Assembly: GCA_026770705.1 (NCBI GenBank)
Contig: JANJGN010000013.1
Location: 58,590,001-58,654,000 of the forward strand
DNA length: 64,000 nt
DNA from: Isurus oxyrinchus
Taxonomy: Eukaryota
Reading direction: 5' to 3'
Part shown: positions 1 through 64,000 of the stretch, one piece after another
Numbering within the stretch: position 1 is the first letter of the stretch
Layout: every line of letters starts with the position of its first letter
Notes under the pieces: model-generated
The model's database searches: none
The model's input: the letters and a program-made list of their open reading frames with translations, nothing else
What the model was told of the DNA's origin: nothing
Made by a program: the position numbers and the translations under genes

Positions 1-1466
1 ACCCCTGCGAAGTCACTCCCCAGGACATCCCAGAACACCCTGAAGAACTCCATGGTCAGCCCATCCAGCCCCGGGGATTTGCCCCTGGAGAGGCTGTCGA
101 GGGGACTGGTCAGCTCCCCCAGACTTTTAGGGGTGTCAGGCTTCCCGACACCCTCCGGGCTGACCTGCGGCAGGTCCTTGCACAAAACTCTGCGAGAATC
201 CTCGCTGGACGGATCCAAAGATAACAGGACAGTGTAATAGTCTCGGGTAATGGCCCTGATGCCCTCCGGATCTGAGACAAGGAATCCGTCGTCGGCCAGC
301 AGCTTAAGGAGCTACTGACGGACCCCGTGCCTTTTTTCCAGCGAGTAGAAGGGGGAGCCATGGTCCAGGTCCTGGAGGAACCGGATCCACGACCTCACAA
401 ACGTGCCCCGGAAACCGACGAGTTGCAGGTGCCGCAGCGCGCCCTTCTTCTCATCGTACACCGACCGCAGGGCTGGGTCCACGTCGGTCTGACAGAGGTG
501 TGCCTCCAGGTCGAGCACCTCCTCCTCCAACTCCTTGACCCTGGATTTCTGCCTCTTTGTCGACCCCCTCGGGTACTCCTGACAGAAAACGCGGACCTGA
601 GTCTTGCCCACGTCCCACCATAGCCTCAAGGAGGGGAAACCTCATTGCTTCCTTCTCCAGCCGGCCCAGAAATGACGAAACGAGTTCAGGAACCGCTCGC
701 CTCCAGAAGCAGGTTGTTAAAGGGCCAGTACGCAGACCCCGTCTGAGCGCAGAACGGAGCAAGCTCTGCTCACACCAGACGGTGGTCTGTGCACGGCACC
801 CACCGCACAGAAGCCGACGGAATGCAGGACACGTATGCCCTGAAAACGTAAAGGTAGTCGAGTCTGGACACTCGAACTCCAGGCGACACAAAAATGAAAA
901 CGCTGGAGTCAGGATGGAGATTTCTCCAGATGTCCACCAAGTTGAAGACCCTGACCAGGTCCCGCAACTTACTCACACCCAGCGAGCGGCGCTGGGCACC
1001 GTGACGGTCCTGGGCCTCAACGATACAGCTGAAATCCACCCCCCGAGGACGATGTACTCGCCCGTGTCGATTGAGCCAAGATGAGTGGACACTTCCTCAA
1101 AGAAGGTCACTTGCTGCTGCGCGCCCAGGGGACTGTACACATACACAAAGTGAAGCACTGCGCCCCCCAGGCGCACAGTAAGGTGCAGCCACTGGCCTGG
1201 CACCAGCTCCTTGACCCCCAAGATCTCTGGCTGAAAATGCGGGGCCAACAAGATAGCCACCCCGCCAGAATTGGAGGCTAGGTGACTCATGCAGACCCCC
1301 CCGCTTGCCAGTCCAGGAGCCACATAGCATTGTCTCCCGGAACGGTATGGGTTTCCTGCAGGAAGCACAGCGCATTCTTCCCGTCCCAGAGGACCGAGAA
1401 GTTCTGGAACCTGCGCTGTGCATCCCTGCTGCCGTGGATGTTGAGGCTGGCTATGGTAGTTTTCAT
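1..1466 (-). pseudogene. Tx1 copy A ORF2, N-terminal part (APE endonuclease plus linker), frameshifted
   Basis: ATG at 1466. Fragments in several frames carry LQETH, SGGVAIL, YIVLGG-DF, SRLDY, TDH and WWDVGK. Confidence 0.85.
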
Positions 1467-1519
1467 TGTCAAAAGTATATGCAACCTTAACCTGAGATAA
1501 AAGGAGGGGACTTTTTTTT

Positions 1520-3525
1520 TTAAGCCTCCCTCTCCTTCAGGAACCCAGCAAGAAACATATGGACCCTCCGCTGGGCATTCCTATCCAACTCTGGGGCCTT
1601 GAGGGCCTAGGGAGTGGACCAGTACACCAGCGGAAAAGAATACAACTGGTCCATGGCCAACTGTACCCTGTCCCTGCGACCGCGATTACTCGCTAAAAAA
1701 ATCCTGGAGTTCCCGTGGGGGGATGAGGGAAGAGTCAGCGAAGGGCACTAGGGGATCTACCACCTCACCCGATAACAACTCCAAGTCATCCCCGGTGCTC
1801 GCCACCGAAACTCTGTCCTCCTCCAGGTTGTTACCTCCAGCTTCTGACCCCTCCCCCGTACTGAATATGGGGGCTGGTTCGGAGCTGCCAGTCAGCTCCA
1901 CCTCCAACTCGATCCCACCCCCAGGATCAAAGCCAGAGGGGTCCTTTCTGGTCTCCGCTGTGGGTTTTGGGTCAAAGGGCAGCGGCATCTCAGATACCTG
2001 CTCCCTCCAAGGCACTGGGTTGTCCGGCGAGCTGAGGAGAAGCTCCTGACCTAAGACAAGGACGCCTGGTGCTAAAGGTAGGGAGGGAGCAAGAAGGCTT
2101 TCTTCACCACCGCCACCCAAAGACCTGGTTGACAGTTTTAAAAACGGGGTGCTGCAGTTCCCCGATGGGCCAGATGAAATCTCAGGGGTGTTTAATGGGT
2201 CTGTGTGGGGCACCTCCTCAAGGGAGGCACCCTCAGCAACCCTCAACAGGCCCTGCTCAGGGGACTGCAGCAAGATGATGGGGGAAACAGTAGGGATGGG
2301 GGTTTGGGTTTCTCCCAGAGGACAGAGCGAGGAGTTACAGGGCGGAGACACCACCACTTCTTCGCCTGGGGAGGGGACACACAACGTCTTCAGCCGGGGT
2401 GTCCCCCTCCTCCGAGGGTATCGTCTCTTCTGGGTAGGCTGGGGAGACCTCCATTTGTGAGGCCCCCCTCCACCTTGTCCAGCCCTCCCGGACGTTCCAC
2501 CCTCTGGGGTTTGGGCTTGTCCATCCTCTTTAGCAGCACTACCAGCTCGGGGTCGCGAATCACACCCCTGCCGGCCCCAGGAACTTGCACGGTGACGGCG
2601 ACGGGCCCAGCACATGGCGCCAAGGTGCATATAGGCCCGGGAGCATGTGCGGAGCTGACACCAGAGCCGGATTTCTGTTATCTCCGAGCCGGTGCCTTCA
2701 GGGGTTTGGTGGTCCTGGGTGTCTTGGGGGTGCTGGGGAGTCTCGGGGGCCGCTCCCAGGTGGGTCTTCCTCTACGCCTTCTTACGGCGCAGGGGCTCTC
2801 CCTCCGCCTCAGCAGCAGCCGGGATGGCAGTGGTTGTCGGCGCCAACTCCCCTTGCGGGGAGGGAGATGGAGTGGTGGCAGGAGGAGGAGCGGCGGTGCC
2901 AGCCACCTCCGCCTGAGTGACAGTGGTGGCTTTGGAGGCAGGGCAGTTATCATGAATGTGCCCCACCTCTTTGCAGGCATGGCACTGCACGCCGTCCACC
3001 GACCAGGAGACGCAGTAGGCAGCCCCCTCAAAGGTTAGCTCAAACTGCCCCTCCGTGCACTCCTCCCGGGCCAGGCCAACAAAGACCTGGCGCCGGAAGG
3101 AGTACACGTGGCGGATGCCGTGCTCCCTGAGGCCGAGCAGGATCAGCACCACCCTGGACCTGACCTCCCCCAGTTGGTGAAGGTGGGGGAGGAGGAGCTC
3201 ACTAGGAATGAAGAGCAGGACATTGGATAAAATAAATCTCTCCGCGGTGGCCCCTTGGCACCGCCCGCTCAGACCTCAGGAAGAAAACTGTCTTCCCGTA
3301 CATGTGTGAGTCTGCAACAACGGCCGAGGGCTGACAACCCCGGCCAAAGCCTTTGTGCGTGCCTCTAGAGTTATCTCGGGGTGGTTGTAGCTCTTTACAC
3401 CCATAGCCCTGGTCAGGGGGCGGAACGGTGACGGGGCCACGGGAGCAGCAGAGGCCATGGGAGCGGCCACTCCCGCATGGGTCCTCTTAGCGGTCCCCGC
3501 CGCCAATGATAGCACCGCATTCACA
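1520..3525 (-). pseudogene. Tx1 copy A ORF1 (gag-like zinc-knuckle protein), disrupted
   Basis: Pieces at 2772-3152 (CCHC) and 1686-2630. The start-codon region present in copy B (about 9864-9955) is deleted at about 3527. Confidence 0.8.
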
Positions 3526-4319
3526 GTTTTATAATGGGATGACGGGGTGGAGGAAATAAATTCAGGATGACCCTCTCCCTCCTTATTGTGTAAAAAGGCA
3601 GAAGGGGAAGAAAAAGAGAGGGAAACAAATGTCAGGGAGGCACAGAAGGGGTGGCGGTAATGGATGCAGAGTGGGTTGGTGCCACTGGGTGGAGTGGAGC
3701 AGGTTGATGGGGGCCAACTGTTCTTCTCGTGGCGGGGGTGGTGATGTCTTTGCCAGGCAGCCGGTACTGCCCGGTACACGGAAGCAGGTCCTGTTCACCA
3801 GGAAGCACCCGCTGGGGTGGGTGGTGCAAGATATTAAACGGACAGACGCACGCACCCCTTCTTCCTGAGTCCCTTCAGTAGTCTTTTTCCTCCTCCTACA
3901 GAGCAATACAATCTTCAAAGCCCCCACCAAACAACAGTCCAGACACCCACCGTTGATGAAACGAGAAAGTCCTTTCCTCCTGGCCTCCCTGTCTTGCAGC
4001 ACCTCTTCCCTCTCCCTCTTGCCCTCTGCTCCAATTCTTCAGGCCTCAGGCCCCACAGCAACAGCAGCAGGAATATAGCCTCAGGAACAGCCGCAGGGGA
4101 ATCCCAGATCAGCCTCAGGAGCAGCTACAAGGTATTTGAATAGCAACAAAGCAGGAGCAAAACACACAGGAGCAACCAGAGCAGCCAGCAACAACCAACT
4201 CCCTCTTTTAAAGCCAACCTAATAAACTAAATTAACAAAACGCGGGGTAAAATTAAACGCAGCCCCTAAATTAGGGTCACTGTAAAACCAAAGACAAAAT
4301 TTAAAGGAAACTTACAACA

Positions 4320-7300
4320 TCAAACCAAAATGTGATTAAGGGGGTCGATAAAGAACCCCAGCCCCCATGCACGGAAGGTCTCGACGGTGCTAGCAGACAT
4401 TGCATGTTCCCTCTCCAGGGACACATGGCTGCAAACGTAGCCGCGGAAGAGGGCCAAACAGTCAGGTGGGACAACCCCCTCGATCGCCTGCTGCCTGGAT
4501 CTGTTAATGGCTAATTTGGTCAGGCCCAGGAGCAGGTTCATGAGGAGGTCCTCCTCCTTCCCAGCCACCCTCCGCACCGGGTATCCATAGATCAGGAGCA
4601 TGGGACTGAAGTGCAAACAAAACAGTAATAAAATGTTTTTTAAGTAACTGAAAAGGGAGTGCAGCCTACAACACCCTATATAAACACAGTCCATGAACTC
4701 CACAAGACCACAAAAAGGGCAGGTATCTTGGGAGTCCATGAGCTGACACATTCCATGATTGTAGGGGACTGCTGCATGCAACACCTTCCACCCCAGATCC
4801 CCGATGGAAAGCGGGAGGACACCTCCATAGAGGGCCTCCAAATGGGGACCTCTGCCACCGGATGGCAACAAGGCACACCAGGGTGTGTCAGGGTGGCAGG
4901 CAAGGGCAAGGAAGTGAAGGGTGTGCAGCAGCAGCCCATATAGGAAACCCCTCTGCGCCGTGCTAAAGGGCATAGAGTGCATTTCCCTGAGGCAGCTCAT
5001 ATTGCGGGGCACCAGCTCGCGAGGGAGGGTTCGGGGCTTGGGGCCAATGTGGAATTCCATCCGAACAGGGAAACATTCAGTCGGAAGACCACTGCGCACC
5101 TGCGCCACCTCGAGATAGAAAATAATGTCAGGGCCGAGCACGACCATCCTAAGGTCTTGAATAGCATCGGCCTCGAGCCGGATGCACGACGCGCCAACTC
5201 CTGTAGAAGCATCCAGCCCAATCCTCCGATACCCAGCACGTCCCCAATTCTGGTCACCCCAGCAGCCACAGCCCTCCTCTCCGCCAGCCACTGAAAAGGA
5301 AGGAGGGGCGGATTCCTGAGCAGCGGCTTTCTGACGACAGCCGCTACTCCTGACGGGGAGAGCTGCATCGCAAGGCGACCATGTTCCAGACTTTGATCAG
5401 GTCCTGGTAAAAGATGGGCAACGCCTGCAAGGAGCCATGAAGGCCCCTCTGCTCTATAAACAGGAGCTGCATGTCATCATTCAGGCTGTGCACCTGACGG
5501 AAGAAATACGTCGCTAGAGCACACCATCTCGGAGGGGGCTCAACGTAAAGGTATCGCTGCAGGGCCTGAAGGTGGAAAGTTGCCACCTGGGTGCGTAGGC
5601 ACACCAACGCCTGACTGCCCTTCCTATGCAGGAGACTTGAACCTCAGCAGTGACCCAGTGCAGTCTTTTGTCCCAGGAGATGTCGACAAGCCTTCTCTGG
5701 ATTTTCATGACAAAGTCCGGGGGAGAGTCAAAGTGACCAGCCAGTACCACAACATGGCGACAATCAGCTGGTTTATGACCAGAACTCGACCCTGGTAAGA
5801 CAGTGCTCGGAGCAGTCCTGTCCAGCGCCACAGGCGAGCGGTGACTTTCGTCTCCAGTTCCTGCCAGTTCGCCGGCCAGGATTCCTCAGCAGGGCAGAGA
5901 TGCACCCCCAGGTAGAGGAGGCTGGTCCTGCTCCAGGTGAAAGGCCCGAGTTCCTCAGGTAGGGGATCCATCTGCCATGGACTGACCAGGAGTTCAGAAC
6001 GCTTATCCCAGTTGATCCTGGCAGAAGACACAGCAGAATAAACCTCCTGGCACTCGCACATCCTCTGCAAGTGAGCCGGGTCACTAAACATAAGGAGCAC
6101 GTCATCGGTGTAAGCCGAAAGGACCACCCCGATGCCCGGCCTGCGCAGGACCAATCCCGACAACCTCCTCTGCAAGAGATGCAGGAAAGGCTCCACACAA
6201 ATAGAATACAACTGGCCAGACAGGGGTCAAATCTGACGGACCCCTCTCTCAAAGCAAAGGGGCGCCATCAGGGACACGTTAACTAGACACTCCGCGGCAG
6301 TGTACAGAAGTCAGATCCGGGCAACAAAATGCGTCCCGAACCCGCAAAGTTCCGAATAAATATTTGTGATCCACCCTGTTGAACGCCTTCTCCTGATCAA
6401 GAGACAGGAAGATGCCCAACAGACCAGCTCTCTGAGAATATTGAATAATGCCCCGGACCAGATGAATGTTATCATAAATGGTTCGGTCCGGGACAGTATA
6501 GAACTGGTCAGGGTGGATCATGTGGTCCAGCACGGGGCCAAGCCGAGAAGACATGGCCCTGGCAAAAATGTTATAATCCGTGCTGAGAAGGGAGACCGGG
6601 CGCCAGTATTTAAGAAGGCAGCAGGGCAATCACGGCCCTGCTCCACGAAAGGGGTATCTCCCCGCTTGCAATACTCTCCCCCAGACCCCCTACGAAGTTG
6701 CTCCCTGGGTGTCCCAGAACGTCCTGAAGAACTCCATGGTCAGTCTGTCCAGTCCCAGGGATTTGCCCCTGGAGAGGCTGTCGAGGGGGCTGGTCAGCTC
6801 CCCCAGACTTATAGGGGAGACAAGCTTTCCGGCGCCCTCTGGGCCGACCTGCGGCAGGTCTTCCCACAAAACTCTGCGAGCATCCTCGCTGGACGGATCC
6901 GGAGAGAACAGGGCAGTGTAATAATCTCGGGTGATGGCCCTGATACGCTTCGGATCCGAGACAAGGGATCCGTCATCGGCCAGGAGCGTAAGGAGCTGCT
7001 GACGGACCCCGTGACTTTTTTCTAGCGAGTGGAAGAAGGGGGAGCCTCGGTCCAGGTCTGCGAGGAACCGGATCTGCAACCTCATGAATGCGCTACAGAA
7101 CTCGACGAATTGCAGGTCCCGCAGCGCGCCCTTCTTCTCATCACACACCAGCCACCGGGCCGGGTCCGCATCAGGCTGACAGAGGCGTGCCTCCAGGTGG
7201 AGCACCTCCTCCTCCAACTCCTCGACCCTGGATTTCCACCTCTTTGCTGACCCCCTCGCGTAATCCTGACAGAAAACACGGACATGAGTTTTGCCCATGT

Positions 7301-8023
7301 CCCACCATCGCCTCAAGGAGCCCAGAAACGACGAAATGAGTCCAGGAACTGCTCATCCTCCAGCAGCAGGTTGTTAAAGGGCCAGTAAGCAGACCCCGTC
7401 CGAGCGCAGAATGGAGCAAGCTCCGCCCACACCAGATAGTGGTCCGTGCACGGCACCCACCGCACAGAAGCCGATGGAATACAGGACACGTACGCCCTGG
7501 AAATGTAAAGGTGGTTGAGTCTGGACACTCTGACTCCAGGTGACACAAAGGTGAAAATGCTGGAGTCAGGATGGAGATTTTGCCAGACATCCACCAAGTC
7601 GAAGGACCTGACTGTCGATGGTGCCAAGATGAGTGGACACTTCCTCAAAGAAGCTTGCTTGCTGCTACACGCCCAGGGGAGCGTACATATTCACAAAGTA
7701 AAGTGCTGCGCCCCCCAGGCGCACAGTGAGGTGCAGCCACCAGCCTGGCACTGGCTCCCTGACCCATCCCCGCACCCCAAGATCTCTGGCTGAAAATGTG
7801 GGGCCAACAAGGTAGCCACCCCGCCAGAATTGGAGGCTAGGTGACTCATGTCGACCCCACCTTGCCACTCCAGGAGCCACATAGCTTTGTCTTCTGGAAT
7901 GGTCTGGGTTTCCCGCAGGAAGCACAGTGCATACTTCCCGTCCCTGAGGACTGAGAAGTTCTGGAACCTGTGCTGTGCGTGCCTGCTGCAGTGGATGGTG
8001 AGGCTGGCTATGGTAGTCTTCAT
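4320..8023 (-). pseudogene. Tx1 copy B ORF2 (endonuclease, reverse transcriptase, C-terminal zinc finger), frameshifted with deletions
   Basis: MKTTIASL; WRPVSLLSTDY; SLDQEKAFNRVDH; SAYTDDV; YLGV; CPFCG. The GGDFN region is deleted near 7612. Confidence 0.88.
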
Positions 8024-8076
8024 TGTCAGAAGTATTTGCTCCCTTCGTCGGAATTAAAAGGAGAGGACTTTTTTTT

Positions 8077-9904
8077 TTAAGTCTTCCTCTCCTTCAGGGG
8101 CCCAGCGAGAAATGTATGGACCCTCCGCCGGGCGTTCCAGTCCAGCTTGGGGGCCTTTAGTGCCTCACGGGTGGACCAGAACACCAGAGGATATGAATGC
8201 CACCGATTCAAGGCCAGCTGGGCCCTGTCTTGGAGACCGCAATTGCTCGCCAGAAAATCCCAGAGTTCCCCAATGGGGATGAGGGGGGAATCAACAGTGG
8301 GCTCTGAAGCCTCTATCACCTCACCTGGCTCTAACAACTCTAGGTCATCGGTGGTGCTCGCTATCGACACCATATCCTCCTCCAGGTCGTCGCCTCTGGC
8401 TTCCGACCCCTCCCCCGCATTGAGTGCGGTGGTTGGTTTGGAGCTGCCAGCTGGTTCTGCCTCAGCCTCAATCCCACCCCAGGATCAAGGCCGGAGGGGT
8501 CTTCTCTGGTCTCCTTTTCAACATCTAGGTCAGAGGGTGGCAACGGCTCAGAGACCTGCCAGGCGAATCCAGAAAAAGCTCTGGGCCCAGAACAGTAGAA
8601 TCTGGTGCCAAAGGCTGAGATGGAGCGGGGAGGCCCTCCTCACCAACGTCAACCAATGACCCAATTGTTGGGGCCTTGATGGGAGTGCTGCAGTCCCCTG
8701 GTGAGCCAGGTGACACTTCGGGGTTACAAAGCGGATCTGGGCGGGGCCATGGTTGCAAGGGCGATACCCTCACTGACCCCCGAGGGGCCCTGCTCAGGAG
8801 ACTGCAGCAAGGGAACAGGGTTAACTCGAGCTTGGTTTTGGGCCTCGCCCAGTGGGCAGAGCAAGGACTTGCAGGATGGAGATGCCACCACCTCTTCACC
8901 AGGGAAGGAGACACATCCACCTGCACTCATTGGAATGTCCTCCCCTCTCAGGGGTGACGTCTCTTCCAGGGTAGGCTGGGCAGACCTCGATGCGGGAGGC
9001 CCCCACCACCTCGTCCAGCCCTCCCGGAAGCTCTGCCCTCTGGGGTTTGGGCAGGTTGACCCTTTTTAATAAGACAACTAGCTCGGGGTCATGCGCCCCA
9101 CCGCTGCCGGATCCCGAAACCCGCGCGGGTATGACGCCAGATCCAGCACATGGGCCTGGGAGAACGCGCAAAGAAATCGCCGGGGCCATATGATGACCTT
9201 CCCCCTAGCCGGTTTCTTCAGGGGTTTTTGGTTTAGGGGGATTTGAGTGGTCTCGGGGGCTGACCCTAGGTGGCGGGTCTTCCTCCGCGCCTTCTTACGG
9301 CACGGGGGCCCTCCTCCTGCCTCACCGGCAGCCAAGGTGGCAGTGGCTGCCGGCAGCACCTCCCCTTGCGGTGAGGGAGATGGAGTGGTGGCGGGAGGAG
9401 GAGCAGCGGTGCCAGTCACGGCCGCCTGAGTGACGGTGGTGGCTTTGGAGGCAGGGGAGTTATTACGAATGCACCCCACCTCCTTGCAGACATGGCACCG
9501 CATGCCGTCCGCCGACTAGGAGACGCGGTAGGCAGCCCCCTCAAAGGTTACCTCAAACTGCCCAAGAAGCCCCGCCTACGGTGAGCCCCTTGGCACCGCC
9601 CATTCAGACCTCAGGAAGAACACTGTCTTCCCGTACATGGGTGAGAATGCAACAATGGCCGAGGGCTGACAACCCCGGCCAAAGCCTTCACGTGTGCCTC
9701 TAGAGTTATCTCGGGGTGGATGTAGCTCTTTACCCCCACAGCCCTGGTCAGGGGGCGGAACGGTGACGGGGCCACAGGAGCAGCAGAAGCTACGGGAGCA
9801 GCCACTCCCGCATGGGTCTTCTTAGCGGTCCCCGCTGCCAATGATAGCACCGCATCCACAGTTGCCCCAGGGGGCCCGGTCCCCAGTGACCCTGTGGCAG
9901 CCAT
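8077..9904 (-). pseudogene. Tx1 copy B ORF1, disrupted
   Basis: ATG at 9904 (MAATGSLG), degenerate knuckle CHVCKEVGCIRNN, internal deletion near 9565-9585. Confidence 0.8.
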
Positions 9905-10812
9905 TGGGGGATGAGCCACCCCCACCCCGAGCTCTGCCGGTGTTAACAAGAACGTTTATAATGGGATGAGGGGGTGGAAGAAATAAATTCAGGATGACCC
10001 TCTCCCTCCTTATTGTGTAAAAAGGCAGAAGGGGAAGAAAAAGAGAGGGAAACAAATGTCAGGGAGGCACAGAAGGGGTGGCGGTAATGGGTGCCGGGTG
10101 GGTGGGTGCCACCGGGTGGAGTGGAGCAGGGTGATGGGGGCCTAACAGTTCTTCTTGTAGGGGGAGGGTGATGTCTTCACCAGGCAGCCGGTACTGCCTG
10201 GTACACGGAAGTCAGGTCCTGTTCACCAGGAAGCACCCGCTGGACTTGGCCCAGGGTGGGGCAAAAAGGGGGGTGGGTGGTGGAAGATATTAAATAGACA
10301 GACGCATGCACCCCTTCTTCCTGAGTCCCTTCAGTAGTCTTCTTCCTCCCTCTACTGAGCAATGCGATCTTCAAAGCCCCCACCTAACAACAGCCCAGAC
10401 ACCCACCGTAGATGAGAAGAGAAAGTCCTTTCCTCCTGGCCTCTCTGTCTTGCAGCACCTCCTCCCTCTCCCTCTCTGCTCCAATTCTTCAGGCCCCACA
10501 GCAGCAGGAATACAGCCTCAGGAACAGCCACAAGGGAATCCCAGATCAGCCTCAGGAGCAGCTACAAGATAATTGAACAGCAACAAAACAGGAGCAACGC
10601 ACACAGGAGCAGCCAGAGCAATCTGCAACACCCTATTCTCCACACTCCCAGCAGCAGCAGCAAACAAACTACAGCTGAGAGCAATTGTGGAGAATTAACT
10701 CTGAGTCAAACAATTAAACTAAATTTAACAAAATGAGGGATAAAATAAACTCAGCCCCTAAGTTATGTCAGCTGTAAAATCAAGGACAAAGTTTAAAGGA
10801 AACTTACAAACA

Positions 10813-13800
10813 TCAAATCAAAATGTGATTAAGGTGGTTGATAAAACACCCCGGACCCCGGTGACCACTGGGCACGGAAGGACTCGACGGTGCCAGCAGA
10901 CACCGCATGTTCCCTCTCCAGGGACACCCGGCCGCGAACGTAGCCGCGGAAGAGGGCCAGTCAGGAGGGACGATCCCCTCGATCGCCCGCTGCCTGGACC
11001 TGTTAATGGCCAACTTGGCCAAGCCCAGGAGCAGGTTCACAAGGAGGTCCTCCTCCTTCCTGGCCCCCCTCTGCACCGGGTATCCATAGATCATGATTGT
11101 GGGACTGAAGTGCAAACAAAACAGTATTAAAAGGTTTTTTAAGGAACTGAAAAGGGAGTGCAGCCTACAACACCCTATATAAACATGGACCACAGACTCC
11201 ACAAGACCACAAAAAGGGCAGGTATCCTGGGAGTCTGTGAACCTACGTATCCTATGATTATAGGGAATTGCTACATGCAACACCCTCCACCCCAGGTCCC
11301 CGATTGAAAGCAGGAGGACACCTCCGTAGAGGGCATCCCAATAGGGCCATCCGCCACCAGACGGTAACAAGGCACGCCAGGGTGTGTCCGGGTGTGGGCG
11401 AGGGCAAGGAAGTGAAGGGTGTGCAGCAGCAGTCTGTATAGAAAGCTCCTCCGCACCGTGCCAAGTGACACAGAGGGCATGATCCCGAGGCGGCTCATAT
11501 TGCAGGGCACCAACACCCATGGGAGGGTTCAGGGCTTGGGGCCAATGTGGAATTCCGTCCAAACGCTGGAACATTCAGACGGAAGACCACCACGCTCCTG
11601 CACCACCTCGAGACCCAGTAAGACGTCAGAGCCAAGCACGACTGTCCTTAGGTCTTGAATGGTATTGGCCGCGAGCCAGATGCGTGACTCGCCAACTCCT
11701 GTGGAAGCATCCAGCCCACTCCTCCGCCACCCAGCATGTCCCTGATCCTGGTCACCCTGGCAGCCACAACCATCCTCTCTACCAGCCACTGAAAAGAATG
11801 GAGGGGCGGATTCCTGAGCAGCGGCTCTCTGATGACAGCCGCTACTCCTGACGGGGGAGAGCTGTGTTGCGAGGCGACCATGTTCCAGACTTTGATCAGG
11901 TCCTGCTAAAAGACGGGCAACGCCTGCAAAGAGCCACTAAGGCCCCTCTGCTCTATAGACAGGAGCTGCACATCATAATTCAGGCCGTGCACTTGGCAGA
12001 AGAAATACGTCACCAGGGCATACCATCTCGGAGGGGGGTCAAGGTATCGCTGCAGGGCCTGAAGGCTGACCGTTGCCACATGGGTGCGAAGGCACATTAG
12101 CACCTGACCACCCTCCCTAAACGGGAGACTCAGAACCTCAGCAGCGACCCAGTGCAATCTTTTGCCCCAGAAGAAATCGACAAGCATTCTCCAGATTTTT
12201 GTGACCAAGTCTGGGAGAGAGGTCAAAGTGACCAGCCGATACCACAGCATGGTGGCAATCAGCTGGCTTATGACCAGAACTCGACCCTGGTAAGACAGCA
12301 CTCGGAGCAGTCCTGTCCAGCGCCGCAGGCGAGCGGTGACTTTCATCTCCAGTTCCTGCCAGTTCGCCGGCCAGGATTCCTCAACAAGGCAGAGATGGAC
12401 CCCCAGGTAGAGGAGGCTGTTCTTGCTCCAGGTGAAAGGCCTGAGCTCCTCGGGTAAGGGATCCATCTGCTACAGGCTGACCGGGAGTCCAGAACATTTA
12501 CCCCAGTTGATCCTGGCAGAAGACGCGGAAGAGTAGACCTCCTGGCACTCGTGCATCCTCCGCAGGTCAGCCAGGTCACTAAACATAAGGAGCACGTCAT
12601 CGGCATAAACCGAAAGGACCACCCCGATGCCCAGCCCGTGCAGAACCAAACCCGACAACCTCCTCCACAAGAGACGCAGGAAAGGCTCCACACAAATAGA
12701 ATACAACTGGCCAGACAGGGGGCAGCCCTGATTTACCCCTCTCCCAAAGCGAAGCGGTGCCGTCAGGGACCGGTTAACCTTAACTAGACACTCTGCGGCA
12801 GTGTACAGAAGTTGGATCAGGGCAACAAAATGCATCCCAAACCCGAAGGCTCGCAGAGTTCTGAATAAATATTTGTTATACACCCTGTTGAATGCCTTCT
12901 CCTGATCAAGGGACAGGAAGGTGCCCGACAGACCAGCCCTCTGGGAATAATGGATAATTTCCCAGACCAGATGGATGTTATCAAAAATTGTGCGGCCTGG
13001 GAGAGTATAGGACTGGTCAGGGTGGATCATGTGGTCCAGCACGGTGCTGAGCCAAGAAGACATGGCTCTGGCAAAAATGTTATAATCCGTGCTGAGGAGG
13101 GAGACCAGGCACCAGTTTTTAAGAAGGTGGAGATCTCCCCACTTAGGCAGTAGGGCTATCAAGGCCCTGCTCCACGAAAGGGGCATCTCCCCGATTGCGA
13201 TACTCTCCCCCAGGACTCCCGTGAAGTCACTCCCCAGGACATCCCAGAACACCCTGAAAAACTCCATGGTCAGCCCATCCAGCCCCGGGGATTTGCCCCT
13301 GGAGAGGCTGTCGAGGGGGCTGGTCAGCTCCCCCAGGCTTAGAGGGGAGTCAAGCCTTCCGGTGCCCTCTGGGCCGACTTGCGGCAGGTCCTCCCTCAAA
13401 ACTCTGCGAGCTTCCTTGTTGGACGGATCCGGAGAGAACAGGGCAGTGTAATAGTCTCGGGTAATGGCCCTGATGCCCTCCGGATCTGAGACAAGGGATC
13501 CGTCATTGGCCAGCAGCGTAATGAGCTGCTGATGGACCCCGTGCCTTTTTTCCAGTGAGTAGAAGAAGGGGGAGCCGTGGTCCAGGTCCTGCAGGAACCA
13601 GATCAGCGACCTCACAAACGCGCTCCGGGAGCCGACGAGTTGCAGGTCCCGCAGCGCAGTCTTCTCATCGTACACCGAGCACAGGGCTGGGTCCACGTCG
13701 GTCTGACAGAGGCGTGCCTCCAGGTCGAGCACCTCCTTCTCCAACTCCTCGACCCTGGATTTCCGCCTCTTTGTCGACCCCCTTGGGTACTCCTGACAGA

Positions 13801-14667
13801 AAATGCGGACGTGAGTCTTGCCCACGTCCCACCATAGCCTCAAGGAGTGGAAGATTCCCCCCTTCCTTCTCCAGCCGGCCCAGAAACGACGGAACGAATC
13901 CAGGAACTGCTCGTCCTCCAGCAGCAGGTTGTTAAAGTGCCAGTACGCAGACCCCGTCCGAGCGCAGAATGGAGCAAGCTCCGCCCACATCAGATGGTGG
14001 TCTGTGCACGGCACCTGCTGCACAGAAGCCGACGGAACACAGGACACATACACCTTCGTAATGTAAAGAAGGTTGAGTCTGGACACTCTGACTCCAGGTG
14101 AGACAAAAGTGAAAACGCTGGAGTCAGGATGGAGATGTCGCCAGACGTCCACCAAGTCGAAGGACCCAACAAGGTCCCGCAACTTACTCACATCTAGCAT
14201 GTATTGCTGGGCACTGTGATGGTCCCGGGCCTTGAGGGTGCAATTGAAATCCCCTCCGAGGACGATGTACTCGTCCGCGTTGATGGAGCAGAGATGAGTG
14301 GACACTTCTTCAAAGAAGCTTGCTTGCTGCTGTGCGCCCAGGGGGAGCGTACACATTCACAAAGTGAAGCGCCGCGCCCCCCAGGCGCACAGTAAGGTGC
14401 AGCAACCAGCTCCTTGACCCCCAAGATCTCAGTCTGAAAATGCGGGGCCAAGAAGATAGCCACCCCGCCAGAATTGGAGGCTAGCCGACTCATGGCAACC
14501 CCTCCTCACCACTCCAGGAGCCACGTAGCTTTGTCTCCTGGAATGGTATGGGTTGCCTGCAGGAAGCACAGCGCATACTTCCCATCCCAGAGGACCAAGA
14601 AGTTCTGGAACCTGCACTGCACATCCTTGCTGCCGTGGATGTTGAGGCTGGCTATGGTAGTCTTCAT
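10813..14667 (-). pseudogene. Tx1 copy C ORF2, frameshifted; longest open stretch 628 aa (12470-14356)
   Basis: LGGDFNC, TDH, YWHFNN, KSPGLDGL, DQEKAF, QGCPLS, YADD, YLGV, CPFCG motifs. Confidence 0.9.
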
Positions 14668-14716
14668 TGTCAGAGGTATGTGCAACGTTCACCTGAGTAA
14701 AAGAAGGAGACAACCT

Positions 14717-16818
14717 TTAAGCCTCCCTCTCCTTCTGGAGCCCAGTGAGAAACATATGGACCCTCCGCTGGGCATTCCTGTCCAGCTCGGGGGCCTTGAG
14801 GGCCTCAGGAGTGGACCAGAACACCAGCAGAAATGAATACCATTGGTCCATGGCCAACTGGACCCTGTCTCGGCGACCGCGATTACTCACTAAAAAGTCC
14901 AGGAGTTCCCAGTGGGGGGATGAGGGGAAAGTCAGTGGAGGGCACTAGGGGATCCACCACTTCACCCGACAACAACTCTATGTTGTCCCCGGTGCTCAGC
15001 ACCGAAACTCTGTCCTCCTCCAAGACATTGCCTCCAGCTTCCAACCGCTCCCCTGTATTGAGTAGGGGGGCTGGTCCAGAGCTGCCAGTCGGCTTCACAT
15101 CCACCTCGATCCCACCCCCAGGATCAAGGCCAGATGGGTCCTCTCTGGTCTCTGCTAATGGTATCGAGTTAGAGGGCAGCGCCATTTCGGACACCCGCTC
15201 TCCTCCCGGCACCGGGTCACCTGGTGAGCTCCGCAAAAGCTCCTGCCCTAATACTAGGACGCCTGGTGCTAACAGTTGGGAGGGAGCAGGAAAACCATCT
15301 TTGCCACCGCCACCCAATGACCCGGTCAGTATTTTTAAACAGGGGGTGCTGCAGTGCTCCGATGGGCCATATGATACCTCGGGGGTATTTAGTGTGCCAG
15401 TAAAGGGCACCCCCTCAAGGGTTGTACCCTCAGCGACCCCCGAGGGGCCCTGCTCAGGGGACTGCAGCAGGTTTATGGGGGGAACACTAGGGGTAGGGGC
15501 AGGGGTTTGGGTTTCCCCCAAAGGGCAGAGCGAGGTGTCACAGGGCGGAGACGCCACCACCTCTTCACCCGGGGAGGGGACACCCCCAACCTCTTCAGCC
15601 GAGGCATCACCTCCTCCTCTTCCTCCTCCAAGAGGTGACATCTCTTCCGGGGTAGGCTGGGGGCTGGGGAGACCTCCATTTGCGAGGCCTCCTCCACCTC
15701 GTCCAGCCCTCCCAGATACCCCACCCTCTGGGGTTTAGGTCTTTCCACTGGCTCGGGGTCACGAGTCTCACCCCCGCTAGCCCAGGGAACCTGCGCAGGG
15801 ATAACGCCGGGCCCAGCACACGGCGCTTCAGTGCTCACAGGCCCAGGAGCACGTGCGGAGATGACGCCGGGGCCGGATGTTTGTATTTCCCCCGAGGCAG
15901 TGTCTGCAGGGGGTTGGTAGTCCTGGGTGTTTTGGGGAGTCTCAGGGGCCGCCCCCGGGTTTCAAGTCTTCGTCCGCGCCTTCTTACAGCACGGGGGCTC
16001 TCCCCCACCTCACCGGCAGCCGAGATGGCGGTAGCTGCCGGCGACGCCTCCCCTTGCAGGGAGGTTGAGTAGTGGCAGGAGAGGAACGGTGGTGCCAGCC
16101 ACGGCCGTTTGGGTGGAGTCGGTGGCCTTGGAGGCGGAGCAGGTCTTCCTGACATGCCCCACCTCCTTACAAGCCTGTCACCGCACGCCATCCGCGGTCC
16201 AAAATACCCGGTAGGCGGTCCCCTCAAAATTTACAGTAAAGGCCCCCTCCAGGCACTCCTCCCAGCCAAGCGGACGAATACCTGCTGCTGGAAGGAATGC
16301 ATGTGGCGGAGGGCCGCATCCTTGAGGCCGAGTGGGATGGGCGCAATCCCGGACCTGACCTCCCCGAGTTGATGGAGGTGGGGGAGGAGGAGCTCACCGG
16401 AGACAAAGGGTGGGACATTTGAAATAATGATCCTCTGGGCAGTGGCCTCTAGGGGGTGCAACACCAGAAAGGTCCCGCCCACAGTGACCCCTTTTTACAG
16501 GGCCAGGTTCACCGCCCGCTTGAACCTCAGGAAAAAGATGGCTTTGCCATACATCTTTGAGGCTGCAACTATGGCTGAGGGGGCAACAATCCCAGCCATA
16601 GCCTTAACGCAGGCCTTGATAGTCACATCGGGGTGAGTGTAGCTCTTCACCCCCTAGGGCCCTCTTGAGAAAGCGGAAAGGTGACGGGGCCGTGGGAGCA
16701 GCAGGAGCCAAAAAAGCAGCTGCCCCCGCATAAGCCTTTTTGGGACCGCTACTGGTGACAATACCGCCTCCACATTTGCCCTCAAAGGCCTGGCCACAGG
16801 TGATGGTGAGCTAGCCAT
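14717..16818 (-). pseudogene. Tx1 copy C ORF1, disrupted
   Basis: ATG at 16818. Fragments include IIISNVPPFVSGELLLPHLHQLGEVRS...LRHMHSFQQQVF, typical of Tx1 ORF1. Confidence 0.8.
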
Positions 16819-17599
16819 TGGGGCTGAGCCACACCCACCCCGAGAAATAATGGTCTTAATAATACTTTTTTTTCAATAAAGCTGCTCCCTGGCGGGGGGT
16901 GGGGGGGCGGGGGGGTGGGTGGGGAGTAAGGAGGAAATAACCTCCCCCTCTGAGATGTTAAATAGAGGAGAGGAGAGGAGGGAGAGGGGCAGAGGACAGG
17001 GAGGCACAGGAGGGAAAGGGGAAAGTCTAGATGGGTGTCTTTGATGAAAAAATGGATGGTGGGTGGGGGCCTCCTTGATCTTCCGGTAGGGGGAGGGTGA
17101 TGTCTTCACCAGACAACCAGTACTGCCTGGCACACAGATGTTATGCCTGTTCCTCTTCACCAGGTAGCACTAGCTGCCTGGGCTTAGGCCTACTGAAAAA
17201 TTAGGTGAAAGATTCAGGCTTGGGGGCAGGGGCGGGGGGAGGGGTGGTGGCAAGATTTTTTGGAACAGAACACACACACCCCCCTTTTTCTCCCCCAAGT
17301 TCTTAGGGCAGTCTTCTGCCCTCCCCCTACAAAACACAGTCCTTAGCAGCCCCCACCTGAACAAATAGAAAGTCCAGACACCCACCTAGGATGCTATAAT
17401 TTTCAGTCCTGGCCTCCTGGCCTGCCTGTCCTGTAGCAGCAGCAGCAGTTCTTCCTCTCCATCTCTCTCCTTCCCTCCTTTGGCCCTACAAACAAGGCCC
17501 TCCAAACTCCAACTCCCCCAGGCAATGGAGGAGGATGATGAATTGGTGGAATCCTGAAGGCTTCCTGGAGGAATCCAAAGAAGGACACAGGACACAGGA

Positions 17600-17790
17600 G
17601 CAGCAGCCAACTCTCCTCTCTATAGGAGGAATTCAGCAGCAGTAGTAGTCAGCAGAGCAGAAAATAGGAGAACACAGCAGCAGCATCCAACTCTCCTCTC
17701 TATAGGAGGAATTCAGCAGCAGTAGTAGTAGTCAGCAAAGCGGAAAGCAAAACACAGCAGCAGCATCCACCTCTTCTCTCTCCCTGGCTA
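17600..17790. repeat. About 80-bp tandem monomers (two complete plus one partial) in the 5' UTR of Tx1 copy C
   Basis: CCAACTCTCCTCTCTATAGGGAGAATTCAGCAGCAGTAGTAGT occurs twice, 80 bp apart. Confidence 0.85.
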
Positions 17791-17941
17791 CAACTGAAGC
17801 AACAATGAGTTGCAGCTGAGAGCAATTGGGGAGAATTAGTAGCACAGCCTGTGTGTGGGTGTTTATCAGTTGTACATACTGTTCATTATTGTCAATAAAC
17901 TCTCAAGGAGCCTCCCTGCCTATAGCTGCTTGTTGAGCTTG

Positions 17942-18013
17942 GCCTAAATAGCCAAGTGGTTATGGTACTGGGTTTGTAACCCCAAGATTGAGAGTTCAAA
18001 TCTCACAATGGCA
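17942..18013 (+). pseudogene. tRNA-Thr(TGT)-like head 1 (Pol III A and B boxes, not a functional cloverleaf)
   Basis: 72 nt. A box TAGCCAAGTGG, D stem GCCA/TGGT, loop TT-TGT-AA, B box GTTCAAATC. Only 3 of 7 acceptor pairs form. Confidence 0.75.
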
Positions 18014-18206
18014 AAACTATGAAACAATGTAACTTCATCTGAAACAGATGAAATGGGTTTGTGCTCGAAAGAGTATCAAGAGTTCAAATCTCACAATGGC
18101 AAAACTGTGAAACAATGTAACTTCATCTGAAACAGATGGAAACGGGTTTGTGCTCGAAAGAGTATCAAGAGTTCAAATCTCACAATGGCAAACAATATAA
18201 GGCTTG

Positions 18207-18278
18207 GCCTGAATAGCCAAGTGGTTATGGTACTGGGTTTGTAACCCCAAGATCTAGAGTTCAAATCTCACAATGGCA
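18207..18278 (+). pseudogene. tRNA-Thr(TGT)-like head 2
   Basis: Near-identical 72-nt copy of head 1. Confidence 0.75.
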
Positions 18279-19699
18279 AACAATGTAACTTCATCTGAAA
18301 CAGATGGAAACGGGTTTGTGCTTGAAAGAGTATCAAGAGTTCAAATCTCACAATGGTGAAACAATGTAACTTCATCTGAAATGGATGGAAACGGTTTGTG
18401 CTCGAAAGAGTATCAAGAGTTCAAATCTCACAATGGCAAACTATGAAACAATGTAACTTCATCTGAAACAAATGGAAACGGGTTTGTACTCGAAAGAAAT
18501 CAAGAGTTCAAATCTCACAATGGCAAACTATGAAACAATGTAACTTCATCTGAAACAGATGGAAATGGGTTTGTACTCGAAAGAAATCAAGAGTTCAAAT
18601 CTCACAATGGCAAACTATGAAACAATGTAACTTCATCTGAAACAGATGGAAACGGGTTTGTGCTTGAAAGAGTATCAAGAGTTCAAATCTCACAATGGCA
18701 AACAATGTAACTTCATCTGAAACAGATGGAAACAGGTTTGTACTCGAAAGAGTTACAAATAATTATGGCTACTTGTTCTAATGAGCAGTGTTTTTGTCAC
18801 TCAGATGTGAAATCTTTCTACACAAGATAAAGGCAGGTGTTTCAGTCCAGGGCCTCTTCCCTGTGCTCTGTGCAGCCTTCAGACCACAGCGATGGTCCGG
18901 CCTGTCACTCCCTGGAAACATTAGATGCTTTCACATCGGCGGTGCTGGTCATTGTTGCCAGAATGTGGTGGGCAGGTGCCACAGAGTTCTCTCATTCTTT
19001 CGTCGTGCTCTCAGCACATTTAAGGAGGAGCTGGCCCCCATCACACCAGTATCTGTGACCACTGGTGCTGTGCTCCAGCTCCTGAAGGGCTCAGGTGCTG
19101 AAGATGGACAAAGATGCTATTCAAGTTCTTGGCTGTGCCTCTATGATGTGGCCCACTGAGCTGCCCTCAGCTGGACAGGAGTCAGACATTCTCAGAGGTT
19201 ATGTGAAGGTTTATGGAGTGTCCTCACTGCATATCATAGGGCCTCCACTGTGTCTCCATGACAGGAGCATTCTCACAGAGAGTATTCACACTGCTATAAA
19301 CCAGACTGGAGCCAAACATTCACAAATATGCTGAGTATTTATAGGGTCTTCTCACTGCTTGTCATCATCATCCTTTACAAATCTAGCAGCTTTGAGGGTC
19401 TCCTGAGCATGCCAAGTCCATGACCTCAGACATTCACTCCCTCTAGCACTGATGCAATCAACAAGATGCATTGCAGCAACTGCCCAAGGCTTCTTTGATA
19501 GCACCTATGAAATACATGACCCCTACCACCTAGGCGAGCAAAAATATAAGAAACAGAAGTGGGAGAAGACTGTAAGGCCTGTCAAACCTGCTCTGCCATT
19601 CAATATGATCCTGGTTAACCTTGGCTTCAGCTCCACTTGATTCCGTAAGCCTTTGCCATGGTTGACCACATTCTCCTCTTCCAGTGCCTTGCCACCATT

Positions 19700-20320
19700 A
19701 TCCAGCTGGCTGCCCTTCACCTGGTTCCATTTCTCTCTGTCCAGCCATTGCAGCAGAATCACCTGCATGGCTTCTCTTGCTGCCCTGTACAGTTACTCCT
19801 GGCATTCTCTCAAAATCCGTCTCTGTCTCCCTTCTTATTTGCATGCTTCCCCTTGATGGCGTCAGCAGAAAATATCACTTCAGATTCCACCTTGACATTG
19901 ATGACACCCAGCACTACCTATTTTGACCCACCCACTGCCGTTGATTCTTCATAATGTTTATCATCAGACATCCTGTACTGTATGAGCAGAAATTTCCTCT
20001 AAATATTGGGAAGATCATACTATTAACTTTGGCCTCTACCACAAACTCTATTCCCTAGCTACTGACTCTATCCCTCTCCCTGGCAACTTTCTGAGGCTGA
20101 TACAGACCATTCACAAGCTTGGCATTCTATTTGACCCTGAGATGAGCTTCGTGCCTCATATCCATGCCATCAACAAGACCACCTACTTGGATCTTCATGG
20201 CATCACCCATTTCTGCCCCTGTCTCAGCTCATCTGATGGGAAAGCCTTTATCCATCCTTCTGTTACCTTTAGACTTGAAGAGTCCAATGCTCTCCTGATC
20301 AGCCACCCATCTTGCATTCT
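19700..20320 (+). mobile_element. Old L2-like LINE RT fragments
   Basis: DDTQ at about 19900 and LGILFDPEMSFVPHIHAINK...FIHPSVTFRL at 20118-20280. Confidence 0.55.
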
Positions 20321-20506
20321 AAAGTTGTCTTTTCAGTATAAAATAGTTATAACTTACTTTTCCCTCTGAATGACATTCTTTCTCTTCCATTCCTTTCTAT
20401 GGGGAAAAAGATCATCCACTGGCAGATAAATAAGCACACTCCTCCTTTACATGATGTTCATGTGCACAACAGCGCAAGGGACAATAGAAAGAAAGGTATT
20501 CAGCTT

Positions 20507-20860
20507 ATATTTTTCTTCACTCTTTCAGTGGGTGTCACTGGAAAGGCCAGAATTCGTTGCCCTTTCTAATTGGTTTGTGTGACCATTTTAGATGGCAAAG
20601 AGTCAACCACATTGCTGTGTCTAAAGAATTACATGTAGGCCAGACCAGGTGAGGCCTGTCAATTTCCTTGGCATGGGTAGATTTCCTTCTCTGAAAGATG
20701 TTAGTGAACCAGATAGGCTATTACAAACAATCCTTGATGGTTTTGTATTTACCGTTAGTGAGACTTAGCCTATTGAATTTCAATTCCACCAGCTGCTGTA
20801 GTGGGATTTGAATATGTGTCCCCATGACATTAGTCAGGGTCTCTGGATTCAGTGACCTCA
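20507..20860 (-). mobile_element. HE1-like tRNA-derived SINE, decayed
   Basis: Body matches 62676-62905 (AGTCAACCACA-TGCTGTG...CATGTAGGCCAGACCAGG...TAGTGAACCAGAT). B-box-like complement GGGATTTGAA near 20802. Confidence 0.65.
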
Positions 20861-21309
20861 CCTGTAGGCTACCATTTCCCCATTTCAGCCTAGCCTTTCT
20901 ACAGGCCCTGCAGACTATGTACAATCTGCCACAGTGTGCTGGCACTCAACCCACTTAATCTCCTGAATAAATGTTCTTAGAAATTTCTTCCTAACCCATA
21001 GCATGAAATCAGGTAAACCTACAAAATAACAGCATCCTTTCACTGCATTATTATTGGATACTTTCTTTGGCATAAAAATTACTTAATTGGTTGTAAATTG
21101 CACCAGTGCATCTTGAGGTTATGAAAGTTGCCACATAATTGAAAGTTTTATTTCTTTCTTTGTTCAATATCTGTGGCCTCTGCAACTCAGGAACCACAAT
21201 CTTCCATACACCATTTCATCACTTCAGGAAATTTACTAAGACTTTACCTTGTCATGGTCACATTGATTTTTTTTGGCATCTTACTGTGTTTCTCCCATTT
21301 ACATTTGCA

Positions 21310-21445
21310 ACATTGTTGCTGGGTCAAAATCCTGGAAACTTGGTGTGCCAACAATGGATTGGGGCGGATCAAGGTGGCGGCTCACCACCACCTTCTCAAG
21401 GGCAATTATAGGCGGCCTTGCCAGCCATGAACGAATATTTAAAAA
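21310..21445 (+). mobile_element. 3' end fragment of HER1-like (CR1 group) LINE
   Basis: AGSKSW and KVAAHHHLLKGN coding end, same as the 29000-29270 copy. Confidence 0.65.
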
Positions 21446-21489
21446 ATACACTGGGAAGGACACCAAGAGAATGCCCCTGATCTTTGAAT

Positions 21490-21660
21490 AGCGTCATTGG
21501 ATCCATTCCATCCACCTGAAAAGGCAGAATTGTCATCTGAAAGTCAACATCCCCGACAGTGCAGCTCTCTCTCAGTACTGTACTAGTGTATCAGCCTGGC
21601 TTGTGCGCTCAAACCTCTGGAGCGGGTCTTGAACTCATGAGGCTTTTACTCAAAGGCATA
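21490..21660 (-). mobile_element. 5' part of a DeuSINE (SacSINE1/AmnSINE1-like)
   Basis: Minus strand reads GAGTTCAAGACCCGCTCCAGAG...CAGTACTGAGAGAGAGCTGCACTGTCGG, resembling the recalled DeuSINE 5' region. Confidence 0.55.
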
Positions 21661-22519
21661 TCTCCGCTTGCTTCATGCAAACACCTCTTAAAACTTCTCC
21701 TACCTTCCACTCCGCACGTTGTACTACTGCTTTCCCTTCGTGAGTGCCCATGTTGCTCCCATTTCCCCTTTCTTCTGTTGATTTTAAAATATCGCTCATC
21801 TGTGATATCTTTCTGTGCTGAGGAAAGATTAATAACCCAGGTGGGAACTTGTGTTCCCTGCAGAGATGCGGATAAGTGTTTCCAGCCTTTTCTTTTACAG
21901 TCCCTGACTACTCCTAGTGTAACTTCGGCCCTGACCGCCTGTGTGCCAGAAGACCAGCTCGCCCTCTGAGCGGTTAAAATAGATTGGATGACTTAGTTAA
22001 TTCCATGTTTACTTTTAGCCTCTTCCCCTTCTCTTGCTAAGATTCTTTTCTGATATTTGATCCCATCGATCAGCTTTTCTTTCTCTTTCGGCTCCATTTC
22101 CTCGAGGTATATTTTTCACATGTCACACCAGCGTTATAAAGGGGGAAAAATGACCTCAAACGAACACCGTCCAAGGCTTTTCTACGGAGCCTCTGCCCAT
22201 GATTAACAAATCAATCTAAGCACGAGTCTAACAGATTTCTTCTGGCCAGATACCAGACTTGGTGAGGTTACATTTCTGCGATCGGGCGCTGGTAGAACGA
22301 CGGCGGTGAAACATCGGAAACACCGCCTCCGCCCTTTCATTGTGGCGTTGAGCCGGGAGGTAGACTGAATCGCGCAGGATTTCTATCTTAACCTCTGTGA
22401 AGGTGCCTGTTATATATAACCTATATGCTTACGATAAATTAATTAATTTGAAACATATACCTAGAAAATGATACTGCGACGAACTAACTGCGAACTTTGG
22501 AGTTGCAATTAATAGTAGC

Positions 22520-24435
22520 TATTAAGAAAATGGCGGTTGCAATGAACAAATATTTTGCTTCTGTCTTCACTCTAGAGGATTAAAAAAACATTCCAGTAAC
22601 AGCTGTAAATCAGGAGATGGAGGGGGAGAACTTAGTTAAATTACAATCACTAGGGAAGGAATACTGAGCTAACAATGGAGCTGCGGGCTGCCGAGTCTCC
22701 CTCCAGGTCCAGATGGTCTTCATCCTAGGATCTTAAAAGAGGTTGCTAATGAGGTAATAGATGAGTTGGTGTTAATTTTCCAAAATTCCCTAGATTCTGG
22801 AAAGGTTCCATCAGACTGAAAATTGGTAAGCATAACCCCTCTATTCAAGAAGGGAGGGGGACAGAAAACAGGAAACTATAGACAATTTAGCTTGATGCCT
22901 GTCATGGGGAAGTTGTTAGAGTCAATCATTAAAGAGGTTATAGCTGGGTACTTAGAAAAACTCAAGGTAATCAGGAAGAGTCCACATGATTTTGTGAAAG
23001 GGAAATCATGTTTAACCAATTTATTAGAGTTCTTTGAAGGGGTAACATATGTGGTGGATAAAGGGGAGCCTGTAGATGTACTGTACTTAGATTTCCAGAA
23101 AGCATTTGATAAGGCGCCACATCATAGGCTATTGCAGAAAATAAAAGCTCATAGTGTAGGGAGTAACATATTAGCATGGGTAGAAGATTGGCTAACTGGC
23201 ACAAAATAGACAGTATGCAAAAATGGGTCTTTGTTTGGCGGGATGTGATGTGTGGAGTCCCACAGGGGTCTGTGCTGGGGTCTCAACTTTTTACAACATT
23301 TTATAATTTACATCAATTATATAGATGAGTGGAGTGAAGGCATGGTAGCTAAATTTCCAGGTGACACAAACATAAGTAGGAGAGTATGTTGTGAAGATGG
23401 AGTTTGTGGATGGATATTGATAAGTTGAGTGATTGGGCAAAAATCTGGCAGATGGAGTATAATGTGGGAAAATGTGGAGTTGTTCACTTTGGCAGGAAGA
23501 ATAAAAAAGCAAAGTATTACTTAAATGGAGAACGGCTACAGAATTCTGAGCTGCAGAGGGATCTAGGTGTTCTAGTACATGTGTCACAGAAAGTTAGTTT
23601 GCGGTACAGCATGTAATCAGGAAGACTAATGGAATGCTATCCTTTATTACAAGAGGAATTGAACATAAAATTAAGGATCTGTATGACTCTTCATCAGAAC
23701 GATCTTCTACCCATGCTAATATGTTCTGATGAAGAGTCATGCAGATTCGGAATGTTAACTGTATTCCTCTCCGCAGATGCTGTCAGACCTGCTGAGTTTT
23801 TCGAGCTATTTTTGTTTTTGTTTCATATTTCCAGCATCTGCAGCATTTTGCTTTTATAAAATTTAGGATGTTATGCTTCAGTTATACAGGGCATCGGTGA
23901 GACTGCATCTTGAATGCTGCGTGCAGTTTTGTTCTCCTTATTTAAGGAAGGATGTAAATACATTGGAGGCAGTTCAATGGAGGTTTACTAGATTGATACC
24001 TGGAATGAGTGGGTTGTCTTCTGAGGATAGGTTGGACAGACTGGGCTTGTTTCCACTGAAGTTTAGAAGAGCGAAGGGTGAATTGATTGAAATATATAAG
24101 ATCCTGAATGGTCTTGGCAAGGTGGATGTAGAAAGGATGTTTCCTCTTGTGGGTCAGTCCAGAACTAGGGGGCAGAGTTTTAAAATTAGGTGTCACCCTT
24201 ATAGGACAGAGCTGAGGAGAAATTTTTTCTCACTGAAGATTATGTGACTTTAGAACTCCGCCTCAGAAGATGGTGGAGGAGCGGGGTACTGAATATTTTT
24301 AAGGTAGAGGTAGATTGATTCTTGTTAGGCAAGGAAATCAAAGGTTATTAGGGGCAGATCATCCATGCTCTTATTGAATAACAGAGCAGGCTCGAGGGGC
24401 CGAATGGCCTACTTCTGCTCCTATTTTGTATGTTT
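22520..24435 (+). mobile_element. 5'-truncated CR1 LINE (RT plus 3' UTR), decayed and interrupted by a Penelope-like insert
   Basis: ITPLFKKG, GKSCLTNL, DVLYLDFQKAFDK, GVPQGSVLG, RDLGV, LEAVQWRFTRLIPG; 3' hairpin region GGCCGAATGGCC at about 24398. Confidence 0.9.
23679..23855 (+). mobile_element. Penelope-like terminal fragment with short inversion and hammerhead remnant
   Basis: CTGATGA-AGAGTC core, inverted copy at about 23678-23700, TSD ATAAAATTAAGGAT (23665-23678) / ATAAAATTTAGGAT (23856-23869). Confidence 0.8.
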
Positions 24436-24705
24436 GACTCATCTTCTGCAAATAACGTCAAATAACTTAGTACTAAGATATTCATGCTGGTGGCTTCAGA
24501 AAGATTACTGTCCTCTTTTTGGTTAAAAAAAAGATTGACGCATGCCTCACAGCTGCTAATGAAATATGACTGTATTCAACAACATTTTAAATCAATTATA
24601 CAGAATCAATTTAAGGAATCAGTTGTAAGATTACAAAGAAAAGAATTCGTGTTCATTGCCAGTTCTATACTCAAACTTTGCACCGAATAAGGCTGTTTTT
24701 CCATT

Positions 24706-25034
24706 TCACTCGCAGCCTGATCTCTTGATGCTTTGCTGAAGTTGAGACCCGAGAGACTCATGTGTAACCCCGCAGGTGTACACTTCGTGTGAGTTCCACT
24801 CGGCGGCGGTCAGGGTCAGATAGCTGCTCATCCTATACGTCTGCTCGGTGTCCCGCACGGCCTGAGTTGTCTGGACACCTTTGTCCCTGATCTTGCCGTC
24901 TACGCTCCACGAAACTTCCACCGAACCAGGAAAGAAATTATTCACCAAACATACCAGAGTCGCCGTCTTTGCTGCGGAGATCTGATTGGGAGACGGCGAG
25001 AGAAGGGATACCGAAGGGCGGGACGACTCTCTGG
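24706..25034 (-). CDS. IGLC: Immunoglobulin lambda-like light chain constant exon (cluster 1)
   Basis: Acceptor TTTCCCTTTACAG, phase 1. Translates ARESSRPSVSLLSPSPNQISAAKTATLVCLVNNFFPGSVEVSWSVDG...SSYLTLTAAEWNSHEVYTCGVTHE...IKRSGCE-stop, with both C1-set cysteines, the tryptophan and the penultimate interchain cysteine. Confidence 0.95.
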
Positions 25035-25351
25035 CTGTAAAGGGAAATAGTTTAAAAGCAGGAAAGTAAATAAATCAGATGTGGCTGCAATTCTGGGCGA
25101 AAGCAATTGGTGATTTTCGCTGGGTTTCTCACTTTTGTCCGTCGTAATCACGGAATGCAAGCTGTCTTAATAATACTGCATTACCTTACCTCCCTTTCTG
25201 ATTTTGCCCCCACACATTCCTCTGTTATCTCATTATTTCATGTTTTAGGGACTAAATGCATCTGGCAATTCCAATAAGCCAGAGGTAAATGTTGATTTTA
25301 ATTGAGTTATACATCTGTGCAATTGGCTTCAATGAACATAAAATATCAGTG

Positions 25352-25588
25352 TTGAAAACAAAGAAAACTGCGGATGCTGGAAATCCAAAACAAAAACAGA
25401 ATTACCTGGAAAAACTCAGCAGGTCTGGCAGCATCGGCGGAGAAGAAAAGAGTTGACGTTTCGAGTCCTCATGACCCTTCGACAGAACTGTTCTGTCGAA
25501 GGGTCATGAGGACTCGAAACGTCAACTCTTTTCTTCTCCGCCGATGCTGCCAGACCTGCTGAGTTTTTCCAGGTAATTCTGTTTTTGT
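25352..25588. mobile_element. Palindromic Penelope-like terminal fragment, 99-bp arms with 1-nt spacer
   Basis: 25390-25488 is the reverse complement of 25490-25588. Perfect TSD ATAAAATATCAGTG at 25338-25351 and 25589-25602. Same sequence as the tail of the GIY-YIG-bearing copy at 33091-33779. Confidence 0.9.
25490..25526 (+). ncRNA. Minimal type I hammerhead-like motif with variant core (mirror copy on minus strand 25452-25488)
   Basis: GTT-CTGTCGA-A-GGGTC-ATGAG-GACTC-GAAAC-GTC-AAC. Core differs from the canonical CUGANGA at A6. Confidence 0.55.
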
Positions 25589-26374
25589 ATAAAATATCAG
25601 TGCTCTAATGACACTGAGGTGTCGTCTTTTGAATGTGGCCTGTCCGGCGGACACCATGAAGCACGGCACAAACCCGATGCAACTTTTCCTCGTGTTGTGC
25701 AGTTGGTAACGTCTATAAATGAAATAATTAATGTCGCTAATTGCTTCGAGTATTATTTCTAATTGGCTGTTGCATGCGCCCTGACAAAATTATATCAAAC
25801 ATCAAGCTGCAGTTTTGCTGCACATTCACATCTCATGATTTAGTCTCAATAAAAGTCATCTTTTGTTCGCCTCATTGCCAGGGATAGTTGTTACATTTCC
25901 GATATTTCGCTTACAATCATAATGGTGCTATAAGGAAATTAAATGTCCCAGAACAAACCCCCGCGCTGTTCACTTCGGATTTGATTTGTTCCTATAATGT
26001 GATTCCATAAACTGACAAAATAATCCCAAGGCAAAGCGACTTGTCGGTGAAGCATTAAATGATTCTGGAACTCCGCTACTCTCTTGACATTTATGCGGAT
26101 CTTCCCACAATCCCGGCCAAATTTTCAACCACGGACGTCCCAAAGCACGGCACTTAATGCAAGCTGTCTTCCACCCTCTTAATAATAATGCATTACCTTA
26201 TCTTACCTCCCTTTCTGATTTTGGCCCCACACATTCCTCTGTCATCTCATTATTTCCTGTTTTAGGGATTAAATGCATCTGGCAACTCCAAAGACCCAAG
26301 GGTAAATGTTGATTTTGATTGAGTTATACATCTGTGCAATTGGCTTCAATGAACATAAAAGGTCGGTGCATTAA

Positions 26375-26615
26375 CGACACTGAGGTGTCGTCTTTTGAAT
26401 GTGGTTAAACGTTGGCCCCTTTCATATGCGGGACCAAAAAGAGATGATCTGCTCATTTATCACATTGCAGTATGTTGGTCCTTCTTGTGCTCCAATTGGC
26501 TGTCGCATTTCCCTGCAATACAGCAGTGACTACACTTCAAAAGTAATTAACTGTATATGAAGCCCTATTGAAAGCTTTGAGATCGTGAAAGGCTTAAAAC
26601 AAACGCATGTTCCTT
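26375..26615 (+). mobile_element. DeuSINE remnant in the J-C intron
   Basis: TATCACATTGC...AATTGGCTGTCGCATTTCC...CAGTGACTACACTTCAAAAGTA...CGTGAAAGGC resembles the recalled Deu domain and tail. Confidence 0.65.
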
Positions 26616-27103
26616 TTTGGTGCATGCTGTAAAACAGGCTTCAGCTACCTAGTCCCTCTTTAAAAAGGGCAACTCTGACTTTAGGGATAAAATAGTGAAT
26701 AACTACGAACAATCCGTCCCTTTAGACCTCAAACAACAATTAAATCATTGCAATACAACGGAGAAAGCGAGAAGAAGAGAATAAATCATTAATTGGGTTC
26801 GGTGAATGAATGTCGCATGGACGGTAGAGGGGAACGGTATAAATATAAAAACAAAAAATGTTGACTGTGCGTATTTGGATTAATAAAGGCTTAAGATACT
26901 GAGTAGAAGACGTTCAGCCCCTCAATCATTTCAGCAAGTTTTCGCTGCATGTAGTGCCTTCTAAGTCCATGCGCAAGTATAATTGGACATGCGCTACTTC
27001 ATAAATCTGCCGCCTGCTTTTCAATGTTTTGCACGCCATTGATTTGAAAAGGGCATTATAGATGTGCATCCTTCCTATAATATCACGACGTAAAGTTACT
27101 TAC

Positions 27104-27460
27104 CCTGAGCAGTCAGCTTGGTCCCGGTCCCAAATATATACAATTTGGAGGAGGCAACCCAAACCCCGCAGTAGTAGTTTGCCTCATCCTCCGATTGTAC
27201 CTGGCTGATGGTTAAATATCTAGCGTTGTTTGACGAGTTACTCCTTCCAGAGAAACGATCTGGAGTATCAGAGCCCTTACTCACAGTTTGAGTATTATGA
27301 TGCAGAATATATCGAGGAGCATTCTGAGATTTTTGCTGGTACCAGTCTATATCTGCGTTTCCCAAGTTGGCCCCGAACAATGTGCAGCTTATTTCGACAT
27401 TCCTTCCCAGAACAATGGAAAGCAACGGTGGTTGGTTTAATGTAAATTTCGCGTATGAGC
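27104..27460 (-). CDS. IGLV: Germline-joined VJ exon, Ig lambda-like (type II) light chain, cluster 1, intact
   Basis: Acceptor TCTTTTATAG. GSYAKFTLNQPP...ISCTLFG...WYQQK...PDRFSG...LTISQVQSEDEANYYC-GVWVASSKLYI-FGTGTKLTAQ then G|GTAAGT. No RSS between V and J; splices in frame to the C exon. Confidence 0.95.
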
Positions 27461-27573
27461 CTATAAAAGAACAAAGGCGTGAGCTTCAGACACTTTAGTC
27501 ACTATCTAAAACTGCAATAAAGCGTTACTCACAGCAAACACATCCTGGGACGAAACGTTGGCAAATGATTTAC

Positions 27574-27622
27574 CTGACAACAGAAATATCAGCACGGTGA
27601 CAACATTGAACCACACAGACAT
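27574..27622 (-). CDS. Leader exon of cluster 1
   Basis: 49 nt, MSVWFNVVTVLIFLLS+G, donor GTAAAT, phase 1 matching the VJ exon. Confidence 0.9.
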
Positions 27623-27748
27623 CGTGTAGACTGAAATGAGAGCAAAAATACGGATTCAGGTATCCAGATGAAACGAGTGAATTATCTGCCTCCAGATGTC
27701 TATTTATCAACAGTGTGAACGAGGCGTTACCTTGTATGATCTGTATGT

Positions 27749-27756
27749 ATGCAAAT
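27749..27756 (-). promoter_or_regulatory. Ig promoter octamer ATTTGCAT (light-chain orientation)
   Basis: About 127 bp upstream of the ATG; TATA-like ATAAATA near 27701-27707. Confidence 0.85.
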
Positions 27757-28999
27757 CCTTCCTGCAATTGCAAAACTCAGTTGGACCATCTAAACTAAGT
27801 AATATGCAGCCTGCTGTGCCAGGAAGGTTACTTGTCTTCCAGAGACAAGAGCACTGAACCATCAACAGCATGGAGCTTTCCGAAATTGATGATACTGATT
27901 ATTCAACATTATAGCTTCTATTATGACAAATTGGCTTTTATCTACCTTTAGTAAAATGAATTGTCGCACTACTAATGCATAGATACATTTGTAATCAGAG
28001 TCGAATGTATTAATTCCAGCTCATTAAGTGCCGCTAATTTTGTATTTACTAAAAGGTATAAATAAGATCGCCCTATTTTGTTATCTAGAGTTTCGATTAC
28101 TATTAAGAATATAACGGGACAAGGTGAAGGGCGGTGGCCCATAGTGCTGTACTAGTTGAAACTCTTGTGATCCATTCTGCAGAGCCAGGACAATTATAAT
28201 GAAAGCAAATAAAAGGCATTTGATTTTTGTTGCGGGAGAGGATTGAATCCACACTTACAGAGCAGTTGTGGGTTCCATTCTCCAGTTAAAAGTCAAATTA
28301 CATTCTACACTGGCGCATGTGCCTAAACAGAACCAATATAAATTAGAAAATTATTTTCGTTTTCACTTGAAATTACATGGTGCTTTAGGTATGTATGATG
28401 AATTTACTGTACTTGGCATAACTCCCAGTCGGTTACCATGCCAGTTGTTTTGATGACTTGACGTGGTTGAGGCTGTGAACTGAAAACTCTACAACGCTTC
28501 TCTCAAATGACGTGATAAAGTTTACACAGGGAGACTCACCTTCTGATGTGGAATCAGCAGGAGTCAATTAGATTTATAGGCAAGTCTTTGAATGCAGTTT
28601 TAGTCATGTGTGGATGCAAGAACTGAATCGCTTCCTACAGCATTTGAGTGTTGTAGAGAGCGAAACAGGTAGTGGGTGAAATCGATGGAAATAAAATCAG
28701 GTGAAATGTAAAATGGATTCTCGATTCCCTACAACTCTTGTTACATTATCACAGAGACAAAATTGCCTCCAATGAGTTCACACATCTATTGATTACCACA
28801 TTCTATTATCTTGCAAATGCTGCATAGTTCGATAGAATAGTTCAAAGATCCACTGGTATAGACCTTGCATCGCCACCGTAAGGATAGTTTCTCAGGGTAT
28901 TTAAAATTACTTCGTGGTTGTGTTACAAGTTTGTTCGATGTCTCAACGATGAGACCTTGAGACTTATCTGTTTAAACATGAACCATTCATTGTTATCTT

Positions 29000-29270
29000 T
29001 TTCATTCATTTACAGGATGTAAGTGTTGCTGGCTAGGCCAGCATTTATTGCGCATCCCTAATTGCCCTTGAGAAGATGGTGGTGAGCTTCTTGAACCACT
29101 GCAGTCCATGTGGTGGACTGCACCCACGGTGCTGTTAGGAAGGGAGTTCCAGGATTTTGACCCAGTGACGGCGAATAAGTGGTGATATATTTCCATGTCA
29201 GGATGGTGAGTCGCTTGGAGGGGAACTTCCAGGTGGTGGAGTTCCCAGTATCTGCTGCCCTTGCCCTTCT
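29000..29270 (-). mobile_element. 5'-truncated HER1-like LINE 3' end inserted in the left LTR
   Basis: TGSKSWNSLPNSTVG and AHHHLLKGN-stop. Absent from the right LTR. Tail shared with the SINE at 62676. Confidence 0.8.
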
Positions 29271-29949
29271 AATCTTTAACAATTATGGATGCCAGTTAAG
29301 GACATGCATGTTGCTGCTACCAACTGTCACCAGTTGCTTCTGGAATGTTCTCTCGCAGTCTAATACCGTGTGACTCCATACATCATAAGTGGGCAGTGCT
29401 ATTCTCCAGTCATACGTTAACCCTTGCTCTGCTGGGCACCTTTACATTACAATGGCATGCAGGCACAGTTAACATCATACAGCTTCCCTCTTTCTTCTCA
29501 AAAGAAAACTTTCCTCCTTCCAACAGAATATAACTAATTATGAGACAATCTTTACTTACTATCCCTTCTCCCCTGCTCAACTTTCTGACGTTATAAATTT
29601 CAGATTGTCTTGAGGCTCAGCAGTTCTTCCACGTCTTGGTCTGTCATGTTTAAGGAAAGGTAGTTGTACTATGTGTTTCTTGGTTATCTCCATTTGATTC
29701 ACTTTTAAAAAATCTCCTTCGAGTTGTATTTCTCTTTTTTAACAACCCATCTGCTTTTTCTGGACACCCTGGGCTTGTCCTGCTCCTTCTTTGGGGAATG
29801 TATATTCCATGCATTGCTAGAGTGGATTCGAATTTTCTTTTTCTGTGATGTCTGCCATGTTCTCACTGGGTGTATACATTTCATAAATGTAACATTCATT
29901 CCAGCTTGTTTCACAATTTCAGCCAAACCTTTTTTGCTGTTTTATTTTC

Positions 29950-31310
29950 AGGTCATTTTCAAGCTTATCTATATTTTCATTCAGGCCACTGGTTCTTAAA
30001 ATATCTGAGACATCCAATGTTTTTTCTTCTCCTATTTCCTTGTGTTTCAGTGTTGGGTTTAGATTTTCTGACCTCATTTCTGTCTTTTTTCTGTCTGCAG
30101 CAAAGCTTTGTCCTTCCCTTTCATTTTGGTTTCAATGTTGGTCAAGTCGTCCTCAGTGAAGTCAGTGAAGTCTTAACTTGTTTCAGCTATGTAATTTTTC
30201 TACTGACGGCTTCATTATCCTAGCTTGGAAAGCTTTATGGCTTTTCCTTTCCATGCTTCCTCTTTTTCATTCAACTGCTTTGTCAGATCTTCAGTCTGTT
30301 TCTTGTAGCATTTGGCTTCTTCCTGGAACATGAAGCATTGCTGTGCTTTCTCTGCCAACTGGTTCTTCAGTTTATTTAGAGTGCTCATAAATTCATGTTG
30401 CTTCTCTTTGATATTTTACAGTGAATAAACTTTATCCTGAGGGATTCCCATAGTGAAGGTTTTTTAACAGGTTTTTCTTTACTTTGCAAAGCTCGCTTTC
30501 TTCATTTTGAGCTTCCCTGTAATTCAGTATAAAGTTTCCTCGAGTTTCTTCAGTTGTTCTTCCATTCTGCTGTTTAAGACAGTCTTCATTTCTACTTGTT
30601 TCTGAATGGTTACGCATTCCTTTTGCATTTTATCTTGAAGGACAATCAACTGTTCTTTCAACTGTTTATTTTCATGTTGACCTCGTGCCAACTTACTCTG
30701 GGCTTCAGTGCATTGTTTCATAGCTACTGATAGTTCCAATACAGCTTTTTCTGAAATAATATTCAACATCCTTTTTAGTTCCTCGTGTTTTTCCATGGCT
30801 GCATATTAACTCTGCAAAGAGTCTTTCAGGGTTGCAGCTTCTCTTCGTGCCTTTTCTGCTGGCTGTTTAACCTGGTTGAGTTTTCCCAACTCTCGCTTTG
30901 ATTTGCCAACTGTGGATTTGAGGGTCATTATTTCTTCCTGATACCTTTGTATCTTCTCTGAAATTTGTTTGCTCCGATCTCAAACAGTTTGTTTCAATGA
31001 AGACTTCAGGTTGTCATGCATTTTCAAAGGTATATACTCAGCCTGAATCCTTTCACTTCAATTTTTCCAGTTCAGCTCTGATGCAAACATTTCCTGTAGA
31101 ACAGCTTTATTTAATTTTTGCACATTTTGCTTCTTTTGTCTTACCTGAGATAGCTTTCCTTCATTCACGGCCACCTGCTCACTCCACACTTAAAATCTGC
31201 TGTTTCAGGCTGGGAACTGTGTCAACATTTAAAAAAAACTCCATTTCTAAGCTTTTTGACAACTTTTCAGCCATTTCTTTCTTCTGCACTAAACTCTTCG
31301 GCTCATGCAT
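29950..31310 (-). pseudogene. Decayed coiled-coil reading frame resembling the UACA/RAI14/ANKRD24 family
   Basis: One frame from 31048 to 30524: IQAEYIPLKMHDNLKSSL...YQEEIMTLKS...LQS*YAAMEKHEELKRML...HENKQLKEQLIVLQ. Family assignment is from recalled protein sequence; outer boundaries are approximate. Confidence 0.6.
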
Positions 31311-33090
31311 TTCATTGCCCCTACGTAGTCAGCAACTGTCTTATGGTTTACTTGAATATTTTCTCCCATGCTCTGGGGCCTTTTGCTGCCCTCACTCTGG
31401 GGTCTTCTGTTGCCCTCAGCATTTTCTTGGGAGTTTCCCTCTCTCTGGGACGTCTTGCTGTCCTCTGCATTATTGTAAGTGTGCTAGACTTCCTCCTAGG
31501 GTCTACAGTCTCTATAACTTGGAGTTTAAGATATCTGTTAAAGCCTTTTAATATCTCACCAATGTAGTTGAGTATTGATCTATATGTTGGACGTGGAGTA
31601 TTCATCAGCAAATGAACAAAAGATGAATAAAAAGTTGTCAACTTCTACTTCTACTTAATGTTGTAAATCTGCTGTAAACTAAAAATTGTCTTCTCCAAGA
31701 ATTCCACTCTTTGGTCTGGCTTAGCGCTTTCCCTAGTCAAAATGCACCTCACTCTTATAAGTTGCGGTCCATGGCTGTTTTTTTTCCCTTGTAGTTACAG
31801 CTATAAATGTTATTGTCCCTTTGAGGCAATGTGTGCAGTACCTGATTTCTTTAACTCAGTAATCTTCTTTTTACTCAGGCTGCCCCTTCAGCTGCTTTTT
31901 TGTGTGATTTTTCCCGCACTTTTTGGGGCCTTTTTAACTTTTAAACTTTCAAGGCTGTTAACTCTGCAGAAGTTTTTTTCCTTTAAGAATATGCCTGGGG
32001 ACCCAACTGAAAAGGGTTCTTTTTCCAAAACTGGCAGGGCTTTTTTTTTTTACTCTTTTTTTTAATCTTCAGAGCAGCATAAAATCGTTTTTTTTTAACA
32101 GGAAAACTATTTTTTCTGGCTGAAATGGGTTCACTCACAATCATGGGACGTTTTATTTTTTTTTAAATTAAAACTGCAGCAACTCTCTCTTCCGAACTGC
32201 AAAATAAATTTCAGGACGATTCTTCTTTCTTAAACTCTGCAGGTCTCCTTTTTTAATCTGCAGCATCTTCTTTTGCTCTGCCTGCCTTTTCTCTGCAGTT
32301 TAAAAAAATTGCAGCTGCCTTCCAGCTTCTCTATGGATATGCTGAGCCATGGGACTGCCGCCTATTTTATAGTGTAATTACAATTTTTTTTTATCATTTC
32401 TGCTCACCTGCCTCATGAACTGTCCCGTATTCTTCACACTGCATCAGTTAAGGGACTTGCAATTTTGTAGTTTTGCACATTGTCTTCTGATCTAACTAAA
32501 TAGCTTAACTCAGCGTTACTCATGGCCTTGTCAAGTTTTTTGTAGTGTTGCTCATCCGTCTTGTGATCTAAGCATTTTTTTAAACCTTTCCAGGGTCTCA
32601 CAATGGACTTCCACTCAGTCTGGGGGATTCATCAACTTCTAAGCCTGTAGTGAAGCTTCTTCAACTGCTTGTTTAATATTCTTTCTTAGGTGCAAGTCTC
32701 TAGATAGGATTCAGCTGCTTTTAGTTTTTTGTATCTTGGGATCCTGTTCTGGGTTTGTGATTTAAAATGCTACCTTTGTCATCACTGCTGATCACCATGT
32801 TGTGTTATGGGTTGTTCGATGTCCCAATGATGAGATATTGAGACTTAATGTTGAAACATGAACCATTCATTCTTAATCTTTAACTGTTTACAGATCCCAT
32901 TTAATGGCATGCATGGTGCTGCTGCCAACTGTCACCAGCTGCTTCTAGAATGTTGTCTCTGCGTCTAATACCGTGTGACTATATACATCATACAGTGGGC
33001 ACTGCTATTCTTAAGTGACACGTTAATCCTTGCTCTGTCGAACACTTTTTCATTGCAATGGTATGCAGGCACATACAACATCATACAACA

Positions 33091-33779
33091 AGAATGACCC
33101 AAACCTCCCTGTCGCTTGCCATTTTAACACTCCACCCTGCTCTCTTACCCACATGTCTGTCCTTGGCTTGCTGCATTGTTCCAGTGAAGCCCAACGTAAA
33201 CTGGAGGAACAACACCTCATCTTCCGACTAGGCACTTTACAGCCTTCCAGACTGAATATTGAATTCAACAACTTTAAGTCGTGAGCTCCCTCCCCCATCC
33301 CCACCCCCTTTCTGTTTCCCCCTTCCTTTTTTTTCCAATAAATTATAAAGATTTTACTTTTCCCACACCCCCACTAGAGCTATACCTTGAGTGCCCTACC
33401 ATCCATTCTTAATTAGCACATTCATTTAGATAATATCACCAACTTTAACTTTAACACCTATGTGTTCTTTTGTACCATTGTTGTCGACATCTTTTGATGA
33501 TCTGCTTCTATCACTGCTTCTTTGTCCCTACAACCACACCCACCCCCCCACCTCTCTCTCTCTCTCTCTCCGCCCCCCGCACACACACCTTAAACCAGCT
33601 TATATTTCAACTCTTTCTTGGACTCGAACTCAAGTTCTGTCGAAGGGTCATGAGGACTTGAAATGTCAACTCTTTTCTTCTCCGCCGATGCTGCCAGACC
33701 TGCTGAGTTTTTCCAGGTAATTCTGTTTTTGTTTTTATTTTTGTTTTGGATTTCCAGCATCCGCAGTTTTTTTGTTTTT
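33091..33779 (+). mobile_element. 5'-truncated Penelope-like element (GIY-YIG C terminus, 3' UTR, hammerhead-bearing tail)
   Basis: PVACHFN...RKLEEQHLIFRLGTLQPSRLNIEF, stop at 33284. TSD ATCATACAACA at 33080-33090 and 33780-33790. Confidence 0.9.
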
Positions 33780-33925
33780 ATCATACAACAGGTTGTGTCT
33801 CTCCCTACCTTGTCCCACCATTGCTAAGCTTCAGACGCTGAAGTAGTGCCCTGTGAGAGATTGATGTTACTTCAAAAAGTATTCTTGGGCACTATTTCAT
33901 TATTTTGTAAAGAAGGCTGGGTATC

Positions 33926-33959
<34 letters not shown>

Positions 33960-35004
33960 AATGTTTTCATTTACGCTGGACAGACGTTACTAGGAGACAA
34001 GTTGTCTGCAGAGTTTAAAACATGAAAGGAGAGAGGCGTCAGGTTTGAGGTGCAAGTGAATAGGTTGGATCTAATATTTGTATTTTTAGATAAGTTGAGA
34101 GTTTGTTTGAATATCAAAGGGAAGCCAGAGACAAGAAGAAACATGTTTGCATCTTGTAGGACTTCCAATGGTAAACAAAAGAGGGTATATTACACTTTAT
34201 TGACCCGAAAGCAAAGGAAAAGATTGAAACTTAAATCCTTCTAAGTATGAAATCTTCCATGTATCAAAGAGGTGTCAGAACAATAGAACTTGAAGTTAAA
34301 GGAAAAAAAGGTATTTTAGTGTTATTGTGGAGAGATTAGGAGCTGAGCAGTGAGATGCAGCTGTTATCTGTAGCTCTAGGCTGCGAGAAGCTGCAATTTG
34401 AATCAGCCATCCAGTCAAGCCAGCGAAGCCTTGGGCTGCAACAAACAGTCTTGTTCTGAAGTCTTGGATTTTCACAGCAGAGTGGAAGAGAGTTAGAGGT
34501 CATGTGATAAGTCTTTATTAAAGCTATAGCAGTTTGTCGAGGGTAACATTACTGGAATTTTATGGTTAAACATTTATAAGCGAGTGTTGTGGATCTGACC
34601 AAATAGGTAGTCATAGGGAATATTTTGTTAGACTAATTTTAACTGTGTAACTGTAACCTTTTGTGCTTAAGTTTTTTCTTACTTGTTGATAAAACTTCTA
34701 CTTTTAATTTTTAAAGTCCAAAAAGTGTCACTGGACCTCTTGCTGCTGAGATCAGCACGTCCCTTTCTCGTTTTCAGAATACAAAAAAGAAAGGGTATGA
34801 CCCATAAACCAAGTTTCCCTCTAGGATTTCATTTGCACAGCAGTTAACATCGGCCATGGTCATAACAGCTTTGGGAGCTTTTTGCTGGATTATTAAAATT
34901 TCTTGATTGGGTTGGAGCTTGTGAATCCAAGGTATATGAATACGAGAAGAACGCTGAACTCAGGAGTTTTGTGTTGAGGGGCTTAAAAGTGACTGGACTG
35001 CAAA

Positions 35005-38000
35005 ATGGCTTTCACAATGGCTATGACTTTTCTGGGAGTGAAGAGTGTAACTGTGGAGTATTTGAAATCACTGGCTAAAATTGAGTTGAGAGAGTTAGCA
35101 GATGAAGAGATAAAGCTGAATTTCGTAAGGCTCTTATGGTTAAAGTACTTATCCAACATGTAAAGTTGGAGGAAGGGACACCTGAAACTAGTGTGTCACA
35201 ACTGGAGGTAGTAAGGCTTCAGTTGCCAATGAAGCAGCTTGATATAGAAAGAGATAGAGAAAGGCAAAAGCTTGAATATGAAGAAAGAGAAAAAGAAAAA
35301 TAAATTTTAAAAAATATTCATGTTAGAAAGAAAGAAGAAGGAAAAAGAAAAGGGGTGATTAAAAGAAATAGAAATAAAAAAGCTTCAATGGGAAAAATAA
35401 GAGCACAAAAAGGTAAAGAAAAGATTATAAGAGATAGAAATGTGAAAGTTGAACTTCAGCTTCATGGAGAGACATTAGCAAGTGAAGAAAGATAGAAGGA
35501 AATAGAGAGATTCAGAGGGAGAAAGAAACCAGACAGCATGAATTGTCTAAAGTGAAGCTTAGAGTAAAGGCAGAAAGGAGAAATAATTATTCAGATGGTG
35601 ACTTTGATTCCTTTGAGGAATTTGATTGAACTAAAAATCATTGGTTAGTGCCTAAATTTACCGAGGATGGAGTTAAAAGTTATTTCACCTAATTTGAAAA
35701 GATAGCTATGAAATTGAATTGGCCAAGAGACGCTTGGACTATAATGTTACAGAGTGTTTTGTCAGGTACAACAGTGAATGTGTATGCTATCTTATCAGAG
35801 GAACAGTCTGCAGATTACAAGATAGTAAATAAGGCAATATTAAATGCCTATGAGCTTGTCCCTGAAGCTTATGAGTTGAAGTTTATGGGCTGAATTTTGC
35901 CGTAGGCGAGCAGGGGGCGGGGCCTACTTCTCCAGCAGGGATCGGTTCCCCGCCCGCTGGAGATTGGGTCGGGCTCATCCGCCCGGAAGGCAGGTAATTC
36001 TGCCCATATGACTTTAAGGATGATACCTCATCAGGCATTTGTAGAGTTTGAAAGAGAATTAAATCATCTGGGATCAATGGTTCAGGGTATTAACATTTGA
36101 TAAGACTTCTAAAAATGTAAGAGAGGTTATGATTATGCATGAATTTAGAAATGACATTCCAGTGAGCATCAGGACATATTTAGATGAAAGACAAAGCAAA
36201 AAGATGAGGGCAGTTGCTGCTTTAGCTGATACATATATTTCACACAAACATTTAAGAGTAGGAAAAGGGTCATATGGAAAGCAGCAAGGAAATCAGAGAG
36301 TTAGAAAACCTAGTGATGGTAAAAATGTTAGTAATAAGGATGAAGATGAAGGACACCAATATATTGAATGTGGAAAGGTAGAAAGTAGAGTGGAAGGAAA
36401 GGAATTGATATGTTACCATTGTAATAAGGCTGGACATACAAGATCAGATTGTTGGAGATTAAAAGGGAAGCCAGATGCAATGGTAGGAACTCAGAAATGT
36501 TCTGTAAGTAAGAGTACTGTGGGTTCTGAGAGCCAGGGACAAGATAAATCAGTGGTTTTTGTTCAGGTGGAGCAGGAATAATCAGTGGTAGACAGAGAAT
36601 TGGGAATGTGTTCACAACCTATGCAAGGGATACCAGGGCAAGTTACAGAGATGTTTAAAGATTTTATATGCAAAGGGAAAATAAATCCACTTGTACAGGG
36701 AAGAGCAGGAAAAGATGTGTCAAATTTAAGGGACACGGGGATGGCCAATCCTTAATGTTATGGAATAATGCCATCTGTTGCCCAGAAGTGTTATTGTAGG
36801 AGAAAGTATTAATTTGGGGGATTCATGGAAAAGTCAAACCTATTTCATTGTATAAGGTGCATTTAAAAATTGATTTGAAAACAGGAGAGATGATTGTTGG
36901 GATAGCAGAGAAATTGTCTATTTCAAGGGTTCAATTTATTCTAGCGAATGGTATAGCTGGATTACAGATATTGACAATGCCTACTGTAGTAGAGCAGCCT
37001 GTTGAAACACGATCAACAGAGGTTTTATAGAAGGAGCATCCTGGATTACTTTCAGATTGTGTGATGACAATATCACAAATGCACAGGTTTAAACAGGAAG
37101 AGGAAGAATCTAAAAGACAGAGGGAGGATGCTGAAGTTCAGTTGGCTGAATTAATTTTTGAGAAGATTACTCAGGAGGAGAGGATTAGAGATGATGGGCT
37201 AAGGTATTTAGTTCATTGAAGTTAGTGGAGTTACATCAGCAGGATCCAGACTTGAAACAGTTATACCAGACAGCTTATTCTGAAGCAGAAACAGATTCCA
37301 TTCCAGAGTGTTATTACATTAAGAACAATGAAGTAATGAGGAAATGGAGACTGCTTTGTGTTCCAGCTGATGAAAAGTGGGCAATAGTGCACCAAGTAGT
37401 GACACCATCTGGGGACCTGAATGATATTTTGAGAGTGGCTCATGAAATTCCAATGGCTGGACATTTGGGAATCAGGAAAACACAAGCTAAGATGCAAAAA
37501 TATTTTTAATGGTCTGGGCTACATAAAAATGTAGTCAAGTTCAGTCAAACATGTCACACATGTCAGGAGATAGGAAAACCTCAAGCAGTAATTAAACCAA
37601 CACTTGTAATTCCAATTCCAGCATTTAAGGAAACTTTTGATGGAGTTCTAATTGATTGTGTAGGACCCCTCCCTAAGACTAAAAGTGGGCATCAGTATTT
37701 ACTGACAATCATGGACGTGTCCACAAGATTTCCAGAAGCAATATCTTTAAGGAAAATGACAGTAAAGGTGATTGTGGAGGAGTTAACCAAATTCTTTACA
37801 AAATATGGATTACCAAAAGAAATTACCAAAAGTTCTGAATCTATGCTCCCAGATTATGTGATGAAATTCAGAGAAAGATTAAGTAATGAACAGCCTAGGG
37901 ATAAAGCAATTTAGATTGTCAGCCTATCAACCTGAATCACAAGATGCCTTAGAAAGGTGGCATCAGGCTTTAAATACTATGATTAGAGCATATAGTCAAG

Positions 38001-39931
38001 ACTATCCACATGATTGGGATCGAGGGATTCCATTCCTGTTGTTTGCTATTAGGGATGCCGCTAATGAGTCAACAGTGTTCAGTTCTTTCGAGTTAATTTA
38101 TGGTCATAAATAAGGGGATCATTCAAACTGATTCAGGAGAAATTAGTGCACCAAAGTTCTGAAACTATTCTCCTGGATTATGTGATGAAATTCAGAAAAA
38201 GATCAAGTAAGGCATGCGAGCTAGCTAGGAAACATTTAAAGATATCTCAACAAGTGATGAAAGCAAAGACAGACAAAAGGGCAAAGGTTCATAGTTTAAT
38301 GGCTGAGGAAAAATTGTTAGTATTGTTGCCAGTGTCATGTGAGCCATTGAAGGCAAGATTTAGTGGACCTTACCAGAGTGAAAAGCGACTGAGTGAGGTA
38401 AACTACGTTGTAAATACCTCAGATAGGAGAAAAGGTCAGTGAGTGTGCCATGTAAATATGCTCAAAAATACTTTGACAGAGAGGATAAACTGGAGGATGT
38501 ACTGGTAGTTGCAAAGAAGAAAAAGGGGGTAGGCGTTAAGGATTCTGAAACCGATCTTCCTCTGATTATATAGGACAATGAGGAAGAGCTTAAGAGTCTA
38601 AATGTAATGTTAGGTTACCTTCCAGAAAAGTGTTGGGGTGATTTAAAAGAACTATTCCAGTCACACAAAGCAATTTGTGTAAATAATTTGGGGAAAACAA
38701 ATTTAGCTGTACATGATATTGATGTGGCAAATTCAATTTCGATAAGGCAACACCCATATAGATTAGATTCAGTAAAAGTATCTTAAGTGTGGAAAGAAAT
38801 TGAACTTATGCTTCAAAATGACATCATTTCGCCCAGTCACAGTAATTGGAATTCACCCGATATAATGCTGTTGAAAGATGGATCACACAGACTATGTATT
38901 GATTACCAAAAAATAAATGCAACAGCAAAAGCAGATTCATATCTTATTCCATGATTGGAGGATTGCATTGAGAAAGTGAGACACTCAATGTTTATCACAA
39001 AAAAATGACTTGCCGCGAGGATATTGGCAAGTCCCTTATTGGAAAGAGCAAAGGAAATAACAGCTTTTGTGAAGCTGGAAGGTCTATATCATTGCAAAAT
39101 AATGCCCTCTGGTATGAAACATGTGCCAGCAACATTTTAGAGACTAACAAACAAATAAAGATATCTTTAAATGTTTATATTGATGACTTAATAATATTCA
39201 GACAAACGTGACAGAACCATTTACAACATTTAAAACAACTATTGGTTGTAAATTTGGCTAAAAGTGAATTTGAAAAAGTACAAGTTACATATTTAGGCCA
39301 CACTGTTGGATATGGTCAAGTGACCCCATGAGATGTAAAATTACATTGTGGAATTCCTAGTGCCTACAACAAAACTGGAAGTTTTGAGATGTCAAGATGA
39401 GTGGATTTTATCAGAAATTCGTGCCAAATTTCAGCAGTGTAGTCCTTCTGCGGACTTGGTTGTTAAAAAAGAACAGAAAATTCCAGTTGATACAGGAGTT
39501 TCAGAATGCATTTGACAGATTGAAATGTGTATTAACTACTTACACCTGTTCTATCAGCGCCTGATTATACAAAGCAGATTAAGTTGGCTATTGACGCCAG
39601 TGATATGGGTGATGGTGCAGTGTTGCTACAATAAAATGAACTGGGAATTGAGAAGCCGGAAGTTGAACGTACATCAGAAGAGATATTCAACTGCAGAGAA
39701 AGAGATTTTAAGATTGGTGTTAGCTTTGCAGCATTTTGAATTGCATGTTGCAAACAATTCTTCAGAGACAGTAACAAATCCTGACCACAATCCTTGGAAG
39801 TTTCTCGAAAGGTTTCAAAATAAAAACACCAGGCTGTTTGAGTGGAGTTAATTACTGCATCCATCCAATTTACAAATTATACATGTGGCTGGATGAGAAA
39901 ATTTAATTGCAGATGCATTGGCAAGAGATTA
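35005..39931 (+). pseudogene. Gypsy gag-pol with integrase upstream of RT, many stops and frameshifts
   Basis: AYELVPEAY; CYHCNKAGHTRSDC; LRDTG; AHEIPMAGHLGIRKT; DCVGPLP...TRFPEA; LERWHQ; FSGPY; YIDD; DAS...EKE...DHNP...ADAL. Confidence 0.88.
35886..36006. mobile_element. 121-bp MITE inserted in Gypsy gag
   Basis: Termini TGGGCTGAATT / AATTCTGCCCA, TA on both sides. Removal restores the frame ELKFMTLR. Confidence 0.75.
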
Positions 39932-41321
39932 AAATTCAAGAGAACTTGGATATTTGCAAATGGAGAAAGGGGCGGAATGAACTCTATTTTCACAAAAGAC
40001 TTGTATATATTTTCATGGTCGATGCATGTACACTATAGTGTAATAATTTGTATATATAAATGCAGTGAGGAATATGAAATAGGTTGAAAAATGAAACCAA
40101 TTTTTTGAAATTATGTTGTCATTATTTTACAAGGAGGGGGTTGTGAGAAATAGGTGTTATTTTTAAAAATATTTTGGAGAATATTGCATTATTCTGTAAA
40201 GAGGGCTGTGTGTCCATGCTCGTGTGGGTGTGTGTGTGTGTGTGTGTGTGAATGATTTAATTAAGCTGGACAAAGGTTACTAGGAGAGAAGTTGTCTGGG
40301 AAGTTTAAAACATGAAAGGATAGAGGGGTTAGGTTTGAGGTACAAGTGAATAGGTTGGATCTAACATTTGCATTTTAGGTAAGCTGAGAGCTTGTTTGAA
40401 TATCAAAGGGAAGTCAGAGGTGGGAAGAAACATGTCTGCATCTTGCAGGAGTTCCATAGGTAAATAGAAGAGGGTATATTACATTGTATTGACCCAAAAG
40501 CAGACGGAAAGATAGATCTATAAAAGATTTTATATTTGGAAGGATTTGAGTTTCAAGGTGGTGTGAGAACAATGGAACCTAAGATTAAAGAGGGAAAATG
40601 GTATCTTAGAGTTACTGCAGAGAGATTAGGGGTTGAGCTGTGAGATGTAGCTGTTAGCCGTAGCTCTAGGCTGGGAGGAGATGCAATATGAATCGGCCGT
40701 CCAATCAAGCCAGAGGAATCTTGGCCTGCAACAAGCAGCCTAGTTCTGAAGTACTGGATTTCCACAACAGAGTGGAAGAGAGTTAGAGGTCATGTGGTAA
40801 GTCTTTATTAAAGCTACAGCAGTTTGCCTTGGTTAATATTACTGGATTTTTATAGTTAAGCATCTATAAGGGAGTGTTGTCTGTAAGGTGTTTACTTGTG
40901 GGTCTGACCAATATTTCGGGGGCAATGCTTTGTAAAACAATTTTTAACTGTGTAACGGTAACGTTGTCTGCTTAAATTTTATTTTATTCTTGCTAATAAA
41001 ACTTTTACTTTTAATTTTTAAAATCACAGAAGCGTTACTGGACTTCTTGCTGCTGAGTTCAGTACGCCGTCTTCTCGGTTTTAGAATAGGAAAATGAGGG
41101 GTATGGCCAGTAAGCCATGTCACCCTCTGGGATTTGGTTTCGCATTAATTAACATTGGCCGTAGCCATAACAACCCTTTTGAATTCCCTTCCTAACCCCT
41201 TCTATTTCTCCATCGCGTTCTCCTTTTGTAACACCCTCTTGAAAGCTTACAGCTTTGAATAAAATTTTGGTCACATCGTTGGTCACGATGACGTCACAAC
41301 GTCATTTCTTCTGCCGGTAGC

Positions 41322-41560
41322 GTGTAACGAAATCTTTTATATAAGAGGATATGCGATTTATTTACACACGGAGCTATTTTCTACGTTAAACTGACGTCGG
41401 CACTTGCCTTTTACTAGTTGAAGTTTCGATATATAGAAGTTTGTTGAGATGTTACAGTTAAACATTTATATATGATTTGAGCACAAGTATACAGATGTAC
41501 ATGTAATAACCGACATGGGGAGGCTGAATTGACGCCCACCCATACTGTGAAAGCTATAAA
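41322..41560 (+). repeat. Non-coding block homologous to 63161-63416
   Basis: Shared anchors GTGTAACGAAATC, TGCGATTT, TTACTAG, GAAGTTTCGAT, CAAGTATAC, ATTGACGCCCA and AAAGCTATAAA in the same order. Confidence 0.8.
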
Positions 41561-41711
41561 CTTAGAATACTGTTGGAAACATGATGGTGTGAAGTAAGAG
41601 GGCGATGCACAAGAGGCCGGATTTGCAGGAACACATAAATTCATGTAATAGTCGTTAATCCCCTGCTCCATGTTCTCCAGCATCTTCATAAGATCATCTA
41701 GTATGCATAAA

Positions 41712-43600
41712 AGCATAAGAACATAAGAAATAGGGTTACATGCAGGCCATACGGCACATTCGGCCCTCTATGCCAAGCAATAAGATCTCGGATGATCTTC
41801 CACGTCAACAGTACTTTTCCATTCTATCCCCATATCCTATGATTTCTTTACTGCCCCCCCCCCCCCAAAATTAGCGATCTCATCTTGAAGGGATGGAGAA
41901 TTCCAAGCAGCCCAAACTCTGTGAAAGAAGAAATGTTTCTTTATTTTAGTTCTAAGTGGTCGGTTCCTTGCTTGAGACTGTAAATCCTTATTTTTAGACT
42001 CCCATCAGGAGAAACAGTTCAGCCTCCACACTATCAAGTCCTCTAAGAATGTTTTATATTTCAAAGAGATCGCCCCTCATTTTCCTAAACTCCAGAGTAT
42101 GTAGGCCCATTGATTCAATCTCTTCTCATGGGACAGCCATCCCACCCCAAGTATCAGACTAGTGTAAATTTTTTTGGACCCCTGCTAATGCAGGTATATC
42201 ATTCCTTAGGTAGGGATACCAAACTGTAACAGTACTCCAGGGGTACTCTCATCAAAGCTCTATATTATTGCAGCAAGATTGCTTTACTCTTATACTCCAA
42301 TCACTTTGCAATAATTCAACTCACAGTTTACTTCCCCACCAAGTTTCGAATTATCATTGAAGTTGAACATATTACACTGAATCCCTGCATTTAGTAATTG
42401 GTATAGATTATAAATAGTGGAAACCCAAGCACTGACCCTTGCAGCACTCCACTAGGTTCATCCTGCTATCCTGAAAATGATCTGTTTATTCCTACTCTCT
42501 ATTTTCTTTCCATTCACCAATCCTCAATCTATGAGAATATATTAATCCCAATCCCACGAGCTTTAAGCTGTATAATAACATTATGTGTGACTTCACCTCG
42601 AATATTTTCTGAGAATTCAATGCATACACTAATTCCTGCTTATCCACCTTGTCAACTACACCCTCAATTACACCCAAAAATTCCAATCGATGCAAATATG
42701 ATATCCTTTTCATGAAATCATTCTTGCTATTATAGTCATTTTATCATTTTCTAAGTGTCCTGTTGCCATATCCGTAATAATGCCAATATCAGGCTAACAG
42801 ATCTATATTTCCCATGGTCTCTCTATATTTTTTTTTGAACAACAGAGTTGCATTTTCTATTTTCCATTGCTCTATAATCTAAGGCAACCTGGAAAACTAA
42901 AGTCAGTGGTTCCACCATCTCTGCAGCTACCACTTTTCAAGCTGTACAATATATTGTATCAGGTGCAGAAGATTTATTGCCTTTAAATCCCATTAATTCT
43001 CCAGAACTTTTTCTTCACTAAAATTAATTACATTAAATTCCTCACTCTCATTAGACCCTTGGTTCTCCACTTTTTTCGACATGTTTTGTGTCTCCTACTT
43101 TGAAGAAGGACAAAGAAATGTGCAATTCTCCATTATAATTTTTTTACTGTCTCTGACTCTAAGGTACCCATGTTTACCTTCACTAACCTCTTCCTATTTA
43201 TGTATAGATGCTCCTCTCGCTTGTTTTTGTATTTTTTGCTAGTTTAGTGTCATTTTATACAATCCCTCTTTATCAATTCCTTGGTCATCCATTCCTAAGA
43301 GTAAACACTCTCCAATCCTTGTAGTTAAGAATCATTTTGGCAATAACCTTATCGCTCTTCATCTGATCAAGTACTAACCTTAACTTCCCCCATTAGCCAC
43401 GTCTGGACCACTTTTCTTGTGCTCTTTTAATTATTCAAGGGAATATATCCTGGTTGGGAATTCTAAATGACATGTAAATTACTTTAAAAACATACTAATT
43501 GTGATCTAAATCTTAATTACAAAATAACTAATCTAAATTGTAAATTAATTGTAAATTACTAATTTAAAATATTTCCCATTACTTATCTACCAACTTATTA
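41712..43600 (-). mobile_element. Old CR1 LINE, probably continuing at about 48463-48790 beyond the nested Gypsy
   Basis: Tail complement AAGAACATAAGAAATAGG and degenerate RT (LEFLGVIEGVVDK...). Confidence 0.65.
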
Positions 43601-45049
43601 GGAATATTTTTGGGAATATGGTGGCATTCTGTAAACAAGGCCATGTGATTAATTACTCTAGGGGAAAGTTAGTAAAGACAGTTTGTCTGTGGGAACTGAG
43701 AGATGAAAAGTAAAGGTGATAGGATTATGGATTTGTACTGAGAGTTTGGAGAAGTTGGATTTACAAATACATAGGTTGGGTTTTAAATTTTGCATTGATA
43801 AGTAGGGATTTGGTTTTTCAGCTGTTAACTTTCAAAGGTGAGTTTAGAAGTGACAACGGACTTATACGACTTACAAAGCTTCATAAATAAACAAGGGAAG
43901 GGTATCAAATTTTATTAGATCTGAAAGTACAGGGAATAGGAAAACATGAAAGATTTTTATATTTGGAAAGGTTGAGCTAAAAGAGGTGCTTGAGAACAAT
44001 GGAATCTAAAATGAAAGAGAAAAAATATATTTAAGGAAAGATGTTTAGTTGAGTTGTGGTGGCTGTGTCGGGGAGATGTCCTGAGACCAGCTCTGTGTTG
44101 AGAAATGGTGTGAAATCTGAAGCAGGCATCCAGTTTCAAGTCAGAAAAGCCTTTGTTTTCTGAAAGCAGCCTCTTTCTGAATCTTTGTTTTAGATTTCCA
44201 CAGCAGAGTGGAAGAGAATGAGAAGTCATGTGGTTTACCTTTATTAAAGTTACAGCAGTTTTGCCTAGGGGTAATATTACTGGATTTTTATGATTAAAAT
44301 CTATAATGGAGCTGTTGCCAAGTAGCTTACTTGTGTGCTCTGACCAAGTGACTGTTTTGGGAGTTTTTGCAAAACTATTTTAACTGTGTAACTTTAATCT
44401 TGCATGCTTAAGTTTCTCCCTTTCTTGTTAATAAATCTTTTCATTTTAAAATCCTAAAAATGTGACTGGGATTCTATGCTTCCGTGATTAGCAGCTCTTT
44501 CCCTCATTTTCAAAATACAGAAAGAAAGGTATGATCAGTAAGACAAGTTTTCCTCTAGGATTTGACTTGCTCAGCAAATAACATTGGCTGTGGTCATAAC
44601 ACACTTGGGTGTTGGACTCAGGAAGCACCTGAAACTAATGTGTCACAACTAGAGGTCGTAAGACTTCAGTCACAGATGAAAAAGCTTGAATTTGAACAAG
44701 AAATGGAACTGAAAAGGCTTGAATTTGAAGAAAAAGAAAAAGAAAGAGAAATGAAAAAGCTTTGCAAAAGAATAGGGACAAATTAAAAGAAATAGAAATA
44801 AAAAGCTTACATGGGGAAAAAAGGAGCAAGAAAAGGAAAAGATTGCACGAGATAGAAATGTGAAAGCTTGAACTTCAACTGCAGAAAGAGAAGTTAGCAA
44901 CTGAGGAAAGAGAGAGTAAAGAGATAGAGAGCTTCAGATAGAGAGAGGGGGAAAAGGCAGACAGTATGGACTGCCTAAAGTGAAACTTAGAATAAAAGAG
45001 GAAAGGAGAGATTGAATCTCTGTTGAGATTCAATCAACAGAGGTTTTAT

Positions 45050-45868
45050 TGTTATGACACAGCAGTTGGTAAAGGCTGACTTGTTTAAATCCCAGAGAGA
45101 AACTTGAACAACTGTCATAACCTATATTTTCAATTGGTATTTTTAATATGCAGCTCTGAATTCAGAAATGAAACCACCAAACCTCAAGTGGTTTTTTTTT
45201 AATATAAAACTAAATTAAACATTTATTAACTTAACAAGAAATTAAATACATACAGATGTCTACAAATTACTACCATAATAAGTTTTAAACAACTCCCCAA
45301 ATGAATCATTTCCAGGCAAATCTTCACCAAGGCAACAATAGCCCATAGACTTTAAACAGACACCAGACAAGCCTCAGTTGACCGTACAAATTCAAAATGA
45401 GGTCCCTTGAAATTTGGTTCCTTTGCAGGCAGGGTTGTAGGGCTTACAGGCTGCTTAAGTCTTGCATGCCTCTGGCCTGCACATACAAAACCCCTTTCTG
45501 TTTATGCCTAGCCTTCCCTTTGAATATAAATTCTCATTGAATCACTAGGACTTTGAACCCCACCTCTTCTAATAAAACCCCTTTCATAGCACCAATTTTA
45601 TTAGTAATATAAACACAGTGCTTGGTGTCTCCTAGATAGGTGCAAGATTTTACTCCCTTCTTTTGAATGGCTTATTCAACAAATGAAAATGTACCATTTA
45701 CCTTTTAGCCTTACGTTTATCTAATTAACATCGCAAACTACGATACACCAAAGCACCCAGGCCACATGACTTTAATTTAATTGAGCCACACACAGACAGA
45801 GACCTTACTACAAGTCCATTATAAAAAATAATTTCTGATAATATTATACACAATATCTCTTCATGACA
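45050..45868 (-). mobile_element. Solo LTR nested in the second Gypsy
   Basis: TGTTATGA...TCATGACA termini, flanks TTAT/TTAC. The host sequence on either side is contiguous in the first Gypsy at about 37013-37047. Confidence 0.8.
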
Positions 45869-46347
45869 TTACAGAAAGAGCTTCCTGGATTGCTTCCAGG
45901 CTGTGTAGTGAAGAGGTCACAGAGACAGAAACTTAAACACGAAGATGAAAAATCTAAAATTCAGGGAGAGGATGTTGAACATCAGTTGGCTGAATCAATG
46001 CTCACAAAGATTAGTCAGGAAGAGGAGATTAGAGAAAATGAAGCTGAGGTGTCTGTTTCCTTGATGTCAGTAGCGTTACTGCCGAAGGAGCCAGAATTAA
46101 AACAGTTATACTTTGACAGAGAGGATAAACAGGAGGACTTACAGGTAGTGGTAGGTAAGAAGGGGGAAACAGAAATTAAAGATTCTGAAATTGACTTTCT
46201 TCTGATTAAATTGGACAATGGGGAAGTAGTTAAGATTCTAAATGTGATACAAAGTTACCTTTCAGAAAAATGCCAGAGTGATTTACAAAAGCTGTTGCAG
46301 CCACACAAAGCAATTTGTGGAAATAGACCAGGAAAGACAAATTTGGA

Positions 46348-46572
46348 AAAACAGAATTACCTGGAAAAACTCAGTAGGTCTGGCAGCATCGGCGGAGAAG
46401 AAAAGAGTTGACGTTTCGAGTCCTCATGACCCTTCGACAGAACTTGAAGGGTCATGAGGACTCGAAACGTCAACTCTTTTCTTCTCCGCCGATGCTGCCA
46501 GACCTACTGAGTTTTTCCAGGTAATTCTGTTTTTGTTTTAGATTTCCAGCATCCGCAGTTTTCTTTGTTTTC
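46348..46572. mobile_element. Palindromic Penelope-like terminal fragment, 89-bp arms with 10-nt spacer
   Basis: 46347-46435 versus 46446-46534. Perfect TSD AAGACAAATTTGGA at 46334-46347 and 46573-46586. Confidence 0.9.
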
Positions 46573-48154
46573 AAGACAAATTTGGATTTGCATGATGTTG
46601 ATGTGGGGGATTCAGTTTCAATAGGGCAACACCCATATAGATAATATCCAGTAAAATAGGCTCAAGTGTGGAAAGAAATTGAATTTATGCTTCAAAATTG
46701 CATCATAGAGCCCAGTCACAGTAATTGGAGTTCACCTATTGTGATGGTGCCAAAACTGGATGCATCACAAAGACTATGTATTGATTACAGCTAAGTAATG
46801 CAGTAACAAAGGTGGGTTCATATCCTATTCTACAATTGGACGATTGTATTGAGAGAGTGGGACAGTTAGCGTTTATCCTAAAAATTGACTTAACATGAGG
46901 ATACTGGCAAGTACCCTTATCAGAAAGAGCCAAAGAGATATTAGCTTGTGTGATGCCAGATGGTTTTTATCAACGCAAAGTAATGCCTTTTGATATGAAG
47001 AAGACACCAGTAACATTTCAGAGATGGTTGTATATACTGACCACATTCCTTTGAAGTTTCTGGAAAAATTTCCAGGTAAAAACATGAGACTCTTTTGGTG
47101 GAGTTTGTTAGTACAACCGTTCAATTAAAAAAAATATACATGTGACTGGACAAGAGAATTTAATTGTAGATGTATTGTCAAGAGTTTAAATTCAAAAGGA
47201 CTTTGGTGTTGGGAAATTGGGAATGGACTGGAAGAAACTTTATTCTTACAAAAGAATTGTATACATATATTTTTATGGTTGATGCATGTAAAGCAGAGTG
47301 TATATTTTTTTACATATAGATAAGTATAATAAGTAATACGGAGTGGGTTGAGAAAATAAAAACATCTGGTTGAAATGTGACATTTACTTTTTTTCATTGA
47401 GGGAGGCGTGAAGATGGATTTAAAAAAACATTTTTGGGAATATGGTGGCATTCTGTAAAGGTGTGCATGTATCTGTGTGTGCGTGTGTGTGTGTGTGTAA
47501 TATTAATTGCACTGGATGAAGGTAAGTAAAGACAACTTGTCTGTGGGAACTGAGAGATGAAAGGTAAAGGTGTTAGGTTCTGCATTTGTAAGGTTGCAGA
47601 GGTACGATTTACAAATCAAAGTTGGGTTTTTTAAATTTGCATTAGATGATTCGTAGCGACTTGACTTTTCACCTATTAAATTTCAAAGGAGAGTTTAGAA
47701 GTGGCAAGGGACTTTCACAACTTGCAAAGGTTTCATAAGTAAATGAGGGAAGGTTATTACATTTTATTAGACCTGAAAGTAGAGGCAATAGGAAAACATG
47801 AAAGATTTTTATATTTAGAAACATGGAATCTAAGATGATAGGGAAAAATAGATGTTTAAGGAAGGGTGATTAGTTGAGCTGTGGTAGCTGTATCCTGAGA
47901 CCAGCTCTGTGCTGAGAAAAGGCGTGAAATCCAGTTTAAAGCCAGCAAAGTCTTTGTTTTCAGAAACAGCCTGTTTCTGAATCTTTCTTTTGGATTTCTG
48001 CAGCAGAGTGGAAGTCAGTAAGAAGTCGTGTGGTACACCTTTATTAAAGTTACAGCAGTTTTGTCTTGGGGTAATATTACTGGATTTTATGGTTAAGAAT
48101 CTATAAGGGAGTTGTTGCCAAGTAGTTTACTTGTGTGTTTTGACCAAGAGGATT

Positions 48155-48185
<31 letters not shown>

Positions 48186-48794
48186 GGGGTGTGGAGGGGG
48201 AGGGAGAGGTGGGGGTGGTGGTGAGGAATGGGTATGTTGCAAAACTGTTTTAACCATGTAACTTCAATCTTGTGTGCTTAAGTTTTTTTTTCTCTCATTG
48301 TTAATAAAACATTTTCATTTTAAAATTCTAGAAGTGTGACTGGGATTCTATGCTTCTGTGATCAGCAGTTCTGTTCCTCGTTTTCAAAATACAAAAAAAA
48401 GTTATGATCAGTAATACAAGTTTCCCTCTTGGATTTGGCTTGCTCAGGCTGTGGTCATAGCATGATCTTTTAAGCCAATTTCCCAATCTACTTTAATTAA
48501 TTCGTCCCCCATCCGTATATACATGGCTTGTTTAAACGTAAAACTATAGCTCTGGACTTAACCACATCATTCTCAAACTCATTATGGGGTTTTGTCATAC
48601 TATGATCATTCTTCATCAGATTACTAACTAACCCTATCCTCATTACACAAAATTAGTTCCAAAATAAAAACGTTTAATGTTGGAAATAGCAGTTGAGACA
48701 ACATGTATAAAAGATGTAGACTGGATCTAAAGTAGCCTGTTCCTTAGTGGATTCACTGAAATATTATTCCAGAAAATGGATGCAATGGCATTTC

Positions 48795-49998
48795 ATAGAA
48801 TCATGGAATGCTTACAGCACAAAAGGCCATTCACCCCTTTATGTCTGAGGTAGTTCTCTGCTTCTCTGAAAAGGTAACTCAGCCAGCCACACTTCCCTGC
48901 CCTATTCCCCTAGCTGTGCAATTTATTTATCTACAGATAATTATCCAATTTCATTTTGAAATACATGAATGCCGTTACATCCATTATACTCTCAGGTAGT
49001 GCATTCCAGCTCCTAACCACGCAGCCCCTAAAAAAGTTTCCTTTCTCTTCCCTTTGGTTTTTTGCCAGTCACCTCGAATTGGTGTTCTCTGTTTCTCCAT
49101 CCGACCATCAATGAGAACAGTCTCTCTATTTATTCCATCCAGACCCCTCATGACTTTTAACACCTCTATTAAATCTCATCTCATCATTCTCTGCTTTAAG
49201 GAGAACAGGCCAGTGTCTCCAATCTAACCACAGAACTGAAGTTGTTCATCGCTGGAACCATTTTCATTAATATTTTCCGGATCTGTCTTAAAGCCTTCAG
49301 AAGTTTCCTAAAGTACAGTGCCCAAAGTTTGATAAAATACTCCAGCTGAAGCCGAATCTGTTTTATAAAGATTCGCCATAAATCCTTTGTTTTTATGCCT
49401 TTATTTATAAAGTCCAGGATGCCAAATGCCTTGTTAATCATTTTCTCAACCAGACCTTCAACGTTAGTGCCTTGTGGACAACACATACAGGTCCCACTGC
49501 TCCTGCACCCCTTTTAGAACTATATCTTTTATATTACCTCCACTCGTCCCATCTACCAAAATGTATCATTGCACAGTTATATGCATTACATTTAATCTCC
49601 CACGTTCCCTCCGTTCTACCAGTCTGTCTCTCTCCTCTTGAAGTCGATTAGTATCCTCCTCACAGTTCACAGCACTTCCAAGGTTTGTGTCCTCTTTTAA
49701 AAAATTGCCATTATGTCCTGCACATCTAAGTCTAGGTCATTAATATAGATCAAGAACAGCAGTAGTTCCATTACTGACCGCTGGGAGACCCAAATGTAAA
49801 CCTTTCCCCAGTCTAAAGAACAAGCCTTCACCACTATTCTCCGTTTTCAGTCACTCAGTCAACTTCATATCCACCTTAACACTTTTCCTTTTATAACTTT
49901 TAACTTTACTGATAAGCCTGTTATATGGGACTTTGCCAAAAAAAACCTTTTGGAAGCCCATATACGCCACATCAACCGCGTTACCCGCATCAACCCTG
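48795..49998 (-). mobile_element. CR1 LINE fragment
   Basis: VDAGNAVDVAYMGFQKVF, KAFGILDFINKGI; tail complement CATAGAATCATGGAAT. Confidence 0.75.
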
Positions 49999-52329
49999 TG
50001 GGCTAGATTATCTGGCCATCGACAATTGGCGGGTAGGAAGGAAGGTTGACAAAATTGTGGGGGATGACGTTGCGAAGATGTGCCGGATATCTTCCATCCG
50101 GCATATTGCCAGTAGCAGGAAAGTTGACAGGTAGCCAATTGAGCCACGTAATTGACCAATTAAAGCTCACTTTTCGGCTCTGGGTCCATTCTGTATGCGT
50201 CAGGTGGACCCATAGGTGCAGGTGGCGATCACTCAGTGAAACATGGTAACCTCTCAGCGGGCTCCGAGAGTTCCGTCTTCCTTTTATGGACAACCTGGCC
50301 CTCAAGGCCCCCCTCCCCGCCCCCGTGGCAATGACAATCCCCGCGCCTAAGTCTCCGCCGTTAGCACAGGAGCATACCCAGTACCCTCCGACCCGAAGCA
50401 CCGGGGCCTAGCTGCCTGGTGCTGGCTTCTCCTAGCAACACTTAACTCTATTCGAGGTCGCTGGGCATTTAGTCAAGGGAACATGCCCGGAATTTCTCTT
50501 GCTCCAAATGGTCTTTACCTGGAGCTCGTATGGTGTAAATGTCAACAGCCCGTCAGCCCAAGTTTGGATGTTAGCCAGATCCTGATCGAGGCTGAAAAGG
50601 GCTTCATTTTTGGAATTCTGATGGAGCAGCCCACTGTGGAATCATTAGTGAACAGTTACATTCCTGACTTATGAAAGTGGATGGGTTATTGATAAAGTAA
50701 TTGAAAAATGAGTGGCCTGAAAATGCTTCCTTCAGTATGTTCTGGGGTTGTGATAACCGTCTTTCGCATCGTGCAAGACCCTTCGTTCGATTGGTTTTTC
50801 CCTTTGACGCCCTTGACTTAGATTTTGTTTGGGCCTCTTTGTGTTTTTTTTTATACACCACCTTTTGCATTCAACTGTCTGCAAAATGCCTGTGATAGAT
50901 CCTGGACTTGACTGATTCAGGTAAAACCTAAACTGAGCGTGGTGAACCAGATCTTGCTCCATATTTGTTGTTTAATAGAATATTAATTGTTTTTTCCCAA
51001 TACATTACTGATGTGGGTGGCAGCTGATAGGGCAGCAATTTATTATTTTCTAATTAGGGCACGCCGCGTCGATCTTTCAAAATGTCATTATGCAAACTAT
51101 AGAATCTTTCCTTCTGGTATGTGCTTGTTTTGGTATCCAGTGCTATAGCTGTGATATTTATCAGGGCCTAAGGTTTTAGCTCTATTCAGTGAAGTTAGCA
51201 ACTTCGTAATGAACACCGTTACCTATGATTGTGTGATTCTCAAGGCGAGGCCAAGTAGGAGCATTCAATGCTGAGCTTTAGCTAGATACTTGCAAGCATT
51301 TCTCTCACACTCCTGATTTAGTTATGAAAGCCAAGCACCATGTTTCCCGTCACCGATTTAAACCTCATTTTTGTTCGTGAACTCGCCTCGCTTGCCAAGA
51401 TCCCATCGGAGTACATGGTGTTGCTTTTGCTATCACTAAACTTTGAAGTGATCCTCATGTTTGTGGCATTTAAGTCCATCATCTTATTTTTATCTATGCT
51501 GTTTTCCGCTGTGTTAACGGCTCCCGCTGATTATATTCCTTCTAACTTTTTTTCGGCATGCGCTGCTGTAGTTCCGGTGGACTATTTAAATTCCGCTATT
51601 TTCACTATGTATCCTTGCTACCCACCTGGCTATCGACCTCCCTAAGCAAGGAGCACTCTGCGACTCAAATATGTCTGCGATCTTGAAGTATACGACAGAC
51701 AGATGCATTCTTCCACAGGGCCGTCATCATTCCCAATGAACAGCTCATGCTGTTCCTAAATAAATAATCCACCAACATACTTCCTGAGCCTCTAAGGTAC
51801 ATCAGTGGTCAGTGGTCCTGCTTGTAAGGTGAACATTGATTCATTCTAAACTTTCAAGGGAGATTCCGTCCCGTTTCCGCCTAGGGAATAGGTATTCCTT
51901 ACAAGAGGGGAGTGTCCTGTGACATAATGCACGGCATAGTCTCTTGGACCAATTTCGATTGCCTGAAAGAGAAATTGTTCAATTTCTTTTCCATGCTTAG
52001 CCTTTATATGTATCTGTTTTTGTTGTCTTCCAGGAGACTAGATTGGGTTGGATGAGGAGTGGGTATATCGTGATACCTAAAACATCATGACTACAAGACT
52101 GCCAGGATGAAGCGGTTGATTCTTTCCAGTTCGACAGTTTTGTATGTTCTTATAAGTACATTACCTCCTGGGTTGTGACAGATCTTCAGCAAAAGCACAA
52201 ACCAGCAATAGTGAACCTGCAGTATACTTTACATTGTATGACCAATGCATGGTTGTCCATTTTGGACAAAAATGTGTAGACCTGCCTAGGTTTTATATGT
52301 TGAAAATCTAGGAACAGAACTTCCGAAAA

Positions 52330-52855
52330 GACGTACCCATGCACACATCTCAGCAAAGTGCAATAGTCAGGTACAACTACGAATTCAAAAAGTTTAATGG
52401 ATGGTTATCCTCCATAACTGGAAGATTAAAATATCAGGTGGAGGAAGTTTTGCCACACCTATGCAAAGTCCTGTGTATAGTTGTAGATATCAGGGCTTTG
52501 AAAAGATATATTAGTCTAGGAAGGAGTGCTGCCAGAATATTATCAGGGCTCCAACAGTTAGAATACGAGGAGCAATTATGTAAGTTGGAACTTAGATAGG
52601 TTTATTGGTAACTAGGTTAAGATTTTCAGGAATTGAAAGAAATTAATTGGGTAGATAAACCATTTTACTCATGGTAGGGGAGGCTAGGCGAAGGGGACGT
52701 GCTTTTAAACCTGAGACCGATAGATTTTGTCAAGAAGGGTATTAAGGGATATGGAGCCAGGTTGGCTGAATGGAGTTAGGATATGGATCCATTGTGTGGC
52801 TACATTGAATGATAAAACATGTTCGAGGTGCTGAATGATCTCCTCTTATTCGTAA
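52330..52855 (+). mobile_element. Very old CR1 3' fragment
   Basis: Degenerate C terminus (LEYEEQLCKLEL) and 3' UTR resembling 24330-24430. Confidence 0.5.
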
Positions 52856-52939
52856 CTTTCTGTCAGTTATTTTGCTTAATGATATTTCAAGTTAAGTGAC
52901 AATTCTTTTTCTGCTCCTTGTGGACCACTTGGTTGTGAC

Positions 52940-55930
52940 CTAGGCTTTCAGCTGGGGCACGACAAAGGTGCACTATCCCAATGATCATTCAAAGACCCCT
53001 CACTAACATCTGGTGCCAAGTATTGGGAGAGCTTCCACACAAACTTGAAAAGCAACAACCTTAAATCGTTATACACATAGCTGCATAACTTGCCGCCTAT
53101 ATCCCTGTTCATGTCCGTCCAGCTGGCAACACTAAATAAAGATGAGGCCAATGGTACAAAATTGGGTGGTAACGGCCCTAGCTGTCCTCAATATTGACTC
53201 CAGACCTCAAGTATCATAATTTTAGGTCAGGCATGGGCAAGGAAATCTGCTGATTGTCATTTTCTCTGACCCCGCTCCTCAACTGACGAATCAACATTCC
53301 TCCATGGTGAGCACCACTTGTAGGGAACTCTGAGGGTAGCAAGGGCACAGATTTCAGTACTCTAGGCGGACTCTTCATTGTTTATCACTAAGAATGACTC
53401 GACAGTACCACTCATGTACAGGTTTGTCATGCCCTGAAGAATATTGCTGCAGAGTGGGCTTGTGAGAGGTGGTGATAGGACAAACGCAAGGGAATCCCCT
53501 ACTTGACTTCGACCTCATCAATGCACCTATTAGATATGTATAGTTCCATGATGCTATTGGAAGGAGTGATCACAGCATAATTCTTGTGGAGTCCAAATCG
53601 CATCTCTACAACAAGGATACCCTCAATTGCCTATGTGGCACTACCACCCTAAGTGAGGATGATTACAAGCAGATCTTGCAGCCCAATACTGGGCTACATG
53701 CGGTACTCTGTGTCATCTCTGTGCAGAAATGCATACAATACAATGTATTATCTCTTGGCTTGTCTCCTCCCTCACTATAACATCAGCAAGTCAGATGACA
53801 GCCTCTGGTCCAGTGAGAAGCGTAGAAAACAGTAGAAAAGTGCATCAGCTGAAGATGAGTTGCCAGCCTTGCGAAGCTGTAACACAGGGCTTCATGCATT
53901 GTAAGGAGTGGAACCAGCATCGTACATGTGGAGCTAAATGATTGGAGAACCAACGGGTCAGGTTAAAGCTTTGCTACCTTTTGATGCCCAGTGAATGGTT
54001 GTGAGCAATGAAGCATCGAAAAAGAGGTGTACTCTCCATGATCATCCACACAATGAATGCTGCCAGCACTCAGTGTTTGAGGACAAAAAACAAGGCTGAA
54101 GTATTCATAAACATCTTCAGCCAGAGGGAAAATTGGTTGATCATTCTGCACAATCATGAGCACAAACACTGAAATCCAGCAGTGAGTTAAGAATGGGACC
54201 CTTTGGTATTAAGGCAACTTTTGAGTGAATATGGCAACAAGTTGATGGAGATCAACAGAAAGCTCTTCAGTAGCTAGAGCAAACCAAGATGTCCTCTGGC
54301 CTCAAACAATCAGTTAGCTCCAGTATGTTCCTGAAAGTATTTCTAAGGGCAGCACCCAAGGCCAAATTTTATTGACCTACTTTATTGGTAGCCGTGCTTC
54401 CATCATAAGGTCAGAAGTTGGACTGTTGACTGATGACTGTACAGTAGTCAACTTCATTCACAATTCCTCAGATAATTAAGCCGTATATGCGCACACCCAA
54501 CAAGAACCATAGAACTATAGAAAAGCTACAGTGCAGAAAGAGGCCATTCAGCCCATCGTGTCTGTGTTGGCCAAAAAGAGAAAAAAAAACTAGCCACTCA
54601 TTTTAAACCCACTTTTCAGCACCTGGTCCGTAGTCTTGCAGTTTACAGCACTTCAGATGCAAATCCAGGTGCCTTTTAAATGAGTTGAGAATTTCAGCCT
54701 CAGCCACCAACTTAGGCAGTGAATTCCAAATGCCCACCATGCTCTGGGTGAAAATGTTTTTCCTCTAACCCTTCTACCAATCATCTTAAAGCTATGCCCC
54801 TTGGTAACTGACCTCTCAGCTAGGGGAAACAAGTCTTTTCTGTCTACCCTATCTAAGCCCCTCATAATTTTGTACAGCCTTTAGGGTCACCCCTTAGCCT
54901 CCCCTTACATAAGGAAAACAACTCTAGCTGATCCAATCTATCTTTGTAGCTGCAATTTTCAAGCCCTGGCAGCATTCTTATAAATCTTCATTGCACTCTC
55001 TCCAGAGCAGTTATGCCCTGTAATGTGGTGACCAGAACTGCACACAAAGTTCCAGCATTGCATCCCTGCTTTTATATTCAATATCTCATCCAATAAAGGA
55101 AAACATTTCATATGCTTTCTTTACCATCTTATCCACCTGTCCTGCCACCTTCAGGGACCTGTGGATATGCACTCCAAGGTCTCTCATTTCCTCATCCCTT
55201 CTCAATAATTTCCCATTTATTGAGTATTCCCTTGCTTTGTTTGCCCACCACAAATGCATTACCTCACACTTTTCTGGACTGAATTCCATTTGCCACTTCT
55301 CCGTCCACGCAACCAAATAATGTTTTCATTCAGGAGTCAACAACTATCCTCTGCACTATCAGCTACACGGCCAATTTTTGTGTCATCCCCGAATTTCCCA
55401 ATCATGCCTCTCGCATTTAAATCTAAATCATTAATGTATACAATAAACAGCGAGGGCCCCAACACTGAGCCCTGTGGAACACAACTGGAAACCGTTTGTC
55501 ATTCGCAAAAACATCCAGCTCCCTCGACATTCAATGGAAATGCCTTTACCTATCATTATCCTAAGGATACCATTTACCAGAAACTCAACTGGACCAGCCA
55601 CACAAATGCCGTGTCTTTGACACACCTCAGAAGCATCTGAACTGCATCACTTAGAAGGCCAGTGGCAGCAGGTGCATGGGAAAATCATCAGCCCAGGTTC
55701 CACTGCAAGCCTTGCATTATACCTACTTGGACACATCTAACTGTTCCTTCATTAACACTGCATTAATTCTCTGAAACTCCATCATCAACACCATCATGGG
55801 AGCGCCTCGACTACATTGCACTGCATTGGATCAAGGGGAAAGCCCATTGCAGCTTCTCAATGAAAACCTGGGATAGGCAATAAATGCTAACCTTGCCAGT
55901 GATGCCCAGATCCAGCGAATGAAAGAAATA
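52940..55930 (+). mobile_element. Decayed HER1-like LINE interrupted by a CR1
   Basis: Endonuclease remnants near 53230-53600, DDCT near 54432, tail GGATAGGCAATAAATGCTAACCTTGCCAGTGATGCCCA at about 55871. Confidence 0.65.
54507..55520 (-). mobile_element. CR1 LINE 3' fragment nested in the HER1-like copy
   Basis: VPQGSVLGP, KWQMEFSPEKCEVMH, RDLGVHIH, MRGLDRVDRKDLFP. Confidence 0.85.
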
Positions 55931-56984
55931 TGAGGACAGACACAATTACAGCTATTGTTTTATTTCACAAAAAGCGAACATATAGAGTAATAATAAGGAT
56001 CAGACTCATTTGATTTAATCAGCACTTTCCTTCATCGTATACTACATGAATGGGTGATTTTGCTTGACTTAAGCAAAATTGCTTCTGCTTGCCTTCCTGT
56101 GTTTCAACCTTTTGAGACAGTTGAAATCTTTTGATCACAACTTTCAGTTAAATAATTTCATTATTAGTACCTATTCCTGTGCTATCTAATTCATATAGCC
56201 AAAGTTGACAGGGTATTATCAGACAGCTGCTGCTGACCATCCTGAACCAGAGACTTCCCAGCACAGTGGGGGAAAGGATACAAAGTGCTTGCAGGTAGAA
56301 GATAAAGAATTGTGCATGATTGATGTGGGAAATAAAGGGTTAATATGATAACTATGAGTGACACTTATGAAATAATTTAGCTATACTTTCCAGAAATCTT
56401 AGCTTACACCCCTGGCCTGTTTTGCTAGATGTGTTTTGTTAGAGATGAAGTTACTGTAGTTGATAAGCCCGAGCTGTCTTCTGTTTTTTCACATTTTGCA
56501 CTCTAGCTTGCTTGACTGTGAGAACATGATAGGACGTGCTTACCAGGGGCACTCTGAAGGCCATGAGCAGGCAAAATAAGCTCAGGCATGTAGCCAGCTG
56601 AAGCTGTATTGTGTATAAATGTATGTTATTGTTACTGCTTTTCGAGAGCTTCTGCAGCCTGAATCTTTCCCCTGCGTGCTTGTGATAAAGAACTGCCGAC
56701 TTTAACCATCTCTGGCCTCTGAGTGGCTTTTGCCCCACAGCAATGATCTTTGGGGGATGCAATCCTAAAGACCAAATATTAGCATATTAACTATCTGTTC
56801 TTTCATTCTTTAACACTTGCATCACTACACATTGCTTTAAAAGACTAAACTTGTGGAAAATGATTGAAAAGAAACACTAAAACGTGCTCATATTGATTAG
56901 TTGCCCCATTCGAGATAAATTATAAATAACCTAATTGAACTGTTGTTGAAGGGTAATGGGAGCTATAGCTTCAGCTGTAGATAG

Positions 56985-59060
56985 ATTTTTTACTTGTTCA
57001 TGGGACATTGTCAGCACTGCTAAGTCATGTATTTATTGCTTTTCTCTAATTACCCTTGAAAATGTGGTGTTCAGCCACCTCCTTGGAACTTCACAGTCCA
57101 TGTGGTGTAGGTACACAAACACTGCTGTTAGGGAGGGTGATCGAAGATCTTTAGCCAGCAATTGTGAAGACCTAATGATATCCTTCTATTCCAGGGCGGT
57201 ATGTGATCTGTAGGGGAACTTAAAGGTGCTGGTGCACCTCCCGCCCTAGTAATTCCAGGTGATAGGGATCACGGGTTTGGGAGACGTTATCTAAGATGTT
57301 TTGGAGTGTTGTTTCAGTGCATCTTGTAGATGACATTCTTTGGTGTCACCATGTGCCTTGGTGGAGGGAATGAATGTTTAAGGTGGTGAGTAGGATCCAA
57401 ATTAATCAGGCTGCGTTCCTGAATAGTGTGGGCCTTCCTGAATGTTGTTTGAGTTGCACGCATTCAGATCATAGAGGATATTCCATCATACTCTTGACGT
57501 GTGCCTTTTAGGTGGTGGATAGGCTTTGGGGAGTCAAGAGGAGAGTTACCCGCCACAAAATTCCTAGCCTCTGGCCTGCTCTTGCTGCCATGTTATTTAT
57601 GTGCCTAGTCAGTTTAAGTATCGGGTCAATGGTAACCCCTAGGATGTTGATGGTGTAGGACAATGGAATGGTAATGCTGTTGAATGCTAGTTGGAGATGG
57701 CTATATTCTCTCTTGGTGGGGATGGTCATTGCATGGCACTTATGTGCCGCGAATGTTATGTGCAACTCTTCAGCCTAAGTCTGAATGTTGTGCCTGACTT
57801 GTTGCATGTGGGCAGGGACAGCATCAATGTCTCAGCAGTTGTAAATGCAACTGAACATTGTGCAAACATTAGTGAATTTCCCCAATGAGAGGAATGAAGG
57901 GAGGATTGTTGATGGAGCACTGGAAGGTTCTTGGGCTGTGGATACTGCCCTGATGAACTACTACAGTGATATCGTGAGGTTGAGATCATTGGCCTCTGCC
58001 AACCAAAATCATCTTCCTTTGTGCTAGGTATAGCTCCGACCAGTGAAGAAACTTCTCCCATTGACTTCAATTCTGCGTGCCTCCTTGGTGCCATACTCAG
58101 TCAAATGCTACTTTGATAACAAAGGCAGTCAATAATGCCTTTCTTTTGGAAGTCAGCTCTGTTATTCATGTCTGAGCCAAGTGTTCTCTATCAAATCCAA
58201 ACTCAGCATTCATGTGTAGGTTATTGATAAGTTAATGTCACTTGATAACAGTGTTGATAACACCTTCATCACTTCATCATAATGACAGCACTTTGCTCAT
58301 GATTGATTAGTGGGCTGCTTTGACAGATTAGATGTATTCTGTTTTTTTCATTGAGGGTGTGGGGAGACAGGACTTATATGGGCAATTTTCCACATTGTTC
58401 GCTAGATGCCATTGTTGTAGCGGTACTGGAGCAGCTTGGCACCAGGTGCAGCTAGTTCTGGAGCACAATTCTTCAGTATTATTGGGTCAATAGCCTTTCC
58501 TGTATCCAGTGTGTTCAACTGTTTCTTGCTTATCATGTGGAGTGAATCGAATTGGCTGGAGACTGGGATGTGATGTTGTTGGTCCCGTGAGCATGCTGAG
58601 AAAAATCATCTGCTCCGCACCTCTGCCTGAAGATTGTTTCAAATGGGTGAGCCTTGTGTTTTGCACTGACCTGTTGGGCTGCCCCTTCATTGAGGATGGG
58701 ACTGTCCGTGGACCCTCATCATTCCTTTAGCTGTTAATTGTTTTTAGCTTTTAATTAGCTGTTAATCTACCCTTCACGGCTCCATGTGGCAGGACTGCAT
58801 GAGGCAGGACTGCGGAACTTTGATCTGAGCTTTAGCTGTGGGATCGCTGAATTCTGTTTTAACATGCTATGTCGGCTGTTTAGATGCGTGTAGCCTGTGT
58901 TGTGGCTTCAGTAGGTTGGCACCTCATTTTTATTCATGCCTGATGCTGTTCCCCTACACCCTCATTGAACCAGGTTTATCCCCTGACTCTGTGATAATGG
59001 CAGTGCCAAGGATAGGCCAGGACATGAGGTTACAGGTTGCGTTGGAATGCAACTGCTTCA
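56985..59060 (-). mobile_element. Decayed HER1-like LINE
   Basis: INILGVTIDPILK...RAGQRLGILWRV; 3' end similar to 29000-29270. Confidence 0.7.
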
Positions 59061-59559
59061 TATAAAGGTTGGAATAAAGAATACCCCCACGTGATGTTTT
59101 GCTTTATTAACGGTCATTGGACATCATTGTAGCTCCTGATACCTTTTGTATAAATTCCTGGTATAATAAATGACGCACAAGCAAAATACCATCTACATGC
59201 GGTATTTTTAACCCGGTGCAACGGACGTGTCTCTCAGATCTGTACTATAACTGTGTAGTTCTCTGTAAATTAAGACATTCCTGTGTTATGAATATTTAAA
59301 TTTAATAAATTTAATAATGGTGAACAGATGTAATGTAAAGAATCGGTAGGGTGATCAGCAAAACACTTTTTTTCCTTTCAGCGGGATGATTGGTGTGATT
59401 CTTTCCGCCTTAATGGTGAGTCAGCCAGTGAAGGTAAAGCCGCTTAAGTGTATATTCCGTAACCAGCAGAATCGAATGAGATGAATGCGCCCGCTGTGTA
59501 AAAAAAAAACTGGTTTTGGACAATCGCAGCATGATACTGCAAAAAGGAGGCCGTAGCGC

Positions 59560-60270
59560 TGCATATTTTCCCACTTCAATTATTTATCACATAATTTTTT
59601 TTATTGCATCTGCTTCCGCCACTTTGTCAGGCAGTGAATTTCAGATGATATAAGAAATTGCTGTGTGAATTTCATTTCTCATGTCGCTTCTGCCTCTTTT
59701 GCCAATTGCTTTAAATCTGTGTTCTGCATAGCGAACCCTCTGCCGGCGGAAAAAATTTCTCCTTATTCACTCTGTAAAAATCCTTCAGGATTCCGAGAAT
59801 TTCTATAAAATCTCCCCTTAATATTCTCTGTTCTTTGGGGAATAACCCCTATTAGTTAGGCTTCTCCACGTGCCTGAAGTCCTGTATCTCCGGTTCCATT
59901 TTAGCAAATATTCTCTCCGTACTCTCTAAGGTCTTAGCATCCTCCCTAATGTGAGGTGCCCATAATGTTCCGGCTGGGGCCTAAACACTGTTTTGAAAAC
60001 CTTTAGCAAAGCTTCCCTGCATTTGTTCTTTTTACCTCTATTGATAAAGCCAAGGAACTCTGCGTCTTTTTAACAGCCTACTCCTCTTGCCCCATTCATT
60101 TTCGAAGATTTAAGTACGTACACCTTCAGATCTCCCTGTTCCTGAATGGCATTTAAAATTATGCCAGATAGCTTATATTGCATCTCATCACTCTTCTTAC
60201 GTAAATTAATCACTTCACACTTTTCTGGTTAAATTGAAGGCGTTATGTATCTGTCCATTTCCCCATCGTA
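59560..60270 (-). mobile_element. Old CR1 3' fragment
   Basis: Loosely collinear with 48950-49600 and 54680-55280. Confidence 0.5.
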
Positions 60271-60961
60271 ATGCGAATTATTTTATTCCTCTTCAATTTC
60301 GAATTGCACAGCGTGTAGCATACCCGAAGATAAACAAATGCTTTAGACTATTAAAAGCAGGATTATCGTGAGTGTTATGATCTTTAATTGTTCATGTTAA
60401 AATGTGTGGTGTGTATTGAAAAAGACAGTTATTAGTTCGCTATGAATTAGAGCAAAGTTTTCGCTTTAAAGACTTTCTCGGGACAATGCAACAGAGAGAG
60501 CCAATTCAAATCAACGGCAGTGCGCTAAAGTCTTTGACCGGTTGATCACAAGTTACCTATTATAAAGATAATGTATGAGGAACCTTTATTTTATAGGAAT
60601 GCAGCTGAATTCTTAAGGGCTGGTCTGAGAGTGTAAGAAGATTGTCGTTATCCTTTGCACTACCTTAGAGAGGACACGTATAGTGATTAAAGTAATTTCC
60701 TGATGCTTACATCTGACACGTGAAAAAGGAGATTAACTTTAATAAATTTGTCCAAAATAATGGCTTCTTTACGCTGTTTGCACAATTACACATTTCAAGA
60801 CGGCATTGTACTTTATTAATAAATCCTGTGCGTGATGTGCAGCATCACGACAAGGATCTGTTCTGTTATCCAATGTCGGTTTGTCCAGTTGGCAAGCCTT
60901 GTGGCATAGAGGAATGAACACGATATTCAATGCTCAGTTAGGGCTTGTAACGTCAGCCTAC

Positions 60962-60969
60962 ATTTGCAT
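60962..60969 (+). promoter_or_regulatory. Ig promoter octamer ATTTGCAT, cluster 2
   Basis: About 120 bp upstream of the ATG, like cluster 1; E-box CACGTG at 60979-60984. Confidence 0.85.
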
Positions 60970-61088
60970 AATTAAGAACCACGTGGTAATATGTCATCAT
61001 TAAAAACATTGAAAAGGCAAGGTGAGCCTGGTCAGCGTTAAACTTTCTGCCTGCAACCTGGCGAACCTGTTTGAGCCTCTCCGAATTC

Positions 61089-61573
61089 ATGATGTCTGAG
61101 TGGGTGCGTGTCATCACAACGCTGATAATCTACGCAGTTTGTGAGTATTCAACAAAAATTATATACAGGTATAAAGTGAGGATATTAATGATTGGAAGAC
61201 CATCCTCTAATTTTGTTCCAACTTTTTGTAGGTTCGAACGCGGCGGTGACATTAACTCAACCACAATCGGTATCCATCGCGCCCGAAGGGACGGTGAAAT
61301 TAAGTTGAACCGTATCTGGCGGGACTTTGGGAAACAGTGACGTAGGATGGTACCAGCAGAAACAGGGGAGTGTTCCTCGATTTCTCCTCTATCATGATCT
61401 TAACCGTGAGGTCAAGGGTACAGGGATACCTGCTCGATTTTCTGGGAGGAGTCAATCATCAACCAATGCGGCATATTTAACCATCACCGGTGTCCAATCG
61501 GAGGACGACGCCGACTATTATTGTGGTTGGGGTAGCTACGGCTTCGGCGGAGGGACCAAGCTGACTGTTCTGA
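61089..61573 (+). pseudogene. IGLV: Germline-joined VJ Ig lambda-like gene, cluster 2, with nonsense codon at the first cysteine
   Basis: Leader 61089/61092-61140 (MSEWVRVITTLIIYAV, donor GTGAGT). Exon 61232-61573: CSNAAVTLTQPQSVSIAPEGTVKLS*TVSGG...WYQQK...IPARFSG...[24 protein letters not shown], donor GTAAGT. TGA at 61306-61308. No C exon seen before 64000. Confidence 0.92.
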
Positions 61574-62675
61574 GTAAGTAGCCTTTACTCGATGCATTCT
61601 GAACACTGGATATTGTTTATTTTGTGCGGCAAGTGGCCAAATTCAGTCTCATTTGGATTATTAATATGGTGTGAGGGAAATGGCACATTGGTGTTTTGGT
61701 GATCGGTTTGTTAGGGATATGAAACAATCATAAAATGTAAAGGCGACGGATCAATTTTCCATGGTGAGATTCACCTTTCCAGCAGAGATTAGAGCGAATA
61801 CTAATTTGAATTTTTCAATCAGAGTTTAATCAGAGGTTAAGATGGAATATAACACACTAGATATAGAGTAAAAACACACGGCCCCGTGCAGAGTAGTGAG
61901 TACCGATCGGGATCGGGCAGGAAAACTGTCATGCGTCAAGAGCTCGCTCTTTTTTTTCCTCATGTCTTCAGGACATTTCAGACTAACCCAGATCTACCTT
62001 TGAGGAGCTTCTCTCCTCTGTTTACTGCACTGAGGCCTGCCAAAGTCTATTACTTTCATAACCATTTTCGGGCATGGGCCTGGATGGATTATTGACAGGC
62101 GTTATGAATCTATAAAGATGTACTTTATTTCGAAATACTCTGTAGTGCGTCGAGTTCTTTTTGAAAACCTGTCTTTAATGTTATCCACCTGCTATTAACT
62201 GCTTGAGCTTCCGACCTACCTTTTGCCTTGAACAATCAGGTCTAGGCCGGACATCATCCTCTCCTTATCTCACATCAAGTTGTTCTCTCTGATTCGAAAC
62301 ATGCCACCTCCACCCTTTAAAACTAACGTGCAGACATTCAGTGTATTCGTACCTGTCTTATTACCATTTATTTATGCCCAAAGCTGTTCATAAGGTCTGT
62401 TAACAAGTTAGCCTTATTTCTTATCACATTTAAACCATAGTGTTGTTCATAAAGTGACTTCTATTCTATTGACATACATTAATTAATTGTTGTATTTTGG
62501 CAAACATCTTCATTAGGCAAGTTTAAATGAAAAGCCCAACACAGCTTTGTAGCATGTTTGTGTGTTTAACCATCTACCCAGTTGCTCCCACACGTTTGCA
62601 GAGGCCTCGTCTATTTAACTAACTGGTAGATAAAAACAGAATTAAAAATGCCCCACGAATAACAAATATTCTTTT

Positions 62676-62905
62676 TTTATTCATTCATGGAATGTGGGCA
62701 TCGCTGGCTAGGCCAGCATTTATTGCCTATCCCTAAATGCCCTTGTTCAGAGGGCATTTAGGAGTCAACCACAATGCTGTGGGTTTGCAGTCACATGTAG
62801 GCCAGACCAGGTAAGGAAGAGAGATTTCCTTCCACAAAAGAGACTAGTGAACCAGATCGGTTTTTACAACAATCGGCGATGGTTTCATCGTCATCATTAG
62901 GCTTT
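62676..62905 (-). mobile_element. HE1-like SINE (head missing) downstream of cluster 2 J
   Basis: Tail GCTGGCTAGGCCAGCATTTATTGC shared with the HER1-like LINE at 29000; body shared with 20507-20860. Confidence 0.75.
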
Positions 62906-63160
62906 TAATCCCAGATTGCAAAACAAAAAGAGCCAAAGGAATAGACAGAAAGATAGACAAAGAAAAAGAAAAAAAATGGGATATGGAGAGGAGAGCGAGA
63001 AAGCATATTGGTGCACTGAGAAAATAGGGATGCTAATTTCGAAGGACGATAATAAACATTAGGAGCTTCTTTAATATTCCAAAATAACATCGATTTTAGG
63101 AGAAACTTCTGATAACAGGCACTGTTTCTCACCAGGAGGAAGTTTTGCTCTGTAACCTAT

Positions 63161-63416
63161 GTGTAACGAAATCCTTTATAAAGGGTTTGCGATTTCATTA
63201 CATTAGAGCTCAGAGCGAAAACTCCGTTATACATTAATGCGATGCTGACAATTGTCCATTTTCTTACTAGCAGAAGTTTCGATGTACAAAATAATCCGCT
63301 GAGACTCTGCAGTTGGAATGTTATGTACCATCTGAGTGTGCAAGTATACGAACGGCCCTATAGAAACAATAAGGCGAGACTGGATTGACGCCCATCCACA
63401 CGGTTAAAGCTATAAA
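63161..63416 (+). repeat. Non-coding block in the putative cluster 2 J-C intron, homologous to 41322-41560
   Basis: Same ordered anchors as listed for 41322-41560. Confidence 0.8.
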
Positions 63417-64000
63417 AGGGAAAGCATTTATTTTCCTACCTATTATTCGGCAAATAGTCTTACAAAATGATTTTCAATTTAACCAACAGTTGCAGGTCTG
63501 TATGCAAATATTGGTATTAGAGACACAGATGGAAAGAGCTTCCAGTTAGTATTCTTCCGGACTTCGTGCAGGGTGGTAGGCTTGAAATTTGCAGAAAAAG
63601 GGTCAAAGAATAATTTTCTATCTTTACACGTCGTTGATATTATGTTCTTCAAGACAACAAACATTTTACTTCTTTGTGTGTCCAGCATTCTGGAGTTCTT
63701 TTGCAATCACATTTTAGCCAATATTTGAAGATTATTATTCTTCAGAATTTAAACGTTGTGCAGCAATCGGCTCCCTTTCTACACTAAATGCAATAAATAG
63801 CAAATTTGTTTGTAAAGAAAGGATTTGCAATGTAATAATGTTTTAGTTTTGTTCATTGAAAGGTATGAGTTTGATAACAAAGGGTCTGGACCTTGATTTC
63901 AAGGGATTTAATGTCTTCCATGTACCCTTGATGTGATTTAAGGTCGAAAAGAAGCAATATGCTTTTAAATTGCGTCTTTCACGATCTCAGGAAAAACGTT

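Follow-up and report, generated by a model that had tools for sequence, protein, structure and literature searches.

SINEs composed solely of tRNA-derived monomers have been described in mammals, among them the dimers and trimers of the colugo t-SINE/CYN and armadillo DAS families (PMC4758252, PMC3531059). According to the accessible parts of these descriptions, the first monomer keeps its Pol III boxes and no LINE-derived tail was found, and template switching by the reverse transcriptase has been described as well (PMC4758252). Squamate SINE-derived satellites (sSat) are tandem repeats of a part of a SINE, with 70-290-nt units, and a minor variant keeps both SINE ends in the portion of the account available (PMC10702118). 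A large share of the copies of the jerboa Dip SINE are head-to-tail multimers of up to eight units, as summarised in PMC8466645. Short head-to-tail units are likewise reported for animal non-LTR retrozymes and the pseudo-LTRs (pLTRs) of Penelope-like elements (PLEs), as far as the text of 10.64898/2026.07.22.740005 was accessible. The cartilaginous-fish SINEs HE1 (V-SINE), SacSINE1 (Deu) and CmiSINE (CORE) are described in outline as having tRNA-derived heads, that of CmiSINE from tRNA-Ala, together with a conserved body and a LINE tail (PMC3747384, PMC5499810).

Here, we describe an 829-bp insertion of ten tRNA-like units in a row within a 64-kb window (the whole stretch of DNA that was analysed) of animal DNA rich in retroelements. 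Re-phased at the tRNA 3' end, the array reads as ten collinear monomers of two types, H with A and B boxes and D with the B box kept and the A box lost, in the order given in Table 1. The element shares tRNA-derived monomers with t-SINE/CYN and DAS and differs from both, as they are described, in a unit number that varies up to ten, in the mixture of two monomer types and in an end that lies inside a degenerate monomer and has no poly(A). Mammalian complex tRNA SINE families end in A-rich tails. The seven internal D units compare with the at least four middle units from a SINE part by which sSat is defined; unlike sSat in the available account, the whole array lies within one target-site duplication (TSD), its unit is a tRNA-like monomer in permuted form, and there is a second head, in phase. 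Dip multimers are described as full-length SINEs with A-rich tails, whereas neither the A box nor the 3' end is present in the internal units here. Retrozymes and pLTRs resemble the array in their short head-to-tail units, and its TSD length equals that of the local PLE inserts, but the units tested have neither a type I hammerhead nor similarity to the pLTRs, and there is a tRNA head with Pol III boxes. Compared by description, the cartilaginous-fish SINEs have a conserved body for which this element has no room, and a LINE tail. They agree with it in the tRNA-derived head and likely in host group, the repeats of the window being shark-like by resemblance. At 829 bp and with unrelated 5' flanks, the element falls among SINEs as characterised in the accessible text of SINEBase, that is, interspersed and <1 kb (PMC3531059). 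We conclude that it represents an abundant, probably undescribed variant of the complex tRNA-only SINE, with multimers throughout the family and a predicted folded end, and is not a retrozyme. Neither this SINE family nor a PLE-moved SINE was found in the literature searched; an earlier annotation in Repbase, Dfam or SINEBase is possible.

Table 1. Features of the compound SINE insertion and its borders (window coordinates).
Feature	Position	Strand	Basis or remark
Left part of a high-copy host repeat, the SINE target; resumes right of 18777	17856..17920	.	Summed depth 1.1e5-7.0e5 (X1)
Left target-site duplication, 14 bp	17921..17934	+	12/14 versus right copy; empty site in public contigs
Whole compound SINE, 829 bp, H-D-D-H-D-D-D-D-D-D'	17935..18763	+	
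Family 5' end	~17937		104 + 78 contigs with unrelated 5' flanks there
H1: tRNA-Thr(TGT)-like monomer, A box from 17949, B box from 17994	17937..18012	+	Rfam 30 bits; boxes by consensus pattern
D1 + D2: spacer and A-box-less degenerate tRNA monomer	18013..18189	+	
H2: second full head, A box from 18214	18190..18277	+	Rfam 25.3 bits; collinear with D starts
D3-D7: five further D monomers, 80-88 nt each	18278..18699	+	
Terminal D': D monomer stopping after the anticodon-arm homologue, ends GAGTTACAAATAAT	18700..18763	+	
Predicted three-way junction within D'	18706-18757	+	Predicted fold
Right target-site duplication, 14 bp	18764..18777	+	
First T run of at least 4 downstream, possible Pol III stop, in flank	18791..18795	+	

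The element is one copy of a very abundant SINE family present in two organisms, here called A and B. The element or part of it occurs in 20 of the 24 runs listed, 19 of these being from organisms A and B. For the family survey, 311 bases (17790-18100) were compared with the contigs of four of the 24 runs, and 13,101 contigs matched in run X1 (organism A, ~88% read) and 6,279 in run X6 (organism B, ~50% read); 209 contigs match in a run that is RNA only by guess (X15), and the fourth run, X21 (organism C), yielded no reads. Most of the depth over these 311 bases falls on the element. Depth jumps at 17933-17943, and before 17937 the flanks of 104 and 78 contigs are unrelated (agreement 0.36-0.38), which together indicate a sharp 5' end and an interspersed family. 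Summed depth reaches 7.1 million against 12-81 for singly listed X1 contigs (not a copy number; far above 100). A coral metagenome run with a share of 0.16 in the run listing was not counted as evidence.

The tail-to-T-arm junction belongs to the family as a whole. Depth across it is 2.39 million before and 2.30 million after in X1, and 0.51 and 0.78 million in X6, while the last bin, which contigs holding only the T arm can reach, has 0.52 million (X1) and 0.34 million (X6). Because depth at the junction is well above that of the last bin, much of it spans the join from tail to T arm, and the same junction at high depth in two organisms makes it family-wide. The complete end is the loose-end consensus behind 18050 in 55 contigs of X1 and, near-identical, in 30 of X6 (median loose length 11-13 letters). 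Variants common in the family in X1 lie at 18013 (721k of 2.31M), 18019 (305k of 3.30M) and 18063 (628k of 1.59M). New heads follow partial elements at many points, with depths of 289-1,211 (12 of 265 rows). The family is fairly young, with few private changes per unit and with both monomer and multimer joints present. An earlier, sequence-only reading of this DNA had proposed a SINE-like family, and the high copy in two organisms, a junction that is family-wide and not a one-locus accident, and a true 14-bp TSD all bear this out.

Joints in the contigs that end at 18074-18075 (six of the ten listed) might be taken as proof of a fixed restart; we discount them because the letters between are missing and the second T-arm copy of the reference itself begins at 18075. 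Both organisms also have loose ends before 18068 (8 contigs and 15) in which the same AAAGAGT-ATCAAG junction is preceded by a different, T-rich sequence that may represent a second degenerate monomer type. In X1, joints from 17975 to 18068 and from 17983 to 18068 (two contigs and one) run from the anticodon arm of the head into a D-type end. These could be H/D chimeras formed by exchange in a homologous segment, the letters between again being missing.

Within the insertion, both heads cover positions 1-71 of the Rfam tRNA model and have TGT in the anticodon loop; the first matches at 17942-18013 with 30.0 bits (gathering score 29) and the second at 18207-18278 with 25.3 bits, below gathering. 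ARAGORN reported no tRNA genes in the window. By consensus patterns that we take to be those of the Pol III boxes, the element holds two A boxes and nine B boxes. There are eight tail copies and nine T-arm starts, the latter spaced by 88, 89, 88, 80, 80, 87, 87 and 88 nt, and each D monomer is made up of a 5' hairpin, an anticodon-arm homologue and a T arm with the B box. The seven internal junctions before ATCAAGAG read GAAAGAGT in five cases and GAAAGAA in two, and the GAGTTACA end occurs in the last unit only. The element ends with no poly(A) and with at most a two-unit AAT, and no T run longer than three occurs in the element or in the flank upstream of 18791-18795. The two tRNA-Thr(TGT)-like heads, the repeats that restart at the T arm and run through the tail, the complete end confined to the last unit and the lack of a T4 run before 18791-18795 had all been noticed in the earlier reading, and all hold. 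Nested insertion of head 2 was considered and rejected, there being no second complete end and no inner TSD.

The tail had been supposed to be foreign. Its alignment does not support this, a point absent from the earlier reading: the tail is likely a decayed copy, in register, of the 5' half of the element's own tRNA head. In all eight units, the last 26 nt upstream of the T arm agree between head and tail at 13-19 positions, at an offset of 2-3. Four of the eight agree at 17 or more (17-19), a level reached by none of 17,967 random anchors (seven reach 16), in a 26-nt comparison window picked after the match had been seen. Global alignment of head with D, the shared T arm left out, gives p = 0.0003-0.005 in seven of seven comparisons. 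Unanchored tests are weaker (p = 0.001-0.16, with 5 of 16 above 0.05), and 6 of 5,044 window pieces score equally high. H2 is in phase, at a distance of one 88-nt period from the units beside it, with its leader aligned to the D start. About 9 nt of H are missing from D, among them the greater part of the A box; the second hairpin of D is the counterpart of the anticodon arm, and a tRNA counterpart is lacking only for the 7-15-nt spacer and the final 12 nt. By alignment, then, all modules appear tRNA-derived, as in a complex tRNA-only SINE. Given homology of tail and head, the restarts at the T arm would be homologous continuation. The internal D units carry three extra bases, AGT, that D' has too and H lacks, and for this reason D' may be the older form. 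When the tail was searched by blast against the 64-kb window, no match was better than E = 0.10, and Rfam gave only chance-level matches to it (E 1.8-8.6). Exact-pattern scans of metagenome, prokaryote and viral collections with 22-nt tail and 24-nt T-arm words returned none, a result without bearing on a repeat of animal origin.

A three-way junction is the best predicted fold of the majority tail when it carries the complete end (-16.0 kcal/mol; z = -3.7, 0 of 500 shuffles), with pair probabilities of 0.53-0.99 in the closing helix and 0.94-0.99 in the hairpins. The actual last unit has a break in the second hairpin, and its closing helix reaches a pair probability of only 0.10-0.18; in the three internal units tested it is at most 0.01. 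The junction proposed earlier for the tail thus stands for this majority form and does not extend to the last unit as it is or to the internal units, and the modelling predicts that it can close only at a terminal unit. In neither strand does the 7-bp closing helix keep the sequence of H; the complementarity of the two strands would thus date from after the duplication, and we read it as possible selection for an end signal. Over eight units and 11 pairs, 73 of 75 cells are paired with no both-sided (compensatory) change, which leaves the fold without covariation support.

The flanks of the insertion are identical at 12 of 14 positions and the bases outside both borders do not match. Among random flank pairs, 9 of 4,965 reached 12 matches in a generous 30x30 search. 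In the public contigs, the loose-end consensus behind 17907 (45 and 35 contigs) holds a single copy of the 14-mer, followed by the two bases that lie downstream of the right copy. This is the empty site, and the TSD, previously suggested from the flank match, is thus real. One further joint in the host repeat (17856-17920 and 18778 onward) corresponds to a head inserted the opposite way (17856 to 17937, two contigs). Translation of the right flank of the SINE in four frames gave no Pfam match.

Taking these data as a whole, we lean towards an abundant tRNA-Thr-derived SINE, made of two related monomers repeated in register and dependent on a LINE for its movement. Pol III likely transcribes the compound SINE, judging by the presumed boxes, and the reverse transcriptase of some LINE would likely copy it into the genome in one piece. 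The founder may have been H plus a truncated, diverged duplicate of its 5' half, D'; complementarity gained between the two ends of D' would then close the three-way junction. This terminal fold is predicted to be the start of reverse transcription, replacing a poly(A) or a LINE tail. As D' ends at a position homologous to the variable loop of H, template switching or unequal exchange could place a T arm in register behind that end, giving internal D units that would be unable to close the fold. Further switches between near-identical T arms, across RNAs or copies of subfamilies, would vary the number of units and mix H with D. Typical LINE-moved SINEs have an end unlike the present one, with its lack of poly(A) and at most two-unit AAT, and this counts against a LINE partner, as does the lack, within the window, of any match to the tail better than E = 0.10. 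The proposed history would offer a possible route to a SINE retrotransposition signal that needs no LINE tail or poly(A), in which the head is duplicated and the duplicate refolds. An abundant, fairly young family with monomer and multimer joints also provides a large natural sample in which template switching can be weighed against unequal exchange, and this bears on the birth of SINE multimers and of SINE-derived satellites.

It is tempting to speculate that a PLE, through its reverse transcriptase and its GIY-YIG endonuclease, moved the same all-tRNA multimeric SINE instead, with copying begun internally at the terminal fold. We consider it doubtful, if possible, that a tRNA-only SINE with a head-derived three-way-junction end hijacks the PLE enzyme rather than that of a LINE. 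The SINE TSD is exactly 14 bp, as the earlier reading had noted for all three TSD-flanked PLE-like inserts of the window (13/14, 14/14 and 14/14 identical), although one SINE and three PLE inserts are too few for a target-site signature. L1 and RTE, too, commonly have TSDs of 14 bp, a length that falls within their range. The local PLE copies are young, at 95-99% alike, and the SINE lacks a poly(A) or microsatellite tail, both of which would suit a PLE mover. So would the internal start of reverse transcription of an anole PLE, in a stem-loop non-homologous to the target, as set out in the accessible text of PMC11167929. In non-autonomous Chlamys PLEs, however, the 3' end is generally similar to that of the partner, in the part of the report available (PMC8557442), whereas here no similarity was seen to the local pLTR starts (67-70 nt compared from each; p = 0.22-0.92 across all 12 comparisons), and the window-wide blast of the tail gave nothing better than E = 0.10. 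The three local PLE inserts all have inverted arms, but none of the ten joints listed shows an inversion inside the SINE. For the Penelope machinery once proposed, then, the TSD length agrees, but there is no sequence link to the local pLTRs. Were a PLE the partner, SINE mobilisation would reach a third retroelement class, and this could be tested in an existing in vitro PLE assay. As a control for LINE TSDs, three old repeats of the window were inspected by eye and gave no readable TSD.

The PLEs of the window present features of their own. Four Penelope-like pLTR pieces lie at 23665-23869, 25338-25602, 46334-46586 and 33634-33781, three of them being the inserts that have inverted arms and 14-bp TSDs. 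Near 26355 there is an empty-site paralog of the 25.35-kb insert. In two of three pLTRs tested, the hammerhead core reads CTGTCGA instead of the usual core.

An ordinary SINE, with a tRNA head, internal duplications and a 3' end taken from some LINE that the window does not contain, would require the likeness of tail to head to be chance or later gene conversion, and we think this unlikely. The tail does fold well (z = -3.7), as stringent LINE tails do, and the described cartilaginous-fish SINEs have LINE tails in the accounts accessible to us (PMC5499810, PMC3747384). In-register homology of head and tail and an in-phase H2 are, however, unexpected for a foreign tail.

Alternatively, a monomer may have inserted first and the array grown in place by slippage or unequal exchange, making it a nascent SINE-derived satellite. 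Adjacent units do have variants in common (one in D1/D2, two in D5/D6), so some duplication in the present array or its source is likely, and squamate SINE-derived satellites can retain both SINE ends around internal repeats, according to the part of PMC10702118 available. The junction and three unit variants are nonetheless common across the family in public contigs, and the array contains a second full head. Growth in place as the origin of the array is quite unlikely in our view; it may have added units, but the junction must have another source.

A circular RNA of 80-89 nt copied by rolling reverse transcription, as in retrozymes, would account for head-to-tail units with a recurrent junction and this reading draws on the tandem, PLE-related nature of animal retrozymes, which need a hammerhead in the accessible account (10.64898/2026.07.22.740005), but we find this part of the earlier proposal very improbable, because one circle copied repeatedly would give identical units, whereas six variants are each shared by some of the units, in no periodic arrangement, and three unit variants occur throughout the family, and because none of three tail units fits a type I hammerhead descriptor with fewer than two core mismatches, or with stem I below three. 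The same descriptor, built on the type I core, found all three local pLTRs with one core mismatch and stem I formed. It was used in place of Rfam, which missed the hammerhead in this pLTR control and is therefore uninformative here. A type III hammerhead reading of the tail was rejected on inspection, since the topology fits but the linker is GGAAAC and not the usual core; the likeness CAGATG...ACTCGAAA, from which a degenerate-hammerhead origin of the tail might be argued, is not significant.

The surroundings of the SINE are themselves repetitive. On the minus strand, 1-17850 is a head-to-tail array of ~6.5-kb LINE units, which we take by resemblance to be Tx1/L1-like, with RVT_1 at 12470-14353 and a weak zf-RVT match. 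The units are mostly 70-92% alike in 200-300-nt blocks and have T-rich ends with no poly(A). A unit-boundary motif of this array at 17813-17838 matches 10672-10697, and the SINE lies ~85 nt beyond it. A fragment bearing a reverse transcriptase (RVT_1) at 22.8-24.4 kb is presumably CR1-like. Several decayed repeat copies at 33850-48450, with a weak zinc-knuckle match at 36063-36581 and reverse-transcriptase-like text near 46.6-47.0 kb, are likely fragments of gypsy-type LTR elements.

Follow-up and report, generated by a model that had tools for sequence, protein, structure and literature searches.

In acutely transforming retroviruses and in LARD and TRIM elements, the coding core is replaced or absent, and propagation depends on a helper through the LTRs, the PBS and the PPT. 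The host gene transduced by the retroviruses is a signalling oncogene with internal deletions, while host coding cargo is typically absent from LARDs and TRIMs. In animals, LTR-mediated retrocopies have been described in which a partial host transcript, usually in sense orientation, replaces the internal ORFs, giving a non-autonomous element that can be copied again (Tan et al. 2016, PMC5131818). Such cases are few as well as young, at 5 of 7 retrocopies for zebrafish and 4 of 10 for chicken, and the species studied include no shark. Two further examples are reported through the same source: maize Bs1, present in 1–5 copies, with three parental genes and the same switch points in all copies, and the human HERV-K/FAM8A1 capture, in which FAM8A1_r is a single case.

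The locus analysed here lies in a window of 64,000 nt from Isurus oxyrinchus (GCA_026770705.1, contig JANJGN010000013.1, positions 58,590,001–58,654,000 of the forward strand). The element that it contains is best explained as a decayed copy of a non-autonomous shark LTR retrotransposon family that carries a deleted host UACA coiled coil, acquired by LTR-mediated capture of the type of Tan et al. (2016) and mobilised in trans by a putative partner, a reading to which we assign a probability of about 0.85. Like the retrocopies in that paper, it has partial host coding sequence in place of ORFs and secondary retroposition with common junctions, but the family to which it belongs is old, numbers roughly hundreds of copies, has undergone serial internal deletions and is represented by relatives in two shark orders. 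Bs1 and HERV-K/FAM8A1, as reported there, also have pieces of host coding sequence within an LTR element; the shark family exceeds them in abundance by about two orders of magnitude and has no recognisable gag remnant. Unlike acutely transforming retroviruses, the shark element has no env or sign of infectivity, and its cargo is a structural coiled coil; compared with host shark UACA, this cargo has two internal deletions and a broken frame, is flanked by LTRs and is multi-copy. The capture mechanism is already known, and it is the scale of the family that is unusual.

Organization of the element

The features that frame the element are as follows.

28916..28920, no strand: candidate TSD, 3′ copy (GGTTG), overlapping the expected 3′ LTR end
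28921..29481, minus: 3′ LTR, altered or missing in its first 3 nt and probably without its last 5 nt, with a LINE fragment inside
28996..29271, minus: later 276-bp repeat inside the 3′ LTR, with a duplication of about 6 nt, missing from the 5′ LTR
29483..29499, minus: polypurine tract (PPT) of 17 purines, read from the sequence
29500..29891, minus: 3′ internal region, no credible Pfam family
31160..32779, minus: 5′ internal region, A-rich, no Pfam match and no UACA signal above shuffles
32780..32797, minus: PBS-like site, read from the sequence
32798..33090, minus: 5′ LTR, 241/286 identity to the 3′ LTR
33091..33779, plus: later inserted non-LTR retroposon fragment, foreign to the LTR element, bounded by an 11-nt duplication
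33780..33790, minus: outer copy of the initial 11 nt of the 5′ LTR, a duplication that arose with the later insertion
33791..33795, no strand: candidate TSD, 5′ copy (GGTTG), adjoining the outer LTR start

The minus-strand anatomy given in a preliminary description of this DNA is confirmed. The paired LTRs are identical in 241 of 286 aligned columns (84%), with 25 transitions and 20 transversions (K2P 0.18). They are direct repeats with TG...CA ends, those of the 3′ LTR being eroded, and the ends of the 5′ LTR form an imperfect terminal inverted repeat (10/12 bases). The PBS-like site, which we take to be tRNA-Leu-like, starts with TGG at 32797, directly after the 5′ LTR, and the 17 purines at 29499–29483 adjoin the 3′ LTR.

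The span originally given, 28915..33090, is too short: the element reaches 33790, because the 11-nt start of the 5′ LTR is present twice, around a 690-bp inserted fragment, and this 11-mer occurs at only two sites in the window, 33790 and 33090. The inserted fragment, presumably Penelope-like by motif, has no Pfam match; its part at 33630–33780 is found again in the window at 23723, 25355, 25490, 46347 and 46446. The repeated 33625–33780 part folds no better than its shuffles (z 0.19), for which reason we propose no ribozyme there, and Rfam gave zero matches across 26000–36000. The 276-bp insert in the 3′ LTR, presumably a CR1/L2-like 3′ end, has relatives in the window at 57031, 62673, 55771 and 21380. 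The proposed target-site duplication survives in part: the 5-mer is present at both sites, but it is valid only when the 5′ LTR is taken to include its 690-bp insertion. It is a plausible candidate that would require a 5-nt slippage loss at the 3′ LTR end, and it is not clean; an empty site was not seen.

As had been noted, the sense strand of the 3.3-kb interior lacks protease, RT, RNase H and integrase motifs, and a CCHC motif is absent as well; three motif matches on the opposite strand of the element were judged to be due to chance. Pfam searches with X-read frames and stop-free pieces of the cargo and interior returned no retroelement family and nothing at the curated cut-off, and no recognisable pol remnant was found in the element by which to assign it to a superfamily (Ty3/Gypsy or ERV). 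The 5′ internal region may be a decayed leader or gag; a 64-residue frame within it gave no usable match in the ESM Atlas, and the region is itself repeated, at 3–167 times its own depth in run X1.

Identity of the captured segment

Three stretches make up the cargo.

30278..31159, minus: captured UACA coiled coil, residues ~694–1027 (Carcharodon numbering), from protein alignment
30180..30277, minus: UACA residues ~1177–1210, joined in frame across a ~150-residue deletion
29892..30179, minus: coiled-coil-like tail, family-shared, not clearly UACA, aligning to P0013, P0038 and catshark P0049

The translated cargo finds Mustelus UACA as its best protein match (E 4.4e-59), and 10 of 10 matches are elasmobranch UACA, a count that includes one unnamed protein placed as UACA afterwards. 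The match persists under low-complexity masking and composition correction (E 2e-63), and the frameshift-aware score against UACA is 780, compared with 90–128 for three shuffles and the reversed protein. Over 316 aligned residues, the cargo is ~61% identical to the UACA of Mustelus, Carcharodon and Cetorhinus. A generic coiled coil is ruled out by the UACA-only matches, the masked E value and the shuffle scores; the matches are specific to UACA rather than of the low-complexity kind, and neither gag nor env appeared in the protein and Pfam searches. The label UACA/RAI14-like can accordingly be narrowed to UACA, RAI14 and ANKRD24 being absent from the protein-search matches. The peptides quoted in its favour all lie within one frame.

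The part demonstrably derived from UACA is shorter than first proposed: it accounts for ~1 kb (31159–30180) of the 3.3 kb, and the remainder scores no better than shuffles. UACA homology of the 5′ and 3′ internal parts was not accepted, with scores of 50–70 against 42–61 for shuffles, the highest of them (69.5, shuffles 42–49) being produced by a long-gap join. The tail alone reaches UACA at only E 0.015 at best and has only generic coiled-coil neighbours in the ESM Atlas. In sequence searches of the PDB, P0001 reached coiled coils only weakly (E 0.047 at best), and P0013 had no match.

The main piece carries an in-frame deletion of 34 residues near 30940, stops at 30982, 30808 and 30418, and frameshifts at ~31094, 31054, 30527, 30450 and 30424; the second piece has a frameshift near 30219 and a stop at 30189. 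Both deletions lie between dipeptides repeated in UACA (KE..[K/E]E and LK..LK), as microhomology predicts, a correspondence seen at residue level only. The ankyrin repeats and the C-terminus of UACA are missing from the cargo.

Copies and relatives

The suggestion that the cargo had spread as a family, rather than occurring only once, is borne out: it is highly repeated, and the same junction is found at two basking-shark loci. Contigs matching the element number 8,753 in run X1 and 7,264 in run X5, from two species, and are mostly <95% alike to it, with only 249 (X1) and 114 (X5) at ≥99%. Depth summed over eight cargo bins is 403–2,191 times own-locus depth in X1 (median ~535) and 284–1,391 times in X5 (median ~419), and it is ~2,300 times for the LTR bin; summed contig depth does not equal copy number, and these values suggest a family of roughly hundreds of copies. 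The cargo is from 3 to >100 times deeper than the surrounding internal DNA, and many copies of the cargo may therefore lie within elements of a different structure.

Among the short contigs examined, both LTRs and the cargo occur together only on the contig of the locus itself, and full-length paralogues are therefore inferred from overlapping short contigs. At 29481, 67 and 80 other contigs run out into flanks that differ from one another (agreement 0.4), and paralogous contigs span the 5′ edge of the cargo (X5 record 28; joints 31146–31395). In each of runs X21 and X24, a single contig links the tail with the PPT/LTR side and skips the 3′ internal region (joint 29517–29905). The 34-residue deletion is crossed by paralogous contigs with no 102-nt gap (records 4, 15, 16, 23 and 27).

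The Cetorhinus loci LOC144678955 and LOC144682709 are on separate contigs, of 212 and 250 Mb, and the true UACA is on a third, of 39 Mb. Both basking-shark loci (P0013 and P0038) have the ~150-residue junction and the non-UACA tail in common with the window copy, and catshark P0049 has the tail. Nine residues common to the window copy and P0013 are absent from 10 of 10 UACAs. In the tree, the copies are nested among galeomorph UACAs and form a clade (support 96/98). The two Cetorhinus loci include no more than one orthologue of the window locus; LOC144678955, identical to the window copy at 111 of 171 positions, is a conceivable candidate. No autonomous partner was found in the window, whose neighbouring LTR elements (33850–48450) have no LTR or internal similarity to the element (best nhmmer E 0.19).

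Origin of the chimera

A single capture during reverse transcription, followed by multiplication, is the likely source of the cargo. UACA RNA may have been co-packaged in a particle in a galeomorph ancestor, and a switch of reverse transcriptase to this template and back again would have replaced the coding core. The resulting chimera would have retained every cis signal and could therefore have been copied in trans, with enzymes from a putative autonomous partner. Later slips between short repeats may have removed 34 codons and then ~150, the second loss presumably marking the branch of the window copy and the basking-shark copies. The window copy would have been inserted well before organisms A and B split, to decay neutrally and receive one later insertion in each LTR.

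Capture could instead have occurred at the DNA level, by break repair or gene conversion from a large coding exon, with retrotransposition responsible for the spread only. No exon–exon junction indicating an RNA route was found in the cargo, and the lack of a splice junction speaks for this alternative; we assume that human UACA exon 16 covers the whole captured part. The uninterrupted state of human UACA codons 1116–1292 (cDNA distance 527, genomic 528; PMC3798264, Table 2), which lie in exon 16 (PMC12881209), also counts in its favour. However, the sense orientation, the purely coding cargo and the replacement of the core are those of the template-switch products described in PMC5131818, and no intron-like host sequence was recognised beside the cargo, as judged with no shark UACA introns for comparison, so that DNA-level capture appears unlikely. 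It is highly improbable that the cargo is an L1/CR1-type retrocopy or a segmental UACA duplicate caught between two independent solo LTRs, or that it was amplified by something other than the LTR family. Solo-type LTR copies are indeed abundant (~2,300 times own depth), the LTR identity is just 84% and the TSD is ambiguous, but the PBS and PPT stand exactly at the inner LTR edges on the same strand, the flanking internal DNA on either side of the cargo is also repeated, in other copies the tail connects to the PPT/LTR side, and no poly(A) tail follows the UACA part. The original interpretation, a non-autonomous LTR element that transduced part of a host ankyrin/coiled-coil gene and may have spread it as a family, is supported, with none of the three contrary outcomes it had named being obtained.

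Possible selection on the captured segment

Under the preferred reading of template-switch capture, the cargo was most probably carried as a passenger, and its frame was of little importance. A rival with the same origin departs from this only on selection: master elements would have translated the trimmed UACA coiled coil, on its own or as a fusion with gag, into an accessory scaffold aiding packaging or spread. The sense orientation of the cargo agrees with this, as do the preservation of frame by both family-wide deletions (1 in 9 by chance) and the greater conservation of the cargo among copies than of neighbouring internal DNA. The 2 stops in 174 codons, against 2.6 expected from post-insertion decay alone, fit a frame that was open at insertion, and P0013 has an open stretch of 177 codons that runs through two of the stop positions of the window copy. 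Against it, protein branches are long (~0.43 substitutions per site from capture to the window copy, compared with ~0.12 for lamniform UACA), and relative to the presumed host mRNA pN is at least 0.16–0.17 and omega at least 0.48–0.59, on a path that includes the conserved host branch. Variant sites number 9, 5 and 8 at codon positions 1, 2 and 3 (22 of 23 placed, among 40 of 943 rows), four protein searches return no product >177 aa, and the tail is in one frame in P0013 and in another in P0038. A retained accessory protein is, on this balance, a tentative and rather doubtful proposal. Somewhat more speculative still is the wider idea that elasmobranch non-autonomous LTR elements repeatedly capture host coiled coils because these are useful, and that masters kept and trimmed the cargo in frame beyond the lamniform–carcharhiniform split as an accessory protein aiding entry into helper particles or the nucleus.

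Implications

The published animal LTR-mediated captures are mostly young and present in one to a few copies, whereas here the captured segment is a standing repeat family. A literature search that covered few subscription papers and lay outside Repbase and Dfam found no paper on UACA in a transposon. Nested deletions and hundreds of copies provide a natural data set on whether stolen host coding sequence is a passenger or a working part, a question that branch-wise dN/dS over hundreds of copies would answer directly. The ‘uncharacterized’ shark gene models LOC144678955, LOC144682709 and scyTo_0001063 are explained as transposon cargo, and the family confounds read mapping to shark UACA and repeat masking. 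Family contigs also occur in two runs whose RNA nature is a guess, one of them flagged as probably DNA, and their presence there does not show transcription.

Structure of the element and identity of its cargo

The decayed minus-strand element belongs to, and exemplifies, an old, high-copy, non-autonomous LTR family that is built on a captured UACA segment. The preliminary description had read it as an LTR element carrying a UACA/RAI14-like coiled-coil cargo in place of gag-pol; its observation is confirmed and its interpretation supported. The parts of the element are as follows.

33090-32798, minus: 5′ LTR
directly after the 5′ LTR, minus: PBS-like site with TGG at its start
31159-30278, minus: UACA residues ~694-1027 (frameshift-aware alignment), interrupted by an in-frame 34-residue deletion
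30277-30180, minus: UACA residues ~1177-1210 (frameshift-aware alignment), following an in-frame loss of about 150 residues
29892-30179, minus: tail, a family-shared, coiled-coil-like stretch
adjoining the 3′ LTR, minus: run of 17 purines
29481-28921, minus: 3′ LTR, holding a 276-bp insertion

The identity of the LTRs at 241 of 286 columns (K2P 0.18, the 276-bp insertion in the 3′ LTR being gapped in the alignment), together with the TGG site and the 17-purine run, bears out the proposed minus-strand arrangement; the two 12-nt ends of the 5′ LTR can pair with each other at 10 positions. A motif scan of the sense strand detected no gag or pol motifs, and Pfam returned nothing at the curated cut-off for frames of the element read through stops or for its stop-free pieces, in agreement with the proposed lack of gag-pol coding.

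The 11 nt that open the 5′ LTR recur once within the window, at 33790-33780, so a 690-bp retroposon fragment has been inserted into the LTR tip and the true element start is 33790. The insertion (33091-33779) duplicated precisely these 11 nt, and the end of its plus frame encodes a peptide that we take to resemble the GIY-YIG end of Penelope-like elements; Pfam was silent on this frame. With the start at 33790, the 5-nt target-site duplication suggested earlier (33791-33795 and 28916-28920) sits at the correct edges. Its 3′ copy, however, overlaps the expected final bases of the 3′ LTR, so a 5-nt slippage loss has to be assumed, and the duplication is plausible but not clean. Other copies show two variants of the LTR start, loose contig ends clustering at 29467 (183 and 166 contigs) and 29481 (67 and 80), which suggests subfamilies differing by a short terminal duplication.

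Searching with the main frame of the element (P0001, X at stops) gave 10 protein matches (best E 4.4e-59; 5,772 candidates, 565-2,000 aa), nine of them named elasmobranch UACA and the tenth grouping with skate UACA, and the match holds after masking and composition correction. The frameshift-aware UACA alignment scored 780. Three shuffles reached 90-123 and the reversed protein 128, a margin that upholds the UACA-like reading of the cargo. Over 316 aligned residues, the cargo shares 61% identity with UACA of Mustelus, Carcharodon and Cetorhinus; other sharks give 55-58%, batoids 43-48% and a lizard 28%. Four stops and about six frameshifts interrupt the cargo frame in the window copy, and elsewhere in the interior (2.3 kb) the UACA match is no better than shuffles.

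Dispersal and age of the family

Contigs of four among 24 listed sequencing runs were compared with 29272-32875 at 80% likeness, about 88% of X1 (organism A) and 85% of X5 (organism B) being read. Matching contigs numbered 8,753 in X1 (249 at ≥99% likeness, 951 at 95-99%, 3,026 at 90-95% and 4,527 below 90%) and 7,264 in X5. Relative to own-locus contig depth in X1 (31-34), summed depth over eight cargo bins was 403-2,191x (median ~535; X5 median ~419), compared with ~2,300x in the LTR bin and 3-167x and 28-183x in internal bins on the 5′ and 3′ sides; since summed depth is not copy number, only an order of magnitude, hundreds, is taken. At the LTR start, contigs exit the element into diverse flanks (agreement 0.4), the pattern expected of dispersed insertions. 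Paralogous contigs cross the cargo 5′ edge and, without a matching gap, the 34-residue deletion, and a single contig from each of runs X21 and X24 links the tail with the PPT/LTR side; among the runs compared, none covers the whole element.

Three short annotated shark proteins belong here: P0013 (Cetorhinus LOC144678955, the sole match among 1,406 candidates), P0038 (Cetorhinus LOC144682709, one of 4 protein matches) and P0049 (Scyliorhinus torazame scyTo_0001063, one of 3 matches, 4,901 candidates). The Cetorhinus loci lie on 212- and 250-Mb contigs, whereas true UACA is on a 39-Mb contig, and both share the ~150-residue junction and the non-UACA tail with the window copy. These shared-junction copies and the thousands of contigs in X1 and X5 substantiate the earlier suggestion of spread as a family. 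P0013 is identical to the window copy at 111 of 171 residues, nine of those common to both being absent from all 10 UACAs. P0049 matches the tail at 62 of 107 residues yet retains the UACA residues just upstream of the junction; it is probably a less-deleted branch of the family. The capture is therefore likely to be older than the split between lamniforms and carcharhiniforms, with the large deletion a later event. In a tree built from 13 UACAs and three copies (P0049 omitted as too short), the copies form a single clade (96/98), sister to lamniform and carcharhiniform UACA (85/86), within a clade that includes orectolobiforms (97/96); support for their exact attachment is moderate and branches are long.

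Five X5 contigs match the window at 97.4% identity; most simply, they represent the orthologous insertion in organism B. Divergence of the LTR pair implies that each LTR has changed by ~9% after insertion, compared with ~1.3% in each lineage after organisms A and B separated. The insertion therefore long predates their separation.

Capture and mobilization

The element retains the cis signals that reverse transcription and integration need, without the enzymes, and must therefore have been moved in trans; among the window's other LTR elements, no related helper was found. Since exon 16 of human UACA presumably spans everything that was captured, the cargo would not be expected to contain a splice junction. 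Human UACA codons 1116-1292 are uninterrupted, and exon 16 contains them (PMC3798264, PMC12881209). The UACA piece probably entered by template switching, a candidate RNA route outlined in Tan et al. 2016 (PMC5131818), where reverse transcriptase switches onto a co-packaged mRNA and back at short similarities, leaving in place of internal ORFs a partial sense retrocopy that is open to further rounds of copying. Repeated UACA dipeptides bound both internal deletions (at residue level only), which would fit further switches.

Such a capture mechanism is already known, but the copy scale is not typical of the published cases consulted: copy numbers of 1-5 are given for Bs1, and PMC5131818 describes few vertebrate cases, against hundreds of copies here. 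Literature searches, covering publications rather than repeat libraries, found none on UACA within a transposon. A preprint from 2026 that deals with vertebrate retrocopies (10.64898/2026.06.26.734816) reports, in its main text, 14,081 in cartilaginous fishes, links retrocopies to non-LTR elements and names other genes as top; UACA is absent from that text, and the supplements might list copies.

The cargo may be a passenger or a working part of the element. Its sense orientation, its two in-frame family deletions and its greater conservation than neighbouring internal DNA would all suit a working part under selection, and so would its count of stops: decay since insertion would by itself produce 2.6 in 174 codons, and two are present. 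Selection nevertheless appears unlikely, as the copies' protein branches are long, 22 placed variant sites (from 40 of 943 rows) fall 9/5/8 over codon positions with no third-position excess, and protein searches found no product >177 aa. Omega against the presumed host mRNA also speaks against selection, being roughly at least 0.48-0.59 even with the conserved host branch included, on the premise that two long RNA-run contigs (with 51 differences over 263 nt) represent UACA, other sharks' proteins serving as stand-ins.

Other repeats in the window

Positions 1-17200 (minus) hold ~2.6 head-to-tail copies, 72-84% alike and spaced ~6.5 kb, of a GC-rich, presumably Tx1-like non-LTR retrotransposon, one with a 628-aa stop-free frame that contains an RT domain (RVT_1, E 1e-26, Pfam); tandem arrays of 80- and 87-nt units directly follow (17592-18790). 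Another LTR family, unrelated to the element's LTR, has left several remnants, nested or repeated, at 33850-48450 (plus). They include a SCAN-like stretch plus a CCHC knuckle at 36063-36581 (weak in Pfam) and, at 44609, a motif resembling that of a protease. An HHCC-like motif of integrase type (37441) lies upstream of YIDD (39176), an order that we take to be Gmr1-like. Near-perfect head-to-head palindromes at 25349-25588 and 46347-46577 (arms of 99 and 89 nt, 100%) are both built of the short repeat that ends the 5′ LTR insertion, and the two loci are 95% alike.
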